A DNA stretch of 64,000 bases from contig OZ287753.1 of assembly GCA_965649765.1 (NCBI GenBank), positions 77,872,001-77,936,000 of the forward strand. Reading direction: 5' to 3'. Position 1 is the first letter of the stretch, and each line of letters opens with the position of its first letter. This stretch comes from Bispira polyomma. Its lineage: Eukaryota. Both the position numbers and the translations under genes were made by a program. This document shows positions 1 to 64,000 of this stretch, in pieces. The notes beneath the pieces were generated by a model. The model saw nothing but the letters and a program-made list of their open reading frames with translations, was not told the origin of the DNA and searched no databases.

Positions 1-680
1 TTTCTGTTGTAGATGATTCAGATGTGTTGATAGCATATGTAACGGAAGGCAAACCTTTGCTCCTCTCCTCACCATGGTTATCCATCCATTTTCCTAATTT
101 AATTTGCAAATCACCATTGCCGAGTTGCACACAGCTTTTTGGACATCTTGACACAGAATACCATCATAGACCATAAGAATCCCAAATTATTTCATTATGT
201 ACAAATTTCAACATTGTTTGAAATATGTCTCAATCTTATATTAAAAGTAATAGATTTACTTACCCTGAGATTAGGGATGTTTGGGTCTGCCATGTATAAT
301 TACACAAGTGCAGTGCAAATGTGCTGCAGTTCAGTTCAGTGATGACCCTGAGCCCATGGTTTTTTTGTCTTCCGGAATGACTAACTCTTTAATAACACCT
401 TAATGGTGTATCATACAAATTTTCCTTTGTCACAACTAGGCAACTGGTTTTTTGCAATACAACAAATTGCTAGCACCTATTTTTTCAACTTTAAAGTGTT
501 TGCGGGACCAATATTTAAAGTATGCACCAGTGTCACTTTTTTTCTCCCTTTTGACTAGCCAGTGTACCAACTATCTTATCATATTTATCCTGTGATATAC
601 AACCCTTTTTTGTAAAAACAGCTTGGTGACACTAATTTTTATAACCATTTGTACCTCAAAAATTTTCTTTAGATCTTTGC
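1..680 (-). mobile_element. Decayed Ginger-type (KRBA2/SCAND3-like) DDE integrase fragment with a relic spliceosomal intron; runs off the window edge
   Basis: Minus-strand translation in shifting frames gives AYFKYWSRKHFKVEKIG..VVTKENLYDT..SHSGRQKT, then IIHGRPKHP*SQG|gtaagt (donor near 263), and after about 130 nt CVQLGNGDLQIKLGKWMDNHGEERSKGLPSVTYAINTS. These match recalled KRBA2/Ginger motifs (GHxGRDKT; HGKPRHSQSQGxVERxN; WxxGL). Stops and frameshifts are present. Confidence 0.7.
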
Positions 681-1170
681 TGGTAATCTCCATCAAAGGA
701 TCTAAATATTTATATGTAATTCAACAGTGGTTTTAAAAATTGAGAGGAATTCCAATCACTCCTCACACATCTTGCACATCTTGCATTGTATTCTGTATTC
801 TGTATGCATGCAGTGCACAATGGAAGCAACAGTTCAAAGTTCACTGCTATTTTTATCCTTGTGCTGAAATCTGTTTTACAGTTACCCTGGTTATAATCAG
901 TTACATAGATATGCTGGTAAAATCTCATCAAAGGATTTAAATCTTTACATGTAATTCAACAATGGTTTCAAACATTTGGAGGGAATTGTAATCTCTCCTC
1001 ACACATCTTGTACATCTTCCATAATTGTATTCTGTATGCTAAATCACATCAAAAGATCTAAAATGCATGCAGTGCACAATGGAAGTAATAGTTCAAAGTT
1101 CACTGTTATTTTCATTCTTTGTGCTGAAATCTATATTAAAATTAATCTGGTGGATACAATCAGCTATATA
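679..1170. repeat. Diverged tandem duplication, unit about 235 bp, 2 copies
   Basis: gctggtaa..catcaaagga..tgtaattcaaca..ctcctcacacatcttg..atgcatgcagtgcacaatggaag..gttcaaagttcactg occurs from about 679 and again from about 913. Confidence 0.8.
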
Positions 1171-1179
1171 AAAAACATT

Positions 1180-3520
1180 TAAATTTTAGTTCTTATAATA
1201 AACAGAATTGGATTTTCCACCAACATAAACTTGGTAGAAATTCCTATTTCAATATTTAGCCTATGATTAGAACAACGAAATTTTCTTTGGGCAACTCTAT
1301 ACTTATATATTAACAACAGATATGTATTTTTTAATTTCAAACAAACTTTTATATTTACAATAATAATATAGTTTGTTACAATTGCTAATACTGCCATGCC
1401 ATTCTTGGATGTAGTTGTCTTTAAGCCTTTGCTTAAAAACAGATGTAAATTGTTTAGTATCACCAATACCTTGGTTTATAAATACAATACCAAAGCCATA
1501 TCGAAATAATAAATTTTTTAAGAAAACCCAGTTTTTTCTATCAACTTCACACAGATTATAACTCATATTATAAGCACTTTTTCATAAAGAATTGTCATCT
1601 ATTGTAAGTAACTTTAACAAATATTTTACACATTTCACATAATATGTTACCAACAGTGGAAATCATCCACACTCTCACACCACCGCAACACTAGGTGTGT
1701 GAGAACCAACTCCAAGTAAGTATTTTTATTTTTTTAATATTTTTTTTAATTGGGATATTAACGTCCACTTTAGTACCTGTTTAGGTTATATTGGGACGGG
1801 TAGTTGTAAATGCTGGGGGAAACACTGCATACAGTTAATCAAGATTCTGCACTGAAACCAGCAGCCCACAGTAAGGAACTACCACCTTTCCAACATAGGC
1901 ATTGACGGGAGTCGAACCCACACCAGCCAATCCCAGAGGTAAGAGACCAGTGATTGTGAAGCGCAATAATGACAGAATTTTACTTGAACACTTCAATATC
2001 TTTATACATCTTATATCCCCACACCTCTAATGCATAGGTTATAATTGGAACAACAGTAGTGTCAAATATGTCAAATATAACAGACCACGGAACACCATGA
2101 CATTTACTGATCAGTTCATGTATCATTATTACAGCTCTTTGAGCTTGGTTACTCAGACATTTTGTTCCATATGACTAGTTTAACCTGGATGAGAAAAAGA
2201 GGTCCAGATATTTATAGTATGGCACAACTTCTATCTGTTTAAAATGGAAATACCACTTTTCATAATTTCTAAGTATACCACCATATCTGAATACTACAAT
2301 CTGTGTTTTATTGACATTAATTTTCATACCTGATATAGATGTTTATCTGATGTTGTAATCTCCACACCAAGTCTGAAAACTGAGCTATATCATCAGCATA
2401 CAACAATATCAATAAATTTGAAAAAATTCATCACAAAATATGCCTTTACTGTGCTGTTGATAATTCATTTTAATATAAATATTAAGATAAATAACAAACA
2501 CTAAGGGGCTTAACATACATTACTGACGTGTACCTATGAAACATTAAAAAATTTCATTAGTCTTTTGGGTGCATTAACACATGCAGATAGTTTTTAATAG
2601 ATTGATTTTGCAACTGATAAAAATTTACCATGAATACCTGTTTTTTATCAGCTTATAAAACAATATCTGATGAGGTACTTTGTCAAATGCTTTGGAAAAG
2701 TCTATGAAAATACAATAAAATCTACCACCCGTTTTACATAGATATTTACTAATGACAGTCTGCAGAACAAATATATGGTCCACTGTTCTTTGTGTTGTCT
2801 AAACATGATTTGTTCCTCAAACAATTTATCATTTTCCTCCACCCATTGTTTTAATCTTTCATTTAGTAGTCCAGTGAATATTTTACTCACAACAGAAATA
2901 AGAGATATACCTCTGTAGTTGTTAGGGTCATTTACATCACCCTTTTTAAACAATGGTACAATAATTGCTTGACACCATTTTTCAGGGAAATTACCTAAGT
3001 CAAGGATACAGTTGAATATATCAACTAACATTGGGACTAGAAAAGATGCACTCCTTTCTATCATTTCATTACATATACCATCTACTCCTGCAGCTTTTCT
3101 ATTTGGTAATTTACATATCAATGACTTCATTAATTGTAAACTTTACATTTAAGTCAACAGGGTTATTTCTTTCACACTCATTGCATTTTGTATTGTGATT
3201 TGACAGATCAGACTGCACCATATTAAGGAATTCCTCATTAATAGTATAATCTTAATTTAATAAACCTTTAAAATGTTCATACCATTTAGTACCACCTATA
3301 TTACTTTTATTGACATTAGCTTTATTGCTACAAACTGTTTTTATGAACCTCCAAAAAGCATTCTTATCCTTTCTTACCGCTAACAAGTTATCACATAATT
3401 GCCTTTTATACAAATTTTCTTTACTACCCAATGAACATTTAAACAATTGTTTTGCCTGTAGGTACTATTGCAAGGTATTCATATCTCTTGTATTCCTAAA
3501 TGATCTCAGCAGACTCTGGT
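1180..3520 (-). mobile_element. Degenerate non-LTR retrotransposon (LINE) reverse-transcriptase ORF2 fragment
   Basis: ORF 2702..3130 contains KAAGVDGICNEMI and IIVPLFKKGDVNDPNNYRGISLISVVSKIF. A YADD motif is readable on the minus strand at about 2389-2400, and the C-terminal FRCSNHRLNIEIG lies in ORF 1179..1466. Multiple frameshifts. Confidence 0.9.
1725..1964 (-). mobile_element. tRNA-derived SINE inserted in the LINE
   Basis: The minus strand has a B-box-like GGTTCGACTCCC and an A-rich tail, and its body is shared with the copies at 16322, 27990 and 30510. Confidence 0.7.
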
Positions 3521-4244
3521 TGACTCTGTGGTTTCCTATGATATTTCTTTTGGCGCATATGGCTTACAGCAAACTGAAGCACTGTATTGAGCACATTGAC
3601 AGCATCATTAATGTTCTCATCTGCAAGATGACTGACTATCACCATGAGTGTAGTAGCAGACTACTCGTACTGCAGTTTTTTAAGAAATAGTGGAACATCT
3701 CAGTTTTTCCAGTTAAATTTTAGCTTTTTAAGCTGTCATTGTAGCTTCCTGTATCTACATATGAAATCATTGAAGAGCTGTGTAACATGTAAATAAGATG
3801 GCAGTCACGTTTGCAGGATTTGATTTATTCTTCAGTTTAAAGATTTCTCCCAAGTCTAACTTGATTTGTGCAGATTCTCTAACGGTTAAAAGAATGGCTG
3901 TCACAGCATCAAGTATAATGTTTTGAACGACCTTATTTTAAAAGGCATCCCTTATATGTGATTTATGCCAAGCGAAGCCCACGTGACTTAGCGGGACATC
4001 TTTTGTTTGGTGGAGTTTTGTAAAATCTGAAAAAAGCTTTGATGCAAAAGTTATCTGTACAGTCTCAGGTCAGATTTGGCATACGTCTGCCTTTATAATA
4101 GTGTATTGATTTCTCTTGGTGTACGAATCTTATGTATTGGATCAATTGCACGGTGGGGTGGACATTGGTTCCCCAAAACACTCGGTGCAACGGTGACCCC
4201 CCCTGCAATGTGCTTTTAAGGCTTACTGTTTACACCTACATCAG

Positions 4245-4950
4245 CTCTGGAACGTTAGAGAACTCGGGAACTGTTCCTGAATTCTGCAACCCTCAAGTTC
4301 CTAAATTTTGCAACCCTCAAGTTCCTCAATTCGGAAACGTTTCCAAATTCAATGACCTTGAAAAAATCTATCGTATAAAATTCATGTTTTAAAAACAATT
4401 TCAAATTTTATTGCCATTAATTTACGTACTTGAAACAGTGGTTAATTTAACAACTATTTCTGGATATAATTTTTGTTTTTAAATTTCTCTACAAATTTTT
4501 AGTGAGCTGTAACTTACTTTGGTGTTCCAATGTAACTTCGGGGTATTAAACTACGTACCACAGATGGCGTTTCTGCTTAGTGTTAATAATATTGACAATT
4601 CAAACAATTTATTAGAACAACATTCATTGATGAATAATCCTTTGCATATTGACAAAAAAATAATTTAAAATGGTGAACTTTTAACGTCACTAATGGTGAT
4701 TTGTGCCGAAGTTATATATTCGCCGAAGTTACATAAAACTACGATAATATAACGCAACGATGGATTTTTTTTCGAACAACCCAAAAGTTTTTCATTTAAT
4801 AATGTATATTTCCAAAACAGTTATCATAAATTGCCAATTTGTTTCGTTAACTGCCTAAATTAAAATACTCTCAAAGTTCCCGAATTCAGGAACTTCGGGT
4901 TTGCAGAATTCTGGAACAGTTTCCGCATTCTGCGACATTCCCGAATTCTG
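4245..4950. mobile_element. MITE-like element with long imperfect terminal inverted repeats
   Basis: Left aactgttcctgaattctgcaaccctcaagttcct is the imperfect reverse complement of right aggaacttcgggtttgcagaattctggaacagtt. The core is AT-rich and non-coding. Confidence 0.6.
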
Positions 4951-5778
4951 CTCTTTCTCGAACTGACATGGCAATAAGCCAATTTAGCATTTCGAGTGCG
5001 CATGTATAAATAGATGCATGTGTGCTTTGGAATAAACAAACCCCTAAAAGTGAAAGATATCTAAAACGGATCCCGTATTCAAATTTTGTTAAATTATAAT
5101 TGTTACAACATACACAGGTTGTCATTAACATGTCCGATGTCATTAACTTGTCCTTTTTTTGGAGCTTCTTAAAGCCTAAACAAAGTGGATACATTTATGA
5201 CGTCGGACAATTTGATGACAACCCGTGCACAATTATTGTAAAACTAAACTTATATTTAAGAAGCTCTTGCTAAAACCTTTTGTAAATGCCAAGATTGCCT
5301 ATATTTAAGCTTTTTTTTTAATTGTTTTAATTTATGCTGTGTTAATTTTATTTTGCAATTTGAAGTGGAAAGAAATTGAGGGTATTTTGCGAGATTTGGA
5401 CAAGTTCTTTCGGTATCGCTTACCTTGTGCATCTGTTTATCCTGACTTGGACATGCAAATTCGAAATGCTAAATAAGCTTATTTGATAGGAATCATTTCA
5501 TGGACGCTTTCATAACTTGCTGTACAAACCTTTCAACGAAATTTCGTTTGTAATTTTGTATTTTACAATAATTGTGTTTTGGAGATGTTTTAGCGCTATT
5601 TTAATCTGGGTGGGCGTGAACTGGTACACCTGAGTATAGTCATGGATCATGTTTTCGCCGCAATGGGGTTTTCAGTGTAGAATGTCCTGAAGTATCTCTT
5701 CTGTAATGTACTTGTGAGACGCTACATATGTAAGGTTTTGTGATTTTTCTCCATCTTATTCATTGTAGATTTGGTAAA

Positions 5779-8700
5779 ATGTCGGAAAACATTGATTGGA
5801 AGAAGTGCACAGTTGCAGAATTGAGGGATCACTGTACCAAATATGGACTGGTTGCAACGGGTAAAAAGCAGGAATTAGTGGACAGACTAGATGAACACAA
5901 GGCTAATGAAGTGGTTGATGTCAACGGTGAGTGACTTTAACAGTAGAAATACGAGAAATTCATAGTTGAACTTTTCAGTATGCGTGTTTTCGGCTTTTGT
6001 ATCAAAAATAATATGCAAGACCTTCATGGATTGGTTGAAACCAATTGAGCTGTCCAAAATGGAGGGTCCTAAACTGAGAGGTGTAAGATTTGTAAGTATT
6101 TAGTGGCTTATATCAACGTTAGTGTTATTTCTTACTGCGGCTGTATCTTTTTTTGAAAAGATGACTTTTTTTTTTTTGTGTTGTTATTGTGCATCAACAT
6201 CTTGCAGGAATATAGGTATGGCCTGTGTATATGTCTCAGTTCCAGTATGCTTGTGGGTAAGTTGGCAGTAAACTTGCTGTCTCACCTTAAATAAACTACA
6301 TAAAAATCTAAATATTGGAAGCCTTATCATCAGTGCAGTTTGGTTCTTCGTTTTGCAAATAACATTATAAATCCAATTAGACTTGCTTACAAGTCTTTAC
6401 TGTTGGTGAAGCACTGTATGACTGCATTTTAAACAGTTCCTATTCCATTCAAAAGGTGTCAGCACTGGTGTTTCTATAACTGCCAGCTTCTTTATTTTAT
6501 CCCAAATGTAATCCACACAGGGATATAGAGTAAAAGTCATAATGCCCTCATTGAAGGACCTTGCACAAGGTCTACTCTAGTGGCTATGTTACCACTACAC
6601 ATGAACCTATTGTCCACAGTCTATTTGTACTTTGTTATTTAATAAATAATCAAAAACTAAAGGAGAAAGTTTACATATAATTTAATGCTAGCTGGGGCCA
6701 GACAAAATGTATCCTGCTTATCTACTAAATAATAAATTGCTCTACCTTAAAGGATTTAACTCAAACTTGAAATTTAAAACTTTCATAGGATTAATTATGG
6801 CATTCATGTTTTCAACACTATTAATTTTTTTTTTTTTTAATGACTTTACTACTAAAACTTAAAACAGGTAACAAACATGCTGGCACATTTACAGCCCATC
6901 TCTTGTGTTTACTTTCCCTATCAACAGTATATGTTTCAACAAAAGCATGTAAGGTTAATGGTGAAGTCACCCACTTAGGCCCTTTTAGTTCTTTTAAAAA
7001 CAAGCATGTGGTTTTACTGTTGTCATATAAACAGTATGGGATTTGTGAGTTATACTAAACAGACTGGCAGTCAAAAAAGTTGAGTACGTAATTATTTTTT
7101 CACCGATAGGTGGCTCCATGTATTCCAGGTGAGTGAACAAGGTCCTTCAATCCACACAGGGATATAAGAGTAAAAGTCATAATGCCCTCATTGAAGGACC
7201 TTGCACAAGGTCTAAAATCCAATATGTCCATAGCTTGTGTTTCTTGTTACATTAGACAAAATTCTACTGAAGCCAACAGGGGCGAAAATTCGCAGTCGCC
7301 AAATCGCCAGTGGCGACTTTATTCCGATAAGGACGAGTAAAACGTTTTTCGGGGTCGCCCGGCTGGTGATTTAGATTTAGAGGCGAAAAGACGAAAGCCG
7401 TTTTTGAAGAAGCTTGCTTACTTCCGGTTTTCGCGATGGCTAAACGAAACCACTACACAAATAAAAAACGCATTTTAATTGCTTCAATGCGTGAGCAATA
7501 TACAGGATTCGAAGTCCACGTGTTCTGCAACGTTTTAAAGCAATAAAATACCTTTTATCGGCTTTATTTTATAACATTTCCTTCAATCGCGGATTCGGCA
7601 ATTTGTAAACAAAACAACCAAATATCTCACTCTGCGCAGCTTCTAAAATATTAAACTACAGTGACTGTTTGTCTGCTACATTTTCATTGGTTCAAAATTG
7701 AGGAGTTGTCCTGTGACAACCTGTCAACGACTAGCTTTCTTCTAGCAAATTCCAAGCGCCACCTAGCGAGTGGATTTGTTACCACATAAAAAAATAGTGT
7801 ATAATTTATTCAAACCCTAGCAACCATAAAGGGGAAGTTTTCGTTCTTTGTATTGCACATCAGATGCATTTATCAGACAGCATATATGGTGTGATCTACT
7901 TCCAATATACTTTTTGAAGAATATAAGCCATTTTTATTTGATGAATTTTTATATTGGCTAAATTGCTTACTTTTGTCCCCCATTTGAAATTACATTCCCC
8001 CAGTTTTTCAGTGACAGTGGGTGAGTGCCCCAACATTTTGAAATTCCTAGAATGGACACTGCATATTATATATGGACTTATGGTGAATTTTATGGAAAGA
8101 TACTGGAGTAAGGATTAAGGAATCTAAAATTGGCCACTGTATCTGAAATTGGCCATCTAGAAAATGTTGTGTTTTTGGTAATATTGTGGGTAATATTTGC
8201 TAAAATCAAGATTTTTGTGACTATTTAGTCTTACTTAACCACATTCCAGTTATATTTCACCAGTTTTTATTGATTTAGCTTAACTTTTAGAGGTGGCCAA
8301 TTTCAGATACAGTGGCCAATTTTAGATTCTTTACTCTAAATAGTCCTGATTTTTTTATCATGGATACCGTAATGGCGTATCAGAATTAGAAAATTTGAAG
8401 GGCCACTAAATATTTATACGGGCCACTAAAGTGTAAAAGATACTGGCCCTGCTGGCCACCTTCAGTTTCCAACGAGTCTATGCCCCTGAGCCAATTAAGT
8501 ATCAGTGTGTGAGAGCATCCTGGGGAAGATGTGAACACGCCATTGCGTACTGATAACAATGTAGGCTATGCTGCCGGACACGTGATTGGTTTATTGATAG
8601 AGGTTTTGATTGAAAAGATACCTCACATTTCAATAAATCACATTAACAGTATAACATACAATAATTAAGTCGATGCTCAATACTAATAGCATATAATAAA

Positions 8701-11700
8701 TTCACTCCCCATTGTTTTTTGTGTGGTGTAGAAGAAGCCATGGAAGAAGAGGTGAATGGGGGTGACATGCCCGCAGAGGAGGCGGGGCAGGCTGATGAGG
8801 AGGAGGAAGCAGTGGTCAAGGAAGAGATGGACGTCAAGGAGGATGACGTGAAACAGGAGAAGGAGGAAGAGGAGGTGGAGGAGAAGAAGGAAGAGAAAAA
8901 GGAAGGTCAGCAAAACTTTCTAGTGTTTGATGTGGATTATTGGAAAAAAAGTAGGGGTGAGTCCTGTTACTTGATTAGGGAAAGCGGAGTGAAATTTGCG
9001 ATTCGGTTACTCAAAAATGTGTATGTTTTAAGTTAAAACTCTAATATTATTACCTGTAGTTATAAATGGCTTCAAAACAATAATGTAGGTCTTATTCCTG
9101 CAGGTAATATACTTTTTCCTGTTAATTTCCAATATTCACCAAAGTATTTGGCTTTATTTTTCAATAGATTTCGTTTACATCAGCCGTCAAACTGTTAGAC
9201 TGGTTTCTGAGATTAGGGCATATTAAATTTGCTGGTATCCAGATTTGAAACGGTTTGGTGTTAGCGATTGCTCGGCCGCATTTTCAGTGCCCGCCTCACC
9301 CCCTAAAAATTACCCTTGACAAACCAGTATCTAAAATTCGCCACCCCCTAAAAATATAAGCCAAATTACAATAAAGTGGCGACAAAGCTGCAATTGAGAT
9401 AAAGGCAAAATAGTCACAAAAATCTCAATTTTTCAGCCAATATTACCTACAATTTTACCCCAAAAAGAACATTTTATAGGTGGCGAAGTTTAGATACAGT
9501 ATATCGAATTTTAGATTCCTTACTGTAGTGCCGCTGCCACACTCGCTACTTCCCATACTATTGCTGGCAGGACATGAATCTGGCAAATGTCGAAAGTAAA
9601 TTTGGGATCTTATAGCACATGCATAACACGTAATACACTTTACTAACCTTTTTACACTAATTTCCATGTCTTTTTTTGCCTCGTTATTTACTACTGATTT
9701 TGGTAGATATTTCAAACATAATTGACAGTCCCTTGCTTCATTTCCGTTGGTTACACAGGAACTTATGGGAGAATGCCACCCAGCAAATGTATCTGGGATC
9801 ATACAGTATTTCATATTTGCCATTTTCCTCAGAAAAGGCGCCATGTTTTTTTTTATTTTGATGAAGTGAAGTAGTAAGAATATGTTAAAAACTGAAAATA
9901 ATCTTGTTATTTGTGACTGATAATCTATCATTATTGGTACTCGTTCGGCAAACGTGGGCGATATTCAGCCGAAAATTGCTCTAGCAAGCGTCGGTACTTA
10001 AAATACAAACATTTTACCACGATTGGGGGCATATAAACACACAAAGACGAAGTCTGGGTGTTTCTACAACTCCCAAGAGTGGGGATAACATGTTTACAAT
10101 CCCTGGCTAGGAATGAGTTATTGTCATTCAAAACCCGACAAACTAAAACTTTTACCTGAATCTGTTTTTACTTAGTAATGGTATTGCTTTACTGTGAGAA
10201 ACTAATTAACTAGACATAAGAAATATTGTGGGGGAAATAGTTTCGGGCCGTTCCAACGGTATAATTATAGATTTTAGTCACTTCATCATACTTTATAACC
10301 AATTAAAATTGGTGACGCAAGTTAGTCATAAGACCCTCTTATTAACTGAATATGGTGAGGTTCTTTCAGATAAAAGTGAGTTTATGAAATTAAGTCATGT
10401 TTAAACCCTTAAAAAAAACAATAATTTGGGAGAGTAAGAGATTGTTTGTGTGATTAAAGAGATGTTTGAACAGTAAGTGTTGATTTTGTATCAGTACTTC
10501 ATGGGTTGATATACATGTTACAGGCAATCTGTCAAAGTAGTCATTACACATAAAAATTTCACTGATTTTCCTTAATGCCTTTGACCACTAGTCATTACGA
10601 GTAATGAATAAGGTTTGTGGTCTATAATAAGACAAATTGCTTGAATAGCAATACTACATTATGTGTGATGGTATTACAACTAATATTTCCCCACTGGAAG
10701 CTTTCTGTGCAACAGGTGCAGCGCCAAAAACTCAAGACTGTGCGCCCGAGTCAAAAACGGGAAGCCGTTTACTCGCGAAGTCTTTCTTCTAACACACATA
10801 CATTACAATAATCCATACATAAACCTGAAATTCCATATAATTAAGACACCAAAACTTAATATTTTCACCAATTGCCACCCCTTTCTTTAGTAGCCACGGT
10901 AACTTGTCAACAAACAGCCTCGTTAGGGTTAGGGTTAAATATTTTTTAGCGTGTACTCTGCCAGAGCCTTTAGCCGTCACCCAGGCATATCCAGAGGAGG
11001 AAGAGAGTGACCTGGAAAGCCTGTCCGGTGATGAGGCGGCAGCTCTTGCCCAGAGGAAGAGAAGGCCCAAGGTCCACGTCAGCCTGGGGGATGAGGCGGA
11101 GGAAGTACTTGCCCAGTTCCTCAAGGAGAACCCCATCTTCTACTGCAAGCGTTTGAGGGACTACAAGAACACAGAGAAGAAGAGGCGTCTCTGGGCCGAG
11201 CAGGCTGCGGCTCTGGGGGTGACTATGAGACACCTGGATATCTGGTGGCGGTCCATGAGGACCAGATACGGGAAACTGACCCGAACCACAACCGCGTCGG
11301 GATCTGTAACCAGAGAACGAACTGAGAGGGACCAGTGGATCCTGACAAAGTTGGAGTTCCTGAAGGGCAACATTGCCCGCCATGTCCGCCGGGTCGGCTC
11401 AAATGTAAGTATCATTTTGAACAAGATTTGCATTGATTTGTAACTGGTTTTGTTTTCATCAGATTTGTACAGAAAAGTAATTGAAAGAGTAAATTGAAAG
11501 TAATTGAAGATAGTCTCTAAACAGTGTTATTCAGTAAAATTGTCTAGTATTTTGTTTTGCATGTAATAATACTTTTTCAGCACAGTCCAGAAGTTGCAAA
11601 CATTTTTCAGATCCATTTCTTTTCATTCCAGTGCAGAATTTGAAAATTGTATTATTTTGTAGATTCGTTTATTGCTACAAAGTTTGTTAAATTTTTGCCC

Positions 11701-14700
11701 ATTACCTTAACTACTAGTTATATGCGCAAGTAAATTTCATCGATTTCTGTTTTCGCAGATTGTGGTATTTTCGCTCATGGCAGACTGGTCCCTACAGGCT
11801 AGCACAGTCCCCATATTAATAGCTGGCACTATCTTACACAAGCACCCACAGCATGTTTTGTATTAGCAGGAAGTTATATTTTCATTTCTGCCCCGTAACC
11901 AGTGGGATTCTTCTGATGTAGGTGCTAGGCCACTTCTTTTAGGCAGCAGAGTATGCAGCCTGTTGGCCCGCTTCCATTCTCATCACTAATGTTGTTGTTC
12001 AATGTTTTTATTATTACAGCTCGTTAGGCCACAGACCTCCACCCTTGTCTCCAGCCAGTCTGCAACCCCACACATGATTCCACCGATTAAGCCTTCTCGG
12101 CCTAATCTGGGCCCTAACCCTCCTGTAGCCCGCCAGGCCTCAACTCACTCTGCTGCAAGGTGTTGGAGGACATCTGGGGAGAGTGAAGACCTACTGCAGG
12201 GGATGCATGAATATGTAGAGGCGAACAACCACAGCCAAGAACGTGTGGCCCAGATGCTGAGCATGCCATTAGCAGATCCACAAGACCCCCGGGAGTCGTG
12301 GGGGCGCTGGCTGATTGCTAGCGCTCGTATGAAAATACACCCCAGTCTTTGGATCCGTTTTGAGGAGGAAGTGAGCAAGACCTACTTCCATTATGCGTTG
12401 GAAAGTGCGGCACTGTATGAGCGCCAGGAACAGGCGCAGACAACACACCCACAGCAGCCAGGCAGTGCCTCCCCATCCCACGTGACACCGGCACCGGGTC
12501 GTCAACCACAGGTCCACAGTACCACACGTTGAGTTTGTCATCCACAGTAACACACCCTTCCTCAAGGGTTTGTCGACCACAGGTCCCCAGTACCACAAGT
12601 CGAAGAGCATTCCCAGCCTGATCATGTGGGCACCTGCCTCAAGGGTTTGTCAACCACAGGTCCACAGTTCCTCAAGGGCCCCTGCTTGGTGACGTCATCA
12701 CCATAGTGAAAAGTGGTATCATGATACTGACATTTTTCTACAGACTACTTAATCATGTCCCCCCCCCTCCCCCCCCCATATCATTTATAAATTGCTATCA
12801 AATTAGCTAAATTGTGCATTAAATTTTGTGGCTTGCATGCAAGTACCTGAAACACAAAGTCTAACAATATCACAATTTCAAAACTGTTCTCATGATAACT
12901 AAACTTAATACTTTCTCTCGATGATAAGATGATATTGCCATATATGATGACCTTGTGCGGGTGGTGCCAGAGACTGTTGATATATATCTTTGTTGGTTTG
13001 TTTTTTCCTCAGCCATTGTAACTTTGAGAAATAAACCAATGTTTTAAATGTCTGCCTGTACATTACCAGAAAAGGACTTGTTGGCCCTCTCTTCCTACAT
13101 ACCAAAAAACATAGAAACTTAAAAATGTAGAATCTAAAAATTACCACAGTACTTGACATCTTGCGCTTCCGACCCAATAAACAGAATTGAACAAAAGTTT
13201 AATGTATAATTTTTGAACTTGTGGGAAGAGTAAGGTACCAAGATGTCACAGGTCACCACTTGGTATCTTTAAATTTTATCTTTTCCACTACACGTTAAAA
13301 ACACTAAAAAAAAAAAGCCAAGAAAGATGAGAGATAGAATGAAAACAAATATAGTGCCCACAAAATGTAGGCTGGAAAAGGTAACGTACCAACAGACCAT
13401 ACATCACAGCAAACCAAAGCTCTAATATTGTTTTGGGAAGATATATTGGCCCTGACATCTTCAGTAACTTCTTTCGGTTGGCAGGTATTAAAAATCTGGG
13501 CATTTAGGCAGCTGCCAGTGCCACCCTCGTCCACCCATACAAACTTATTTGTGTTAATCATATCACGACTGGCAGTTTCATTGGTAGGGTAAAGCAGTTT
13601 AACTAACTGCCAACTTTCCCACTTAAAGCCCCGATCGTGATTCGAACCGGGACCATATAGAGGTGGGAGGCTATAATGTAATGGAAGCCCACAAAAACCT
13701 TATGAAGCAATTATCGTTTATACTACTGCCTGAGTCAGTATCTCTTTGCACATGAATACCTTTTTTACAGTATCAGAGTATCGGCTACTAACTTTAGAAA
13801 AAATTAAAACCTTTAGTTAATAATATTACCCACAGCAACAAGCCACTTGGGGTTCTTGTCCCAAAAAAACCATTTACACAGTTAAACAACATCTGGTACA
13901 AAAAGAAATACTGTACACTATTGAGTGGTAAGTTGGCAAAACAAGAAGTTCTTTCATAATACACAAAATGGATGATTGGATGACATTTAATATGTGTGAC
14001 ATTAAAATCTAATTGCTAGTGAACCTATTGGTGTGTGAAATAAACAACTGTACACTATGTCAAATGGTGTTCTAGCAATCTCAAAAAGACCGGTGCCATA
14101 TAGTATAATATGTGATAACTCGTTTGGACTACCAAGTAGATTAATTTCCGGTGTACGAGTACTTGTGTTATGGTACCTGTAATGTTGCAGAATGAAAAAA
14201 CTGAAGTATAAATTAATCCAAATGACTAAACATTTTAGTGGTGCGTAATGACCAGTGGTCACAGGCATTACTCAAAATGACTGAAAGATCTAGCAGTTTA
14301 TAATACGTTCATGTAATATTTGCCCCAGTTTACTCCAGTTCTGACCAGGTCACACAAGTTCTAAGCAGTTTAAGCCCCGTTTACACAAGTTTTGAGCAGT
14401 TCAACCCCCATGTATGCCCTGTTTATGCCCATTTCCTCCAGTTCTCTCAAGATGTGCTTTCAGAGCCGATCATCCTTGGAAGTTTATGCCCAGTTTACAC
14501 AAGTTTACTCCAGTTCACACACATTCTCAAAACGGGGACCGAGAACGTTGACAGTGTGAATGCCTCGTAACGTAGATGTTAAACTGAAACTTTTCCCAAA
14601 TTCTGTCCTGATCTATGTGTACAATGAGAATAGCTATAATTAGAGGGCATTTTGAGTTCCTTACTGAAAGTTCAAGTTGGTAACCAGAAGCCTGTTCAAC

Positions 14701-17700
14701 CAGGTGTAGGTTGGTTTCTTTAGGTCAGTGTAAACTAAATTTTGAAACCGTTTACTTTAAAGTAAAATGCTTAGAACAAATATGTAATTGAACAGAACTG
14801 CAAACAATTACTTTTTTTCAGTGTCATTGAAAATGTAAACCACATGCGATCAAGTGTCTACAGAAATAGATATATGTGCCACACAACATAGAAATATGAG
14901 AAAGTTTTCTTTGTCAAAACCAAAAAACTAGTTGTCCATTTTACACCTGTGTGCCAACTCTTTCAATGTGCACATGGACTAATCTACCTTTGACATGTCC
15001 AACACAATTCAGTGCTTTGTTTTGGCAAGTTTTCTTGTATAAATGAGACATACTTAAGGATCTTTGTTGTTCATTTGTATTTCACCAAATTACTCTAACC
15101 AGTTAATAACCAGTTGTCGGTTGATTTCAACAACCAACAACCGGCTTAAGAAAATCATAACCCAACTTCATCTCTAATGAAAGTGCTGTTAAAACTTGCT
15201 AATATAATGTATAAATTGACATAACAAATTTCCGCTTAACAGAGTTTCACTATTCTTGAAGATGTATTGTCAGATTCCATTGTGAGTAAACTATTAATTT
15301 TTAACTGATTTTCCTTTGTATATTTTTTAGAACCAATAATGGTGCTCCGGGGAAAGTTCCACTTCTGTAAGTATACATTTAATATCGGAATACGTGACTT
15401 TATGGAAGCCTTTATTCACCCAGTTGCTTTCTTTTGGGTAAGATGTGTCTGTTCTGTGAATGGTGAAAACTTTTAGGGTGTGTACAGTGAAAATCTGCAG
15501 TGTATTACTGCAAAATAACTTTCTGTCAGGACCTCAGAAGTATGTATTTTGGGTAGGAAATGCCTAGGCAAAATAGAACGTAATCTAGTTTTCAGAGCTT
15601 TTCATACTGTCTGGTTTGGATGTGACCTGATATGCGCTAAAAGCATGTTGTAAATATAAAGATGTGGCACTTGAGCGCTCCTAGTAAATAGAATTGTGAC
15701 CAAAGCAAACGTGTTCCTTGAACTGTAAATTATTCTTGAGATCCTACAGATTTGATCTTAGTGGTGTAGATTTTGATTACAGTGTGTGTAGTTATATGCA
15801 TAAAGTTGAAGACCTGTGTGGCTCTAAGCATTGCTGGTGTAATTTACTCCAGATCCGCCAAGTTGCAATATGTCTAAATGTTCGTTCTCTTGAAGGAATA
15901 TGTAAATGTCCAAAAAAATTTCATTTTTTGTCATATTAACTATGAAGTTATACAAAGGAAATTCTAATATAAATAAAAACAAACTTTTTCAGGTATCTAT
16001 CAATATTTTTTTAGTTGAAATTGGTCCTTTCCTTTCGTATACTGATGTATGTATAAATCCGCGCAGTCCATAATGATAATGCATGCAAATAATGGTTGCA
16101 GCTTCAGTCATGGCCCAAAAGTAAACTCTTGTTTATAATTATGTCTCCAGATTACAACATTAACCACGCTCTGAAGATGGTGATCATCAAACCGTTTAAA
16201 GAAGACCTGCTGGGAAAGCCCGAGTTAACAAAGTGGTGCAAGCAGGCCAAACACTTTGATATCCAGAAGCTAGAGGATGGATACAGGTACATGCTTGCAG
16301 GATAAACTCTAATCTTATAGAGGGGCTGCGGGCAGCATAGTGGTTACAAGTGTTTGCTGCACAATCACTGGCCTCTCACAAATGTAGGGTTTAAATCCTG
16401 TTTGTTCCTTCGTGTGGGAAAGTTTTGTCGGGTACTTGCCGTAGGTCGATGGATTAGAGCACTTCAGCACTGGTTTCATTCACCATTGAACCTGGCTATC
16501 GTGTTATGACCTAAGATGTTGAAAGCCACATGGAAATAAAGCTAAATTCAAATCCAAATATTTAATTTTATGACTAATTATATTTCCACCCTCTCCAAAA
16601 TTCATAGGTTTCTACTGCTTTACACTAAAGTGCCTCTTTTATTTGATAAACCTTCTAAATATCCAAACAAAATCATGTTCTCCCAACGTGTCCTGAATAT
16701 ACTACTATTTTTTAGATTCTGTCACTTTATAAAAGTTCGTATTTACACAAAAGTTTTCTACTTTTTTTTTGTCAAAACGAAGTATCTTTAGCTATTTGTT
16801 TAATATTAGTTGTGTGTAGTTTTGATTGTTTGGTTAATAGAAGCTCTATACATATTTTTCTCCATAGCGAGGCTGTCTTGTACTTTGACACAATAGCCAA
16901 GGGTGATGGGGCTTTCGCAGAGTTCAAGGCCACCATCGAGAGTGAGGAGGTGAAGGTCATTCACCCTGCGGCGGCTGATACGGGTATAGCCGCCAACTCT
17001 GTCAGTATTAGTGCAGGACAGTACTGTAAGTTGGATTTTTGTTTTAAGGAAAAACAGAGTGCCTTTTTTTTATTCTTTAGGATGTTTTCTAGTTCCCTAG
17101 TAGTGGGTAAATTATGTTGTACAAATGTGTTATGAGACCAATATTAGGCTAGTACTAGAAGTCAGATTTTGGTTTGAGAAAAAGAAAGTAACTTTTCCTA
17201 TTTTCGAGTGGTAGGTACATTATTTATGGGTCCTTGAATCAATAATCAAAGTGAAAATTCTTTCCATATTGGAGCAATACAACCAAGTAACGGATCGGAT
17301 TTAGACGATGTGGAATTAATTCTGAAGTTTTAGAAATTAAAATAGTAAGTGTATTTGTGACCATTCAGTTTACCTTTTGTAAATGACTAATGGTTCTAAT
17401 TTAAGCAAGAATTCTGCCTTTGAATCACAAGCATTGATAACTTACAATGTGTAACGCATTAAGTTGTGTCACTTATCATCAAAACCTATTTTGTAATAAA
17501 CATGTGTGCAGGACAAAAGTCGCTTTCTTTGACTCCTAGTTTGTTTATTCTGATAGAAGATTATTGATTCATGAGTAGATATGATATGGAGAAAATAAGA
17601 CTACTTAATCTATTATTTGCAAGCAGAGTTTATAAATTTTTTTTTTGCTATTTGTAGCATGTGACTTGCCATTACTTTTCACAAGAACCTAATTTGTTCA

Positions 17701-20700
17701 GTCATATTTGTCCTGAGAATTAGGAATTCATATGTACTTAGGGAGTCCATGCACGTAAAACCCCATCTAAATTCAAATGCGTCTTTCCTGGACCTGTATT
17801 TTTCCGAACTTTTAAAATCGGCCCATACGCAAGCTCAGAATTCCAGTCTCCATATATCTTGACTAGAGTTAAGCTTTGTAAAATTTACTTCATATTTGAA
17901 TTCAGTCTAAAGGTGAAAAGGGGGGGGGGGGGTTTGACTGTATTGTATTAAAATTAATGGACACATATATAAGTTAGTTGTGGTTTCAGTTTATGACCTC
18001 CTGAGGCTCCTATGTCTATCTTTTTAGCCTTTACCCGAGAGAAAAAAACTTTGAAATCATGCAAATAGCTGTTCTTATTGATTGTATAAAACGCTGTATT
18101 TTAGGGGACAAATTGGCCGACTACAGCAAGATTGCCAAACAACCGGCCACCATGGAAGAGTCCAAATCAGAAACACTTTGTAAGTACTCCCAGCTCTAAA
18201 CCTCTCTACATATCCAATAAAGCTCAGTAGACCAAATTCTTACATCTGTTTAAAATTGAATTGAGACCTAATGGTGGTGAACACAAAAGTCTTGTTTGAG
18301 CTAGTCGTTTTCCTTGTGGAAGTCCTTAATCTGCATCTCATACAAGCTGATATCTTGTACCTATTTTTCTTCAGAATTGTAAGTTTTAAAATGTTGTTGA
18401 ATGTACCCTCAAAATACTGAATCAATTTGAGTTCTATTCAGTCGTACACCGACAGTAATGCTGTTCAAATGTTTGTTGCATGTTGGAGTATCAAATTCTG
18501 ATCTTAATCCTAATATTATAAAATATTAGTGCATTTGTCTGACAAGTAAAGTGATATTAGTTTAAAATTGAAATGTAAATGATTCTGTATAAACACAAAT
18601 ATACCAAAACTGATGCCATTGAAAAACGTATTGCATATATATTTATAACATAAAGTATAACTTGTATTTGAATTAACGTATGCAGTTTCAGAAAAACAGG
18701 TAAGGAAAACAAAATGATAAATAAATAATTAATGATGTTAACCAATTTTGTACCAGTTATACATTTGATCTGTATTTTAGCAGACATATGCTGCAACAAG
18801 CTTTAAAGAAATAATTCTGTTTATTTTTTGCCCTCGTTTTAAATTTTCAGTTAGTAGACACGTTGTTCTTGAAAATGTCCCAGACGAAGTTACCGAGGAA
18901 GAATTAGTCGACAAATTTCCAGACGCGATTTCCATTCATGTTTATCCCTACTCTGAGGCTTGTAAAGGGTATGCACACACACACAGCCTTGCATTTCACA
19001 AGGGAGAGGGCTGGCTTTATCAATCTTGTCTTCTGGGAATGGCAACACATCAAAGTCTACCTCAATTCTTCAATGTTCATGGTTTGAAAAGGGATTTTTA
19101 AAAAGACAGACAAAAACAGGCAGTTTTTTGTCTATATAAAAAGGATTTTGACATTTAAAAAAAAAAAAAAAGATAGAATCAAAACATGGCCGAGATTTCC
19201 ATATGTTTGTCAATGTGTCTTGTGCCATGTTTTTGATTTTTTTTCAAAAGTGTCTTTTATTTTGAAGTAAAAAAGTAGTTTTGTTTGAATATGATAATCT
19301 TGTTGGCCTGATATCTTTGTAAATTTGAAATCAGTAGAAAATCAGTATTAGTTTGAAATGGTTATGAAAAAATCTGAGAAGAAGAAAAGATATCTACAAT
19401 TTGGACATATTTTGATTGTATAATATTAAGTTGTAAAATTGACTTTTGAGGATGTAAATGTTAAACGTTATCTCAAGCTGTATATTGTTTAAAAGAACCT
19501 CGCACTGCAGTGTATAATACTTTTGACTATATGAATGAGACTTATTTTTGCCACATTTGTTTATTCTTGAACATTTGCTGTGAAGTGTCTGGTATTTGGG
19601 AACTGTTTCCTGCTGACCTAACAAAACACTCAAAACTAGCAAGAAAAAGTCGCACGTTTTTTTTTTGATGAACGAGAATACTTTGAGGGTTTTTATGTGA
19701 CATTTTTTACCTGTTTGTAGCATTCGTATGCTGGAGTTTTCCAGTGGAGACAAAGCATCATCCTTCATACGAGAGAACAAGACGTTAACACTGCAAGAAC
19801 AGCCCGTCAAGGTTGAGAAGTACAGCACTAGAGTACAGGCCTGGGAAAAGGAGAAACGAAAAAACGGTCAGTTGTCCTTAGTAAAACGAAAAGGTAAGTT
19901 ACAAGGTTAAGGTGATAGGTGAGGTTGCAAGTACAGGTCAGTAGGGTATGGTTTGAGGTTTTTTATTATCACTATACATGTTAGCGGTGTAAAAGTGTAA
20001 AATAACAATTAGGGTAAAATGTAGAGAACTATTTTACTAATAGAGGTCAGATTTTTTGAGACCTCTTAGCACAGGGGCCGTATTCATGAACAAGTCAAAT
20101 CCTATTCCTAACTTGGATTTCAAGTATTGTGGCTATATTTTACTAACTTAGATTCAAGTGGTATTAAACGAAATAAAACCAATAAATAAATGTGGAGATA
20201 AAACTTGCTTAGATCTTTTTTCCTAACTTTGATTCTAAGTAAAACCTAAGTAGAGTTTTTCACATGTTGGTGAATACTACTTCTAAGGAAATCTTTGGAA
20301 AAATTTACTTACTTTCACTTGTTCGTGAATGCAGCACCAGATATAAACACAACAACTAGATGCCTGGAAGTGTTGGCCTTTCCCACTGATCTCATAAAGC
20401 ACACTTGTAGAGTATTCCAGTCACATCTACAATGTATGCATCTTCCCTCTACAGTCCAGAAGCCAGTACCACAAAAGCTCTTGATTAAGCGTCCCTTGAA
20501 AAGGGCGCTTATTTGGTTTCACCCCTGGTTTCCTCGCTGCCGCCGCATGTGCCGCCGCCGCACGGTCTTCCTTGAATATCTCCTTCAATGTTATCTGAAT
20601 CAAAATTATTTTTGGCAGTTCTCTTAACCAGGAGTGGGACATTTTTTTGATATTCTTGGCTTTGAACTTTGGCCTACTTAAATGTCAGGTGACCCTGGGG

Positions 20701-23700
20701 GTGTAAAAGTGCTTGTCACTAGGTTTTCTCAGAAAGTATTCATCATAGCTCAATGAAATTTGGTATGTACCTTGGTAAGGCAATTTTCAGGACGGGAGAC
20801 GCGTAACTTTTAAAGAATAGCCTGAATTTTTATTTATTTTTTACCCCATCCAAAAATATGCGATCGTTACTGAGATAAAACGATTTCAATTTCAAAAATT
20901 TTAAAAATTAAGGGTTTTTTTTAAAACGTCAATTATCTCTGAAACGGTGCTAGATAGAGCGATTTCGAGCTCATTTTCGACCCACAGGGTTGATTTTGTT
21001 TATATGTAAACTTTCACGAAATTTTCAATTTTGGCGGCCATCTTGAATTTCTGCGTCTTTTTTTTCGAAAATGTCCAATATCTCGGAAACAGTGCTAGAT
21101 AGAGCGATTTTGAGCTCATTTTTGATCTACAGGGTTGATTTTGCTTATATGTCAACTTTCAAAAAAATTTTCAATTTTGGCGGCCATCTTGAATTTCTGT
21201 GTCTTTTTCGAAAATGTCAGTTATCTCGGAAACGGTGCTAGATAGAGCGATTTCGGGCTTGTTTTCGACCCACGGGGTTGATCTTGCTTATATGTAAACT
21301 TTCAAAAAAAATTTCAATTTTGGCGGCCATCTTGAATTTCTGCGTCTTTTTCGAAAATGTCAAATATCTCAGAAACGGTGCTAGATAGAGCGATTTCGAG
21401 CTCATTTTCGAACCCAGGGTTGATTTTGTTTTTTGTAAACTTTCAAAAAAATTTTCAATTTTGGCAACCATCTTGCATTTCTGCATCTTTTTCGAAAATG
21501 TCCGTTATCTCAGAAACGGTGCTAGATAGAGCGATTTCGAGCTCATTTACGGCTCACAGGGTTGATTTTGCTTAGGTGTAAACTTTCAAAAAAATGTCCA
21601 ATTTTGGCGGCCATCTTTAATTTCTGGGTCTTTTTCGAAAATGTCCTTTATCTCGGAAACGGTGCTAGATAGAGCGATTTCGGGCTTGTTTTCGACCCAC
21701 GGGGTTGATCTTGCTTATATGTAAACTTTCAAAAAAATTTTCAATTTTGGCGGCCATCTTGAATTTCTGCATCTTTTTCGAAAATGTCAAATATCTCAGA
21801 AACGGTGCTAGATAGAGCGATTTCGGGCTTGTTTTCGACCCACGGGGTTGATCTTGCTTATATGTAAACTTTCAAAAAAAATTTCAATTTTGGCGGCCAT
21901 CTTGAATTTCTGCGTCTTTTTCGAAAATGTCAAATATCTCAGAAACGGTGCTAGATAGAGCGATTTCGAGCTCATTTTCGAACCCAGGGTTGATTTTGTT
22001 TTTTGTAAACTTTCAAAAAAATTTTCAATTTTGGCAACCATCTTGCATTTCTGCATCTTTTTCGAAAATGTCCGTTATCTCAGAAACGGTGCTAGATAGA
22101 GCGATTTCGAGCTCATTTACGGCTCACAGGGTTGATTTTGCTTAGGTGTAAACTTTCAAAAAAATGTCCAATTTTGGCGGCCATCTTTAATTTCTGGGTC
22201 TTTTTCGAAAATGTCCTTTATCTCGGAAACGGTGCTAGATAGAGCGATTTCGGGCTTGTTTTCGACCCACGGGGTTGATCTTGCTTATATGTAAACTTTC
22301 AAAAAAATTTTCAATTTTGGCGGCCATCTTGAATTTCTGCATCTTTTTCGAAAATGTCAAATATCTCAGAAACGGTGCTAGATAGAGCGATTTCGGGCTT
22401 GTTTTCGACCCACGGGGTTGATCTTGCTTATATGTAAACTTTCAAAAAAAATTTCAATTTTGGCGGCCATCTTGAATTTCTGCGTCTTTTTCGAAAATGT
22501 CAAATATCTCAGAAACGGTGCTAGATAGAGCGATTTCGAGCTCATTTTCGAACCCAGGGTTGATTTTGTTTTTTGTAAACTTTCAAAAAAATTTTCAATT
22601 TTGGCAACCATCTTGCATTTCTGCATCTTTTTCGAAAATGTCCGTTATCTCAGAAACGGTGCTAGATAGAGCGATTTCGAGCTCATTTACGGCTCACAGG
22701 GTTGATTTTGCTTAGGTGTAAACTTTCAAAAAAATGTCCAATTTTGGCGGCCATCTTTAATTTCTGGGTCTTTTTCGAAAATGTCCTTTATCTCGGAAAC
22801 GGTGCTAGATAGAGCGATTTCGGGCTTGTTTTCGACCCACGGGGTTGATCTTGCTTATATGTAAACTTTCAAAAAAATTTTCAATTTTGGCGGCCATCTT
22901 GAATTTCTGCATCTTTTTCGAAAATGTCAAATATCTCAGAAACGGTGCTAGATAGAGCGATTTCGAGCTCATTTTCGAACCCAGGGTTGATTTTGTTTTT
23001 TGTAAACTTTCAAAAAATTTTTAATTTTGGCAACCATCTTGCATTTCTGCATCTTTTTCTAAAATGTCCGTTATGTCAGAAACGGTGCTAGATAGAGCGA
23101 TTTCGAGCTCATTTACGACTCACAGGGTTGATTTTGCTTATATGTAAACTTTCAAAAAAAATTTCAATTTTGGCGGCCATCTTGAATTTCTGCGTCTTTT
23201 TCGAAAATGTCAAATATCTCAGAAACGGTGCTAGATAGAGCGATTTCGAGCTCATTTTCGAACCCAGGGTTGATTTTGTTTTTTGTAAACTTTCAAAAAA
23301 AATTTCAATTTTGGCAACCATCTTGCATTTCTGCATCTTTTTCGAAAATGTCCGTTATCTCAGAAACGGTGCTAGATAGAGCGATTTCGAGCTCATTTAC
23401 GACTCACAGGGTTGATTTTGCTTAGGTGTAAACTTTCAAAAAAATGTCCAATTTTGGCGGCCATCTTGAATTTCTGGGTCTTTTTCGAAAATGTCTGTTA
23501 TCTCGGAAACAGTGCTAGATAGAGCGATTTCGAGCTCATTTTCGATCTACAGGGTTGATTTTGCTTATATGTCAACTTTCAAAAAATTTTCAATTTTGGC
23601 GGCCATCTTGAATTTCTGTGTCTTTTTCGAAAATGTCTGTTATCTCGGAAACGGTGCTAGATAGAGCGATTTCGAGCTCATTTTCGACCCTGATGGTTGT

Positions 23701-35058: not shown

Positions 35059-38000
35059 CTATTTCTTACCTCTGCCTCCTCCTTTTTTCCCTCCTTTTTT
35101 CCCTCCTTTCTTTCCCCCACCCTTCCTTCCCCCACCCTTCATTCCCTTGGCTTTGCCCCCACCACGCCTACGTTTTTTCTTGGGTGCTTTTCCTTTCTTT
35201 TTGCCACCTTTCTTTCCACCTTTCTTTTTACCTTTCTCGCCTTTTCCTCTGCCCTTTTTTCCTTTACCTGCCCCCTTGGCCCGCCCTTTGCCAGCACCCT
35301 TACCCCTGGCCGCCCCACCCCGACCACCTCTCCCCTGTGACCCCCCTCTACCGCCTCTCCCCTGTGACCCCCCTCTACCACCCCTCCCACGTGACCCCCC
35401 TCTACCACCCCCTCTTCCCGCACCTCCTCCCCGGGCTACTCCACCACGCCCTCCTGGCTTAGCTACAGCTCCCCGACCCCCACCTACACCTCTACCACCT
35501 CCTGCACCCCTACCACGTCCTGCACCTCTACCACCTGGAGCACCTTTCCCACCTGGAGCACCTTTCCCACCAGGAGCACCTTTTCCACCTGGAGCACCTT
35601 TTCCACCTTCTTTACCACCACCTTTACCTTTTCCATCCTTGCCTTTCCCATCCTTACCTTTGCCTTTCCCATCCTTACCTTTGCCTTTCCCATCCTTACC
35701 TTTGCCTTTCCCATCCTTGCCTTTCCCATCCTTACCTTTGCCTTTCCCATCCTTACCTTTACCTTTCCCCTTGTCTTTGCCCCCCCCTTTCCCACCTTCA
35801 CCTCCTCCATCCCCACCGTCCCCTCCGTCATCATTGCCTCCACCCCCGCCCTGTCCTTGTATCAGGTCCTTGATCTCCTTTGCTGTACCCAACATCTCCA
35901 TAAGCCTGAGGGGCTTCTCCTCCTCTTTGGCTTGTTCCAGCCTTGGATCTGGGTTGGCTGGATACCTGGACTTGTGGTACTGTGGTGTGCCGTACCTCTG
36001 GCTACCATGTGGTGGTACCCTTTGGGATGTAGAGGCTCCGGAAGGATGATGATGGCCAGCAGAAGTCCCTTGATGAGGGCCACCACCCTGATGACCACCA
36101 TATGGTTGACCATACATGCCTTGACCACTCGCACCAGTTTGACCATACCTCTGTACTGCATTCTGACTTTGTCCTGGATGACCAGCTTCAGGTCGTGCTC
36201 CTTGACCATAACTATGGACACCTGCTGGACTATTTGCAGCAACTTGAACATGGGCGTCATGGCGATTCGGACCATGAGCTTCCTGCGGATAGCTTCCATG
36301 TTGACGAGGGTGATCATCTGATCTTCCGAATGGCGTGTTAGTGCCGTATTGGTCTCTAGGTCGGGAATCTTTACCATAGAGGATTCTCTCCGTGAGAGCA
36401 CTGGTCAGAGCACCAGTGACTTCACCGAGAATACCTGTGCACACATGAATAGATAGTGGAACCTCTATTATCTGAACAGACTCACATATGCTGGCTACTA
36501 CCATATTTGGGGTATACTGACAAATCAAACTGATTGGCAATTTTTATTTATTAATCAAAGATGTTTTTGTTACTGTAATGTACAAATTATTTTGCCTAAT
36601 TTTAACACCGGACTGTATAATTCATTAATTGCAGATCCATTTTTAGGGCAAAATATAGTATATTTTGCACAAAGGAGGACATAATACCAGAAATCGTTTG
36701 AGATTGCCGACGGCCTTATTGTGGGTAAATTGTTTGTCCACATCTACAAGTTTCATTGTTTCGGTTTCACAGGTGCTTATATTGATAAGGGACAAGATAC
36801 ACATATCAATATTATAAAATAAACATATCTTATTTTAGAGCAGGTCTGATGTTCTTCTGTATTTGATCAAACTAACACCTTTCCTCATCCTAGTATAACA
36901 TTTTACAGTGGTTTTTACTTGTAAATCCAAATATGTTGTTCATTGTCAATATATTGAATCAAACATTTAGAAAAATCTAACTGAAATAGATTGCTACATG
37001 CATGCAAAACGTGCTGAGTAATTATTCAGAAAATCATTCATGAATTTTCATTACTCCAAGTTACAAATCTTTCATATCTTTTCTGTACAAACCCTACCTC
37101 TTGTTTGTCCAGGCTGATAAAGTCTGCCGCCATAACCATCTCCGTCATATGGTCTCTCTACAACAAAATAAGACATTGGAAGATTGTAACTACACCCCAG
37201 ACGGGACAGCATCAAGTGTAGTAAATAAGACATTGGTAGATTGCAACTACACCATAGCTGTGACAGCCTCAAGTGTAGTAAATAAGACACTAATAGATTG
37301 CAACTACACCCTAGCTGGGACAGCATCAAGTGTAGTAAATAAGACACTGGTATATTCTAACTACACCCTAGCTGGGACAGCATTAAATGTAAATAAGACA
37401 CTAATAGATTGTAACTACACCCTAGCTGGGACAGCATCAAATGTAGTAAATAAGACACTGGTAGATTGTAACTACACCCTAGCTGGGACAGCATCAAATA
37501 AATTACACATTGTCATGTCTTTCTATCTCTGTGTATCTGTATTAGTGAAATAAATATATGACAAAAAATAGATATAACTAGACCTAGCGCATCAGAGAAC
37601 AAGTGCATATTTGTATCCACCAGAAAGATGAACTACCCTAGGTAGCAAGTACCCTAGCTAGCACCTAAGCTAGAAGCATATGATTTCCTATAGCGCATTC
37701 ATGCTAAAGCCTTAAATGGCACAAGTGGGTTTCACATTGCAAAACTGTGGGACCAATAATAAGTGTGAGATAGGCACTTTAAAGTTTGGCCTATCCGTTT
37801 GACCTTGCAAATGACCTTGAACGAGGGGCTCAAGGCCAAATCGTACCACATCAAAAGATTCCCAGGCCATGATTTCTTATAGGTTGGTTTTACATCCATA
37901 TCTTGTTTGACCAAAAATAAGCGAGATATAGGCACTTTTAAGTTTGGCTATCCGCATTCAACCTTGAACGAGGGGCCCAAGGTCAAATCTGAGCACATCA

Positions 38001-41000
38001 AAAGATTTCCTGCTTATGATTTTTTATAGGTTGGTTTCAGATCCCAAACGTTTAGGTCCAATATTAGGCCAGATATAGGCATTTTTAAGTTTGACCAAAA
38101 TCGGTCACTTAGGGGTACTTTGGGACTCTGTCGATGACCTTGAATGAGGAGATTCAATGTCAATTGTCTGCATGCTTATACAGGACAGATATATCGTTAA
38201 ACATATCACCTGTAAAGAGATTCAACCTTCTACAGCTGAGAAACAGACACAGTTAAAAGCCTGATTATTTTCAAAAAAAGGCCCGTGGTGGCCATGTTGT
38301 TTTTCAAAATGAGGCCAAAACAACCACTAAAACTAATACACTCAAAGGTGAACATAACCACTGAATTAAAACACTTCTCTCCGGGCACATAAAAACTTTC
38401 AAACGTGTACTAAAACCCTTAAATATCAAAAGTTTGCCTGAACATAATGCATACCACCTAATTTTATGGTTCAATGTGGTTTGATTATCATTTTCTATTT
38501 AAAAAGCCCTAACTTTTACACTATACATACTTTTGGCGGCACACTTTTTAATTACCTTGTTCATGTCGCTTCTGTTCATAGGATCTATCAGAACCATCTC
38601 TTCTGTTAGAGACTACAATTAAAATAAGACATGTATAGTAGGCATCAGAGCACCGTGGGAGAAAGCAAGATTTTGTATGGATAATAGAAATACAATAAAA
38701 TAGAAAAGGCATTTTGGTGATAAAACAATAGTAAAAACAGACTTATCAGAGTTCTTAAAGGTGAATATTTGAAACAGTTTGTATAATAGAGTTTCTACTG
38801 TACGTACAGCATAAACTTAGAAATCGCTCTATCTCATGCTATTTCCAAGATAACAGACTTTTTTGGAAAATGCTCAGAAATTCAAGATGGCTGCCAAAAT
38901 CAGACAATGTCTTAAAAGTTGCTATACACTCCTCAAAATGTGCCCTGTGGGTCGAAAATGAGTTGGAAATCGCTCTCTTTCCCACTGTTTTGGAGATAAC
39001 AGATGTTGTTTTGAAAACCCTGAATTTTGGACATTTTCAAACCTCATATCACCATATCTCAGTAACAATCGCACATTTTTTGACAGGTTAAAAAATCAAT
39101 GAAAATGGAGTCTTTTTTCCAAAACGTTCACGCGGCATATACTGGTCTAAAATAAAAAATAAAACAAGATGTGAATGCCTGAATGGGCCTATTGTCAGCA
39201 GAAAAAAAGCAAGTCAGTTAAATGGAATTACAAGTGATCCTTTTTAAAATACAACACAAAATACTGGAAATGTACATTTATGACCCCAGTTTGACTTAAA
39301 TCCAAAGACGAATGTCTAATCAGAACAGTGCATTCGATTGCCTCACCCTGGGTTCATATTGGCTCAAATTATATTCCAAGTCTCTAAACCCAACAGTTAA
39401 TGAAATATTTGACATTTTATGAAACTGAACAAACAAATTTAAATTCATAACCTTAAAATTACAAAACTGAGCACTATGCCATGAGCAATTTTAATATACA
39501 TGTGGTAAGGTATATGTATGCAAAATTACAGACTGATCACTTCAGTGGTTCTAGAGAAAAAGATTGCCAAAGAAAGTGCCGTTTGTACAGAAGATATTCA
39601 AAGAAGACCATGCAGTAGCAAGAAAACCAGACGTGAAAACAAATAAGCACCTTTTTTAAGGGACACTTAATTACCTTGTTCATGTCGCTTCTGTTCATAA
39701 GATCTGTCAGAATCATCTCTTCTGTTAGAGGCTAAAATCAAAGTAAGACATGCATAGTATGCAACTGATCATGTTGAGAGATAGTAAAAAAAAAAAAAAA
39801 TGTAAATGCCAGGGTTATAGTCTGATATCACTACTCTTGAGGTCCTAGCTGACTTTACAGTTTACACCCCAGCCTGGGTTCTTTCACTTGTCAACCAATT
39901 GTTCAGTCTCAGCTCCCTCAGGGAGCATACTAGTAATGTTGCCACATACGGCACACAAAGACTAACACCCATTAGCAGCCAGGTACCCATTGATACACCT
40001 GGGTAGAGAGGAACAACTTTGTATAGGGCACCTTGTCCAAGGGTACAATCTCCAGGCCGCAGGAGAGGATAGAACCCTGGCTCTCAAGATACCTGAGATT
40101 AAAAGTCTGACACCCTAACCATTAGACCACAGATAGCAAGATTTTGTATGGATAATAGAAGGTCCGTCAAATAGAAGAGGCATTTTTGTGATAAAAAGAT
40201 AGTAAAAACAGACATTTGAAAGACTAACAGAGAGTTCTTAAAATTACATATTTGTCAAATAAAAGTTTGTATAATAGAGTTTCTACTGTAGGTACAGCAT
40301 TAGTGGTGTCATCACAGGCGACGATTGCACACATTCACCGGTGATAATGTGCCGGGGTGATAATTGGGAGTTTACAAATGTGCGCAATGCATCTCACAAA
40401 AAAATGATTATATATATACATTTGAAGCACATGGATTAGAAAGTAAAATATTTTGCAATATATATTTTATCAAATATCTATATACCTTGGAAGTAAACAT
40501 ATATACATATCTTATATACCATCGAGGATCCGACGTCTATATTAGAAGGAAGCAATTAACGAAACTTCCCGAAAATGGCTTTGATCTTTAACTCCGGAAC
40601 ATATATTAGTGTATGATATTTGAAGGAAGCAATTTACCGAATTTTTTCGTGGAATAAATTAGTGATCTCACCAGCTGTTTCATTGATGGATATTATGCTG
40701 CACTGTACGTATACTTGCTCGTTAGGAGCACCCCAAAGCACCAACTTCCAAAAAGGATATTTAACTTTGACTCGGCAGTAATCACTCACATACAGGGGGG
40801 GGGGACAGCGATTCGCTCGAAATTCACGGAATTTTAACAAATATGAGTAAAAGAACAAAAAGTTGAGGCAATTTACTGGTAATTTGTGAAGGTCGTTTCA
40901 TTGCATATAAATCTGACTGGTATCCAGATACATTAAGGTACTTCTGATGAATTTTAACCACAAGTTAGAAACTAAAGTCACTGGGTTAATATAGATTAGA

Positions 41001-44000
41001 ATTGGACAGCATTTCGCCATTTTCAAACAATAGCAAAATATTTAGATTAAAATATTACCAATAAGTTTGATTAACAATAATAATTATATTATGAAATAGT
41101 TTATGTACACGATACACAATATGAGAAACAGAAAAAAAAACCCCAATACAGCCCAATAACCAATCATTAGTACTGTCTAATCATCAACCTCAAATTTTGT
41201 GCAGTACCACTGTTTATTTAGCGGTACTTTAAATTCATTTAAAATTTATTTAGGCAGACAGTATTCAATATATTTGTGGTGTAGGCATGTGTATGTTATA
41301 TGATGTTACAATGCGAAAATAATTCCTTTAAAATGAATATTATACAGTGATTAGGTGTAATAACCATATTAATGGTAAAATGCTGTCCACCACGAATTGC
41401 TGTCTCCCCCTGTATATTACCTTATATCTGTTTTTTTAATGCTGTGGTTATTATATACGCAGATATACTCTCAGATATTCAAACTACAATATAACAATAT
41501 ATGTTAGGTGATCTCCTACATACACAGCAAACACAAGTTACAGGTATAAGTTATTTTAATTTATGTGACTGCAACCTATAAAAACAAAGTCGGGGATATA
41601 ATTATTTAGAACCTTAGCAAAATATTTTACTTTCAAAATGACGATAAATACCGCGATATCGCTCACGGTCCACTCTACAACATCGATCTGCAATATAAAT
41701 TGGCGATGTCACCACTATACAGCATAGACTTAGAAATCGTTCTAAAAATTAAATATTCGGAAATAAAAGTTTGTATAATAGAGTTTCTACTGTAGGTACA
41801 GGATAGACTTGGAAAGAATCTTAAAATTAAGTATTCTGAAATAGAAATTTGTATAATATGCTATCCTACTGTAGATACAGGATAGACTTAGACTGTGTTG
41901 GGAGAGATTTAGTTTGGATAAGAGAAGGTTTACATAAAATAGAAGAGGCAAATTAGTTTTTCAGTAAACAAGAGGAAAACATATATATTTGGAATAGTCC
42001 AAAGGGGGAGTTTATAAAATTGCCTATATTGGATAATAGAAGGTACCAATAATTAAGACTGCTGCGAATATACACAAATATGTATTCAAAGCTTCGTTGG
42101 CCATTAATCTATTTGGTATTCAGTATTCGATGAATAGTAAAACTATATAAATAATAAATATAAATTACAACTATATTATTTTATCACTAAAACCTTATGG
42201 TTCGCTGTATTTAACCAAATATATATCCATATAAATAAAGATCAGTGAGTGTACACTAACTTAAAGTCATTTTATTTCATTGTAAGGACTATTGGTTATC
42301 TTTAAGTATATTGGTACGTTCAAGTGTCTCAGTACCTGCATCTATCCAAGGAAACAAACTTAAAACAAAGCTATACTGTTAAAAGCACATATATTCAAGA
42401 CGTAAGCACGAAAGCATGGCTAAATCAAATAGGTTATTTTAGGAAGACCCTTAGAAGTTTTTATACATAATAATGTTTTGGTGTAACTATAATTCATTTA
42501 CTTAAATATGTATTTATTGACTTGTAACAGGCTTCTTCCGATTATCAATTTGCATATTTTGTATTCAAGTAATTGTTTTACTCTCGTTGTGGATTATTAT
42601 TTTGCTATTCGTGGCAGTCTTACCGATAATAAAGGTTCTACTATCATTCTTTACATATACACCACTGGGGTAGTAGTTTTACCAGTATCTATATTGATCC
42701 TTCCTGACAACCTACCCTGTTGAGACCTCTCAGATGGTTGCCTTCTGTCAGATGGAACTCTCTTCATACGGGGGGAATGATAACCTGATTACAATTAGAC
42801 AGTAAAACTCTATTAAAATAGAACTAATGAATTTTCCTTAATATATCTTTAATGAAAAAATTCAATGAAACTACATTTAAACACAGGAATTTTTTTTCAA
42901 ATAGTTTTAAATGTTTAACTTACTTTGTATCTGTCAATGGAAGTTGGAGCTGCAATAAAATTTCACCTATTTTCACCAATGTCCAGTTCTTATTCACTTC
43001 ACAAAGAAACTGAGTTTGACTAATGAAAAATTAATCAGTTGACAGATAAATAAAACACATTTAAATTTTCTTTGGAGATTAATTTCCACTATGGTACCTG
43101 ATTAGTCAAGAACAATTTCTATGAAAAATCCCAGGTGAAATAAACAAAAACTGACAAAAAAAACCTGGAATTTAGGTAATTAAGGCAAAATAGTCACAAA
43201 AATCTCAATTTTAGCAAATATTACCCACAATTCTACCAAAAACACAACATTTTCTATATGCAGTGGCGAATTTTGAACTCCTTACTCTGACCTTTTCTTC
43301 ATTGCACAATTAAGTGTAGCCAACCAGCACTATTAACTGTCATTCATTTACTTGAAGACAGAGGCTAGAGGATGACACCATTTATATCAATGTCCCGATG
43401 GTCATTTAGCCTGCCACTGGGAGGATGGGACCCAAAGACAGAGAACAATGCCATTGTCAGTAAGTCATCCAAGCCACTATATATCTGCCTGTATCTGTTC
43501 ACCTAAGGTTCCTTTAGCCTGCCACTGGGAGGATGGGACCCAAAGACAGAGAACAACATCATTATAAGTAGGTCATCCGAGCCACTAGATATCTGCATGT
43601 ATCTGTTAGCCTCAGGCTGGGATCGAACTGAGGTCCTATGTTTCTAAGTGAGTGTGTTACCCACTGGGCCACAGTGGCAGATAAAAGATAGAATGTACTT
43701 GAGTGTATAACATTTACGTGAAGCAATTATTTGTACGAAACAATTAATAGCATTCAAAAGGAAATGTTGTTATTGTAACAATTGCACCACTCCTGCATTG
43801 TTTATAATTGTAATATTATAATACAGGCAAATCAATTTAAGTAGAACTCCGATAAGTGGAATTACCTGTTATGTAGAAGTTATTTAAAAGTCCCATTGCT
43901 ATATTTTTAATTCAAATTTACCCTGTTAAATAATATTTCTATTAATTAGAACAAATTTTTATGCTCCCTTTAGATTCGACCTAACAGGTTTCCACTGTAC

Positions 44001-47000
44001 ATATTGAAAAAAAATATATATATAAAATAAAAAATAATAATATAACACTGAACACTTTAACCTGATTCAGAGATAACTGTTGCTCTGTCCCGATTGGCCG
44101 ATTCCTTTCTTATCAAAGTGTCGATTTGTTTGGTAGAAGAACCTTGCAGTGACGAAGGTAGAGATTTAACTCTGGCGAGACTTGTGGCAGATCTTAATGG
44201 GGAGGTCTGTCTGTTAGGGGTCGAGCAGAACTCTGAAGAATACAATAAAAAGTCAATTAACTCTTTTTGCCCTTAGCTTGTCAACAAGTAGTTGACAGCA
44301 TTCGTTACTCTTAGAACCTATGTCTATCGGCAAGCAGTCGACACCCAAAAAAATATTATTTTAAGTTAGTTCCTCACAATAGGAAATTGTTAGTACAGCA
44401 GACTTATACATGAGACCGCTCTTGAATGCTGGAAGTAATCTCTGATGTGTGTGTTTTAGTGACTCCAACTATCTGTAACCAATTACCCAAAACAATTTCC
44501 TTCAGTTCCCGGGGAGGTCTATTCGTAGACAACTGCCCACGAACCAGGATTTGCTGATGTGACAAATACTGCCTACTACATGATAGCTTTCCTAATTTCA
44601 GTCAAACAATTTTTTTAATAAATTCCAATTTTTATTAAATATTTGCATCTTCAAATCTTCTAGTTTAGCAACTAGCTTTTGGTCGTCATACATATTTCAA
44701 TTTTTTTTGTAATTCCATGTTTAAAGAACATGAGTGTCTTGAATTGGAATATATATAGCTTTTAGTGGATAATAGAAGAATATTGATGGTAAGGAGGTTG
44801 CTATCTGTAGTTAAATATCCTAGAATGTATTCCAAAGGAGCCAGCATTATATTAATACCTGTCTTGGTTTTAATCCATGCTTCTACCTGTTTCCAAAAAT
44901 TAAGAGTAACAGGACAAAGAGAGAAGAGATGAATTATAGATCCTGGGGAGGATTTACCCAGTTAGCGATTCAGAGATGAAACTATACATATTTTATTAAG
45001 TAGTTTCTGGGTACCAAGAATACGATGCAAAATTCTATACTCAAATCAAATAAGGTAGTTGTCCTGGATTGTTTTAAAACATGTTTTTAATGCCTGTTGC
45101 CATGTACCTTTATCAATATTCATGTCTAGCTCAGCTTTCCATATATTTTTAAAGTTCATGTCAAAGCAGGTCTTATTCAAGATTTTATAAAATCGTTTGG
45201 CTCCTTGGTTGTGACAGAACAGGACTGACAATTGATTTGGTAGACAAGGTTGTTCAAAGTTAAACTTTAAGTAGGCCAAAGATCAAATCCAAGAATTTTA
45301 AGAATATTTCTCACTCATGGTTAAGATAACTGCCAAAAATAATTTTGTTCGATATTATATTGAAGGGGATATTGAAGGAAGACCATGTGACGGCGGCAAG
45401 GAAAACTAGAGGTGAAACCAAATAAGCGCCCTTTTCAAGGGACGCTTAATAAAGATACTGGAATTCCGAAAACACATGCTATTTATTGCAAACCAGTATA
45501 AAACTATATCTATTGAATCAAAAAATAGTTTTTTTGTTAGTAAACTATTGATATTTGAGAGTTTTTGGCACTTCTTACTTGTTTCTGTGCCTAATGCACA
45601 TGTTTTAATTTGATTTTCGATTACTTCCTGTTCTTGAGGTTCCGTTCCATTTCCAGTATTTGGGTTGGATTTGGTTGTTGTGCCTTAGAATCCACTAGTA
45701 TGGAGAGTAAGCGCCATTATGAAATATATTAGATTAGATTATTTCCAGTTAAAACAATGGGTGGGCCCGAATATCAGATGTAATGTACTTCCAGCAGTTA
45801 CTCAACTTTCACTCAAGTCCCATCCTAGGGCAAGGTGGGCATTAACTGTTACCTCACCACGATTCACCAGTAAACACGAGTCGAGTGGCCCCCCCGAATG
45901 TAGCACAAGTTCTAGTGGGCATAACCACGATAGGCCGAGCTGCCAGGCACAACTTATAACCTCTAATTGCAAGTAGCAGATCCAATGAATTAATGCCATA
46001 TATTGATAGATTAATTTTTTGGGTGGTATCACTGAAACAGAAATCGTTTTTGACAAGCGATATATCTCGGACCCGAATTCTTGCTACCCACTAACTAAAA
46101 GCGGGATTTAAAATGTAGGTACGTAAAGAGTAGAAGTAAGTGTACAACAAACTCACCAGGTGTAAATGCCATGGCCTCTTCATCCTTATCATACACTCTG
46201 GAGTATTTCTTGTGTACTCCAGGTCCACTACGGATTGAGGAGAACCTGCGTAAACTACCACCGGGGGAGCGGAATCGTCTCTGAGAAGACTGCACGCTGT
46301 ACACTTCACTTCCTGCAAATATGGAATGCTCAAATAAGACAAATATAGTACTGTTTAAGTGGAACTATTAACTGAAACAACAATGTCACTATACTTCATA
46401 GTAGGGTGTGTAGTGTGTTGCTTAGAAATCAGTAGTGCGATATACACGTACTTCGATAATCCATTGACAATACGTGTAGCAATTTGCAACATATTGAATC
46501 GTAAAAACTTTGCCAAAATTAGAGCCAGTTTTAAAATCAAATGACTTTCTGTCCGCGTACAAAAGCTTCCACAGTAAAAAATGGAATCAGTAATGTTAGA
46601 AAACTGTAAACATGATAAAAATCAAAGCAATATTTAATTGATTTAATGTAGACTATAATTGCATTGTTTTACTTCTGATTCTATTGCTAACACATATCTC
46701 TTGTATGCTTTCACACTTTATTTCTAGAATACAAGAAGTAAGCAATATTTTAAGATTTTATGTAAAAAATTATTTATCCAATATGTATCGCTTTTCCAAT
46801 TTTGTATTGCACTATGTTGTAATTGAAAACATATATTGGGATATTCAATATATGGTTGCAACCTTATGATGCAATCACACTGTCCCAGTTCTCGCCATGT
46901 TTATACCAGTTTACTCCTGATCATTAGAACTTGGATGGTCGCGAGAGCATTGGGAAAAAATGTTCTTTTGCATTTGCATATCCTGTTTATGCACAGTTTT

Positions 47001-49302
47001 GACCAGATCTTACCAGTTTATGACGAGTTTATACCCATACCAGATCAGATCAAAGCAGTTCATCACACATTCATGTAACATTCGCTTCAGATTACACTAA
47101 ATTACACCAGTTCTGGCCAGATCACACGAGTTCTAAGCAGTTTAAGCCCTGTTTACACAAGTTCTTAAGCCCTGTTTATGACCTGTTTATGCTCCGACCA
47201 CACCTCTCATCTCTAGACGGCTGTGGCAATGTAAACGCCCTTATCACACTGCCGCTACTAGTTTTTATGGCTTTAATTTGGGGATAAACCACTTCAAAAC
47301 ATTTTTAGATCAATAAAACTCCACTTATGACAGTTCTGTTTGAGACTGAATTGCTCAAGAACAGAAACCAAAAACCGGAAAGATAGTAATGACCACACTT
47401 CAAATTATTCCTCAATTAAAAAAATCCACTTCTCACAATTGTCGTTTCTTTTGTAACCCTACATAAGCCACGTTCGACTGGTAGGAAAGATACTTATCTT
47501 ATTTAATCTAAAAGAAGGGTAAGTATCTCTAACCGTTCGTCTGGTCAATATTCAAAAAAAGATAAGTACCAAAGTTATACACATATCTCGGTGGTTAACT
47601 TTCTAAACAAACCACGTGACTGCCTTGAAAATATAAGGTTTTGATAGGTTTTAGTAGAGAGCACTCTGAAGTTTTAACTTCCATATAAGGATATTTAGTT
47701 GTCTTTGATTTTCGACTAGGCAACCACCATGTATTACGTTTTATATAATGATGATAATATAATTTAATATGCCCTTAAATGTACACAGATTTGCGTGAAT
47801 ACTTATATTATATGGCTGCATTATTAATCAAATAGGTTAGCATTTCGAAAAGTATTGTTTTTTTTTGTAGAATATTGCTATATTGCCCATTATGTACATG
47901 GTATACTTTGAGTCTGTTCTTCGCCAATTTCCATTTGCCTCCGGTTATAGATACTTATTTTTCCTGTGCGACTGCTAGCAAAATAGTTAAGTATCTCTGT
48001 CACTGCGCAGGTAGGCCGAGTTTGCAGATAAGTATCTGTAACCCTACCAGTAGAACAGCCAAATAGACTCACTTTTGGTGAGAGGAACCATGTCATCTGG
48101 TCTGTCTGCCACATCTAAACCACCCATCTTGAAAAGGTAGCCTGGAGAGGGTGCAGCGGGGAAACCCCAGCCGATAGCAATGTTAGTGGTCCGTTCAAAG
48201 TATCGCAGACAGAAAAGATATAATATCTATATTAAAAAAAAAAAAACAAAGATAAAAAAACAATCATATTAAATTTGTGGAAAGAAGATTTAGCAACACT
48301 GTAATATACCATATTACATTGCACTTTTTAATCCTCAATAAACTATTGTCAAAAAAATGGTGGAACTGCAATGTTAAATATAAATACAAAGAAGACGGGG
48401 AAACATTCAAGGGAATTACGCAGCCCACACTTATGCTTGCCCACTATCTTGGGACCAAACAGGTAGTTATGAATGAGGCTAAACTCTGGAATTCACTGGA
48501 CAGGCAGAACTGTACCGTAGAATTGTTCCAAAATTAGAGACACACAGTAGGCGTAAGTTCATTTGCTGTTCTGACTGTATATTTTGTTTCCTTGAGTAAA
48601 TGCAACTTTTGTGTGACTTTGCCTCCTTTTTTGCAATAATTTGTAGGTAATCCATTCGATCTGAATCTACTGCAGAGCTACGTTCTGAGAAAGATCAAAA
48701 GATTACTGAACGGGTTACGACTCAGTGCATTTGACAACCGAATCCTATGAACTATGAATCTAGGTTTGACGGATTGTGTTTGTGAAATATTCCCAGTATT
48801 GAGGAGATGTTTAGGGGGAATTAGAACATACCTGCATTATTAAGGCAGTTACAAGGAAGCCTGTCAAGTGTTGAACCACCGCACTCAACAACAATCCGGC
48901 CGAGGAGTCATGCCCAGTGAAGTGCATGGCAATCTGATTCCAGTTCACTTTCGCCATAATGACGGAGATGAAGAAAAGCACCACGAACACTGCCCGTGCG
49001 ATAATATAAGGAAGCAGAAACTTGGCTCGCCGTTCACGTGTCTCCCACTTGATGCAATCGTAGATGAGCTTGGCACCGGCACAATGTGACGTCAGGCAGA
49101 ACACGGCCACAGCCATGACAAACTGCAGGGAGCCTACGGGCAGGGACGTGTCCTCTATTGCATTGTGTGTACGAAGATTGGACACTGCCAGGGAACTGGC
49201 AATAACAACGGACACATTCTCCACCAACAGAACAATCTCGGCTACCAGAAGGAAGACCGCCAAACGGCGGCGAGCCTTTTCTGTAAAATTAAGCTTACAC
49301 AT
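35059..49302 (-). CDS. Peripherin-2/ROM1-like four-TM protein lacking the EC2 loop, with a long disordered and polybasic Gly/Lys/Arg C-terminal tail (about 891 aa long form; about 367 aa if the 26-nt exon is included)
   Basis: Exons (minus): 49302-48832, 48226-48073, 46312-46157, 45683-45579 (weak AAG acceptor), 44232-44062, [42949-42924, 26 nt], 42784-42716, 39731-39675, 38612-38556, 37157-37098, 36434-35059. Matches to recalled PRPH2: KLNFTEKARRRLA vs KVKFDQKKRVKLA; GAKLIYDC..FLLPY vs AGKICYDA..WLKPY; LRYF..PSPGYLF vs LRYL..ESQGWLL. The TM part and the tail part are each well supported; their linkage in one mRNA is inferred from phase-1 continuity. Confidence 0.75.
37165..37500. repeat. Minisatellite, about 60-bp unit x6
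   Basis: aaataagacactggtagattgtaactacaccctagctgggacagcatcaagtgtagt is repeated; this explains ORFs 37072..37347 and 37101..37553. Confidence 0.9.
38820..39150 (-). repeat. Inverted 1-2 monomer relative of the 142-bp satellite
   Basis: aaatcgctctatct..cagaaattcaagatggctgccaaaat..ccctgtgggtcgaaaatgag is the reverse complement of the satellite monomer. Confidence 0.75.
39785..40130 (-). mobile_element. SINE with Deu/Nin-like domain (related fragment at about 32090-32290 +)
   Basis: ctcagctccctcagggagcatac, caggtacccattgatacacctgggtagagagg, ccttgtccaagggtac, and a tRNA-like head ..ccctaaccattagaccac. It is flanked by agatag on both sides and absent from the paralogous duplicated block at about 38660. 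Confidence 0.7.
40301..41717. mobile_element. Non-autonomous hAT-like DNA transposon, 1417 bp
   Basis: TIRs tagtggtgtcatcac and gcgatgtcaccacta, with a perfect 8-bp TSD tacagcat (40293-40300 and 41718-41725). Confidence 0.85.
43380..43680 (-). mobile_element. SINE-like element with an internal tandem duplication of about 108 bp
   Basis: tttagcctgccactgggaggatgggacccaaagacagagaacaa occurs twice; tRNA-like end gggatcgaac..ttacccactgggccac. Confidence 0.55.
44600..45340 (-). mobile_element. 3' fragment of an L1/Tx1-like LINE
   Basis: KRFYKILNK..KNIWKAEL..WQQALKTCFKTIQDNYLI*FEYRILHRILGT is typical of the region before the C-terminal zinc finger in Tx1-like ORF2. Confidence 0.7.
46875..47240. 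mobile_element. Non-autonomous relative of the Harbinger element
   Basis: ccagttctggccagatcacacgagttctaagcagtttaagccctgtttacacaagtt is nearly identical to 14335-14392. Confidence 0.65.
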
Positions 49303-49590
49303 GGTTTATATATATAATTGTCTTTAATATTAAACGGGATCCGTTATATTATGTCACCATTTTCGTTTTGTTTGTTTCTGTTTGTGTCCGTTGTTTTCAT
49401 CTGTTTCCGTTTCTAGAGGAGTTTGACCTAGTTACAAACTATGACGTCATTCATGTGTTGTGTACAAGACGTCATAATAGGTTGGTTCGTATTTGCATAG
49501 TGACCTATTTAAACGTCACAAATGACGTAATAATCTTCGGCAAACTGAAGGATTAGTTTTATTACGTCGTCACCATATACAAACAGTTAA

Positions 49591-50467
49591 GGCTTTAGTA
49601 ACGTAAACACAAAAGACGATCGCGGATAACCACGTTATGTGTGCTTGAGCTTCTCAGAAACTGCACAACTTTTTCTTTGTGGCCTTAAACTCGATTTATG
49701 GATAACATATTTACATTTTCATGGGTGGAAATAATAAAGCATGACATCTATTTTAATTATATACTAATTCATATATTTTATGTGTCATTTTAATACATAT
49801 TTTCAGACATACAATGCATATAGTAGTGTGTAAAATTGTAACTAAAATGGGTAATATTTTCAATGTACATGCTTCACAAACGTGACACAATTCATATACC
49901 AAGCAGGGATCAATACTGAAGTATTGTACATGACTAGAAAAAGGAAAACATCAGCATTATTTTGAATGAATTCGTTTTTTAATTAAAGCACAAAAACTGG
50001 CTTATTTTAGAAAAACATTAAAGTTACACTCTTCTTAACAGAAAGATGTTTTATATTCTTTGTTTTTATAAAATAAGGAAACATATTGAAAAATGTAAAT
50101 CACTAGAAATAATATACATGTTCTATAAAGTTGTGTAACATATGTCTTGTGCTGATATAGGCTGGATCAATACTCGTATTATGTCACAATAGACAGGGCT
50201 CTCTCCGAGACTTGTTTACAAATATGACGTTCTACATAGATTTTCAAATTGTGTGACGTCACAACACAAGGATTGTTATATGGGTGTTTTTATAGTTTTG
50301 AAGCATATTATTAACCTTTTGAATTGTCTGGATACATAAAAATGGTTAAAATCCTTACTAAAGTGTACTTTTAAAGTCCTCATAGTTGATATATACAGTA
50401 GAAATGGCTCTCGTAAAAATAGCATGCTTTATTCCCGGCCCGTTTATGTGTTTACGTTACTAAAACC
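49591..50467. mobile_element. Kolobok-like non-autonomous DNA transposon (TTAA TSD), 877 bp
   Basis: ttaa|ggctttagtaacgtaaacaca ... tgtgtttacgttactaaaacc|ttaa; 21-bp TIR with one mismatch and purine-purine termini. Confidence 0.75.
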
Positions 50468-52603
50468 TTAATTTGGTGATACCGTATGTAGAATTTGTAA
50501 TGTCGAAAACACTGCGTGTACAAAAAATATTGACCTAAATGTGTAGATGAACGCAGTTTATCCTGCAAAACATTAATTGTGTCACTTGCACAAATATTCT
50601 ATAGCAGTCTACATTTTTTTAGCAATAGCCAATGTATTTTTTTTCTCAGAACCACTACACCCGTGGACATTGATTGGAACGATTTTTAAATAGATAATAA
50701 ATCAATATACCCACGTTCATATGTGTTTATATAATTTAGCCAGATTTTAGTTTTACTTCCAGATGCTTACTGTGTCTAGTAACTTTAGAAACGTGTATTA
50801 GAGCCTTGCAATTTTTATGTTCTTAGCATATGCATACATGCTGTGGAAATAAATCAACTGCACTGATCAAAGTCGAGCTTTGGCTTTGGGTTCATGATCA
50901 ACCTAGTGGTGTTAAGATCAGTTTTTCTTTATAGATAGTATTTTTGGAAATTCAATTTCAGTCGTTCAGTCGAGTTTTATGACCCATATAAATAGCGATT
51001 TTTTAAATTCTTTATCTCAATATATCAACTTTAGTATTGCTTTTTCACTGTTGAAATATACGTTATAAGCTTACAGGGAATTTGAATAAGTTTTCACCTT
51101 CAGCTGAAACACAAAAGTTAAAGTGGGAGACCCAATTTGTTATGTTTCTGAGACAACTTTATCTGGAAATGTTGTGTTGTATTGTACATACTTAATTTTT
51201 CATTTTTAGTGCACATTATTGGTGCAAGGCATGTTCTAAAGCGCAACAACAGAATCAATTCAGCAATCGAGAAGTTCATAGCACATATATATTTCGAATT
51301 TTTTAGGAAAAAGACAAACTGCCCTCAGCATTGAATATTTAGATAAATATTTTTGCATTAAAAAAACAAACAAAACATATTTGGAAAAGAAACCTTTCAG
51401 TTACCATTTACCATTTCAGCAGAACCGTTTTATCAAAGTTTTCAATACAAGATTTTAAGAGTGTTAAATTCTAAAGTTAATTGTTATAAATGGAAATTAG
51501 CAGAGAATCCAAATTGTAATTCATGCATGATGAGGAGATAGGTTTTTAGTTTTCTCCTGAACACATAAAATGTTTCTATCGGTCTAAGCTCAACAGGGAG
51601 ATTATTCCATAACAAAGGGGCAGCAATTGATGATTTTCTGTCTCATGCGCCTTAGAATCTGCTAGCACAGAGATAAGTGCTATAAAAGTTAGGATAGATT
51701 AGATTTGATAAAAGAGAAACGAGGGAAGGGTTTGTGGCTTGAATATAATCGAAATGCCGAAGTTTTCTACTTTTACATACACTTGTTTTCTTTTACTTGA
51801 AATGTCTTAGTTAATGGGTTTCAATGGATTTTAATCTTTTTAAAACATTCAGAAAGTATATCATTTTATGTTTTAGGACATATGCCTTTACATTTTTAGC
51901 TTCAATATTCACAGAGTGAGATAGTACAATTTAAGGTTTTCTCAATGTAGACTCCACACAGAACGTATATTGAATAGTAGTATCAATGGTAATGCTTTGG
52001 CTCCTATGAAGCTCTTTTTATGTATATGACAGAGTTTGTCAAATGAAAATAAAATGGCGTGGTTTGTTGTTGCAAGTAAAAATAAGTTATAAATTCTCCC
52101 ACTTTTGTTGTTATTTCTTTGGATGTGGGGGGGGGGGGGGATGTATAGGGAGGGAACTCAGGGTGGTAATCAAATTTAAAGACATAGGTTTTAAGTTTCT
52201 CCTAAACCCAGAAAGTGTTTCTAGTGATCTAAGCTAAACTGGGAGACTATTTCATGGCATATATAGGGGCAGCGATTAAGAAAACTCTAGATCCAGCCAT
52301 CTTGGTCGGTATAACCGAAAAAAAAAGTCGCTTTCCTTTTCTGCAGTTACTAAAGGAAAGACAAGCAGCAAAGTAGGACGGCTGTTGTGGGACAACAGTC
52401 TTGAAAGTGGTGAGATGTATTTCAAACAGAATTTGATAATGAATGGGAATATAATCTTTGTAACTAAGTTTACAGGAAGGTTCATTGATGTAACATTAAA
52501 AGTCAAAATAGGTTCCACAGATGATCTTGCAAAATTCTGCCACATGCCAATTATAATTACTTCCACCGAGGAGCTTGTATTTTGCTTGTGCCTGTTGGTG
52601 CGT

Positions 52604-55600
52604 CTATTTGTCATCCGGGTTACCCTGCTTATACTCGACCTGTTTACATTAACTTTGGTATTGGTGGTGGTGATGGGGGGTGTGGGTGGGGTTGTATGGC
52701 CCAAAGAAGGTAGTGGTGGGAGGGTTGTATGGCCCAAAGAAGGTAGTGGTGGTGGGGGGGGGGGTTGGTCCAAAGAAGGTAGTGGTGGGGGGGTTGTATG
52801 GTCCAAAGAAGGTAGTGGTGGTGGGGGGGGGGGGGGGTTGTATGGTCCAAAGAAGGTAGTGGTGGGGGGGTTGTATGGTCCAAAGAAGGTAGTGGTGGGG
52901 GGGTTGTATGGTCCAAAGAAGGTAGTGGTGGGGAGTTGTATGGTCCAAGAAGAATCCATTCCATTTTGGAGCTGATGTGGGAAAATGGGCACATCCAAAA
53001 CAATTTTTTAACTCTTTGGCACTGAGACATTTTAGCATTCTTTACTATCATGACTTTGAATTGTTCCTGCTTGAAGAGTATAACTGTATGCCCATTGGGG
53101 GCTTGAGTTTTGTTTAATAAAATATAATAAAATGCAAATCAATTTATACATTTATTTCAACTTTTACTATCTTGTAGAAATGCGTCAAGTCTCTGTAGCT
53201 TTCCTAAACACTGTCAGCATTTTTCTGTCAGTCTAAAACTTGTGGAAAAATGCAGATAATACATCCTTACCACTATTTTTCAACTACAAAAGACAAGCAA
53301 AAAAATTGGTATAAAGATTTCATTTAGAGCATATAGTTAATACATCACATTCAGCAGGAAATTAAACTGAAATTTTTTGGGTCTTACTATGTGCCAGACA
53401 AAAACATCTTGCTGGTACTTACTAGATTATATATATTTTAACTGTTGATTAGTTTAACGTTAAAATTGATACAGATGTAAGTTTTTGTTCGGCTTAAATT
53501 TCCACTATAGGTGAACTTTAAAAGGGATAACAGAATAAATTTAACTTTAAAATTTAAACTTTATAGTTTAAAAGCAATGTCTATAGTGTTTGTAAATGTG
53601 TAATAGACTACATTTTAACCCTTTTAAGTCGAACCTCAATGGATCATTAGAAATACCTCTACTAAAGCAAGATTTCCACTTAACAGGGTAGAGTTTTAAA
53701 GAAAAAACTTTTGTGGGGACTACCAATTTTTCCCCACATTACAGGAGAAATTGACTTAACAGAGTTCTACTTAAAGGGGTTCAACTGTGTATAATCATTT
53801 TTCCACTTGCCTGTATTTTGGGGTTAACGTGCTGACATTCCTCTGGTGTTTCAAACACGCTCTCATCTGCAATACCTTCTTTAAATCCATGGAAGGTGGA
53901 GTACCAGGAATAGGCTGTAATCGGTAACATATAAATGGTGAGCTTTTTTTATCATTTACAGTATAGAACCTCTCTTCTCTGGGCCTCTGTATTACCACAA
54001 TAGTCAACTCAAGTTCACTCTCCCAAGATTTAGTTTTATACTTTAGGTACCATGATACACTGCTTAGTCTACCCAATGCCCCTTTGCAAATAGCAGTCTA
54101 GATACAAGTTCCAGCTTTCGTGGGTTTCTGACACCTCTATTACTCAGTCAACCCAATGTCACTTTACTACAAATTACGGCTTATTTACAAATCTCAGATT
54201 CTTCCACCTCCATTACTTAGTCTATCCAATGTCATGTTACTACAATTTGCGTTATACCTACAAATCTCAGATTCTTCCGCTTCCGCTACTTAGTCAATCA
54301 AATTCCCATTAACATAGTGCAGCCTACTTACAAATCTCAGTTTCTGGAGTCTTCCGCTTAGTTAACCCAAAATGTCAACGTGCAATTTATCACCTACTGT
54401 TAAGTTTCTGGAGTCAGTGACAAGTCTACTATTAGTTAGTCTATCCAAAGTCCCTTTACAAATTGAGGCCTACTTAAAATACTTAAAAGTTTCTGTAACC
54501 TCTACTACTATTTGATCTACCCAAGTGTCGCTTAATAATATTGCAGTCTGCTAACGCATCTCAGTCTCTCGCACCTCCACCATTAGGCCAACAATTAACG
54601 TCCCTTGACAAACTTAAGGTCTACTTACAAATCTCCGTTTCTGGACTTTCCGACACCTCCACTCTTCTCATGGTAAAAGTAACACAGTCCTCGGTCACTC
54701 TCATGTGGAAGGAGTCACTCTGCCTCTCCATGGGAATCTCATAGGACTGTAGCTCAAGAGATGCTCCGGATACACCCGCGTAGTAGCTGTTGGTATGCTC
54801 TGCATCAGCTGTGAACAGTGTAAAACCTCTATTGTCACAAGAAGGGTATTTATGTAGAGCTTGGGCCATGGTCACAAACATTCTAACAATACCAGAACTT
54901 CCTTAGTCTCAGCCAATCCAATATGGTCAGCAAGTCAAATTGCTCGAGACAAAATGAATTGAACAATATAAGAAGCTTTGTGAATACCAGCCCAGATTAT
55001 GTGGGAATTTATGTTAAATACAATGGAACCTCTATTTTTCACAACATGTTGGGAGAGTAAGAATATTGCCAGGGTTATAGAAGCTTTGAAGTATAAAACA
55101 ATAGGGAAATATGTAAATAAATAAATATTAAGAAAACAACAGTTTGGAAAACATAAGTTATATATGCTGTATTCCTGTTATTGAAATCATTAAACAAAAA
55201 TAGAGCATATTTTGTGCTTTTCCCAAAAAAGATTCAAACAAAAATAAAGCATATTTTGTGCTTTTCCAAACAGTACAAATTTAAAAGGAATATTACTAAA
55301 GCCTCAGTCTTTAGCCGAGTTGATATTTGACCCAATTTTGTGTACCTAGTACAATATTAAAGATATTAAAATTACACCTGTAAAGTTTCACATTTAAACA
55401 AAGCATACTCTCTGGAAAAAATTTAAAAATGTGAACACAAATAAGGACTCTGAACCATACACTTCATATACAGCTGCTTTCTCAAGTGATTTCCCAGCTC
55501 AGATTTCTCAGCTCAGATTCCCCCCCCCCCCCCCTCTCAACATTAGGGTCACCCTAACCTAAGGATGTTGGGCTGTTTTTCATACCTAAGGTTACCTTAA

Positions 55601-58600
55601 CTTAAGGGTTTTGAATCTCTGTATTTTTACTTGCTACTACCACTAAACTACTGAATATATTTACACAATTTGTATAAGCTGTATATATGTATAATACTAA
55701 AAAGACATTATACAAACATAAACTAAATAGAAAGCTGTTGCTTTCTCAAGTTTGCTTAAGTATACATTTGAGTTTTATATTATTTTATGGCCAGTCCTTA
55801 CAGAAAGGATTACACAGTGGAACCTCGATTATCCTAAAATAGTTGGAGAGTAATATTTGGTTTGGCTAATAAAAGCTTTATAAAATAGAAGTGGCATATA
55901 TTTATACAAAACAATTACAGGGGTGGACAGCTTAGCGGACAGTAGCTTAAAATGTATACAGTTTATCCATTTATCAAGTAATCTGACCAATTTTAGATAC
56001 AAGCTTTTTAAATACAACAAATTTTATGTTTTAAGTTACTGTCCGCTATCTCTGTCCCGTCCGCTAAGCTGTCCACCCCTGTAATTGTTTTGTAGGAAGA
56101 CAACAATTTAGGAGACTAGAACTGGATTCATGAGGTCCAATATTCAGATAATAGAAGTTAAGATACTAGAAGCTCTACTGTATGTGGTTTAGTTTTGCAT
56201 TTTTTAAACATTGCTTTCACCACTTCTTGTACATTTTAATCTATTACCTAAACCTATCCTTAATTCTATCCCCAGTGACAGGGTAAAGATCCTTGGGGAC
56301 GTTGATAAATGATATCATCCTCAAGCCTCTCTCTTTAGTTAGGGAAATGACAGTAAAATTATAACAGTTGACTGTTACAGTCAGGAAAATGTTAATTAGC
56401 TCTCTGAGAGCTAGATGTGCAGAGTATGGGCAGAGTATAAATTTGACTATAAATATGGATGGCTTTCACGTGTGTTTAAAAACAGGCCTTTTACTTACGC
56501 GGGAGGCAGGAATCACGCATCTCATGTGTCAACTCAGTAATAGTACAGGCACCTTCCTCCACTTCCATACGTCTCATCTGTAAAATAGTCATATTCGTTT
56601 ATATAGGTCTTCCTTTTTCCTCTTTTTTGATATACACTTTGTGTTTCCTCTGTTAAACCCACCAAGAGGGCTGCATGTAGAGTTTTCTCAATCGCTGCCT
56701 CTATTTGTTATGAAATAGTCCACCTGTTGAGCTTATAGACCACCAGAAACAACTTTTTGGGCTTAAAAAAGCTGATAACCCATATCTTCAAACTCGCCTA
56801 ACGCCCCCCCCTCCCCCCCATAGTTCCCTTCCTGTACACATCCACATTCTTCCTTATGACCTGGTTATGTACTTTTTACTTTTCGATCTTTTTCGGGTAA
56901 TTGGATCTGTTTTTAAAAGATGCCTTACATCAATAAGGCATGTTAAGAATACAAAATACAGTACAAAACAATATGTATGATACTCATTTTGGTAGACAGT
57001 GTTAAATTTTTTCTTTTTTTTTTTTTTTGTTCTTTTATCAACAAGGGTTTGAGGAAGGGTAAGAATCTTCTATTTATTGAAATTAAGAAAAGTTTTTCTA
57101 AAAATATTTCTGGGGTGACAGTGTCTTCTTGGATTAAGCAGACTGTGATTCTCGTTTATCTGGTAAGTACCTGATAAGGAGACTCAACAGGTCAGTTTTG
57201 TAATAGTTCAGGTCAGGTTTGTAATAGTAGTTCTCGTAAAACCCATCTGAGGGATCCAGTGAAATACATCTACTTTGGCTGACCGGTGTAGCGCAAGATA
57301 CTCCCCTAAATTTGTCACACTAGGAAGTCCGTATTTAGCAAAGAATGGATGGGATTCAAACCCACATTGATGAGAGGCCAGTGATTGTAAATAGAATGTT
57401 TCTAACCACTAGGCCACCTCAGATTTGACTTGAAACTTTTGAAGAACATATGACCGTTGATATTACTATAGGGTTTCCTTTAAATTAGTATCTATCAGCT
57501 TACCGTGCTAAAGTTCTCCAGAATCCTGATTGTACTTCTCTTTCCTGTATTTTCATCGTACATTTCAACAAAGCTGGCCAGCCTCTTGCCATCGTAGTCA
57601 TAGTGGATGGAACGGTGGTCCTACAAACAAGAGGCGTCTTTTAAAAAAGACACTGGCACACAGTGTGACTAGCACACACACCTCAAAATGTTTTACAACA
57701 GGATCCGCTTAGCACCCCTCTACAAATATAAATCTGACAACCCTTTACTTTGGCCAGGTCGATTGCTTTCAACCAATCTATGAATATTTACAACATGGCG
57801 GGACCCTGTGCAAAGTCAAAAGCAATATAAAAACTGCGCCTGATAAAAAGACACGCCTCCTTTGGTAGGATATCATAAAGAACAATGGACTGGCTCACAA
57901 GTCTTTGTATTTTTATCCATATCCACCTTGCAGAAAGTCATTATGATTCCACTATGTGAATTGGGCAGGTCTTCTGTGTGTGCAATACTTTTCTCGGCAC
58001 CAGTATCTGTTTTCAAAGTCATACTGCCATCATATAATGCTTGAGAGAAAAGGACTTGAAGGCACTCTAACAGAACAACTGTAGGATAACATTACAGGGC
58101 AACATTTAACCCTTCAACCACAATGTTCTCCATTACAAACTAACGACACTTGTTACTCCCAGTCTGTTGTGTGTGTTTTAGTGACTTCAGCGATCTCTGA
58201 CCTATTGTCGAAAACTTTCCTTTAGTTTTACCAGTGATAGTTTCTCCCAGTCTAAAAAGGATTAATTATAATGCTAAAGATATTCTAAATCTGACATACA
58301 CAAAGATGTTTGCTTGACTTACACAGATGATGAACTGTTTCTTCGTATTGTTTTTTTAAAGTAAAGAGTCGATTTCTGTCATTGCATGGTAGTTTAACTT
58401 TGTTCATCAAATAAATGTATTTCTCTGACTGATGAAAACACACACAGGTCTTCCTTGACTTACATTGACGAGACCTGGCGGGTTTCCTTGTCCAGCATAC
58501 CCCGTTGTGGCTTCCATGCGACCTTCCCACTTGTTGGGACCACAACATCCAATCTCTTGTGCCGTAGCCACGGCTAGGGATAGTGCAATACAGAGAAGAC

Positions 58601-58610
58601 TCAGCATCAT
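52604..58610 (-). CDS. Ependymin-related (EPDR family) secreted protein, about 218-220 aa
   Basis: Exons 58610-58464, 57620-57504, 56577-56499, 54808-54629, 53914-53811, then probably 52639-52604 via a GC donor (otherwise read-through to TGA at 53781). Signal peptide MMLSLLCIALSLAVATA. Family motifs CCGPNKWEG, IHYDYDGKR, SCLPPDA, VTEDCV and FHGFKEGIADESVFETPEEC. The last exon is less certain. Confidence 0.88.
52665..52952. repeat. G-rich minisatellite, about 33-bp unit x8
   Basis: ggttgtatggtccaaagaaggtagtggtggggg is repeated with variable G runs. Confidence 0.9.
54060..54665. repeat. Degenerate tandem array (about 70-bp unit) derived from the EPDR exon 4/intron junction
   Basis: Units ..cttacaaatctc(a/c)g(t/a)ttct..cctcc..tacttagtc.a.ccaatgtc resemble the exon end at 54621-54662. 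Confidence 0.65.
55816..56182. mobile_element. Tc1-like MITE (cagtggaacctc..gctctactgta) with a nested palindromic MITE at about 55904-56094
   Basis: Nested TIRs of about 33 bp: tacaaaacaattacaggggtggacagcttagcggac and gtccgctaagctgtccacccctgtaattgttttgta. Confidence 0.7.
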
Positions 58611-58869
58611 GGCGTGTTCTTAGTTCTACAAAGACAAAAGGTATGCTTACACATGTATTCTAAAAGGCCAGGGGCGATATTCATAAAAGGTCATATAGTC
58701 TTAAGATAGTCTTAAGCTCAAGCATTTTTGGGTTTTGGCTAAAAAGTCCCAGTGAGTTGTAAGAAAATACATTTGCTTGGTGTTAACTTTGTGCTTCACA
58801 CAAAGACTAAACAATAGGCAGTCTTACATATTCCATACATAAACGTCAAGCTTAAAACTAATACCCGTG

Positions 58870-61800
58870 TGCCACAATGCCGATCATACCCCCCACCTTA
58901 ACGATTATAAGTTCGGGGGCCATTATCAGGCACGATCAGCCCAACCAATGACTCTTTTAGATTCAGGACACTCACAGAGGTTTTTAAACATGTCAGAAAA
59001 CCTCTGCGAGTAAGTGTTAGTTCCCTGTGTACCAGTGAAGTAGGGTCAGGGTCAGGTAGAGATCAAATTGACTAACACTGTCATATGCGGTTCAATATTT
59101 ATTCTGCTGTTTGTATGTTAACTTGAGGTTTTTATGGTAACTTAAGGTTACTATAACTTAATGGCAACTTAAGGTTACCATAAATTAACTTTACGGGAGG
59201 ACTTAAGGTCCCCTAAATAAATAATTTTATTCAAGTAGTTCTACATATACATGGATAGAAAGTTACAATTCAGTTGAATTTGTTGAACGCAAGCAACAAT
59301 ACAAGCAACAATATTTAATTTTTTAACTTCAGAAAACAAGCAACAAGATTTAATTTTTAACTGAGAACGCAAGCAACAATACAAGCGACAAGGTTCAATT
59401 TATAACTGAGAACACAAGCAACAACATTTCAGTTTGAACAAAACTTGTTAATTGCATGAAAGGATATACTGGATACCCGGATAGGTGTACGCCTATCCCG
59501 CTAACTAGAAGCACCCAAACCCTAACAGTGTAGTAGAAAAAGGGGGGAAGGTAGTACGTTATAGTTGCTGCTTGAAAGTATTAGCTACCTGCTGACTGGC
59601 ATCAACAGAATCAGTGACATATTGCCATACATAGTCGGATGTCCAGGTGCCATGTTTCTGAATGTTATGTATACTAACATTGTGATTGAAAGCAAAGGTG
59701 GCGCCTGATCGTCGTCGGAAGGCATGGAAGGCAAGCCCTAAGTGTTCCAGGCCTAATTTTGTAAGAACAATTTTGAAATGAACTCGGACCCCAGTGACAG
59801 TGAGCGGAAGCCATGTCTGATTCAGTTTGAATTGGAACAAGGGTGAGTTGTTGCCCGGAGGTGTTATAGCTAAAGCAGTCCGCAAGGCCCTGACAGGGCA
59901 CAAGGGGGAATCCGGTAGCTGAGGAATTGTGAGAAATTTGGGTGAAATCCTGGGTGAAACATAACATCAGCCTGAGCTAGGTGTTTCAAGGCGGAAATTT
60001 TGAGGTCGTATGTGGTACCAGGTTTGAAAGCCTCAGAAATGAAAACAAACTAAGCAGATAGACTGCTTTCAAGACTTGACCCACGTAGATAGTATTACAG
60101 ATAGACACAATATTTCAGTACTGACATCAATGACCTTCTTAAGTTTGACATGCAATGGTGCGGCTGATAGGGTGGCCTTCTGATAGCAGGCTATCCTGGG
60201 ATCACTAAAAGCCTGTACTCGCACATTATGGATGATTGATTGGGCCTTAATGACCGACAGGTAGTTAGTCATTTGGGCTGGTTTGACTGAGTTATAGTGT
60301 AGCAATTTTAGAAAGGATAACAGGTCAACCACTGTGACCTTGGCAAGGGGTTGGTCAATGAAGAGAGTAAAGGCCACAATTATCCTGTACATGGCATTTT
60401 AAGCCCTGGTCGTGGAGCTACAGAAGGCCACAGGTAGCTTTTTAGTGGCTTTGGTGAACAGCAACCGCTGGACTGGGGTGACATCTGAAATACATTACGC
60501 TACAGAGGATACTTTACTTTATATCTGATCATTTACTTGTGAGTAATCCTGGTTTACACGGCACCACTGAGTGTGGCCCACAGGTCAGGTAATTGGGTAT
60601 GATTTTGAGGGGTATCTGACCGACGTGATAACAGTTCAGCCACCCGTGTTATTTTCATCTAATTTGTGAATAACCTTAAGGTCAACATTGTGTTGACTTG
60701 CTAGCATGAAGATGTTGCGGGCGTAAAATGCTAGGACACTGTCTCTTGTTCTACCAGTGATTAAAACACTGACCACTGCCTGGTTATCACATTTGATTAG
60801 TATTCTTTGGGCATGCCACATGTCCCCCCCATAGCTGAAGAGCCACAAAAATGTTGAGCATTTCCAAAGAAGCAATATTTTGAGATTGAAGTTCAGTTGG
60901 TATAGCCAGGGTGTACACGTACTTGGTTGCCATATATTCCCCATAGTCGTTAAGCAGGCATCCAGTTCTACCATAGCTGTGGTGGGTTTGTGATAGATGA
61001 AGGATACCCCATTGAATTTTTCGAGAAATATTTTGAACCATTGTAAATCTTTATAAAATTCAGGACTTATGGTGAATGTTTTGCTATGAGTATTGCTTCT
61101 GAGGAGTTGCAACATTCTGTTGAGGAAGAACCTGGCATACCAGACACATTTAGAGACATACAATAGGAAACCAAGGAGAGATTGGAGCTCTGTTTTGGTA
61201 CACCATTTTTGTTAACCTATTGCTGGCACATAGTTTTAATGCATTTTAATTTGTCCTCAGGTATGGAGGTGGTGAAGTCCATGGTATCTACCACAACACC
61301 CAGGCATATAACCCTGGTATGTGGAGGTACTAAATTCTTATGGCTAAGGGTTAACCCTAATTCGGACAACAAGGCCTGTAAACGTTCCTATGTGTGGAAT
61401 ATTTTGCTGGGAACTGAGCAACATAAGAGGTCATCAATGTAGTTCAAGATTGTGTGACCTTCACCTTGCATGATTAACCTTTTATCTGCATCTGAAAGTC
61501 TCTGAAAAATGGCAGACCCATGTTTGTACCCAAAAGGTAAAGAATCTAAGTAGTAGCCCTTCAAAAAGAGGCCCAGTAAATCTATATCCCCAGGGTCTAT
61601 GGTGACGTGTCGGAAAGCTTACATCTACCTTAAAAATAAGAGATCCCCTTCCCATGTGCAGTACTTGGTTGGTTATGGCATCTATGGAGGGGTAAGTAAG
61701 TACAACATTTTTATTCAAATAAGCAGATGGGGAGACACTAGAATTTACAGACTCACCCACAGGCCAGCTGAGGTCAATAATGACCTTCCTGTTATTCGAA

Positions 61801-62860
61801 CCTGACTTATCTCTGGTCATAAAGGGAGAAGTATGTAAGTCAGTAATAGGGGGTTTATCATAAGGGCCATATATAGTCCCCATCTCACGTTCCTCCTTGA
61901 GGTAGTGGTCCACATGGCTGGGGTACTGCCTAGCTGAAAGGTGGTTAATTTGGTCTGAATTTGCCTTAAGTTTTCTATTATAGTCAAGGGGAAACCCAAA
62001 CTTAATTAGCAGGGGGAGTTCCCAGTGCCAGTATTGTTTGAGATATGTTCCCCATACTTCATAATTAAGTTGTACCTTAACAGGTACTTGTAACCCTTTG
62101 TAGTTATGACGGCCATCTTGTCTGAGGTCTCTGTGGAGGTGGAAAATATTTGAGTATAAGTATTGGTCACTGGAGTGGTCAGTAATTTTTCCCCCATTTT
62201 ACTAAGAGGAATAAAACCGAATTTTAATTTGTTTTGACTGTCCTACAGTTTATAAGTATCACAGTGAGAGGCATTACAAACGGACTGTGTGTTATTTCCT
62301 ACACTACATAAGTCTGAGGTATATTTGTCTGGCTCTATATTATCAGAATTCTCTGCATTACACACACTGTGTACTTCAATCCCTATTAGTGAATTACTTG
62401 GACCTATCCCTACACAATCTGTTTCTAGAGACGGCACAGGGTGTTTTATTATTATCCACACTGTGTAAGTCTGGGGTATATTTCTCTGGCTGTATACTAT
62501 TAGAATACTTTGCAGTACACCCACTGTGTGCTTCAATCCCAGTTTGTGAGTTAATTGACCCCATCCCCATAATTTCTATTTCTAGAGACGGCTCCACACA
62601 GAATGGATATTGCGGTTTTAAAATACTGAATGTACCAGCCAGCATGTTGATTGCTGTTTGTAAGTATGATTCACTGGGGACAGTGGATCAGCTCTACTAG
62701 GTGGGCCCTCTCCTCGATTGTGTGCTTGTTGGAAGAACTGATAAAAGGTTTATTACCTGGTGTACTTAATAAAGCCACATTTTTTGTCAAATCTTTGCTG
62801 GTATTCTTATTATTTAGACAATTTATTTTACTTTGTCTCCCAACACAGTCACATTATTTA
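58870..62860 (-). mobile_element. Decayed tyrosine-recombinase retrotransposon (DIRS order, Ngaro/PAT-like); boundaries approximate
   Basis: RT: SPFMTRDKSGSNNRKVIIDLSWP, IFKVDVS, and NYIDD at about 61430-61443. RNase H: ELDACLT and CDNQAVVSVL. Tyrosine recombinase: CPVRAL..HAFRRRSGAT..HGTWTSD. The order RT-RH-YR is diagnostic. Many frameshifts. Confidence 0.9.
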
Positions 62861-62884
62861 GACACTAATATACACAAGCATAAT

Positions 62885-63790
62885 TTGAGTGTATTGTATT
62901 GTGCATTTTTAACGCGTCTTATTGATGCTAGGCATCTTCTAAGGCGCAGCATCAGAATCAATCAGCCAATAAAAAAATTAAAAACATAGCCAGGTTGTAA
63001 GGATGAATGCATCAGCGCCCAAGAAGAGGACTACGGCGGATAGGCTAGTCTGAAGAAATAGGTTTTATGCTTTTTTCTAAAACCCGAAAGTGTTTCAAGC
63101 AGTCTAAGTTTAGCTGAAAGACTGTTCCATAAACTAGGTGCGGCCAGTGAGAAAGCTCTAGATCCAACCCTATTCATGGGTTTTTTTTAAGGAAACAGAG
63201 TGTCTTTTTTCCCCTTTTAAGGCTGCTGAGGGAGAGTTTAGTAGCGAGATAGTGAGGCTGTTGACAGACAACAGCTTTAAAAATAGTTATGTGCATTTTA
63301 AACAGGATTCGATAGTAAATAGGAAACCAGTGAAGTTTCTTAAAGTATGGATTGACATCAGTACGGATTCCCAGACGAAAGATGACTCTACATAGGTAGT
63401 TTTAGATGGACTGCAACTTGTTAATGTGGGACTTATTGGCTCCATACAGAAGAGAATTACAGTAGTCAAGGCGGCTACTTACAACATCGTTGGCCACAGT
63501 GATAGCAGTATATAGTGACAAATAATTTTTAATTCTTTTAAGGTTCCGAATATTATAGTAACAGGAGTGGCGGATGCTGTTAATGTGAGGAAGAAATGAA
63601 AAAGCAGGGTCGATAGTGACACCTAGGTTTTTGACCTAGTCTGAAGGTTGAATCTTATTACCCAGTAGTGTGATTGGGAAAAGTGATCTGAAGTATTCAC
63701 TGTGTTTCTTATTTCCAATTAGGATGAATTGAAGGTGGTCATTTAACAATTTATGATTTTTAAAACCTGAATTGTACACATATTTAGTTC
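62885..63790 (-). mobile_element. 3' part of an L2/CR1-group LINE
   Basis: Minus translation gives NLGVTIDPAFSFLPHINSI and GSRAFSLAAPSLWNSLSAKLR..FRKKHKTYFF, followed by a 3' stem-loop-like gcgccttagaagatg..cgcgttaaaaatg and a short (caata)n tail. Confidence 0.8.
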
Positions 63791-64000
63791 TAAAACAACA
63801 TTTAATTTTTTCCTTCTTTTGAACTTTCACTGCACTTTTGCAGTGAATACCGAGCTTTTTGTAGCTGATCTTTTGACACACAATTTCGTTTAGTGTGAAC
63901 GCTCACAGGTCTCACACACATGTTTAAATAGCTGGCCAGCCGTTCTATGGCTTGTAGTAAATTTGCAGGTTCCTTCCTGGTTTTTGACTTCAGATTGAGA

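What the first reader, a model, noticed from the sequence alone, without database searches (positions are those of the whole stretch)
8732..12532. Potential host-transposon fusion: SAP exons splice in frame onto an intronic Harbinger MADF gene
Seen: the MADF ORF lies in intron 2 of the SAP gene on the same strand and has no in-frame ATG before the domain. It begins at two phase-1 acceptors (ttttttag|CG at 10949/50; ctgccag|AG at 10964/5). Host exon 2 ends in phase 1 (GAA G|gt at 8905), so 8905>10950>11404>12020-12532 is an open SAP-acidic-MADF chimera of roughly 430 aa with an alternative 3' end. Established: host-transposase exon capture creates new chromatin regulators, and Harbinger MADF proteins have been domesticated (NAIF1-type). 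Inference: one locus could produce both a SAP-RRM and a SAP-MADF protein. Phase compatibility alone has a one-in-three chance, so this is a hypothesis.
Basis: partly seen in the sequence, partly recalled or inferred. Interest (0 to 1): 0.75.

Follow-up and report, generated by a model that had tools for sequence, protein, structure and literature searches.

The report
Host gene captures transposon MADF exons
An old, headless transposon DNA-binding gene sits intact inside a host gene's intron while all its close relatives examined are broken, so it likely survives as a spliced-on alternative ending that would give the host a new SAP-MADF chromatin protein; no RNA was available to confirm the splice.

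Summary
Observation confirmed: host exons 1-2 (SAP, acidic) join in frame to two MADF exons, giving 429 aa.

The MADF gene is a single-copy remnant of an old Harbinger. Its transposase is down to 30 decayed codons. Its ATG and about 35-40 N-terminal codons are gone, replaced by a fragment of an unrelated MITE that supplies the 10949/50 acceptor.

Intron, 3' UTR, transposase remnant and synonymous sites date the copy at about 12-19% divergence. Yet 321 codons stay open, while 0 of 37 old-family loci keep a whole exon. Neutral survival is about 1e-3 or less. Selection on the frame is likely; amino-acid constraint is weak (core dN/dS 0.13-0.6, exon 2 about 1).

No RNA run or orthologue was reachable, so the chimeric splice is untested. 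Best reading (0.55): a CSB-PGBD3-like alternative 3' end. Rivals: lucky or younger relic 0.20, recently decapitated standalone gene 0.13, new own first exon 0.12. The scan noted a similar MADF-in-intron case in another genome (e1-7597239, unchecked).

The parts
5779..5926 (+). Host exon 1 (coding part): ATG and SAP domain; phase-1 donor
   Evidence: PF02037 E 3e-10; 76% identical homologue P0151; donor score 10.7
8732..8905 (+). Host exon 2: acidic linker; phase-1 donor at 8905; a second in-frame donor at 8956
10739..10961 (+). Internal fragment of an unrelated ~350-bp TAA-flanked MITE family; supplies the phase-1 acceptor 10949/50, an out-of-frame acceptor at 10894, and the first 4 codons
   Evidence: 13% from the majority of 29 copies (copies 6%)
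10950..11404 (+). Predicted captured exon A: MITE-derived 11 nt, then Harbinger ORF1 from about codon 38 on (acidic stretch, basic KRRPK, MADF domain); donor GTAAGT shared with relatives
   Evidence: PF10545 E 7e-9; helical model, pLDDT about 95 or more over most of the core; junction mapped
11405..12019 (+). The element's own intron, with a locus-specific 310-bp nested repeat fragment at 11675-11984
   Evidence: sister copies skip 11675-11984; insert about 19% from the majority of 6 copies
12020..12532 (+). Predicted terminal exon B: P/S-rich linker, conserved C-terminal helical motif (BESS-like, lead only), stop
   Evidence: best-scoring AG of 432 in intron 2, but itself in the training set
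12724..12951 (+). Locus-specific nested repeat in the 3' UTR, after a 3-copy 71-77-bp tandem unit (12485-12676)
   Evidence: 19% from the majority of 19 copies, with a decay-type spectrum
13030..13035 (+). AATAAA poly(A) signal, also in the sister-copy majority
13456..13547 (-). Decayed 30-codon remnant of the element's DDE transposase, convergent with MADF
   Evidence: nhmmer E 9e-17; 9 window-specific replacement changes in 70 sites
16151..16286 (+). Host exon 3 (phase 1), the competing normal acceptor; the host frame stays open through 24511
   Evidence: host exon 4 is single copy

Best explanation
An old Harbinger transposon in intron 2 of a single-copy SAP-domain gene has lost its transposase and its MADF gene's start, and the remaining two MADF exons are likely spliced onto host exons 1-2 through a MITE-derived acceptor, which would make a 429-aa SAP-acidic-MADF protein as an alternative 3' end beside the normal product. 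Shown: the anatomy, the single copy, the age, the open frame, and the source of the acceptor. Inferred: a deletion soon after insertion fused the MITE to MADF codon ~38 and so created a phase-1 entry; selection has kept the frame since; the host promoter and ATG drive it; it ends at the element's own poly(A) signal. Inferred from family knowledge (recalled for SAP): the SAP domain binds AT-rich scaffold DNA or RNA, and the MADF domain reads the old element's subterminal motif. The chimera would then tether such sites to nuclear scaffold or chromatin, as a minor isoform.
For: Age. Window-branch divergence is 0.12 in the intron, 0.13 in the 3' UTR, dS 0.16 in the MADF core and dS 0.19 in exon 2; the transposase remnant shows 9 of 70 replacement sites changed. 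Three locus-specific nested fragments have no close donor in the assembly (best matches 85%, 76-85% and 77% over their main lengths). Frame. 321 codons have no stop, and the indels shared against sisters are multiples of 3. Sisters carry 17 stops in 972 codons and 106 non-triplet indels in 5855 coding bases. Of 37 old-family loci, 2 have a stop-free 106-codon core, and both are broken just outside it. Simulated neutral survival is 0.0013 or less at 10% divergence and 0 of 6000 at 13%. Same-element control: the transposase fell to 30 of at least 369 codons with invariant residues changed. No own start: relatives begin ATG-Pro in the same exon, the window lacks this, and no upstream homology was found. 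The first in-frame ATG is inside the domain. Acceptor 10950 scores 7.0 (rank 18 of 432; leave-one-out median of 12 model acceptors 6.2) and lacks the second AG found 4 nt downstream in 11 of 14 MITE copies. Internal splice sites and AATAAA are retained. The recognition helix shows 4 silent and 0 replacement differences from the sister majority (read from the alignment).
Against: No transcript or orthologue evidence exists either way. Amino-acid constraint is weak: core dN/dS is 0.13 by majority comparison but about 0.58 by three-point distances, and exon 2 is 0.9-1.1. The window keeps 20 of 23 widely conserved residues against 298 of 400 in broken copies (p 0.13). The window branch is about half the sisters' length even in the intron, so it may be younger than they are. 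The MITE fragment's substitution spectrum suggests a sister subfamily, so 13% overstates its age. The nested fragments lack their ends and could have been captured when already old. An out-of-frame acceptor (10894, score 6.7) competes, and 17 other AGs in the intron score higher than 10950. A possible 1-nt insertion at 12509 would alter the last 7 codons. The time of the decapitating deletion cannot be dated. The copy was picked because it is intact, from a family of at least dozens.
Confidence: 0.55

Rival explanations
1. A dead transposon relic. The frame is open by luck, or because this copy is younger than its neighbours suggest (a late or horizontally acquired lineage carrying already-old filler fragments). 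The in-frame acceptor is a coincidence of MITE sequence.
For: Exon 2 dN/dS about 1 and only mild constraint in the core; shortest branch among sisters (0.125 against 0.23-0.54); at 5% divergence survival is 0.002-0.03 and at 2% it is 0.09-0.24; the acceptor AG is ancestral to the MITE; thousands of MADF-like candidates in the genome (2658).
Against: The same element's transposase is deleted and decayed by about 13%; no close relative of any part in the assembly; contig depth over 11956-12409 equals that of unique neighbours (a weak measure); several non-triplet indels in its own intron against none in the aligned exons.
Confidence: 0.2
2. A standalone domesticated MADF gene (NAIF1/MSANTD-like) nested in the intron kept its frame under selection with its own promoter and ATG. 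It was decapitated only recently by the MITE-junction deletion, so it is now a young pseudogene.
For: Explains the old, intact frame without needing a splice; the deletion cannot be dated; only 4 MITE-derived codons are available to show constraint.
Against: Needs a long-kept gene to be lost just now and a good in-frame acceptor to appear by accident. The junction contig is among the deepest unique contigs in X1 and mid-range in X2 and X3, with no alternative form listed (weak, one study, possibly one individual).
Confidence: 0.13
3. A domesticated nested gene with a new first exon of its own: a promoter inside intron 2 and a short ATG exon (or a non-AUG start) spliced to 10950, independent of the host's SAP exons.
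For: Four short ATG...GT phase-1 candidates lie upstream (9574-9595, 10178-10193, 10397-10433, 10661-10739); same selection signal as the best explanation.
Against: Their donors score 5.0-5.3 against a median of about 9.5 for the model's donors; the strong intronic donors at 10354, 10375 and 10472 have no in-frame ATG; host transcription already runs through this DNA on the same strand.
Confidence: 0.12

Closest known systems
CSB-PGBD3 (Newman et al. 2008, PMC2268245; abstract and section list seen)
   Same: A transposon gene inside a host intron acting as an alternative 3' terminal exon, joined in frame to the host's N-terminal exons, beside the normal product.
   Different: There the whole piggyBac transposase is captured, and RNA, protein and 43 Myr of conservation are shown. 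Here it is the Harbinger accessory DNA-binding gene in two exons, headless, with an acceptor from another element; the splice is unobserved.
Host-transposase fusion genes such as KRABINER and SETMAR (Cosby et al., 10.1101/2020.05.07.082677; passages seen, supplements closed)
   Same: Intronic insertion, fusion by alternative splicing, a TE DNA-binding domain joined to a host chromatin domain, parental isoform kept.
   Different: That survey covers tetrapods and transposase domains, with splice sites provided by the captured transposon. Its main text has 0 occurrences of 'Harbinger', 'PIF' or 'Myb'; its tables could not be seen. Here the acceptor comes from a second MITE and the host domain is SAP.
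Domesticated Harbinger Myb-like/MADF genes: NAIF1, MSANTD1-4 (PMC9392472; passages), insect APM/LPM genes (PMC9710019; passages)
   Same: Single-copy Harbinger ORF1 derivative without recognisable TIRs.
   Different: Those are standalone genes, often co-domesticated with the transposase and under clear purifying selection across species (LPM2 dN/dS 0.18). Here there is no own ATG, the transposase is destroyed, and constraint is weak outside the core. The word 'fusion' did not occur in either main text.
MADF-BESS transcription factors (recalled; Drosophila Adf-1/CP60 class)
   Same: N-terminal MADF plus a C-terminal helical motif; ESM Atlas neighbours of exon 2 are BESS clusters at score 0.86.
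   Different: Pfam BESS is not hit, a score under 0.9 is a lead only, and a SAP N-terminus is not part of that family.

Membership tests
PIF/Harbinger transposon (origin) | MADF/Myb-like ORF1 | tested here: met
   PF10545 E 7e-9, over cut-off; helical HTH-type model
PIF/Harbinger transposon (origin) | Convergent DDE transposase gene | tested here: met
   Only as a 30-codon remnant in the window; remnants beside relatives L130, L138, L140, L141, L193, L195, L203, L204
PIF/Harbinger transposon (intact element) | Terminal inverted repeats with a 3-bp target duplication | tested here: not met
   The only candidate pair (10557-10599/14244-14286) is two copies of an unrelated repeat; no homology to sisters upstream of 10961
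PIF/Harbinger transposon (active family) | Near-identical dispersed copies | tested here: not met
   Best other DNA matches 64-79%, apart from short conserved stretches; 40 of 46 candidates scored
Host-transposon fusion gene | TE domain on exons separate from host-domain exons, same strand, in frame | tested here: met
   (sequence level only)
Host-transposon fusion gene | Chimeric transcript observed | not testable with these tools
   No RNA holder listed; the three runs laid are genomic-type contigs
Host-transposon fusion gene | Purifying selection on the captured domain | tested here: inconclusive
   Frame retention is strong; core dN/dS 0.13-0.58 and exon 2 about 1, within-genome comparison only
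Host-transposase fusion gene (Cosby sense) | Captured domain is from a transposase and uses that transposon's own splice acceptor | tested here: not met
   The captured gene is ORF1; the acceptor is from an unrelated MITE
Standalone domesticated Harbinger Myb-like gene (NAIF1/MSANTD type) | Own start codon and first exon | tested here: not met
   ATG and about 35-40 codons missing; only weak ATG mini-exon candidates
Standalone domesticated Harbinger Myb-like gene (NAIF1/MSANTD type) | Syntenic orthologues in other species | not testable with these tools
   No relative genome held; best protein match 49%
MADF-BESS | C-terminal BESS motif (PF02944) | tested here: inconclusive
   No Pfam hit; Atlas lead 0.86; motif shared with P0014, E 1e-5

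The most novel reading that the evidence does not exclude
A new invertebrate chromatin regulator was built from three sources: the host's SAP-acidic exons, a splice acceptor from one MITE, and the decapitated MADF gene of a different Harbinger. The deletion that killed the transposon gene's own start is what put it in frame. The SAP-MADF isoform still reads the extinct family's terminal motif and tethers those dispersed sites to nuclear scaffold.
Probability: 0.3. Interest if true: 0.78.

Novelty: new variant of a known kind. Interest (0 to 1): 0.56.

Why it matters
The host-transposon fusions in the papers I saw are vertebrate genes that capture a transposase through the transposon's own splice site. 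If the splice is real, this case extends the route to an invertebrate, to the Harbinger accessory DNA-binding gene, to a SAP host domain, and to an acceptor lent by a second element. It would also be caught at an early stage: frame protected, sequence still drifting, parental isoform intact. A full-text search for 'SAP domain' with 'MADF' found 0 papers, and none of 55 long MADF homologues scanned carried SAP. One RT-PCR or RNA-seq look would settle it.

Tried and rejected
No RNA holder listed; the three runs laid were DNA-like contigs, and no presence/absence joint across the element was among the rows shown (15 of 373 joints shown). This is no evidence on expression, and the runs are one study, at most two samples.

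Orthologue searches were blank: word-index searches with the MADF exon, longer and near lengths; a full scan of 50% representatives gave at most 49% identity; a metagenome scan found nothing; a SAP-exon scan found one unrelated 39% hit. P0151 (76% to exon 1, on a 390-kb contig) shows a relative exists, but its DNA could not be fetched.

Rejected: the 43-bp inverted pair as TIRs; 10964/5 as the main acceptor (score 2.9); the acceptor as the Harbinger's own exon trap; translation from the first internal ATG, which would cut the domain.

mis-mapped columns and was discarded. The third repeat crashed and was not dated. The host model downstream of 24511 is incomplete (2 stops remain). Foldseek gave no match at E 0.001 or better, only weak homeodomain HTH rows. 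Host exon 7 had no PDB match. Earlier scan notes by place and by sequence were empty. Tree-based branch dN/dS was not obtained; majority and three-point estimates were used and they disagree (0.13 against 0.58).
Full report
OBSERVATION. The window lies in a 1.035-Gb, 75-contig animal genome. The host gene has a SAP exon at 5779-5926 (PF02037, E 3e-10), an acidic exon at 8732-8905, and further exons from 16151; my model stays in frame through 24511 and is incomplete beyond. Exon 4 is single copy (1 match among 6 candidates). An RRM is suggested only by a nucleolin match at E 0.014. Intron 2 holds a MADF domain (PF10545, E 7e-9) on the same strand, with no in-frame ATG before codon 92. Exon 1, exon 2, 10950-11404 and 12020-12532 give 429 aa; 10965 gives 424; a second donor at 8956 and exon 1 alone are also in frame; the acceptor at 10894 is not.

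ORIGIN. A protein search of the genome scored 150 of 2658 MADF-like candidates. At least eight of the more distant ones have a convergent DDE_Tnp_4 gene within about 2-5 kb (read by eye). The closer family (44-60% identity) has transposase remnants beside several copies. The window keeps a 92-bp remnant at 13456-13547 on the minus strand (E 9e-17) of a frame of at least 369 codons. So this is Harbinger ORF1. No TIRs were found; the one inverted pair belongs to another repeat. At DNA level the MADF exon is single copy: best other matches are 64-79%, apart from conserved stretches of 54 bp or less (40 of 46 candidates scored).

THE 5' END. Relatives start ATG-Pro in the same exon. In the window, homology to sister copies begins at 10961, so about 35-40 codons, the ATG and all upstream element DNA are missing. 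Directly upstream lies an internal fragment (10739-10961) of a ~350-bp TAA-flanked MITE family. The 10949/50 AG is MITE sequence: 14 of the 15 copies retaining this part (of 29 aligned) have it. Eleven of those 14 have a second AG 4 nt further on, which the window lacks. A small matrix trained on 12 predicted acceptors (11 host, 1 MADF-internal; none RNA-verified) scores 10950 at 7.0, rank 18 of 432 intronic AGs, against a leave-one-out median of 6.2. The out-of-frame 10894 scores 6.7, and 10965 scores 2.9.

AGE. Sister copies that share the intron lack a 310-bp insert at 11675-11984 and about 400 bp in the 3' UTR. The three nested fragments differ by 13%, about 19% and 19% from their family majorities (typical copies 6%, 13%, 8%), and none has a close donor in the assembly. 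Three-point distances put the window's own branch at 0.12 (intron), 0.13 (3' UTR), dS 0.16 (core) and dS 0.19 (exon 2). The transposase remnant has 9 window-specific replacements in 70 sites and 1 silent change in 17, polarised with one close copy. Against this dating: the MITE fragment's spectrum looks like a sister subfamily rather than pure decay; the fragments lack their ends and may have been old when captured; the alignment was seeded from the window; and the window's branch is about half its sisters' (0.125 against 0.23-0.54).

FRAME. All 321 codons are open, both internal splice sites and AATAAA are kept, and the indels shared against sisters are multiples of three. One possible 1-nt insertion lies at 12509, seven codons before the stop, in a poorly aligned tail. 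The 14 sisters compared (codon counts use only resolvable codons) carry 17 stops in 972 codons and 106 non-triplet indels in 5855 coding bases, some of them alignment noise. Of 37 old-family loci I held, 2 keep a stop-free 106-codon core, and both are broken just outside it. Simulated neutral survival is 0.002-0.03 at 5% divergence, 0.0013 or less at 10%, and 0 of 6000 at 13%. The copy was chosen for being intact among dozens to hundreds, which eats part of that margin.

AMINO ACIDS. The evidence here is weaker. Core dN/dS is 0.13 against the sister majority (sisters 0.27) but about 0.58 by three-point distances. Exon 2 is 0.9-1.1. The window keeps 20 of 23 widely conserved residues against 298 of 400 in broken copies (p 0.13); two of its three differences are family traits. 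The recognition helix differs from the sister majority by 4 silent and no replacement changes (read). The model is confident and helical (mean pLDDT 85.6), with only weak HTH matches. Exon 2 carries a motif shared with other MADF proteins and a BESS lead at 0.86.

WHAT COULD NOT BE SHOWN. No RNA holder was listed. The three runs cover introns as continuous contigs identical to the window across 9902-13229, with the junction contig at a depth like other unique contigs; this is one study and says nothing about expression. No orthologue was reached. None of 55 of the longer hits (of 150 listed) carries SAP.

MECHANISM. I put selection on the frame at about 0.8. Since the element's promoter region and ATG are gone and the first ATG is inside the domain, the simplest current reading is capture by the host. 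A deletion joined a MITE acceptor to ORF1 in phase 1, and the host pre-mRNA is sometimes spliced 8905>10950>12020 and cleaved near 13030, giving SAP-acidic-MADF beside the normal protein (0.55). That SAP binds scaffold-type DNA or RNA is recalled. That Harbinger Myb-like proteins bind a subterminal motif of their element is stated in PMC9710019 (passages). The tethering function is inference. Rivals: relic 0.20, recently decapitated standalone gene 0.13, new own first exon 0.12.

COMPARISON. It would work like CSB-PGBD3 (PMC2268245, abstract) and the host-transposase fusions of Cosby et al. (10.1101/2020.05.07.082677, passages; its supplements are closed and may list Harbinger-derived or SAP cases). 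It fails two features of that class: the captured gene is ORF1, and the acceptor is foreign. It differs from NAIF1/MSANTD (PMC9392472, passages) and insect APM/LPM genes (PMC9710019) in lacking its own start. Searches for 'SAP domain' with 'MADF' gave 0 papers. Searches on Harbinger/MADF fusion and exon capture (listings only, except PMC11893794, passages) showed no such case. One earlier scan note describes a similar MADF-in-intron arrangement in another genome (e1-7597239, unchecked); it led me to the Cosby paper.

VERDICT. Real anatomy, a probable domestication, and a plausible but unobserved fusion: new variant of a known kind, interest 0.56.

Noticed in passing
window 8956: A second donor 51 nt after the exon 2 donor scores higher (10.2 against 9.1) and is in frame to both 16151 and 10950, adding 17 residues.
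   Followed up: partly
window 21000-24000: Tandem array with a period of about 570 bp in the host intron after exon 7 (repeated translations at 21526, 22096, 22666).
   Followed up: no
window 10505-10660 and 14212-14293: Two decayed, oppositely oriented copies of a TA-flanked repeat built of short internal repeats; they mimic TIRs around the element.
   Followed up: yes
window 12485-12676: Three copies of a 71-77-bp unit; the MADF stop codon lies at the end of the first copy.
   Followed up: partly
window 13825-14172: A 350-bp high-copy repeat, 82-87% to the 39 other copies listed; not dated.
   Followed up: no
G000:C4:97.67-98.94 Mb (L013, L014, L018, L019); G000:C6:48.60-48.73 Mb and C5:33.17-33.29 Mb (L222-L229): Decayed MADF copies multiplied by local or segmental duplication, at regular 41-44-kb spacing in the C5 and C6 sets.
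   Followed up: no
P0151: SAP exon 76% identical to host exon 1 on a 390-kb public contig: a relative whose intron 2 could test the insertion's age.
   Followed up: partly
L144 and L147: A younger family with intact ~410-aa DDE_Tnp_4 frames; L144 also has a convergent 338-aa ORF that looks like a YqaJ-type exonuclease (label recalled, ISL2EU-like).
   Followed up: no
L124:8306-9901 (-): Overlapping ORFs resembling the reverse transcriptase and tyrosine recombinase of a DIRS-type element (label recalled).
   Followed up: no
window 35001-36000: Strongly C/T-skewed, 55% GC kilobase, probably a simple repeat.
   Followed up: no

What the first reader, a model, noticed from the sequence alone, without database searches (positions are those of the whole stretch)
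35059..36434. Very large polybasic Gly/Lys/Arg low-complexity tail predicted to be fused to the peripherin-like membrane domain
Seen: a 1376-nt terminal exon with a modular layout. It runs from a G/Q/H/Y-rich prion-like segment to a short amphipathic helix (LRLMEMLGTAKEIKDLIQ), an acidic GGD linker, (GKGKGKD)n from a 21-bp unit, (GGKGAP)n, an RGG box (GGRGGSQGR)n and a GGKK/KKKRRR end. It links upstream through symmetric phase-1 exons to the TM exons, giving about 891 aa versus about 350 aa for ordinary peripherins. Inference: a membrane-tethered nucleic-acid or polyanion-binding brush, for example tethering chromatin, RNP condensates or microtubules to a curved membrane (spermatid, cilium) or a matrix/mineral template. 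I know no described tetraspanin-family protein with this architecture.
Basis: partly seen in the sequence, partly recalled or inferred. Interest (0 to 1): 0.88.

Follow-up and report, generated by a model that had tools for sequence, protein, structure and literature searches.

The report
Peripherin-like membrane protein, giant polybasic tail
A worm-like animal's genome encodes a four-pass membrane protein, distantly related to the eye protein peripherin but lacking its large outer loop. It carries a roughly 590-residue floppy tail ending in a very positively charged Gly/Lys/Arg brush; a distant relative keeps the same design, but no RNA data yet prove the join.

Summary
Window 36434-35059 (minus strand) is a 1376-nt terminal coding exon of 457 codons: 35% Gly, 15% Lys, 8% Arg, net charge +73. 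It has the modules described, built from 21-, 18- and 27-bp tandem units.

It is a real coding exon, not a chance open frame. A related species (ENA contig ctg29937l) has the same exon downstream of the same membrane exons. That copy shares the acceptor, the phase, the module order and the stop context, although synonymous sites are saturated. In both species only this one of six frames is open.

My model has six exons and 798 aa (822 aa in the relative), not about 891 aa. Every splice site and phase is shared between the two species.

"Peripherin-like" is half right. TM1-3 match peripherin-2 (profile E 2.3e-5, and the top fold hit). The large cysteine-rich loop that defines the family is absent, and Pfam Tetraspanin does not match.

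The join of membrane core and tail rests on comparative evidence alone. The only public runs found are DNA.

Most likely function (inferred): a cytosolic polycationic brush that tethers polyanions such as RNA, ribosomes or acidic membranes to a membrane. I class it as a new variant of a known kind.

Earlier notes from this scan call the genome an annelid. None concerned this locus.

The parts
48832..49302 (-). Exon 1. It runs from the ATG to ...ATGCAG|gtatgt: 157 codons, phase 0 to 0. It encodes the basic N-terminus, TM1-3 and the first half of TM4. This is the peripherin-2-like part.
   Evidence: ORF. Donor conserved in the ortholog. 69% aa identity to the ortholog. Profile hit to 7zw1_A peripherin-2 at E 2.3e-5. 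AF2 model with four helices, pLDDT 82.
48073..48226 (-). Exon 2: 154 nt, phase 0 to 1. It encodes the rest of TM4 and a highly conserved juxtamembrane motif, FERTTNIAIGWGFPxAPxPGYLF.
   Evidence: Acceptor and donor conserved in the ortholog; 65% aa identity.
46157..46312 (-). Exon 3: 156 nt, symmetric phase 1. Ser/Arg-rich linker with RRFRS and RRFSS motifs.
   Evidence: Splice sites and phase conserved in the ortholog; 48% identity.
44062..44232 (-). Exon 4: 171 nt, symmetric phase 1. Ser/Thr-rich linker.
   Evidence: Splice sites and phase conserved in the ortholog; 45% identity.
42716..42784 (-). Exon 5: 69 nt, symmetric phase 1, encoding GYHSPRMKRVPSDRRQPSERSQQ. This is the weakest exon of the model.
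   Evidence: Good donor (gtaggt) but a weak acceptor tract. The candidate ortholog exon has the same phase and clean splice sites, but the tblastn E-value is only 0.65.
35059..36434 (-). Exon 6, the finding itself: 1376 nt, 457 codons plus the stop. It is a terminal exon entered in phase 1.
   Evidence: The ortholog exon L007:14352-15830 has its acceptor at the same codon, has a stop and no ATG upstream in frame, and keeps the same module order and stop context.
36379..36432 (-). Conserved helix 1 at the start of the tail exon: ILGEVTGALTSALTERIL (IIGEVTGVIANTLADRLL in the ortholog).
   Evidence: AF2 helix over residues 2-18, the best pLDDT of the tail at about 76. Conserved. Low hydrophobic moment.
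35917..36378 (-). Disordered G/P/Q/H/S/Y-rich segment with conserved islands ANSPAGVHxYG and QRYG.
   Evidence: Composition; pLDDT 40-50; conserved islands.
35851..35916 (-). Helix 2, PLRLMEMLGTAKEIKDLIQ. The ortholog has GLLERLQKLKDEIAG.
   Evidence: AF2 helix over residues 173-194; aligned; not amphipathic by hydrophobic moment.
35794..35850 (-). Acidic Gly/Asp/Glu linker with net negative charge.
   Evidence: Charge profile. The ortholog has an NDEEGEGGEGTDD linker at the same place.
35620..35793 (-). (GKGKGKD)n / (GKGKD)n array built from a 21-bp unit.
   Evidence: TRF period 21, 6.5 copies, 88% matches. The short-read unitigs break here (table 8).
35522..35608 (-). (GGKGAP)x4 array built from an 18-bp unit.
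   Evidence: TRF period 18, 4.8 copies, 92%. The ortholog has GGRGAPGG/GGRGGPGG repeats instead.
35323..35521 (-). RG/RGG region, including (GGRGGSQGR)x3 from a 27-bp unit.
   Evidence: TRF period 27, 3.2 copies, 91%. The tail has 11 RGG and 20 RG motifs.
35062..35322 (-). Lys-rich end (GKK/GGKK repeats and KKKRRR) with net charge of about +40.
   Evidence: Charge profile. The ortholog ends ...GRKGGRGRKGGKK.
34920..34925 (-). Putative AATAAA polyadenylation signal, 134 nt after the stop.
   Evidence: Read directly from the sequence. Its use has not been tested.

Best explanation
**What it is.** The stretch is the real 3'-terminal coding exon of a six-exon gene on the minus strand (49302-35059). 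The gene encodes a four-pass membrane protein of about 798 aa.

**Membrane core.** The core (exons 1-2) is a divergent relative of the peripherin/RDS branch of tetraspanins. It has lost the large cysteine-rich extracellular loop: TM3 and TM4 are joined by a handful of residues.

**Tail.** Everything after TM4, about 590 aa, is predicted to face the cytosol and is almost wholly disordered. In order, it contains:
- a conserved juxtamembrane motif;
- a Ser/Arg-rich linker with RRxS-type sites, carried on three skippable phase-1 exons;
- a G/P/Q/H-rich segment flanked by two short conserved helices;
- an acidic hinge;
- a 260-aa polycationic brush (GKGKGKD, GGKGAP, RGG and K-rich modules).

**Inferred mechanism.** The membrane core concentrates the protein in a membrane. 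The brush binds polyanions electrostatically and with low sequence specificity. RNA or ribosomes are the most likely partners, as for the basic repeats of ER protein p180/RRBP1. Acidic lipid surfaces are the alternative. Phosphorylation of the linker and methylation of RGG arginines are probable controls.

**Shown here.** The exon, its frame, its conservation and the shared exon-phase structure.

**Inferred.** The splicing of tail to core, the topology and the binding function.
For: **The exon and its frame.** One frame is open for 457 codons in the window and 489 codons in the ortholog. All other frames are closed.

**The ortholog tail.**
- It lies 24.7 kb downstream of the orthologous TM exon on the same strand.
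- The acceptor is conserved to the codon: cag|GT ATT CTC GGT GAA GTC ACT GG in the window against cag|GT ATA ATT GGT GAG GTG ACT GG in the ortholog.
- Upstream in frame the ortholog has a stop and no ATG, so the exon must be entered by splicing in phase 1.

**The rest of the gene.** Exons 1-5 have conserved splice sites, and all donors from exon 2 onward leave phase 1. Both species give one uninterrupted CDS of 798 and 822 aa.

**Selection.** Synonymous sites are saturated (pS 0.75-0.83), while pN runs from 0.20 in exon 1 to 0.39 in the tail.

**Conserved architecture.** The order helix, disordered segment, helix, acidic linker, K/D-rich, G-(K/R)-G-A-P repeats, RGG, K-rich end is the same in both species. 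The repeat units themselves differ.

**Membrane core.** A profile of exon 1 and its relatives hits only peripherin-2 in the PDB (E 2.3e-5). The AF2 model is a four-helix bundle (pLDDT 82) whose top Foldseek hit is PRPH2 (TMq 0.66).

**Disorder.** The tail is disordered apart from two helices.

**Precedent.** The membrane-anchored lysine-rich and basic-repeat domains of p180 bind RNA directly (PMC3362647).
Against: - No transcript evidence exists. No RNA run holds the locus, and the three holders are genomic DNA with even depth across intron and exon.
- Orthology of exon 5 is weak (E 0.65). The last intron is long: 6.3 kb here and 5.3 kb in the relative. A short unconserved first exon of a separate tail gene could hide there.
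- Only two species carry the family in 1.8-5.8 billion searched proteins. Conservation therefore rests on one comparison.
- pN is biased downward because the codon alignment follows a protein alignment of low-complexity sequence.
- Function is inferred from composition alone. Neither helix is amphipathic by hydrophobic moment.
- Topology was not tested on the joined protein.
Confidence: 0.6

Rival explanations
1. There are two genes. The membrane gene ends in an undetected terminal exon, or by read-through after exon 4 or 5. The tail is a separate gene with its own short, unconserved first exon somewhere in 42715-36435.
For: - There is no RNA evidence either way.
- The last intron is long and full of repeats.
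- Read-through of the exon 4 donor in the window stops after two codons (...ES G stop). A short isoform is therefore possible.
- The tail evolves much faster than the core.
Against: - The tail exon has no usable start. In the ortholog there is an upstream in-frame stop and no ATG.
- Exons 2-5 all have conserved donors that need a downstream phase-1 acceptor. The tail acceptor is the only conserved feature downstream in both species.
- The read-through sequences after exons 4 and 5 are not conserved.
- Order and strand are the same in two species whose introns are otherwise unalignable.
Confidence: 0.15
2. The protein is the same, but the polycationic tail acts as a membrane zipper rather than an RNA tether. 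It would bind acidic lipid head groups of an apposed membrane. That would compact or stack membranes from the cytosolic side, as myelin basic protein does, and would replace the lumenal contacts that peripherin makes through its lost loop.
For: - pI is 10.9, net charge +73, and the tail is fully disordered. These are the physical traits of membrane-compacting basic proteins (established knowledge of MBP).
- The core descends from a family that shapes stacked, curved membranes.
- The loop used for lumenal oligomerisation is missing.
Against: - The tail has no Pfam match to any family (no family at E up to 1).
- RGG repeats are more typical of RNA binders.
- A 590-aa tail is much longer than needed to bridge a compact cytoplasmic gap.
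- There are no expression or localisation data.
Confidence: 0.15
3. The open frame is a by-product of purine-rich minisatellites and is not translated.
For: - The distal 800 nt is 81% purine and only 10% T, which lowers stop-codon frequency.
- The antisense strand also has long open stretches.
- The repeat arrays differ between species, which shows rapid turnover.
Against: - Other sense frames carry 6-36 stops, and only one frame is fully open in both species.
- The non-repetitive first 190 codons (19% T) are also open and share motifs with the ortholog.
- The acceptor, the stop context and the module order are all conserved despite saturated synonymous sites.
Confidence: 0.03

Closest known systems
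Peripherin-2 (PRPH2/RDS) and ROM1, the RDS branch of tetraspanins
   Same: - It is the only PDB family hit by the exon-1 profile (7zw1_A, E 2.3e-5, TM1-3, including the basic N-terminal K-x-x-F-x-x-K-x-R-x-K-L-A motif region).
- PRPH2 is the top fold match for the four-helix bundle.
- Both have a cytosolic disordered C-terminal tail.
   Different: - There is no large extracellular loop and no CCG...PxxCC...C...GC cysteine pattern. PMC2965184 lists that pattern for RDS.
- There is no Pfam PF00335 match.
- The tail is about 590 aa, against about 60 aa in PRPH2.
- A canonical relative with the loop does exist in another invertebrate (P0002/L004). The loop has therefore been lost in this lineage.
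p180 / RRBP1, the ER ribosome- and mRNA-binding protein
   Same: Both are membrane anchors followed by a long cytosolic, lysine-rich, tandem-repeat basic domain. In p180 the lysine-rich region binds RNA directly, probably through the phosphate backbone (PMC3362647).
   Different: - p180 has a single N-terminal TM helix, a decapeptide repeat and a C-terminal coiled coil. Here there are four TM helices, Gly-rich 6-9-residue units, RGG boxes and no coiled coil.
- There is no sequence relationship: Pfam finds no family in the tail.
- The resemblance is of mechanism, not of family.
RGG/GAR domains of RNA-binding proteins (fibrillarin, nucleolin, FUS class)
   Same: The tail has clustered RGG/RG repeats in a Gly-rich disordered context (11 RGG and 20 RG). 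A Gly/Gln/Tyr-containing low-complexity segment lies next to it.
   Different: - There is no RRM, KH or other folded RNA-binding domain.
- The domain is membrane-tethered.
- It is Lys-dominated (K 15%, R 8%) in this species but Arg-dominated in the relative.
Myelin basic protein and the basic cytoplasmic tails of myelin tetraspan proteins
   Same: Both are extremely basic and intrinsically disordered, and both are associated with a four-pass membrane protein context.
   Different: There is no homology. The tail here is far longer and Gly-rich. There is no evidence of expression in glia or in stacked membranes.

Membership tests
Peripherin/RDS-ROM tetraspanins | Four transmembrane helices in a tetraspanin-type bundle | tested here: met
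   The AF2 model of exon 1 has helices 8-50, 57-84, 86-128 and 134-156, with pLDDT 82. The top Foldseek hit is PRPH2 7zw1_A with TMq 0.66, although E is only 0.25. The second half of TM4 lies in exon 2 and was not modelled jointly.
Peripherin/RDS-ROM tetraspanins | Sequence similarity to PRPH2/ROM1 | tested here: met
   A profile of exon 1 plus three relatives, searched against all PDB chains, gives a single hit: peripherin-2 at E 2.3e-5, residues 12-126 (TM1-3 only).
Peripherin/RDS-ROM tetraspanins | Large extracellular loop (EC2/LEL) with the CCG...PxxCC...C...GC cysteine pattern | tested here: not met
   The TM3-TM4 connection is about 5 residues in the model. No CC-containing exon exists anywhere in 34000-50000 on the coding strand. 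The exon 1 to exon 2 junction is conserved in the ortholog, with a 605-nt intron and no room for loop exons. The cysteine pattern is taken from PMC2965184.
Peripherin/RDS-ROM tetraspanins | Pfam PF00335 (Tetraspanin) above its gathering score | tested here: not met
   Neither exon 1 nor the ortholog exon matches PF00335 at E up to 1. A genome-wide PF00335 scan lists 25 other places but not this locus. The distant relative P0002 does match (38.9 bits).
Peripherin/RDS-ROM tetraspanins | Cytosolic C-terminal amphipathic helix | tested here: inconclusive
   Two helices are predicted in the tail. Their hydrophobic moments (0.12 and 0.08) are below the shuffle means.
RGG/GAR box | Three or more closely spaced RGG repeats in a Gly-rich disordered region | tested here: met
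   The window tail has 11 RGG and 20 RG motifs; the ortholog has 9 RGG and 25 RG. The tail is disordered.
RGG/GAR box | RNA binding and arginine methylation | not testable with these tools
   This needs biochemistry.
p180/RRBP1-type membrane-anchored basic repeat proteins | Sequence homology to the RRBP1 Lys/Pro-rich or repeat region | tested here: not met
   The Pfam scan of the 457-aa tail and of the 489-aa ortholog tail found no family at E up to 1. The resemblance is in architecture only.
p180/RRBP1-type membrane-anchored basic repeat proteins | Membrane anchor followed by a long cytosolic tandem-repeat basic domain | tested here: inconclusive
   The repeats and the charge are shown. The link to the membrane anchor rests on the comparative gene model. 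The cytosolic orientation is inferred from tetraspanin topology.

The most novel reading that the evidence does not exclude
A peripherin-derived membrane shaper has swapped its lumenal oligomerisation loop for a cytosolic electrostatic brush. It would staple or space apposed membranes, or anchor an RNA-rich condensate layer to them, from the cytosolic side. That would make it a single-chain counterpart of a 'tetraspan protein plus basic protein' pair. If the organism is an annelid, as earlier notes of this scan suggest, candidate sites are the stacked photoreceptor membranes or the myelin-like sheaths of giant axons. I know of no described molecular components for those sheaths (my own recollection, not searched here).
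Probability: 0.1. Interest if true: 0.8.

Novelty: new variant of a known kind. Interest (0 to 1): 0.5.

Why it matters
**Departures from the family.** Tetraspanins, including peripherin, are compact proteins of about 250-350 aa. Their defining functional part is the large extracellular loop. [quoted passage not shown] This gene breaks both rules. The loop is gone, and a cytosolic disordered tail about ten times the usual length has been added. That tail ends in one of the most cationic stretches one is likely to find on a membrane protein.

**Evidence of selection.** The module order survives between two species whose synonymous sites are saturated, while the repeat units themselves have turned over. 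Selection therefore appears to act on charge pattern and composition rather than on sequence. This is a clean natural example for the study of disordered-region evolution.

**If the fusion is confirmed.** It would offer a simple test case for how cells tether polyanions (RNA, ribosomes or another membrane) to a membrane. It would also add a protostome-lineage offshoot of the peripherin family, where the 2010 phylogeny found no reliable member.

**Limits.** The family is very narrow (two species found), and nothing is known of its expression.

Tried and rejected
**RNA evidence.** The look-up of sequencing runs found no RNA holder. The three runs laid turned out to be genomic unitigs with even depth over intron and exon, so they give no splice information. 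The exon 5 to exon 6 intron (6.3 kb) would not have fitted the 6000-letter limit in any case.

**Database searches for the tail.**
- The search for homologous proteins on residues 1-200 found nothing. It missed even the ortholog, which shows the tail is too divergent for word-seeded search.
- The ESM Atlas gave no usable hit.
- Pfam found no family.
- The own genome has no second copy of either half of the tail.

**Searches for more family members.**
- phmmer of exon 1 against 1.84 billion representatives gave 3 hits.
- The search for homologous proteins gave 1 hit.
- A metagenome contig scan with the profile gave none.
- P0003 sits on a 2.6-kb contig, too short to show a tail.

**Extra exons.** No further collinear conserved block exists between the exons, upstream of exon 1 or downstream of the stop.

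**A hidden EC2 exon.** None was found.

**Antisense proline-rich ORF (35147-36049, + strand).** It is not conserved as an open frame in the ortholog.

**Amphipathic-helix reading.** It is not supported by the hydrophobic moment.

**Literature.** No paper links peripherin-2 with annelids, and none of the papers sharing at least three of the four search terms contains 'RGG' alongside tetraspanin.

**Joined model.** Exons were searched one by one by reference. Joining was done only inside local scripts, to count codons, check the frame and compute per-exon distances.
Full report
**1. The observation**

On the minus strand, the acceptor ...tgtgcacag|GTATTCTCGG lies at 36435/36434 and the stop TAG at 35061-35059. 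The exon is 1376 nt. Entered in phase 1, it reads 457 codons.

Tandem Repeats Finder confirms three arrays:
- a 21-bp unit, 6.5 copies, 88% matches: GKGKGKD;
- an 18-bp unit, 4.8 copies, 92%: GGKGAP;
- a 27-bp unit, 3.2 copies, 91%: GGRGGSQGR.

The tail is 35% Gly, 15% Lys and 8% Arg, with pI 10.9 and net charge +73. Almost all of the positive charge sits in the last 250 residues, behind an acidic hinge.

**2. Is it coding or a chance open frame?**

The distal part is 81% purine and only 10% T, so a chance open frame had to be excluded. Only one of the six frames is open throughout; the others carry 4-33 stops.

The decisive evidence is comparative. Exon 1 of the upstream membrane gene has one close relative in 1.84 billion protein representatives (P0001, 69% identity). 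It lies on a 390-kb contig of an ENA assembly (ERZ22147071, ctg29937l). I walked that contig in four steps.

On the same strand, 24.7 kb downstream of its exon 1, I found a 485-aa called gene (L007:14373-15830). Its translation has the same order of parts:
- the start helix IIGEVTGVIANTLADRLL;
- a disordered G/P/Q-rich stretch with ANSPAGVHNYG and QRYG;
- the helix LLERLQKLKDEIAG;
- the acidic linker NDEEGEGGEGTDD;
- a K/D-rich stretch;
- GGRGAPGG-type repeats, then RG/RGG;
- an end reading ...GRKGGRGRKGGKK.

The acceptor is conserved to the codon. The ortholog has an in-frame stop and no ATG upstream of it, so the exon can only be entered by splicing in phase 1. In the ortholog too, only this frame is open, for 489 codons.

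The two species are far apart. Synonymous differences are saturated (pS 0.75-0.83), and introns do not align apart from shared satellites. Non-synonymous differences are 0.20 in exon 1 and 0.39 in the tail. The tail estimate is biased downward, because the codon alignment follows a protein alignment of low-complexity sequence. Pairwise BLASTP of the tails is weak (29% identity, E 0.004). What is conserved is a handful of motifs plus the charge and composition pattern. The repeat units themselves differ, which indicates array turnover under selection for composition.

**3. Gene model**

Collinear conserved blocks between window and ortholog resolve into exons with conserved splice sites and phases.

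| Exon | Window coordinates | Phase |
|---|---|---|
| E1 | 49302-48832 | 0 to 0 |
| E2 | 48226-48073 | 0 to 1 |
| E3 | 46312-46157 | 1 to 1 |
| E4 | 44232-44062 | 1 to 1 |
| E5 | 42784-42716 | 1 to 1 |
| E6 | 36434-35059 | 1 to stop |

Counted in a local script, the six exons give one open frame of 798 aa in the window and 822 aa in the ortholog. Identity falls along the gene: 69, 65, 48, 45, 44 and about 30-43%.

E5 is the weakest element, with a poor acceptor tract and ortholog similarity at E 0.65 only. Because E3-E5 are all symmetric in phase 1, the frame holds with or without any of them. They could act as cassette exons (inference).

Each exon was handled by reference.

**4. Is the tail really joined to the membrane exons?**

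There is no RNA evidence. No RNA run holds the locus. The three runs that do hold it are genomic DNA: depth is even at about 15x, 11x and 92x across exon and intron, and one unitig spans 35731-37434 across the acceptor.

The case for one gene is therefore indirect:
- The tail exon has no start of its own and needs an upstream phase-1 donor.
- Exons 2-5 each have a conserved donor that leaves phase 1 and needs a downstream acceptor.
- Sequence beyond those donors is not conserved, and nothing else downstream is conserved.
- Order, strand and phases are identical in two species with otherwise scrambled introns.

A separate tail gene with a short, unconserved first exon in the 6.3-kb last intron cannot be excluded. 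I give that about 15%.

**5. The membrane core**

Pfam does not recognise exon 1 as a tetraspanin. A genome-wide PF00335 scan lists 25 other places but not this one.

A profile of exon 1, its ortholog and two distant relatives (alignment A1) hits exactly one PDB family. That hit is peripherin-2 (7zw1_A) at E 2.3e-5 over TM1-3.

The AF2 model of exon 1 (pLDDT 82, pTM 0.74) is a four-helix bundle with very short connections. Its top Foldseek match is again PRPH2 (TMq 0.66), although the E-value of 0.25 is not significant on its own.

One distant relative, P0002, is a canonical member. It matches PF00335, has the CCG motif, and its next exon carries VPKSCC and TM4. The window gene is the only match to P0002 in its genome.

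In the window gene and its ortholog, the large loop is absent:
- TM3 and the next helix are about five residues apart in the model.
- The exon 1 to exon 2 junction, across a 605-nt intron, is conserved.
- No CC-containing exon exists on the coding strand.

The family-defining loop (cysteine pattern as listed in PMC2965184) is therefore tested and not met. The protein is best called a peripherin-derived, loop-less four-pass protein, not a peripherin.

**6. The tail as a structure**

AF2 on the first 217 residues of the exon gives pLDDT of about 45 throughout, except for two helices at residues 2-18 and 173-194. Both helices are conserved in the ortholog. Neither is amphipathic by helical hydrophobic moment: 0.12 and 0.08, below the shuffle means.

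Exons 3-5 carry RRFRS, RRFSS, RVKS, RKES and similar basophilic-kinase-type motifs. Their role as phosphorylation sites is an inference.

The tail has 11 RGG and 20 RG motifs. Lys dominates here (36 KG), whereas Arg dominates in the relative (8 KG, 25 RG).

**7. Topology and mechanism (inferred)**

The basic N-terminus (KLNFTEKARRRLA), the basic TM2-TM3 loop (WETRERRAK) and the RYFER after TM4 follow the positive-inside rule and tetraspanin topology. This places the whole tail in the cytosol, which argues against an extracellular matrix or mineral role.

A membrane-anchored, disordered polycation of net +73 will bind polyanions. The nearest studied analogue is ER protein p180/RRBP1. Its cytosolic lysine-rich region and 54 basic decapeptide repeats follow a membrane anchor. 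The lysine-rich region binds RNA directly, probably through the backbone (PMC3362647). This is a resemblance of mechanism only, since the tail matches no Pfam family.

The main functional rival is binding to acidic lipids of an apposed membrane, in the manner of myelin basic protein. That reading is attractive because the core descends from a membrane-shaping family that has here lost its lumenal contact loop. Chromatin or microtubule tethering cannot be excluded.

**8. Novelty and context**

- I found no paper that links peripherin-2 with annelids.
- None of the papers sharing at least three of the four search terms contains 'RGG' alongside tetraspanin.
- The 2010 tetraspanin phylogeny found RDS orthologs in invertebrate deuterostomes but no reliable protostome member.
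- Earlier notes of this scan call this genome an annelid. I did not test that, and none of those notes concerns this locus.
- The family is very narrow in the databases searched: two species with the tail, plus two distant relatives of the core.

I class it as a new variant of a known kind, of moderate interest. It is limited by the lack of any expression or functional data.

Noticed in passing
window 33470-33982 and 37725-38093; also ortholog contig (L003 20242-21057, L007 about 13270-13890): A 147-bp satellite flanks the tail exon on both sides. Its word depth in the genomic runs reaches 10^5-10^6, against about 15-90 for single-copy DNA. The same satellite family, at 75-87% identity, occurs in the related species, including just upstream of its tail exon.
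   Followed up: partly
window 20916-24012: A 3.1-kb array of a 143-bp tandem repeat (21.7 copies, 87% matches, with 284/427-bp higher-order periods). An 82-bp core matches the ortholog contig on the opposite strand at 75-79% identity.
   Followed up: no
window 37166-37500: A 57-bp minisatellite (5.9 copies) lies in the last intron, 0.7 kb upstream of the tail acceptor. Read on the minus strand, it gives repeated LMLSQLGCSYNL peptides with no sign of coding.
   Followed up: no
window 36455-36480 and about 40135-40142: Genomic unitigs of all three runs show loose ends and short 'joints' between these two places. Local depth rises to about 280-1400 at 36300-36499. A dispersed repeat seems to end 20-45 nt upstream of the tail exon's acceptor. 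Earlier notes on this genome describe copied splice junctions ('mirages'); I did not check whether this is one.
   Followed up: no
L004 (ENA ERZ23498666 scaffold_105094), 256-930 and 975-1310: A canonical peripherin-like tetraspanin gene of an unknown invertebrate sits in a marine 'metagenome' assembly. It has at least one intron, a CCG motif, VPKSCC and TM4. It is the closest loop-bearing relative of the window's gene, at 29% identity over TM1-3.
   Followed up: partly
window 2702-3130, 60636-61913: These ORFs look like reverse-transcriptase and retrotransposon pol fragments. The ortholog contig also carries an RVT_1-like ORF upstream of its exon 1 (L003 4164-5996).
   Followed up: no
window 52276-53051, both strands: A Pro-rich/Gly-rich repeat block (TTFFGPYNPP... 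on the minus strand, GGLYGPKKVVV on the plus strand) is open in several frames. It lies 3 kb upstream of exon 1. Its nature is unknown.
   Followed up: no
window 48073-48226 (exon 2): The juxtamembrane motif FERTTNIAIGWGFPxAPxPGYLF is the most conserved stretch of the whole protein outside the TM helices (22 of 24 residues identical). It matches no Pfam family. It is a candidate binding or re-entrant segment.
   Followed up: partly

Follow-up and report, generated by a model that had tools for sequence, protein, structure and literature searches.

Can a tetraspanin of the peripherin-2/ROM1 (RDS) branch lose its large extracellular loop and still be maintained as a functional gene? This question was raised by a minus-strand gene in the window (the whole 64-kb stretch of DNA that was analysed), which a sequence-only reading had described as a peripherin-2/ROM1-like tetraspanin lacking the entire Cys-rich EC2/D2 loop. 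The large extracellular loop, which contains a CCG motif and four or more cysteines, is the defining feature of tetraspanins. In PRPH2 and ROM1 the D2 loop contains seven cysteines, including the intermolecular C150, mediates the formation of tetramers and higher oligomers, and is the site of most disease mutations (PMC7140794). Moreover, the RDS family was described as 'free of indels', and no reliable protostome orthologues were available as of 2010 (PMC2965184). Judging from the comparisons described below, we consider it likely that the window contains a functional gene, present as a single copy, that encodes a derived peripherin/RDS tetraspanin which lost its loop and whose membrane core and tail act without it.

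Using splice sites, open frames and comparison with the orthologous locus L006, we derived a gene model of four exons and 318 codons (954 nt coding) on the minus strand. Exon 1 (48832..49302, minus strand) was a single open frame of 157 codons with an ATG start. Its product comprised the cytoplasmic N-terminus with a cysteine at residue 2, TM1-TM3, a short lumenal link and the first approximately two thirds of TM4, and its 3' end encoded IMQ (Gln157) at a phase-0 donor (CAG/GTATGT). Intron 1 (48227..48831, minus strand; 605 nt, phase 0) was located within TM4 right after the conserved Gln/Glu. Exon 2 (48073..48226, minus strand; 154 nt), with a TAG acceptor and a phase-1 GTGAGT donor, encoded the end of TM4 (ILYLFC), followed by LRY and, further into the cytoplasmic part, by GWGFP and PGYLF, both conserved motifs. 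According to the splice sites and the frame, exon 3 (46157..46312, minus strand; 156 nt, phase 1 at both ends) encoded a part of the tail that was rich in Ser and Arg and contained motifs of the R-R-x-S type. It was followed by exon 4 (44057..44232, minus strand), where 173 nt of Ser-rich tail were closed by a TAA stop at 44059-44057. The predicted cytoplasmic tail had approximately 155 residues; the extreme C-terminal end of the model was less certain, and the orthologue at L006 may splice further.

The exon 1 DNA was also recovered from two samples, in the Logan unitigs of three DNA runs, where one 1018-nt piece spanned positions 48596-49400 with zero differences, and the unitig depth was that of a single-copy sequence. 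Since the unitigs from both samples were identical to the assembly over exon 1, there is no assembly deletion inside it, an objection that had been anticipated together with the original claim. A paralogue search of the same genome with the gene matched the gene itself alone.

The product of exon 1 had the expected membrane core. In the hydropathy analysis, residues 12-41, 53-77, 93-121 and 136-156 stood out as hydrophobic, and the AlphaFold2 model of exon 1 (mean pLDDT 78.8) contained helices at residues 8-50, 57-85, 89-129 and 134-156, so the four segments that had been read from the sequence were borne out. On this model, the protein is predicted to have four TM helices, with the N- and C-termini cytoplasmic by homology. 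Its buried polar residues were Glu21 and Glu28 (TM1), His73 (TM2), Arg103 (TM3), and Gln143, His144 and Gln157 (TM4). In tetraspanins, Glu/Gln is the only conserved position of TM4, and the conserved polar residue of TM1 is Asn (PMC1190194). The TM4 residue was kept here as Gln157; it was Glu in P0002 and P0003 (a loop-bearing and a loop-less relative, respectively) and Gln in the C2 gene, the canonical peripherin-like paralogue in this genome. The TM1 Asn position was occupied by Glu21 here, by Asp in P0003 and by His in P0002, and the Glu/Gln of TM3 was not evident. Alignments also revealed a K-W-E-T-R-E-R motif (49030..49050, minus strand; residues 85-91) in the cytoplasmic TM2-TM3 loop.

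Between TM3 and TM4 there was only a 19-residue link, K118-G136 (48895..48951, minus strand), and in the model a mere 4-residue turn (130-133) joined helix 3 to helix 4. The cysteines of exon 1 were located at residues 2, 69, 74 and 83, none of them in the link, and neither CCG nor PxxCC was present in the exon 1 product. Thus, the short gap without loop cysteines and the loss of the lumenal disulfide means were found as claimed. The word 'entire', however, was too strong: nearly all of EC2/D2 was gone, but approximately 12-17 residues after TM3 could be aligned with the beginning of helix A of EC2, making the loss near-total rather than total.

The gene structures suggested how such a protein could have originated. 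In an ancestor with three exons, EC2 would have been divided between the first exon, which encoded TM1-TM3 and the N-terminal half of the loop, and the second, which completed the loop and began TM4; the third exon would have completed TM4 and supplied the tail. An in-frame deletion from just past TM3 to just short of TM4 would have eliminated intron 1 and almost the whole of EC2, fusing two exons and leaving the phase-0 intron of TM4 in place. The resulting product would be a compact four-helix core with an N-terminal cysteine, the short lumenal turn and a Ser/Arg-rich tail that is probably disordered and phosphorylated. Since both the lumenal cysteines and the EC2 interface are missing, it would be expected to form neither peripherin-type tetramers through D2 loops nor C150-type disulfide chains. 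Most likely, the protein would act via its membrane core as a wedge or scaffold, possibly in lateral contact with tetraspanins such as the canonical paralogue; partners recruited by the tail would be the other likely route. In this way it could serve as an anchor or curvature module. More tentatively, the gene may represent an old conserved spiralian RDS branch without EC2 ('core plus tail only'), where the core organises membranes alone or caps paralogue oligomers via lateral TM contacts and a phosphorylatable tail provides the regulated output.

A protein of the same origin could instead have a mainly regulatory role, where TM contacts with the canonical paralogue cap or limit oligomers or control ER exit. 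Accordingly, the same genome also encoded the canonical gene (G000 C2, at approximately 77.10 Mb; L013), and both a loop-less and a canonical gene were present in a related species. Hochheimer et al. speculated likewise about isoforms without the loop (PMC6773723). However, most PRPH2/ROM1 interactions run through the D2 loop (PMC7140794), and we regard a mainly regulatory protein as unlikely, though worth keeping in mind next to a core and tail that act on their own.

Descent from the peripherin-2/ROM1 (RDS) branch of tetraspanins was supported by several sequence comparisons. Even at E <= 1, the Pfam tetraspanin model (PF00335) did not match exon 1, exon 2 or any of the four loop-less sequences, a difference from PRPH2/ROM1, and single-sequence phmmer against the PDB returned zero matches at E <= 10. 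On the other hand, when a profile of the four loop-less exon 1 products was used, peripherin-2 (7zw1_A) was the sole PDB match at E <= 10 (E 5.5e-6). This match was colinear from the N-terminus to TM3 and was not confined to TM segments, but also covered the N-terminal stretch before TM1 and the loop between TM2 and TM3. Similarly, hhalign of the loop-less profile against the opossum peripherin-family protein P0006 gave a probability of 95%. An exhaustive phmmer search over 1.8 billion representatives returned only the orthologue P0001, P0002 and P0003. The second of these was above the Pfam tetraspanin gathering threshold (38.9 bits), had peripherin-2 and ROM1 as its best PDB matches and, when searched back against the genome of the window, found the window gene as the top match.

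The same relationship was recorded in the gene structure. Intron 1 was in phase 0 and was located 6 residues before LRY (IMQ/ILYLFC-LRY). The corresponding junctions were FFLQ/VGLIFL-SRF in the canonical C2 gene and FIFE/ in the P0002 gene, both in phase 0, and the P0003 gene likewise possessed the TM4 phase-0 intron. The human PRPH2 gene has the end of its exon 2 at c.828, following codon 276 (PMC12594906), in agreement with the correspondence to the human gene that the sequence-only reading had given. On these comparisons, intron 1 of the window gene corresponds by positional homology to intron 2 of the canonical members of the peripherin family. Vertebrate PRPH2/ROM1 and the window gene shared a colinear region from the N-terminus to TM3, four TM helices, a cytoplasmic tail, and a TM4 Glu/Gln directly before a phase-0 intron, which lay 6 residues ahead of (L/V/S)-R-(Y/F). 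An aromatic motif of the G-Y-L-F / G-W-L-L type approximately 19 residues past (L/V/S)-R-(Y/F) may also be shared: in the tail, MAFFT and hhalign placed L-R-Y opposite V-R-Y and P-G-Y-L-F opposite D-G-W-L-L with the same spacing, although this match was weak (E 0.012, probability 3.5%). In contrast to PRPH2/ROM1, the window gene had no EC2/D2 loop, no CCG, PxxCC or C150-type cysteine, and no counterpart of their intron 1. Its tail was longer than their approximately 65 residues and had no evident amphipathic helix. The canonical C2 gene had the same overall TM1-TM3 layout and the TM4 phase-0 intron. Unlike the window gene, it consisted of three exons, encoded a full EC2 (CCG, PFSCC and GC motifs) and lacked the K-W-K/E-T-R-E motif, and its TM1-TM3 region was only approximately 15% identical. 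Exon 1 of this canonical gene, used as a query, had P0007 as its sole match.

The structural comparison was less specific. The four predicted helices agreed with the claimed core, but Foldseek against the PDB gave no match at E <= 0.001. VIA-align of the model ranked PRPH2 fourth (Z 14.8), mapping model residues 3-157 to PRPH2 residues 5-276; Z values near 14 are common among helical bundles, and we counted this score as consistent only. Indeed, sarcospan, a designed bundle and synaptogyrin had Z values about equal to that of PRPH2. The structural neighbours sarcospan, synaptogyrin and synaptophysin (Z 13-15) resembled the model in their short outer loops but had no sequence relation to it. 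The presence of synaptogyrin and sarcospan among the top fold matches would also be expected if the protein were an unrelated small four-TM protein (DUF7027/DUF4728-, MARVEL- or sarcospan-like), with the peripherin likeness reflecting the noise of hydrophobic helices. Consistent with this, there was a weak Pfam match to DUF7027 (PF22954; E 0.0059, 16.9 bits, under the cut-off of 27), and the ESM Atlas neighbours were unnamed or belonged to DUF7027/DUF4728 clusters (scores 0.84-0.89). However, DUF7027 was touched by just one of the four loop-less members, and the Atlas scores were all below 0.9, the level below which matches are leads only. In addition, noise would have to account for a peripherin-2 match that was both unique in the PDB and colinear, for the reciprocal link with the CCG-bearing P0002, and for the identical position and phase of the TM4 intron in three genes. 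An unrelated protein was therefore judged very unlikely.

If the gene is a loop-less RDS tetraspanin, the loop could in principle still be supplied by alternative splicing, from a cryptic donor after TM3 to loop-encoding cassette exons. Among human tetraspanins, isoforms that lack the large loop are indeed formed alongside those that have it (PMC6773723). However, as the sequence-only reading had noted, the site of the loop and most of TM4 were in one uninterrupted exon (open frame 49302-48832). Seven EC2 pieces taken from P0002, P0005, P0006, P0007 and the canonical C2 gene were used as tblastn queries, and neither the 64-kb window, intron 1 included, nor a 20-kb stretch of L006 gave a convincing match; a single weak one (E 0.03) fell in the Ser/Pro-rich exon 4. 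Moreover, the link and the adjoining part of TM4 were as conserved in L006 as the remainder of exon 1 (27 of the 40 positions), and the fused layout (TM1-TM3, link and TM4) recurred in P0003 and P0004. A spliced-in EC2 was therefore highly improbable. The human non-conventional isoforms (e.g., CD53 Iso2, PMC6773723) resembled the window protein in having a four-TM tetraspanin core with the large loop almost gone. Those isoforms are minor splice products of normal genes, whereas the loss in the window was fixed, conserved across species and under purifying selection.

Conservation between species also argued for a functional gene. Exons 1-4 were compared with their counterparts at L006:9956-10426 (69% identity), L006:10791-10943 (65%), L006:13172-13303 (50%, identical phases) and L006:16041-16220 (45%), and the phases of all four exons matched. 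A further match to exon 2 (E 6e-6) was its counterpart in the P0003 gene, L011:2349-2471. Intron 1, in contrast to the exons, had no detectable similarity to the 364-nt L006 intron, and the introns were not alignable. For exon 1, pN was 0.20 and pS, which was saturated, was 0.83 between the window and L006. In the second loop-less lineage, the values for P0003 and P0004 were 0.12 and 0.70 (omega approximately 0.07), and the DNA similarity ended at the exon edges. These coding-sequence comparisons showed two deeply diverged loop-less lineages of two species each, both under strong purifying selection, and the neutral evolution that could have undermined the earlier claim was not observed. A decaying truncated duplicate or an assembly artefact, for which the rarity of the family could be cited, was largely refuted and is scarcely tenable given the intact frames and matching splice phases in two species, pN far under pS in two lineages, conservation ending at exon edges, and agreement of the two-sample unitigs with the assembly.

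Since a gene that kept the core, the intron and the tail but discarded the loop is subject to purifying selection in four or more species, the core and the tail would have a function that is independent of the loop. The gene may thus provide a natural construct to separate the activities of the peripherin core and tail (curvature, trafficking and lateral association) from loop-driven oligomerisation.

The loop-less family was very rare in protein collections, and a scan of JGI metagenomes with the loop-less profile gave no locus. The calpain synteny that adjoined the P0003 and P0004 genes was absent from the window and from L006. A shared tail motif in L014 was initially a candidate but was dropped, as it was located in a duplicated repeat with stop codons. 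The nearest loop-bearing relatives were P0002 and P0005, from metagenome-derived animal contigs. They resembled the window gene (E 2.9e-5) in the TM2 His, the cytoplasmic loop motif and the TM4 intron, but retained EC2 with a normal CCG loop and an intron inside EC2, and their motif had the form K-W-K-T-R-E. The K-W-E/K-T-R-E signature was common to the window gene, the CCG-bearing P0002 and P0005, and the loop-less P0003 and P0004, which formed a clade with support of 90/89. Within the tree of the TM1-TM3 region, a single clade of the loop-less sequences had a support of only 53/38, so the tree fits one loss of the loop as well as two.

The loop-less peripherin-family gene was encoded on the minus strand by four exons. 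Exon 1 (49302-48832) was an uninterrupted open frame of 157 codons that started with the ATG at 49302 and ended with ...IMQ at the donor CAG/GTATGT at 48832. It was followed by intron 1 (605 nt, between 48832 and 48226, with a TAG acceptor). Exon 2 (48226-48073) started with ILYLFC-LRY and ended at a phase 1 donor GTGAGT, exon 3 (46312-46157) had the acceptor TTTGCAG and another phase 1 donor GTGAGT, and exon 4 (44232-44057) contained the TAA stop. According to the sum of exon lengths and phases, which agreed, the coding length was 954 nt (318 codons). All four exons were present with identical order and phases in L006, a contig of a related species (ENA ERZ22147071), and the encoded proteins were 69, 65, 50 and 45% identical for exons 1-4. 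No similarity was detectable between the first introns (364 nt in L006). The end of exon 4 was uncertain since the L006 gene may splice on.

Hydropathy of the exon 1 product revealed four hydrophobic stretches (residues 12-41, 53-77, 93-121 and 136-156), and TM3 and TM4 were separated by the link K118-G136 only. No Cys, CCG or PxxCC was found in this link, and the cysteines of exon 1 were at residues 2, 69, 74 and 83. Thus, the two claims of the sequence-only reading, a short Cys-free link between TM3 and TM4 and one exon carrying the loop region together with most of TM4, were both upheld. AlphaFold2 modelled the product (mean pLDDT 78.8, pTM 0.71) as four long helices (8-50, 57-85, 89-129 and 134-156), where helices 3 and 4 were connected by a 4-residue turn. 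Unusual polar residues were buried within the membrane core (Glu21, Glu28, His73, Arg103, Gln143, His144 and Gln157). The N-terminal Cys, together with the MGCC or MGTCC starts of the relatives, suggested lipidation. The tail of about 155 residues was Ser/Arg-rich with R-R-x-S-type sites.

The Pfam tetraspanin model did not match any of the loop-less products, and a single-sequence phmmer search of the PDB with the window protein produced no matches. When phmmer was run exhaustively over 1.84 billion cluster representatives, only three proteins were matched, namely the orthologue P0001 from the L006 exon, the CCG-loop-bearing P0002 (E 2.9e-5, residues 2-121) and the loop-less P0003 (E 3.3e-5). 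The gene of P0003 shared the juxtamembrane motifs GWGFP and PGYLF with the window gene (E 6e-6). P0002 passed PF00335 at 38.9 bits, and its top PDB matches were peripherin-2 (1.7e-7) and ROM1 (1.9e-6); in the reciprocal direction, the window gene was its best match across the 1.04-Gb genome. Moreover, a profile made solely from the exon 1 products of the four loop-less genes matched a single sequence among 177,635 distinct PDB sequences at E <= 10, which was peripherin-2 (7zw1_A, E 5.5e-6); this alignment was colinear all the way from the cytoplasmic N-terminus through TM3. The same profile aligned with the opossum family member P0006 at an hhalign probability of 95% (E 2.4e-8).

In the TM1-TM3 tree, the loop-less sequences grouped with P0002 and P0005, another CCG-loop-bearing relative, separately from the canonical genes (support 90/89), and support for the loop-less sequences as a single clade was just 53/38. 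This subfamily was marked by a conserved TM2 His and by a shared K-W-K/E-T-R-E motif in the TM2-TM3 loop. The family was very sparse in protein collections (six proteins in total). By descent, the window gene belonged to the peripherin lineage; by the defining features of a strict tetraspanin, the CCG loop and the Pfam model, it was not one. Structure prediction supported the four helices, and Foldseek gave no match to the exon 1 model at E <= 0.001; synaptogyrin ranked first (E 0.08) and PRPH2 second (E 0.22), the latter with the top query-normalised TM-score of the list (0.62). VIA-align ranked a designed bundle (Z 16), sarcospan (Z 15) and PRPH2 (Z 14.8), then synaptophysin, synaptogyrin and uroplakin. 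These fold matches were consistent with a tetraspanin core but proved nothing, as such values were common among helical bundles.

A canonical peripherin/ROM1-like gene of three exons, in which the CCG, PFSCC and GC motifs were present, was located in the same genome (C2:77099000-77108800; in L013, minus strand, exon 1 8750-8214, exon 2 4350-4123 and exon 3 from 2020), and its orthologue in the related species (P0007) was 76% identical. According to a 2010 survey (PMC2965184), the RDS lineage, reported to be free of indels, had no reliable orthologue among protostomes; if the host was an annelid, the canonical gene was a protostome member of it. Its exon 1 extended into EC2 beyond the CCG motif, exon 2 encoded PFSCC, the GC motifs and the beginning of TM4 up to ...FFLQ/GTAAGG, and exon 3 started with VGLIFL-SRF. 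As in the window gene (...IMQ/ILYLFC-LRY), the TM4 intron was in phase 0 after the TM4 Gln, 6 residues ahead of the R-aromatic motif. The EC2/TM4 exon of the P0002 gene ended with ...FIFE/GTAAGC and exon 1 of the P0003 gene with ...VVE/GTAAGA. In human PRPH2, c.828+1G>A is located at the exon 2 donor (PMC12594906), which places the phase 0 end of this exon behind codon 276. These junctions confirmed the proposal that the TM4 intron occupied the same place as in human PRPH2; structurally, model residues 3-157 aligned with PRPH2 residues 5-276 (Z 14.8, rmsd 3.0, 154 aligned). It has been reported that the only conserved position of tetraspanin TM4 is the Glu/Gln at this intron site (PMC1190194).

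The D2 loop assembles PRPH2 and ROM1 into non-covalent tetramers, and their higher-order oligomers require the C150 disulfide (PMC7140794). In contrast, the window protein had neither, and both kinds of assembly would be impossible for it. Selection would have retained the membrane core and the tail. Because of these retained parts, the lost oligomerisation, the polar core and the Ser/Arg-rich tail, we favoured a membrane wedge or scaffold with its output via the tail. The main alternative, with the same origin, was a regulator that touches the canonical paralogue laterally, and loop-less and canonical genes were indeed both present in this genome and in the related species. Human tetraspanin splice isoforms missing part or almost all of the large loop are known, such as CD53 Iso2 (Hochheimer et al. 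2019, PMC6773723), and our literature search found no paper on a conserved, gene-encoded, loop-less peripherin relative.

In contrast to the canonical three-exon layout, a single exon in all four loop-less genes covered everything between the start codon and the TM4 Glu/Gln. Read most simply, these gene structures would point to a single in-frame deletion in the genome that began shortly behind TM3, stopped shortly ahead of TM4 and took intron 1 along with most of EC2. The earlier claim that the entire EC2 was lost held for the Cys, CCG and PxxCC features but went too far, since about 12-17 residues, alignable to the beginning of EC2 helix A, were kept, in agreement with the continuation of model helix 3 to residue 129. 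A hidden exon encoding EC2 was unlikely because seven EC2 pieces searched against all six frames of the window and L006 yielded nothing convincing; the one match at E 0.03 was within the Ser/Pro-rich exon 4.

A decaying copy was countered by substitution patterns in two loop-less pairs. Between the window gene and L006, pN was 0.20 and pS 0.83 (saturated) in exon 1, and 0.245 and 0.727 over four exons; the link and TM4 were as conserved (27 of 40 positions) as the rest of exon 1. P0003 and the loop-less P0004 were 79% identical (pN 0.12, pS 0.70, omega ~0.07), and the DNA similarity of their loci (L011 and L014) began and ended at exon edges. Both sets of exons were constrained coding sequence. 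An assembly fault was ruled out as the cause of the missing loop: a 1018-nt Logan unitig, found in each of three public DNA runs (two samples), spanned 48596-49400 at single-copy depth without any differing letter.

At the P0003 and P0004 loci, a calpain-like exon recognised by eye (L011 1011-1187 and L014 1239-1393, minus strand) lay upstream of the loop-less gene in head-to-head orientation, at a distance of about 400 nt; this neighbour was absent from the window and L006. Translations viewed by eye at 2702-3130 and 59559-61913 (both minus) pointed to fragments of mobile-element proteins, namely a LINE reverse transcriptase-like piece and retroelement- or recombinase-like pieces. A 493-codon open frame at 35059-36540 (minus) was located in a G+C-rich island (GC 0.46) of strongly negative GC skew, and the second half of the frame was made of Gly/Lys and Gly/Arg repeats (GKGKGKD, GGRGG types); it may either represent a low-complexity gene or have arisen by chance across a repeat. 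Tandem Pro-rich repeats at 52276-53051 kept several reading frames of both strands open over long distances and were probably a minisatellite and not a gene. Intron 2 contained very high-copy repeats (47440-48060 and 46900-47260; unitig depths 1e3 to 6e4 versus ~10-100 for exons), with short units containing AAGTATCT in both orientations. They looked like a MITE- or SINE-like family and were the source of many chimeric joints among reads.
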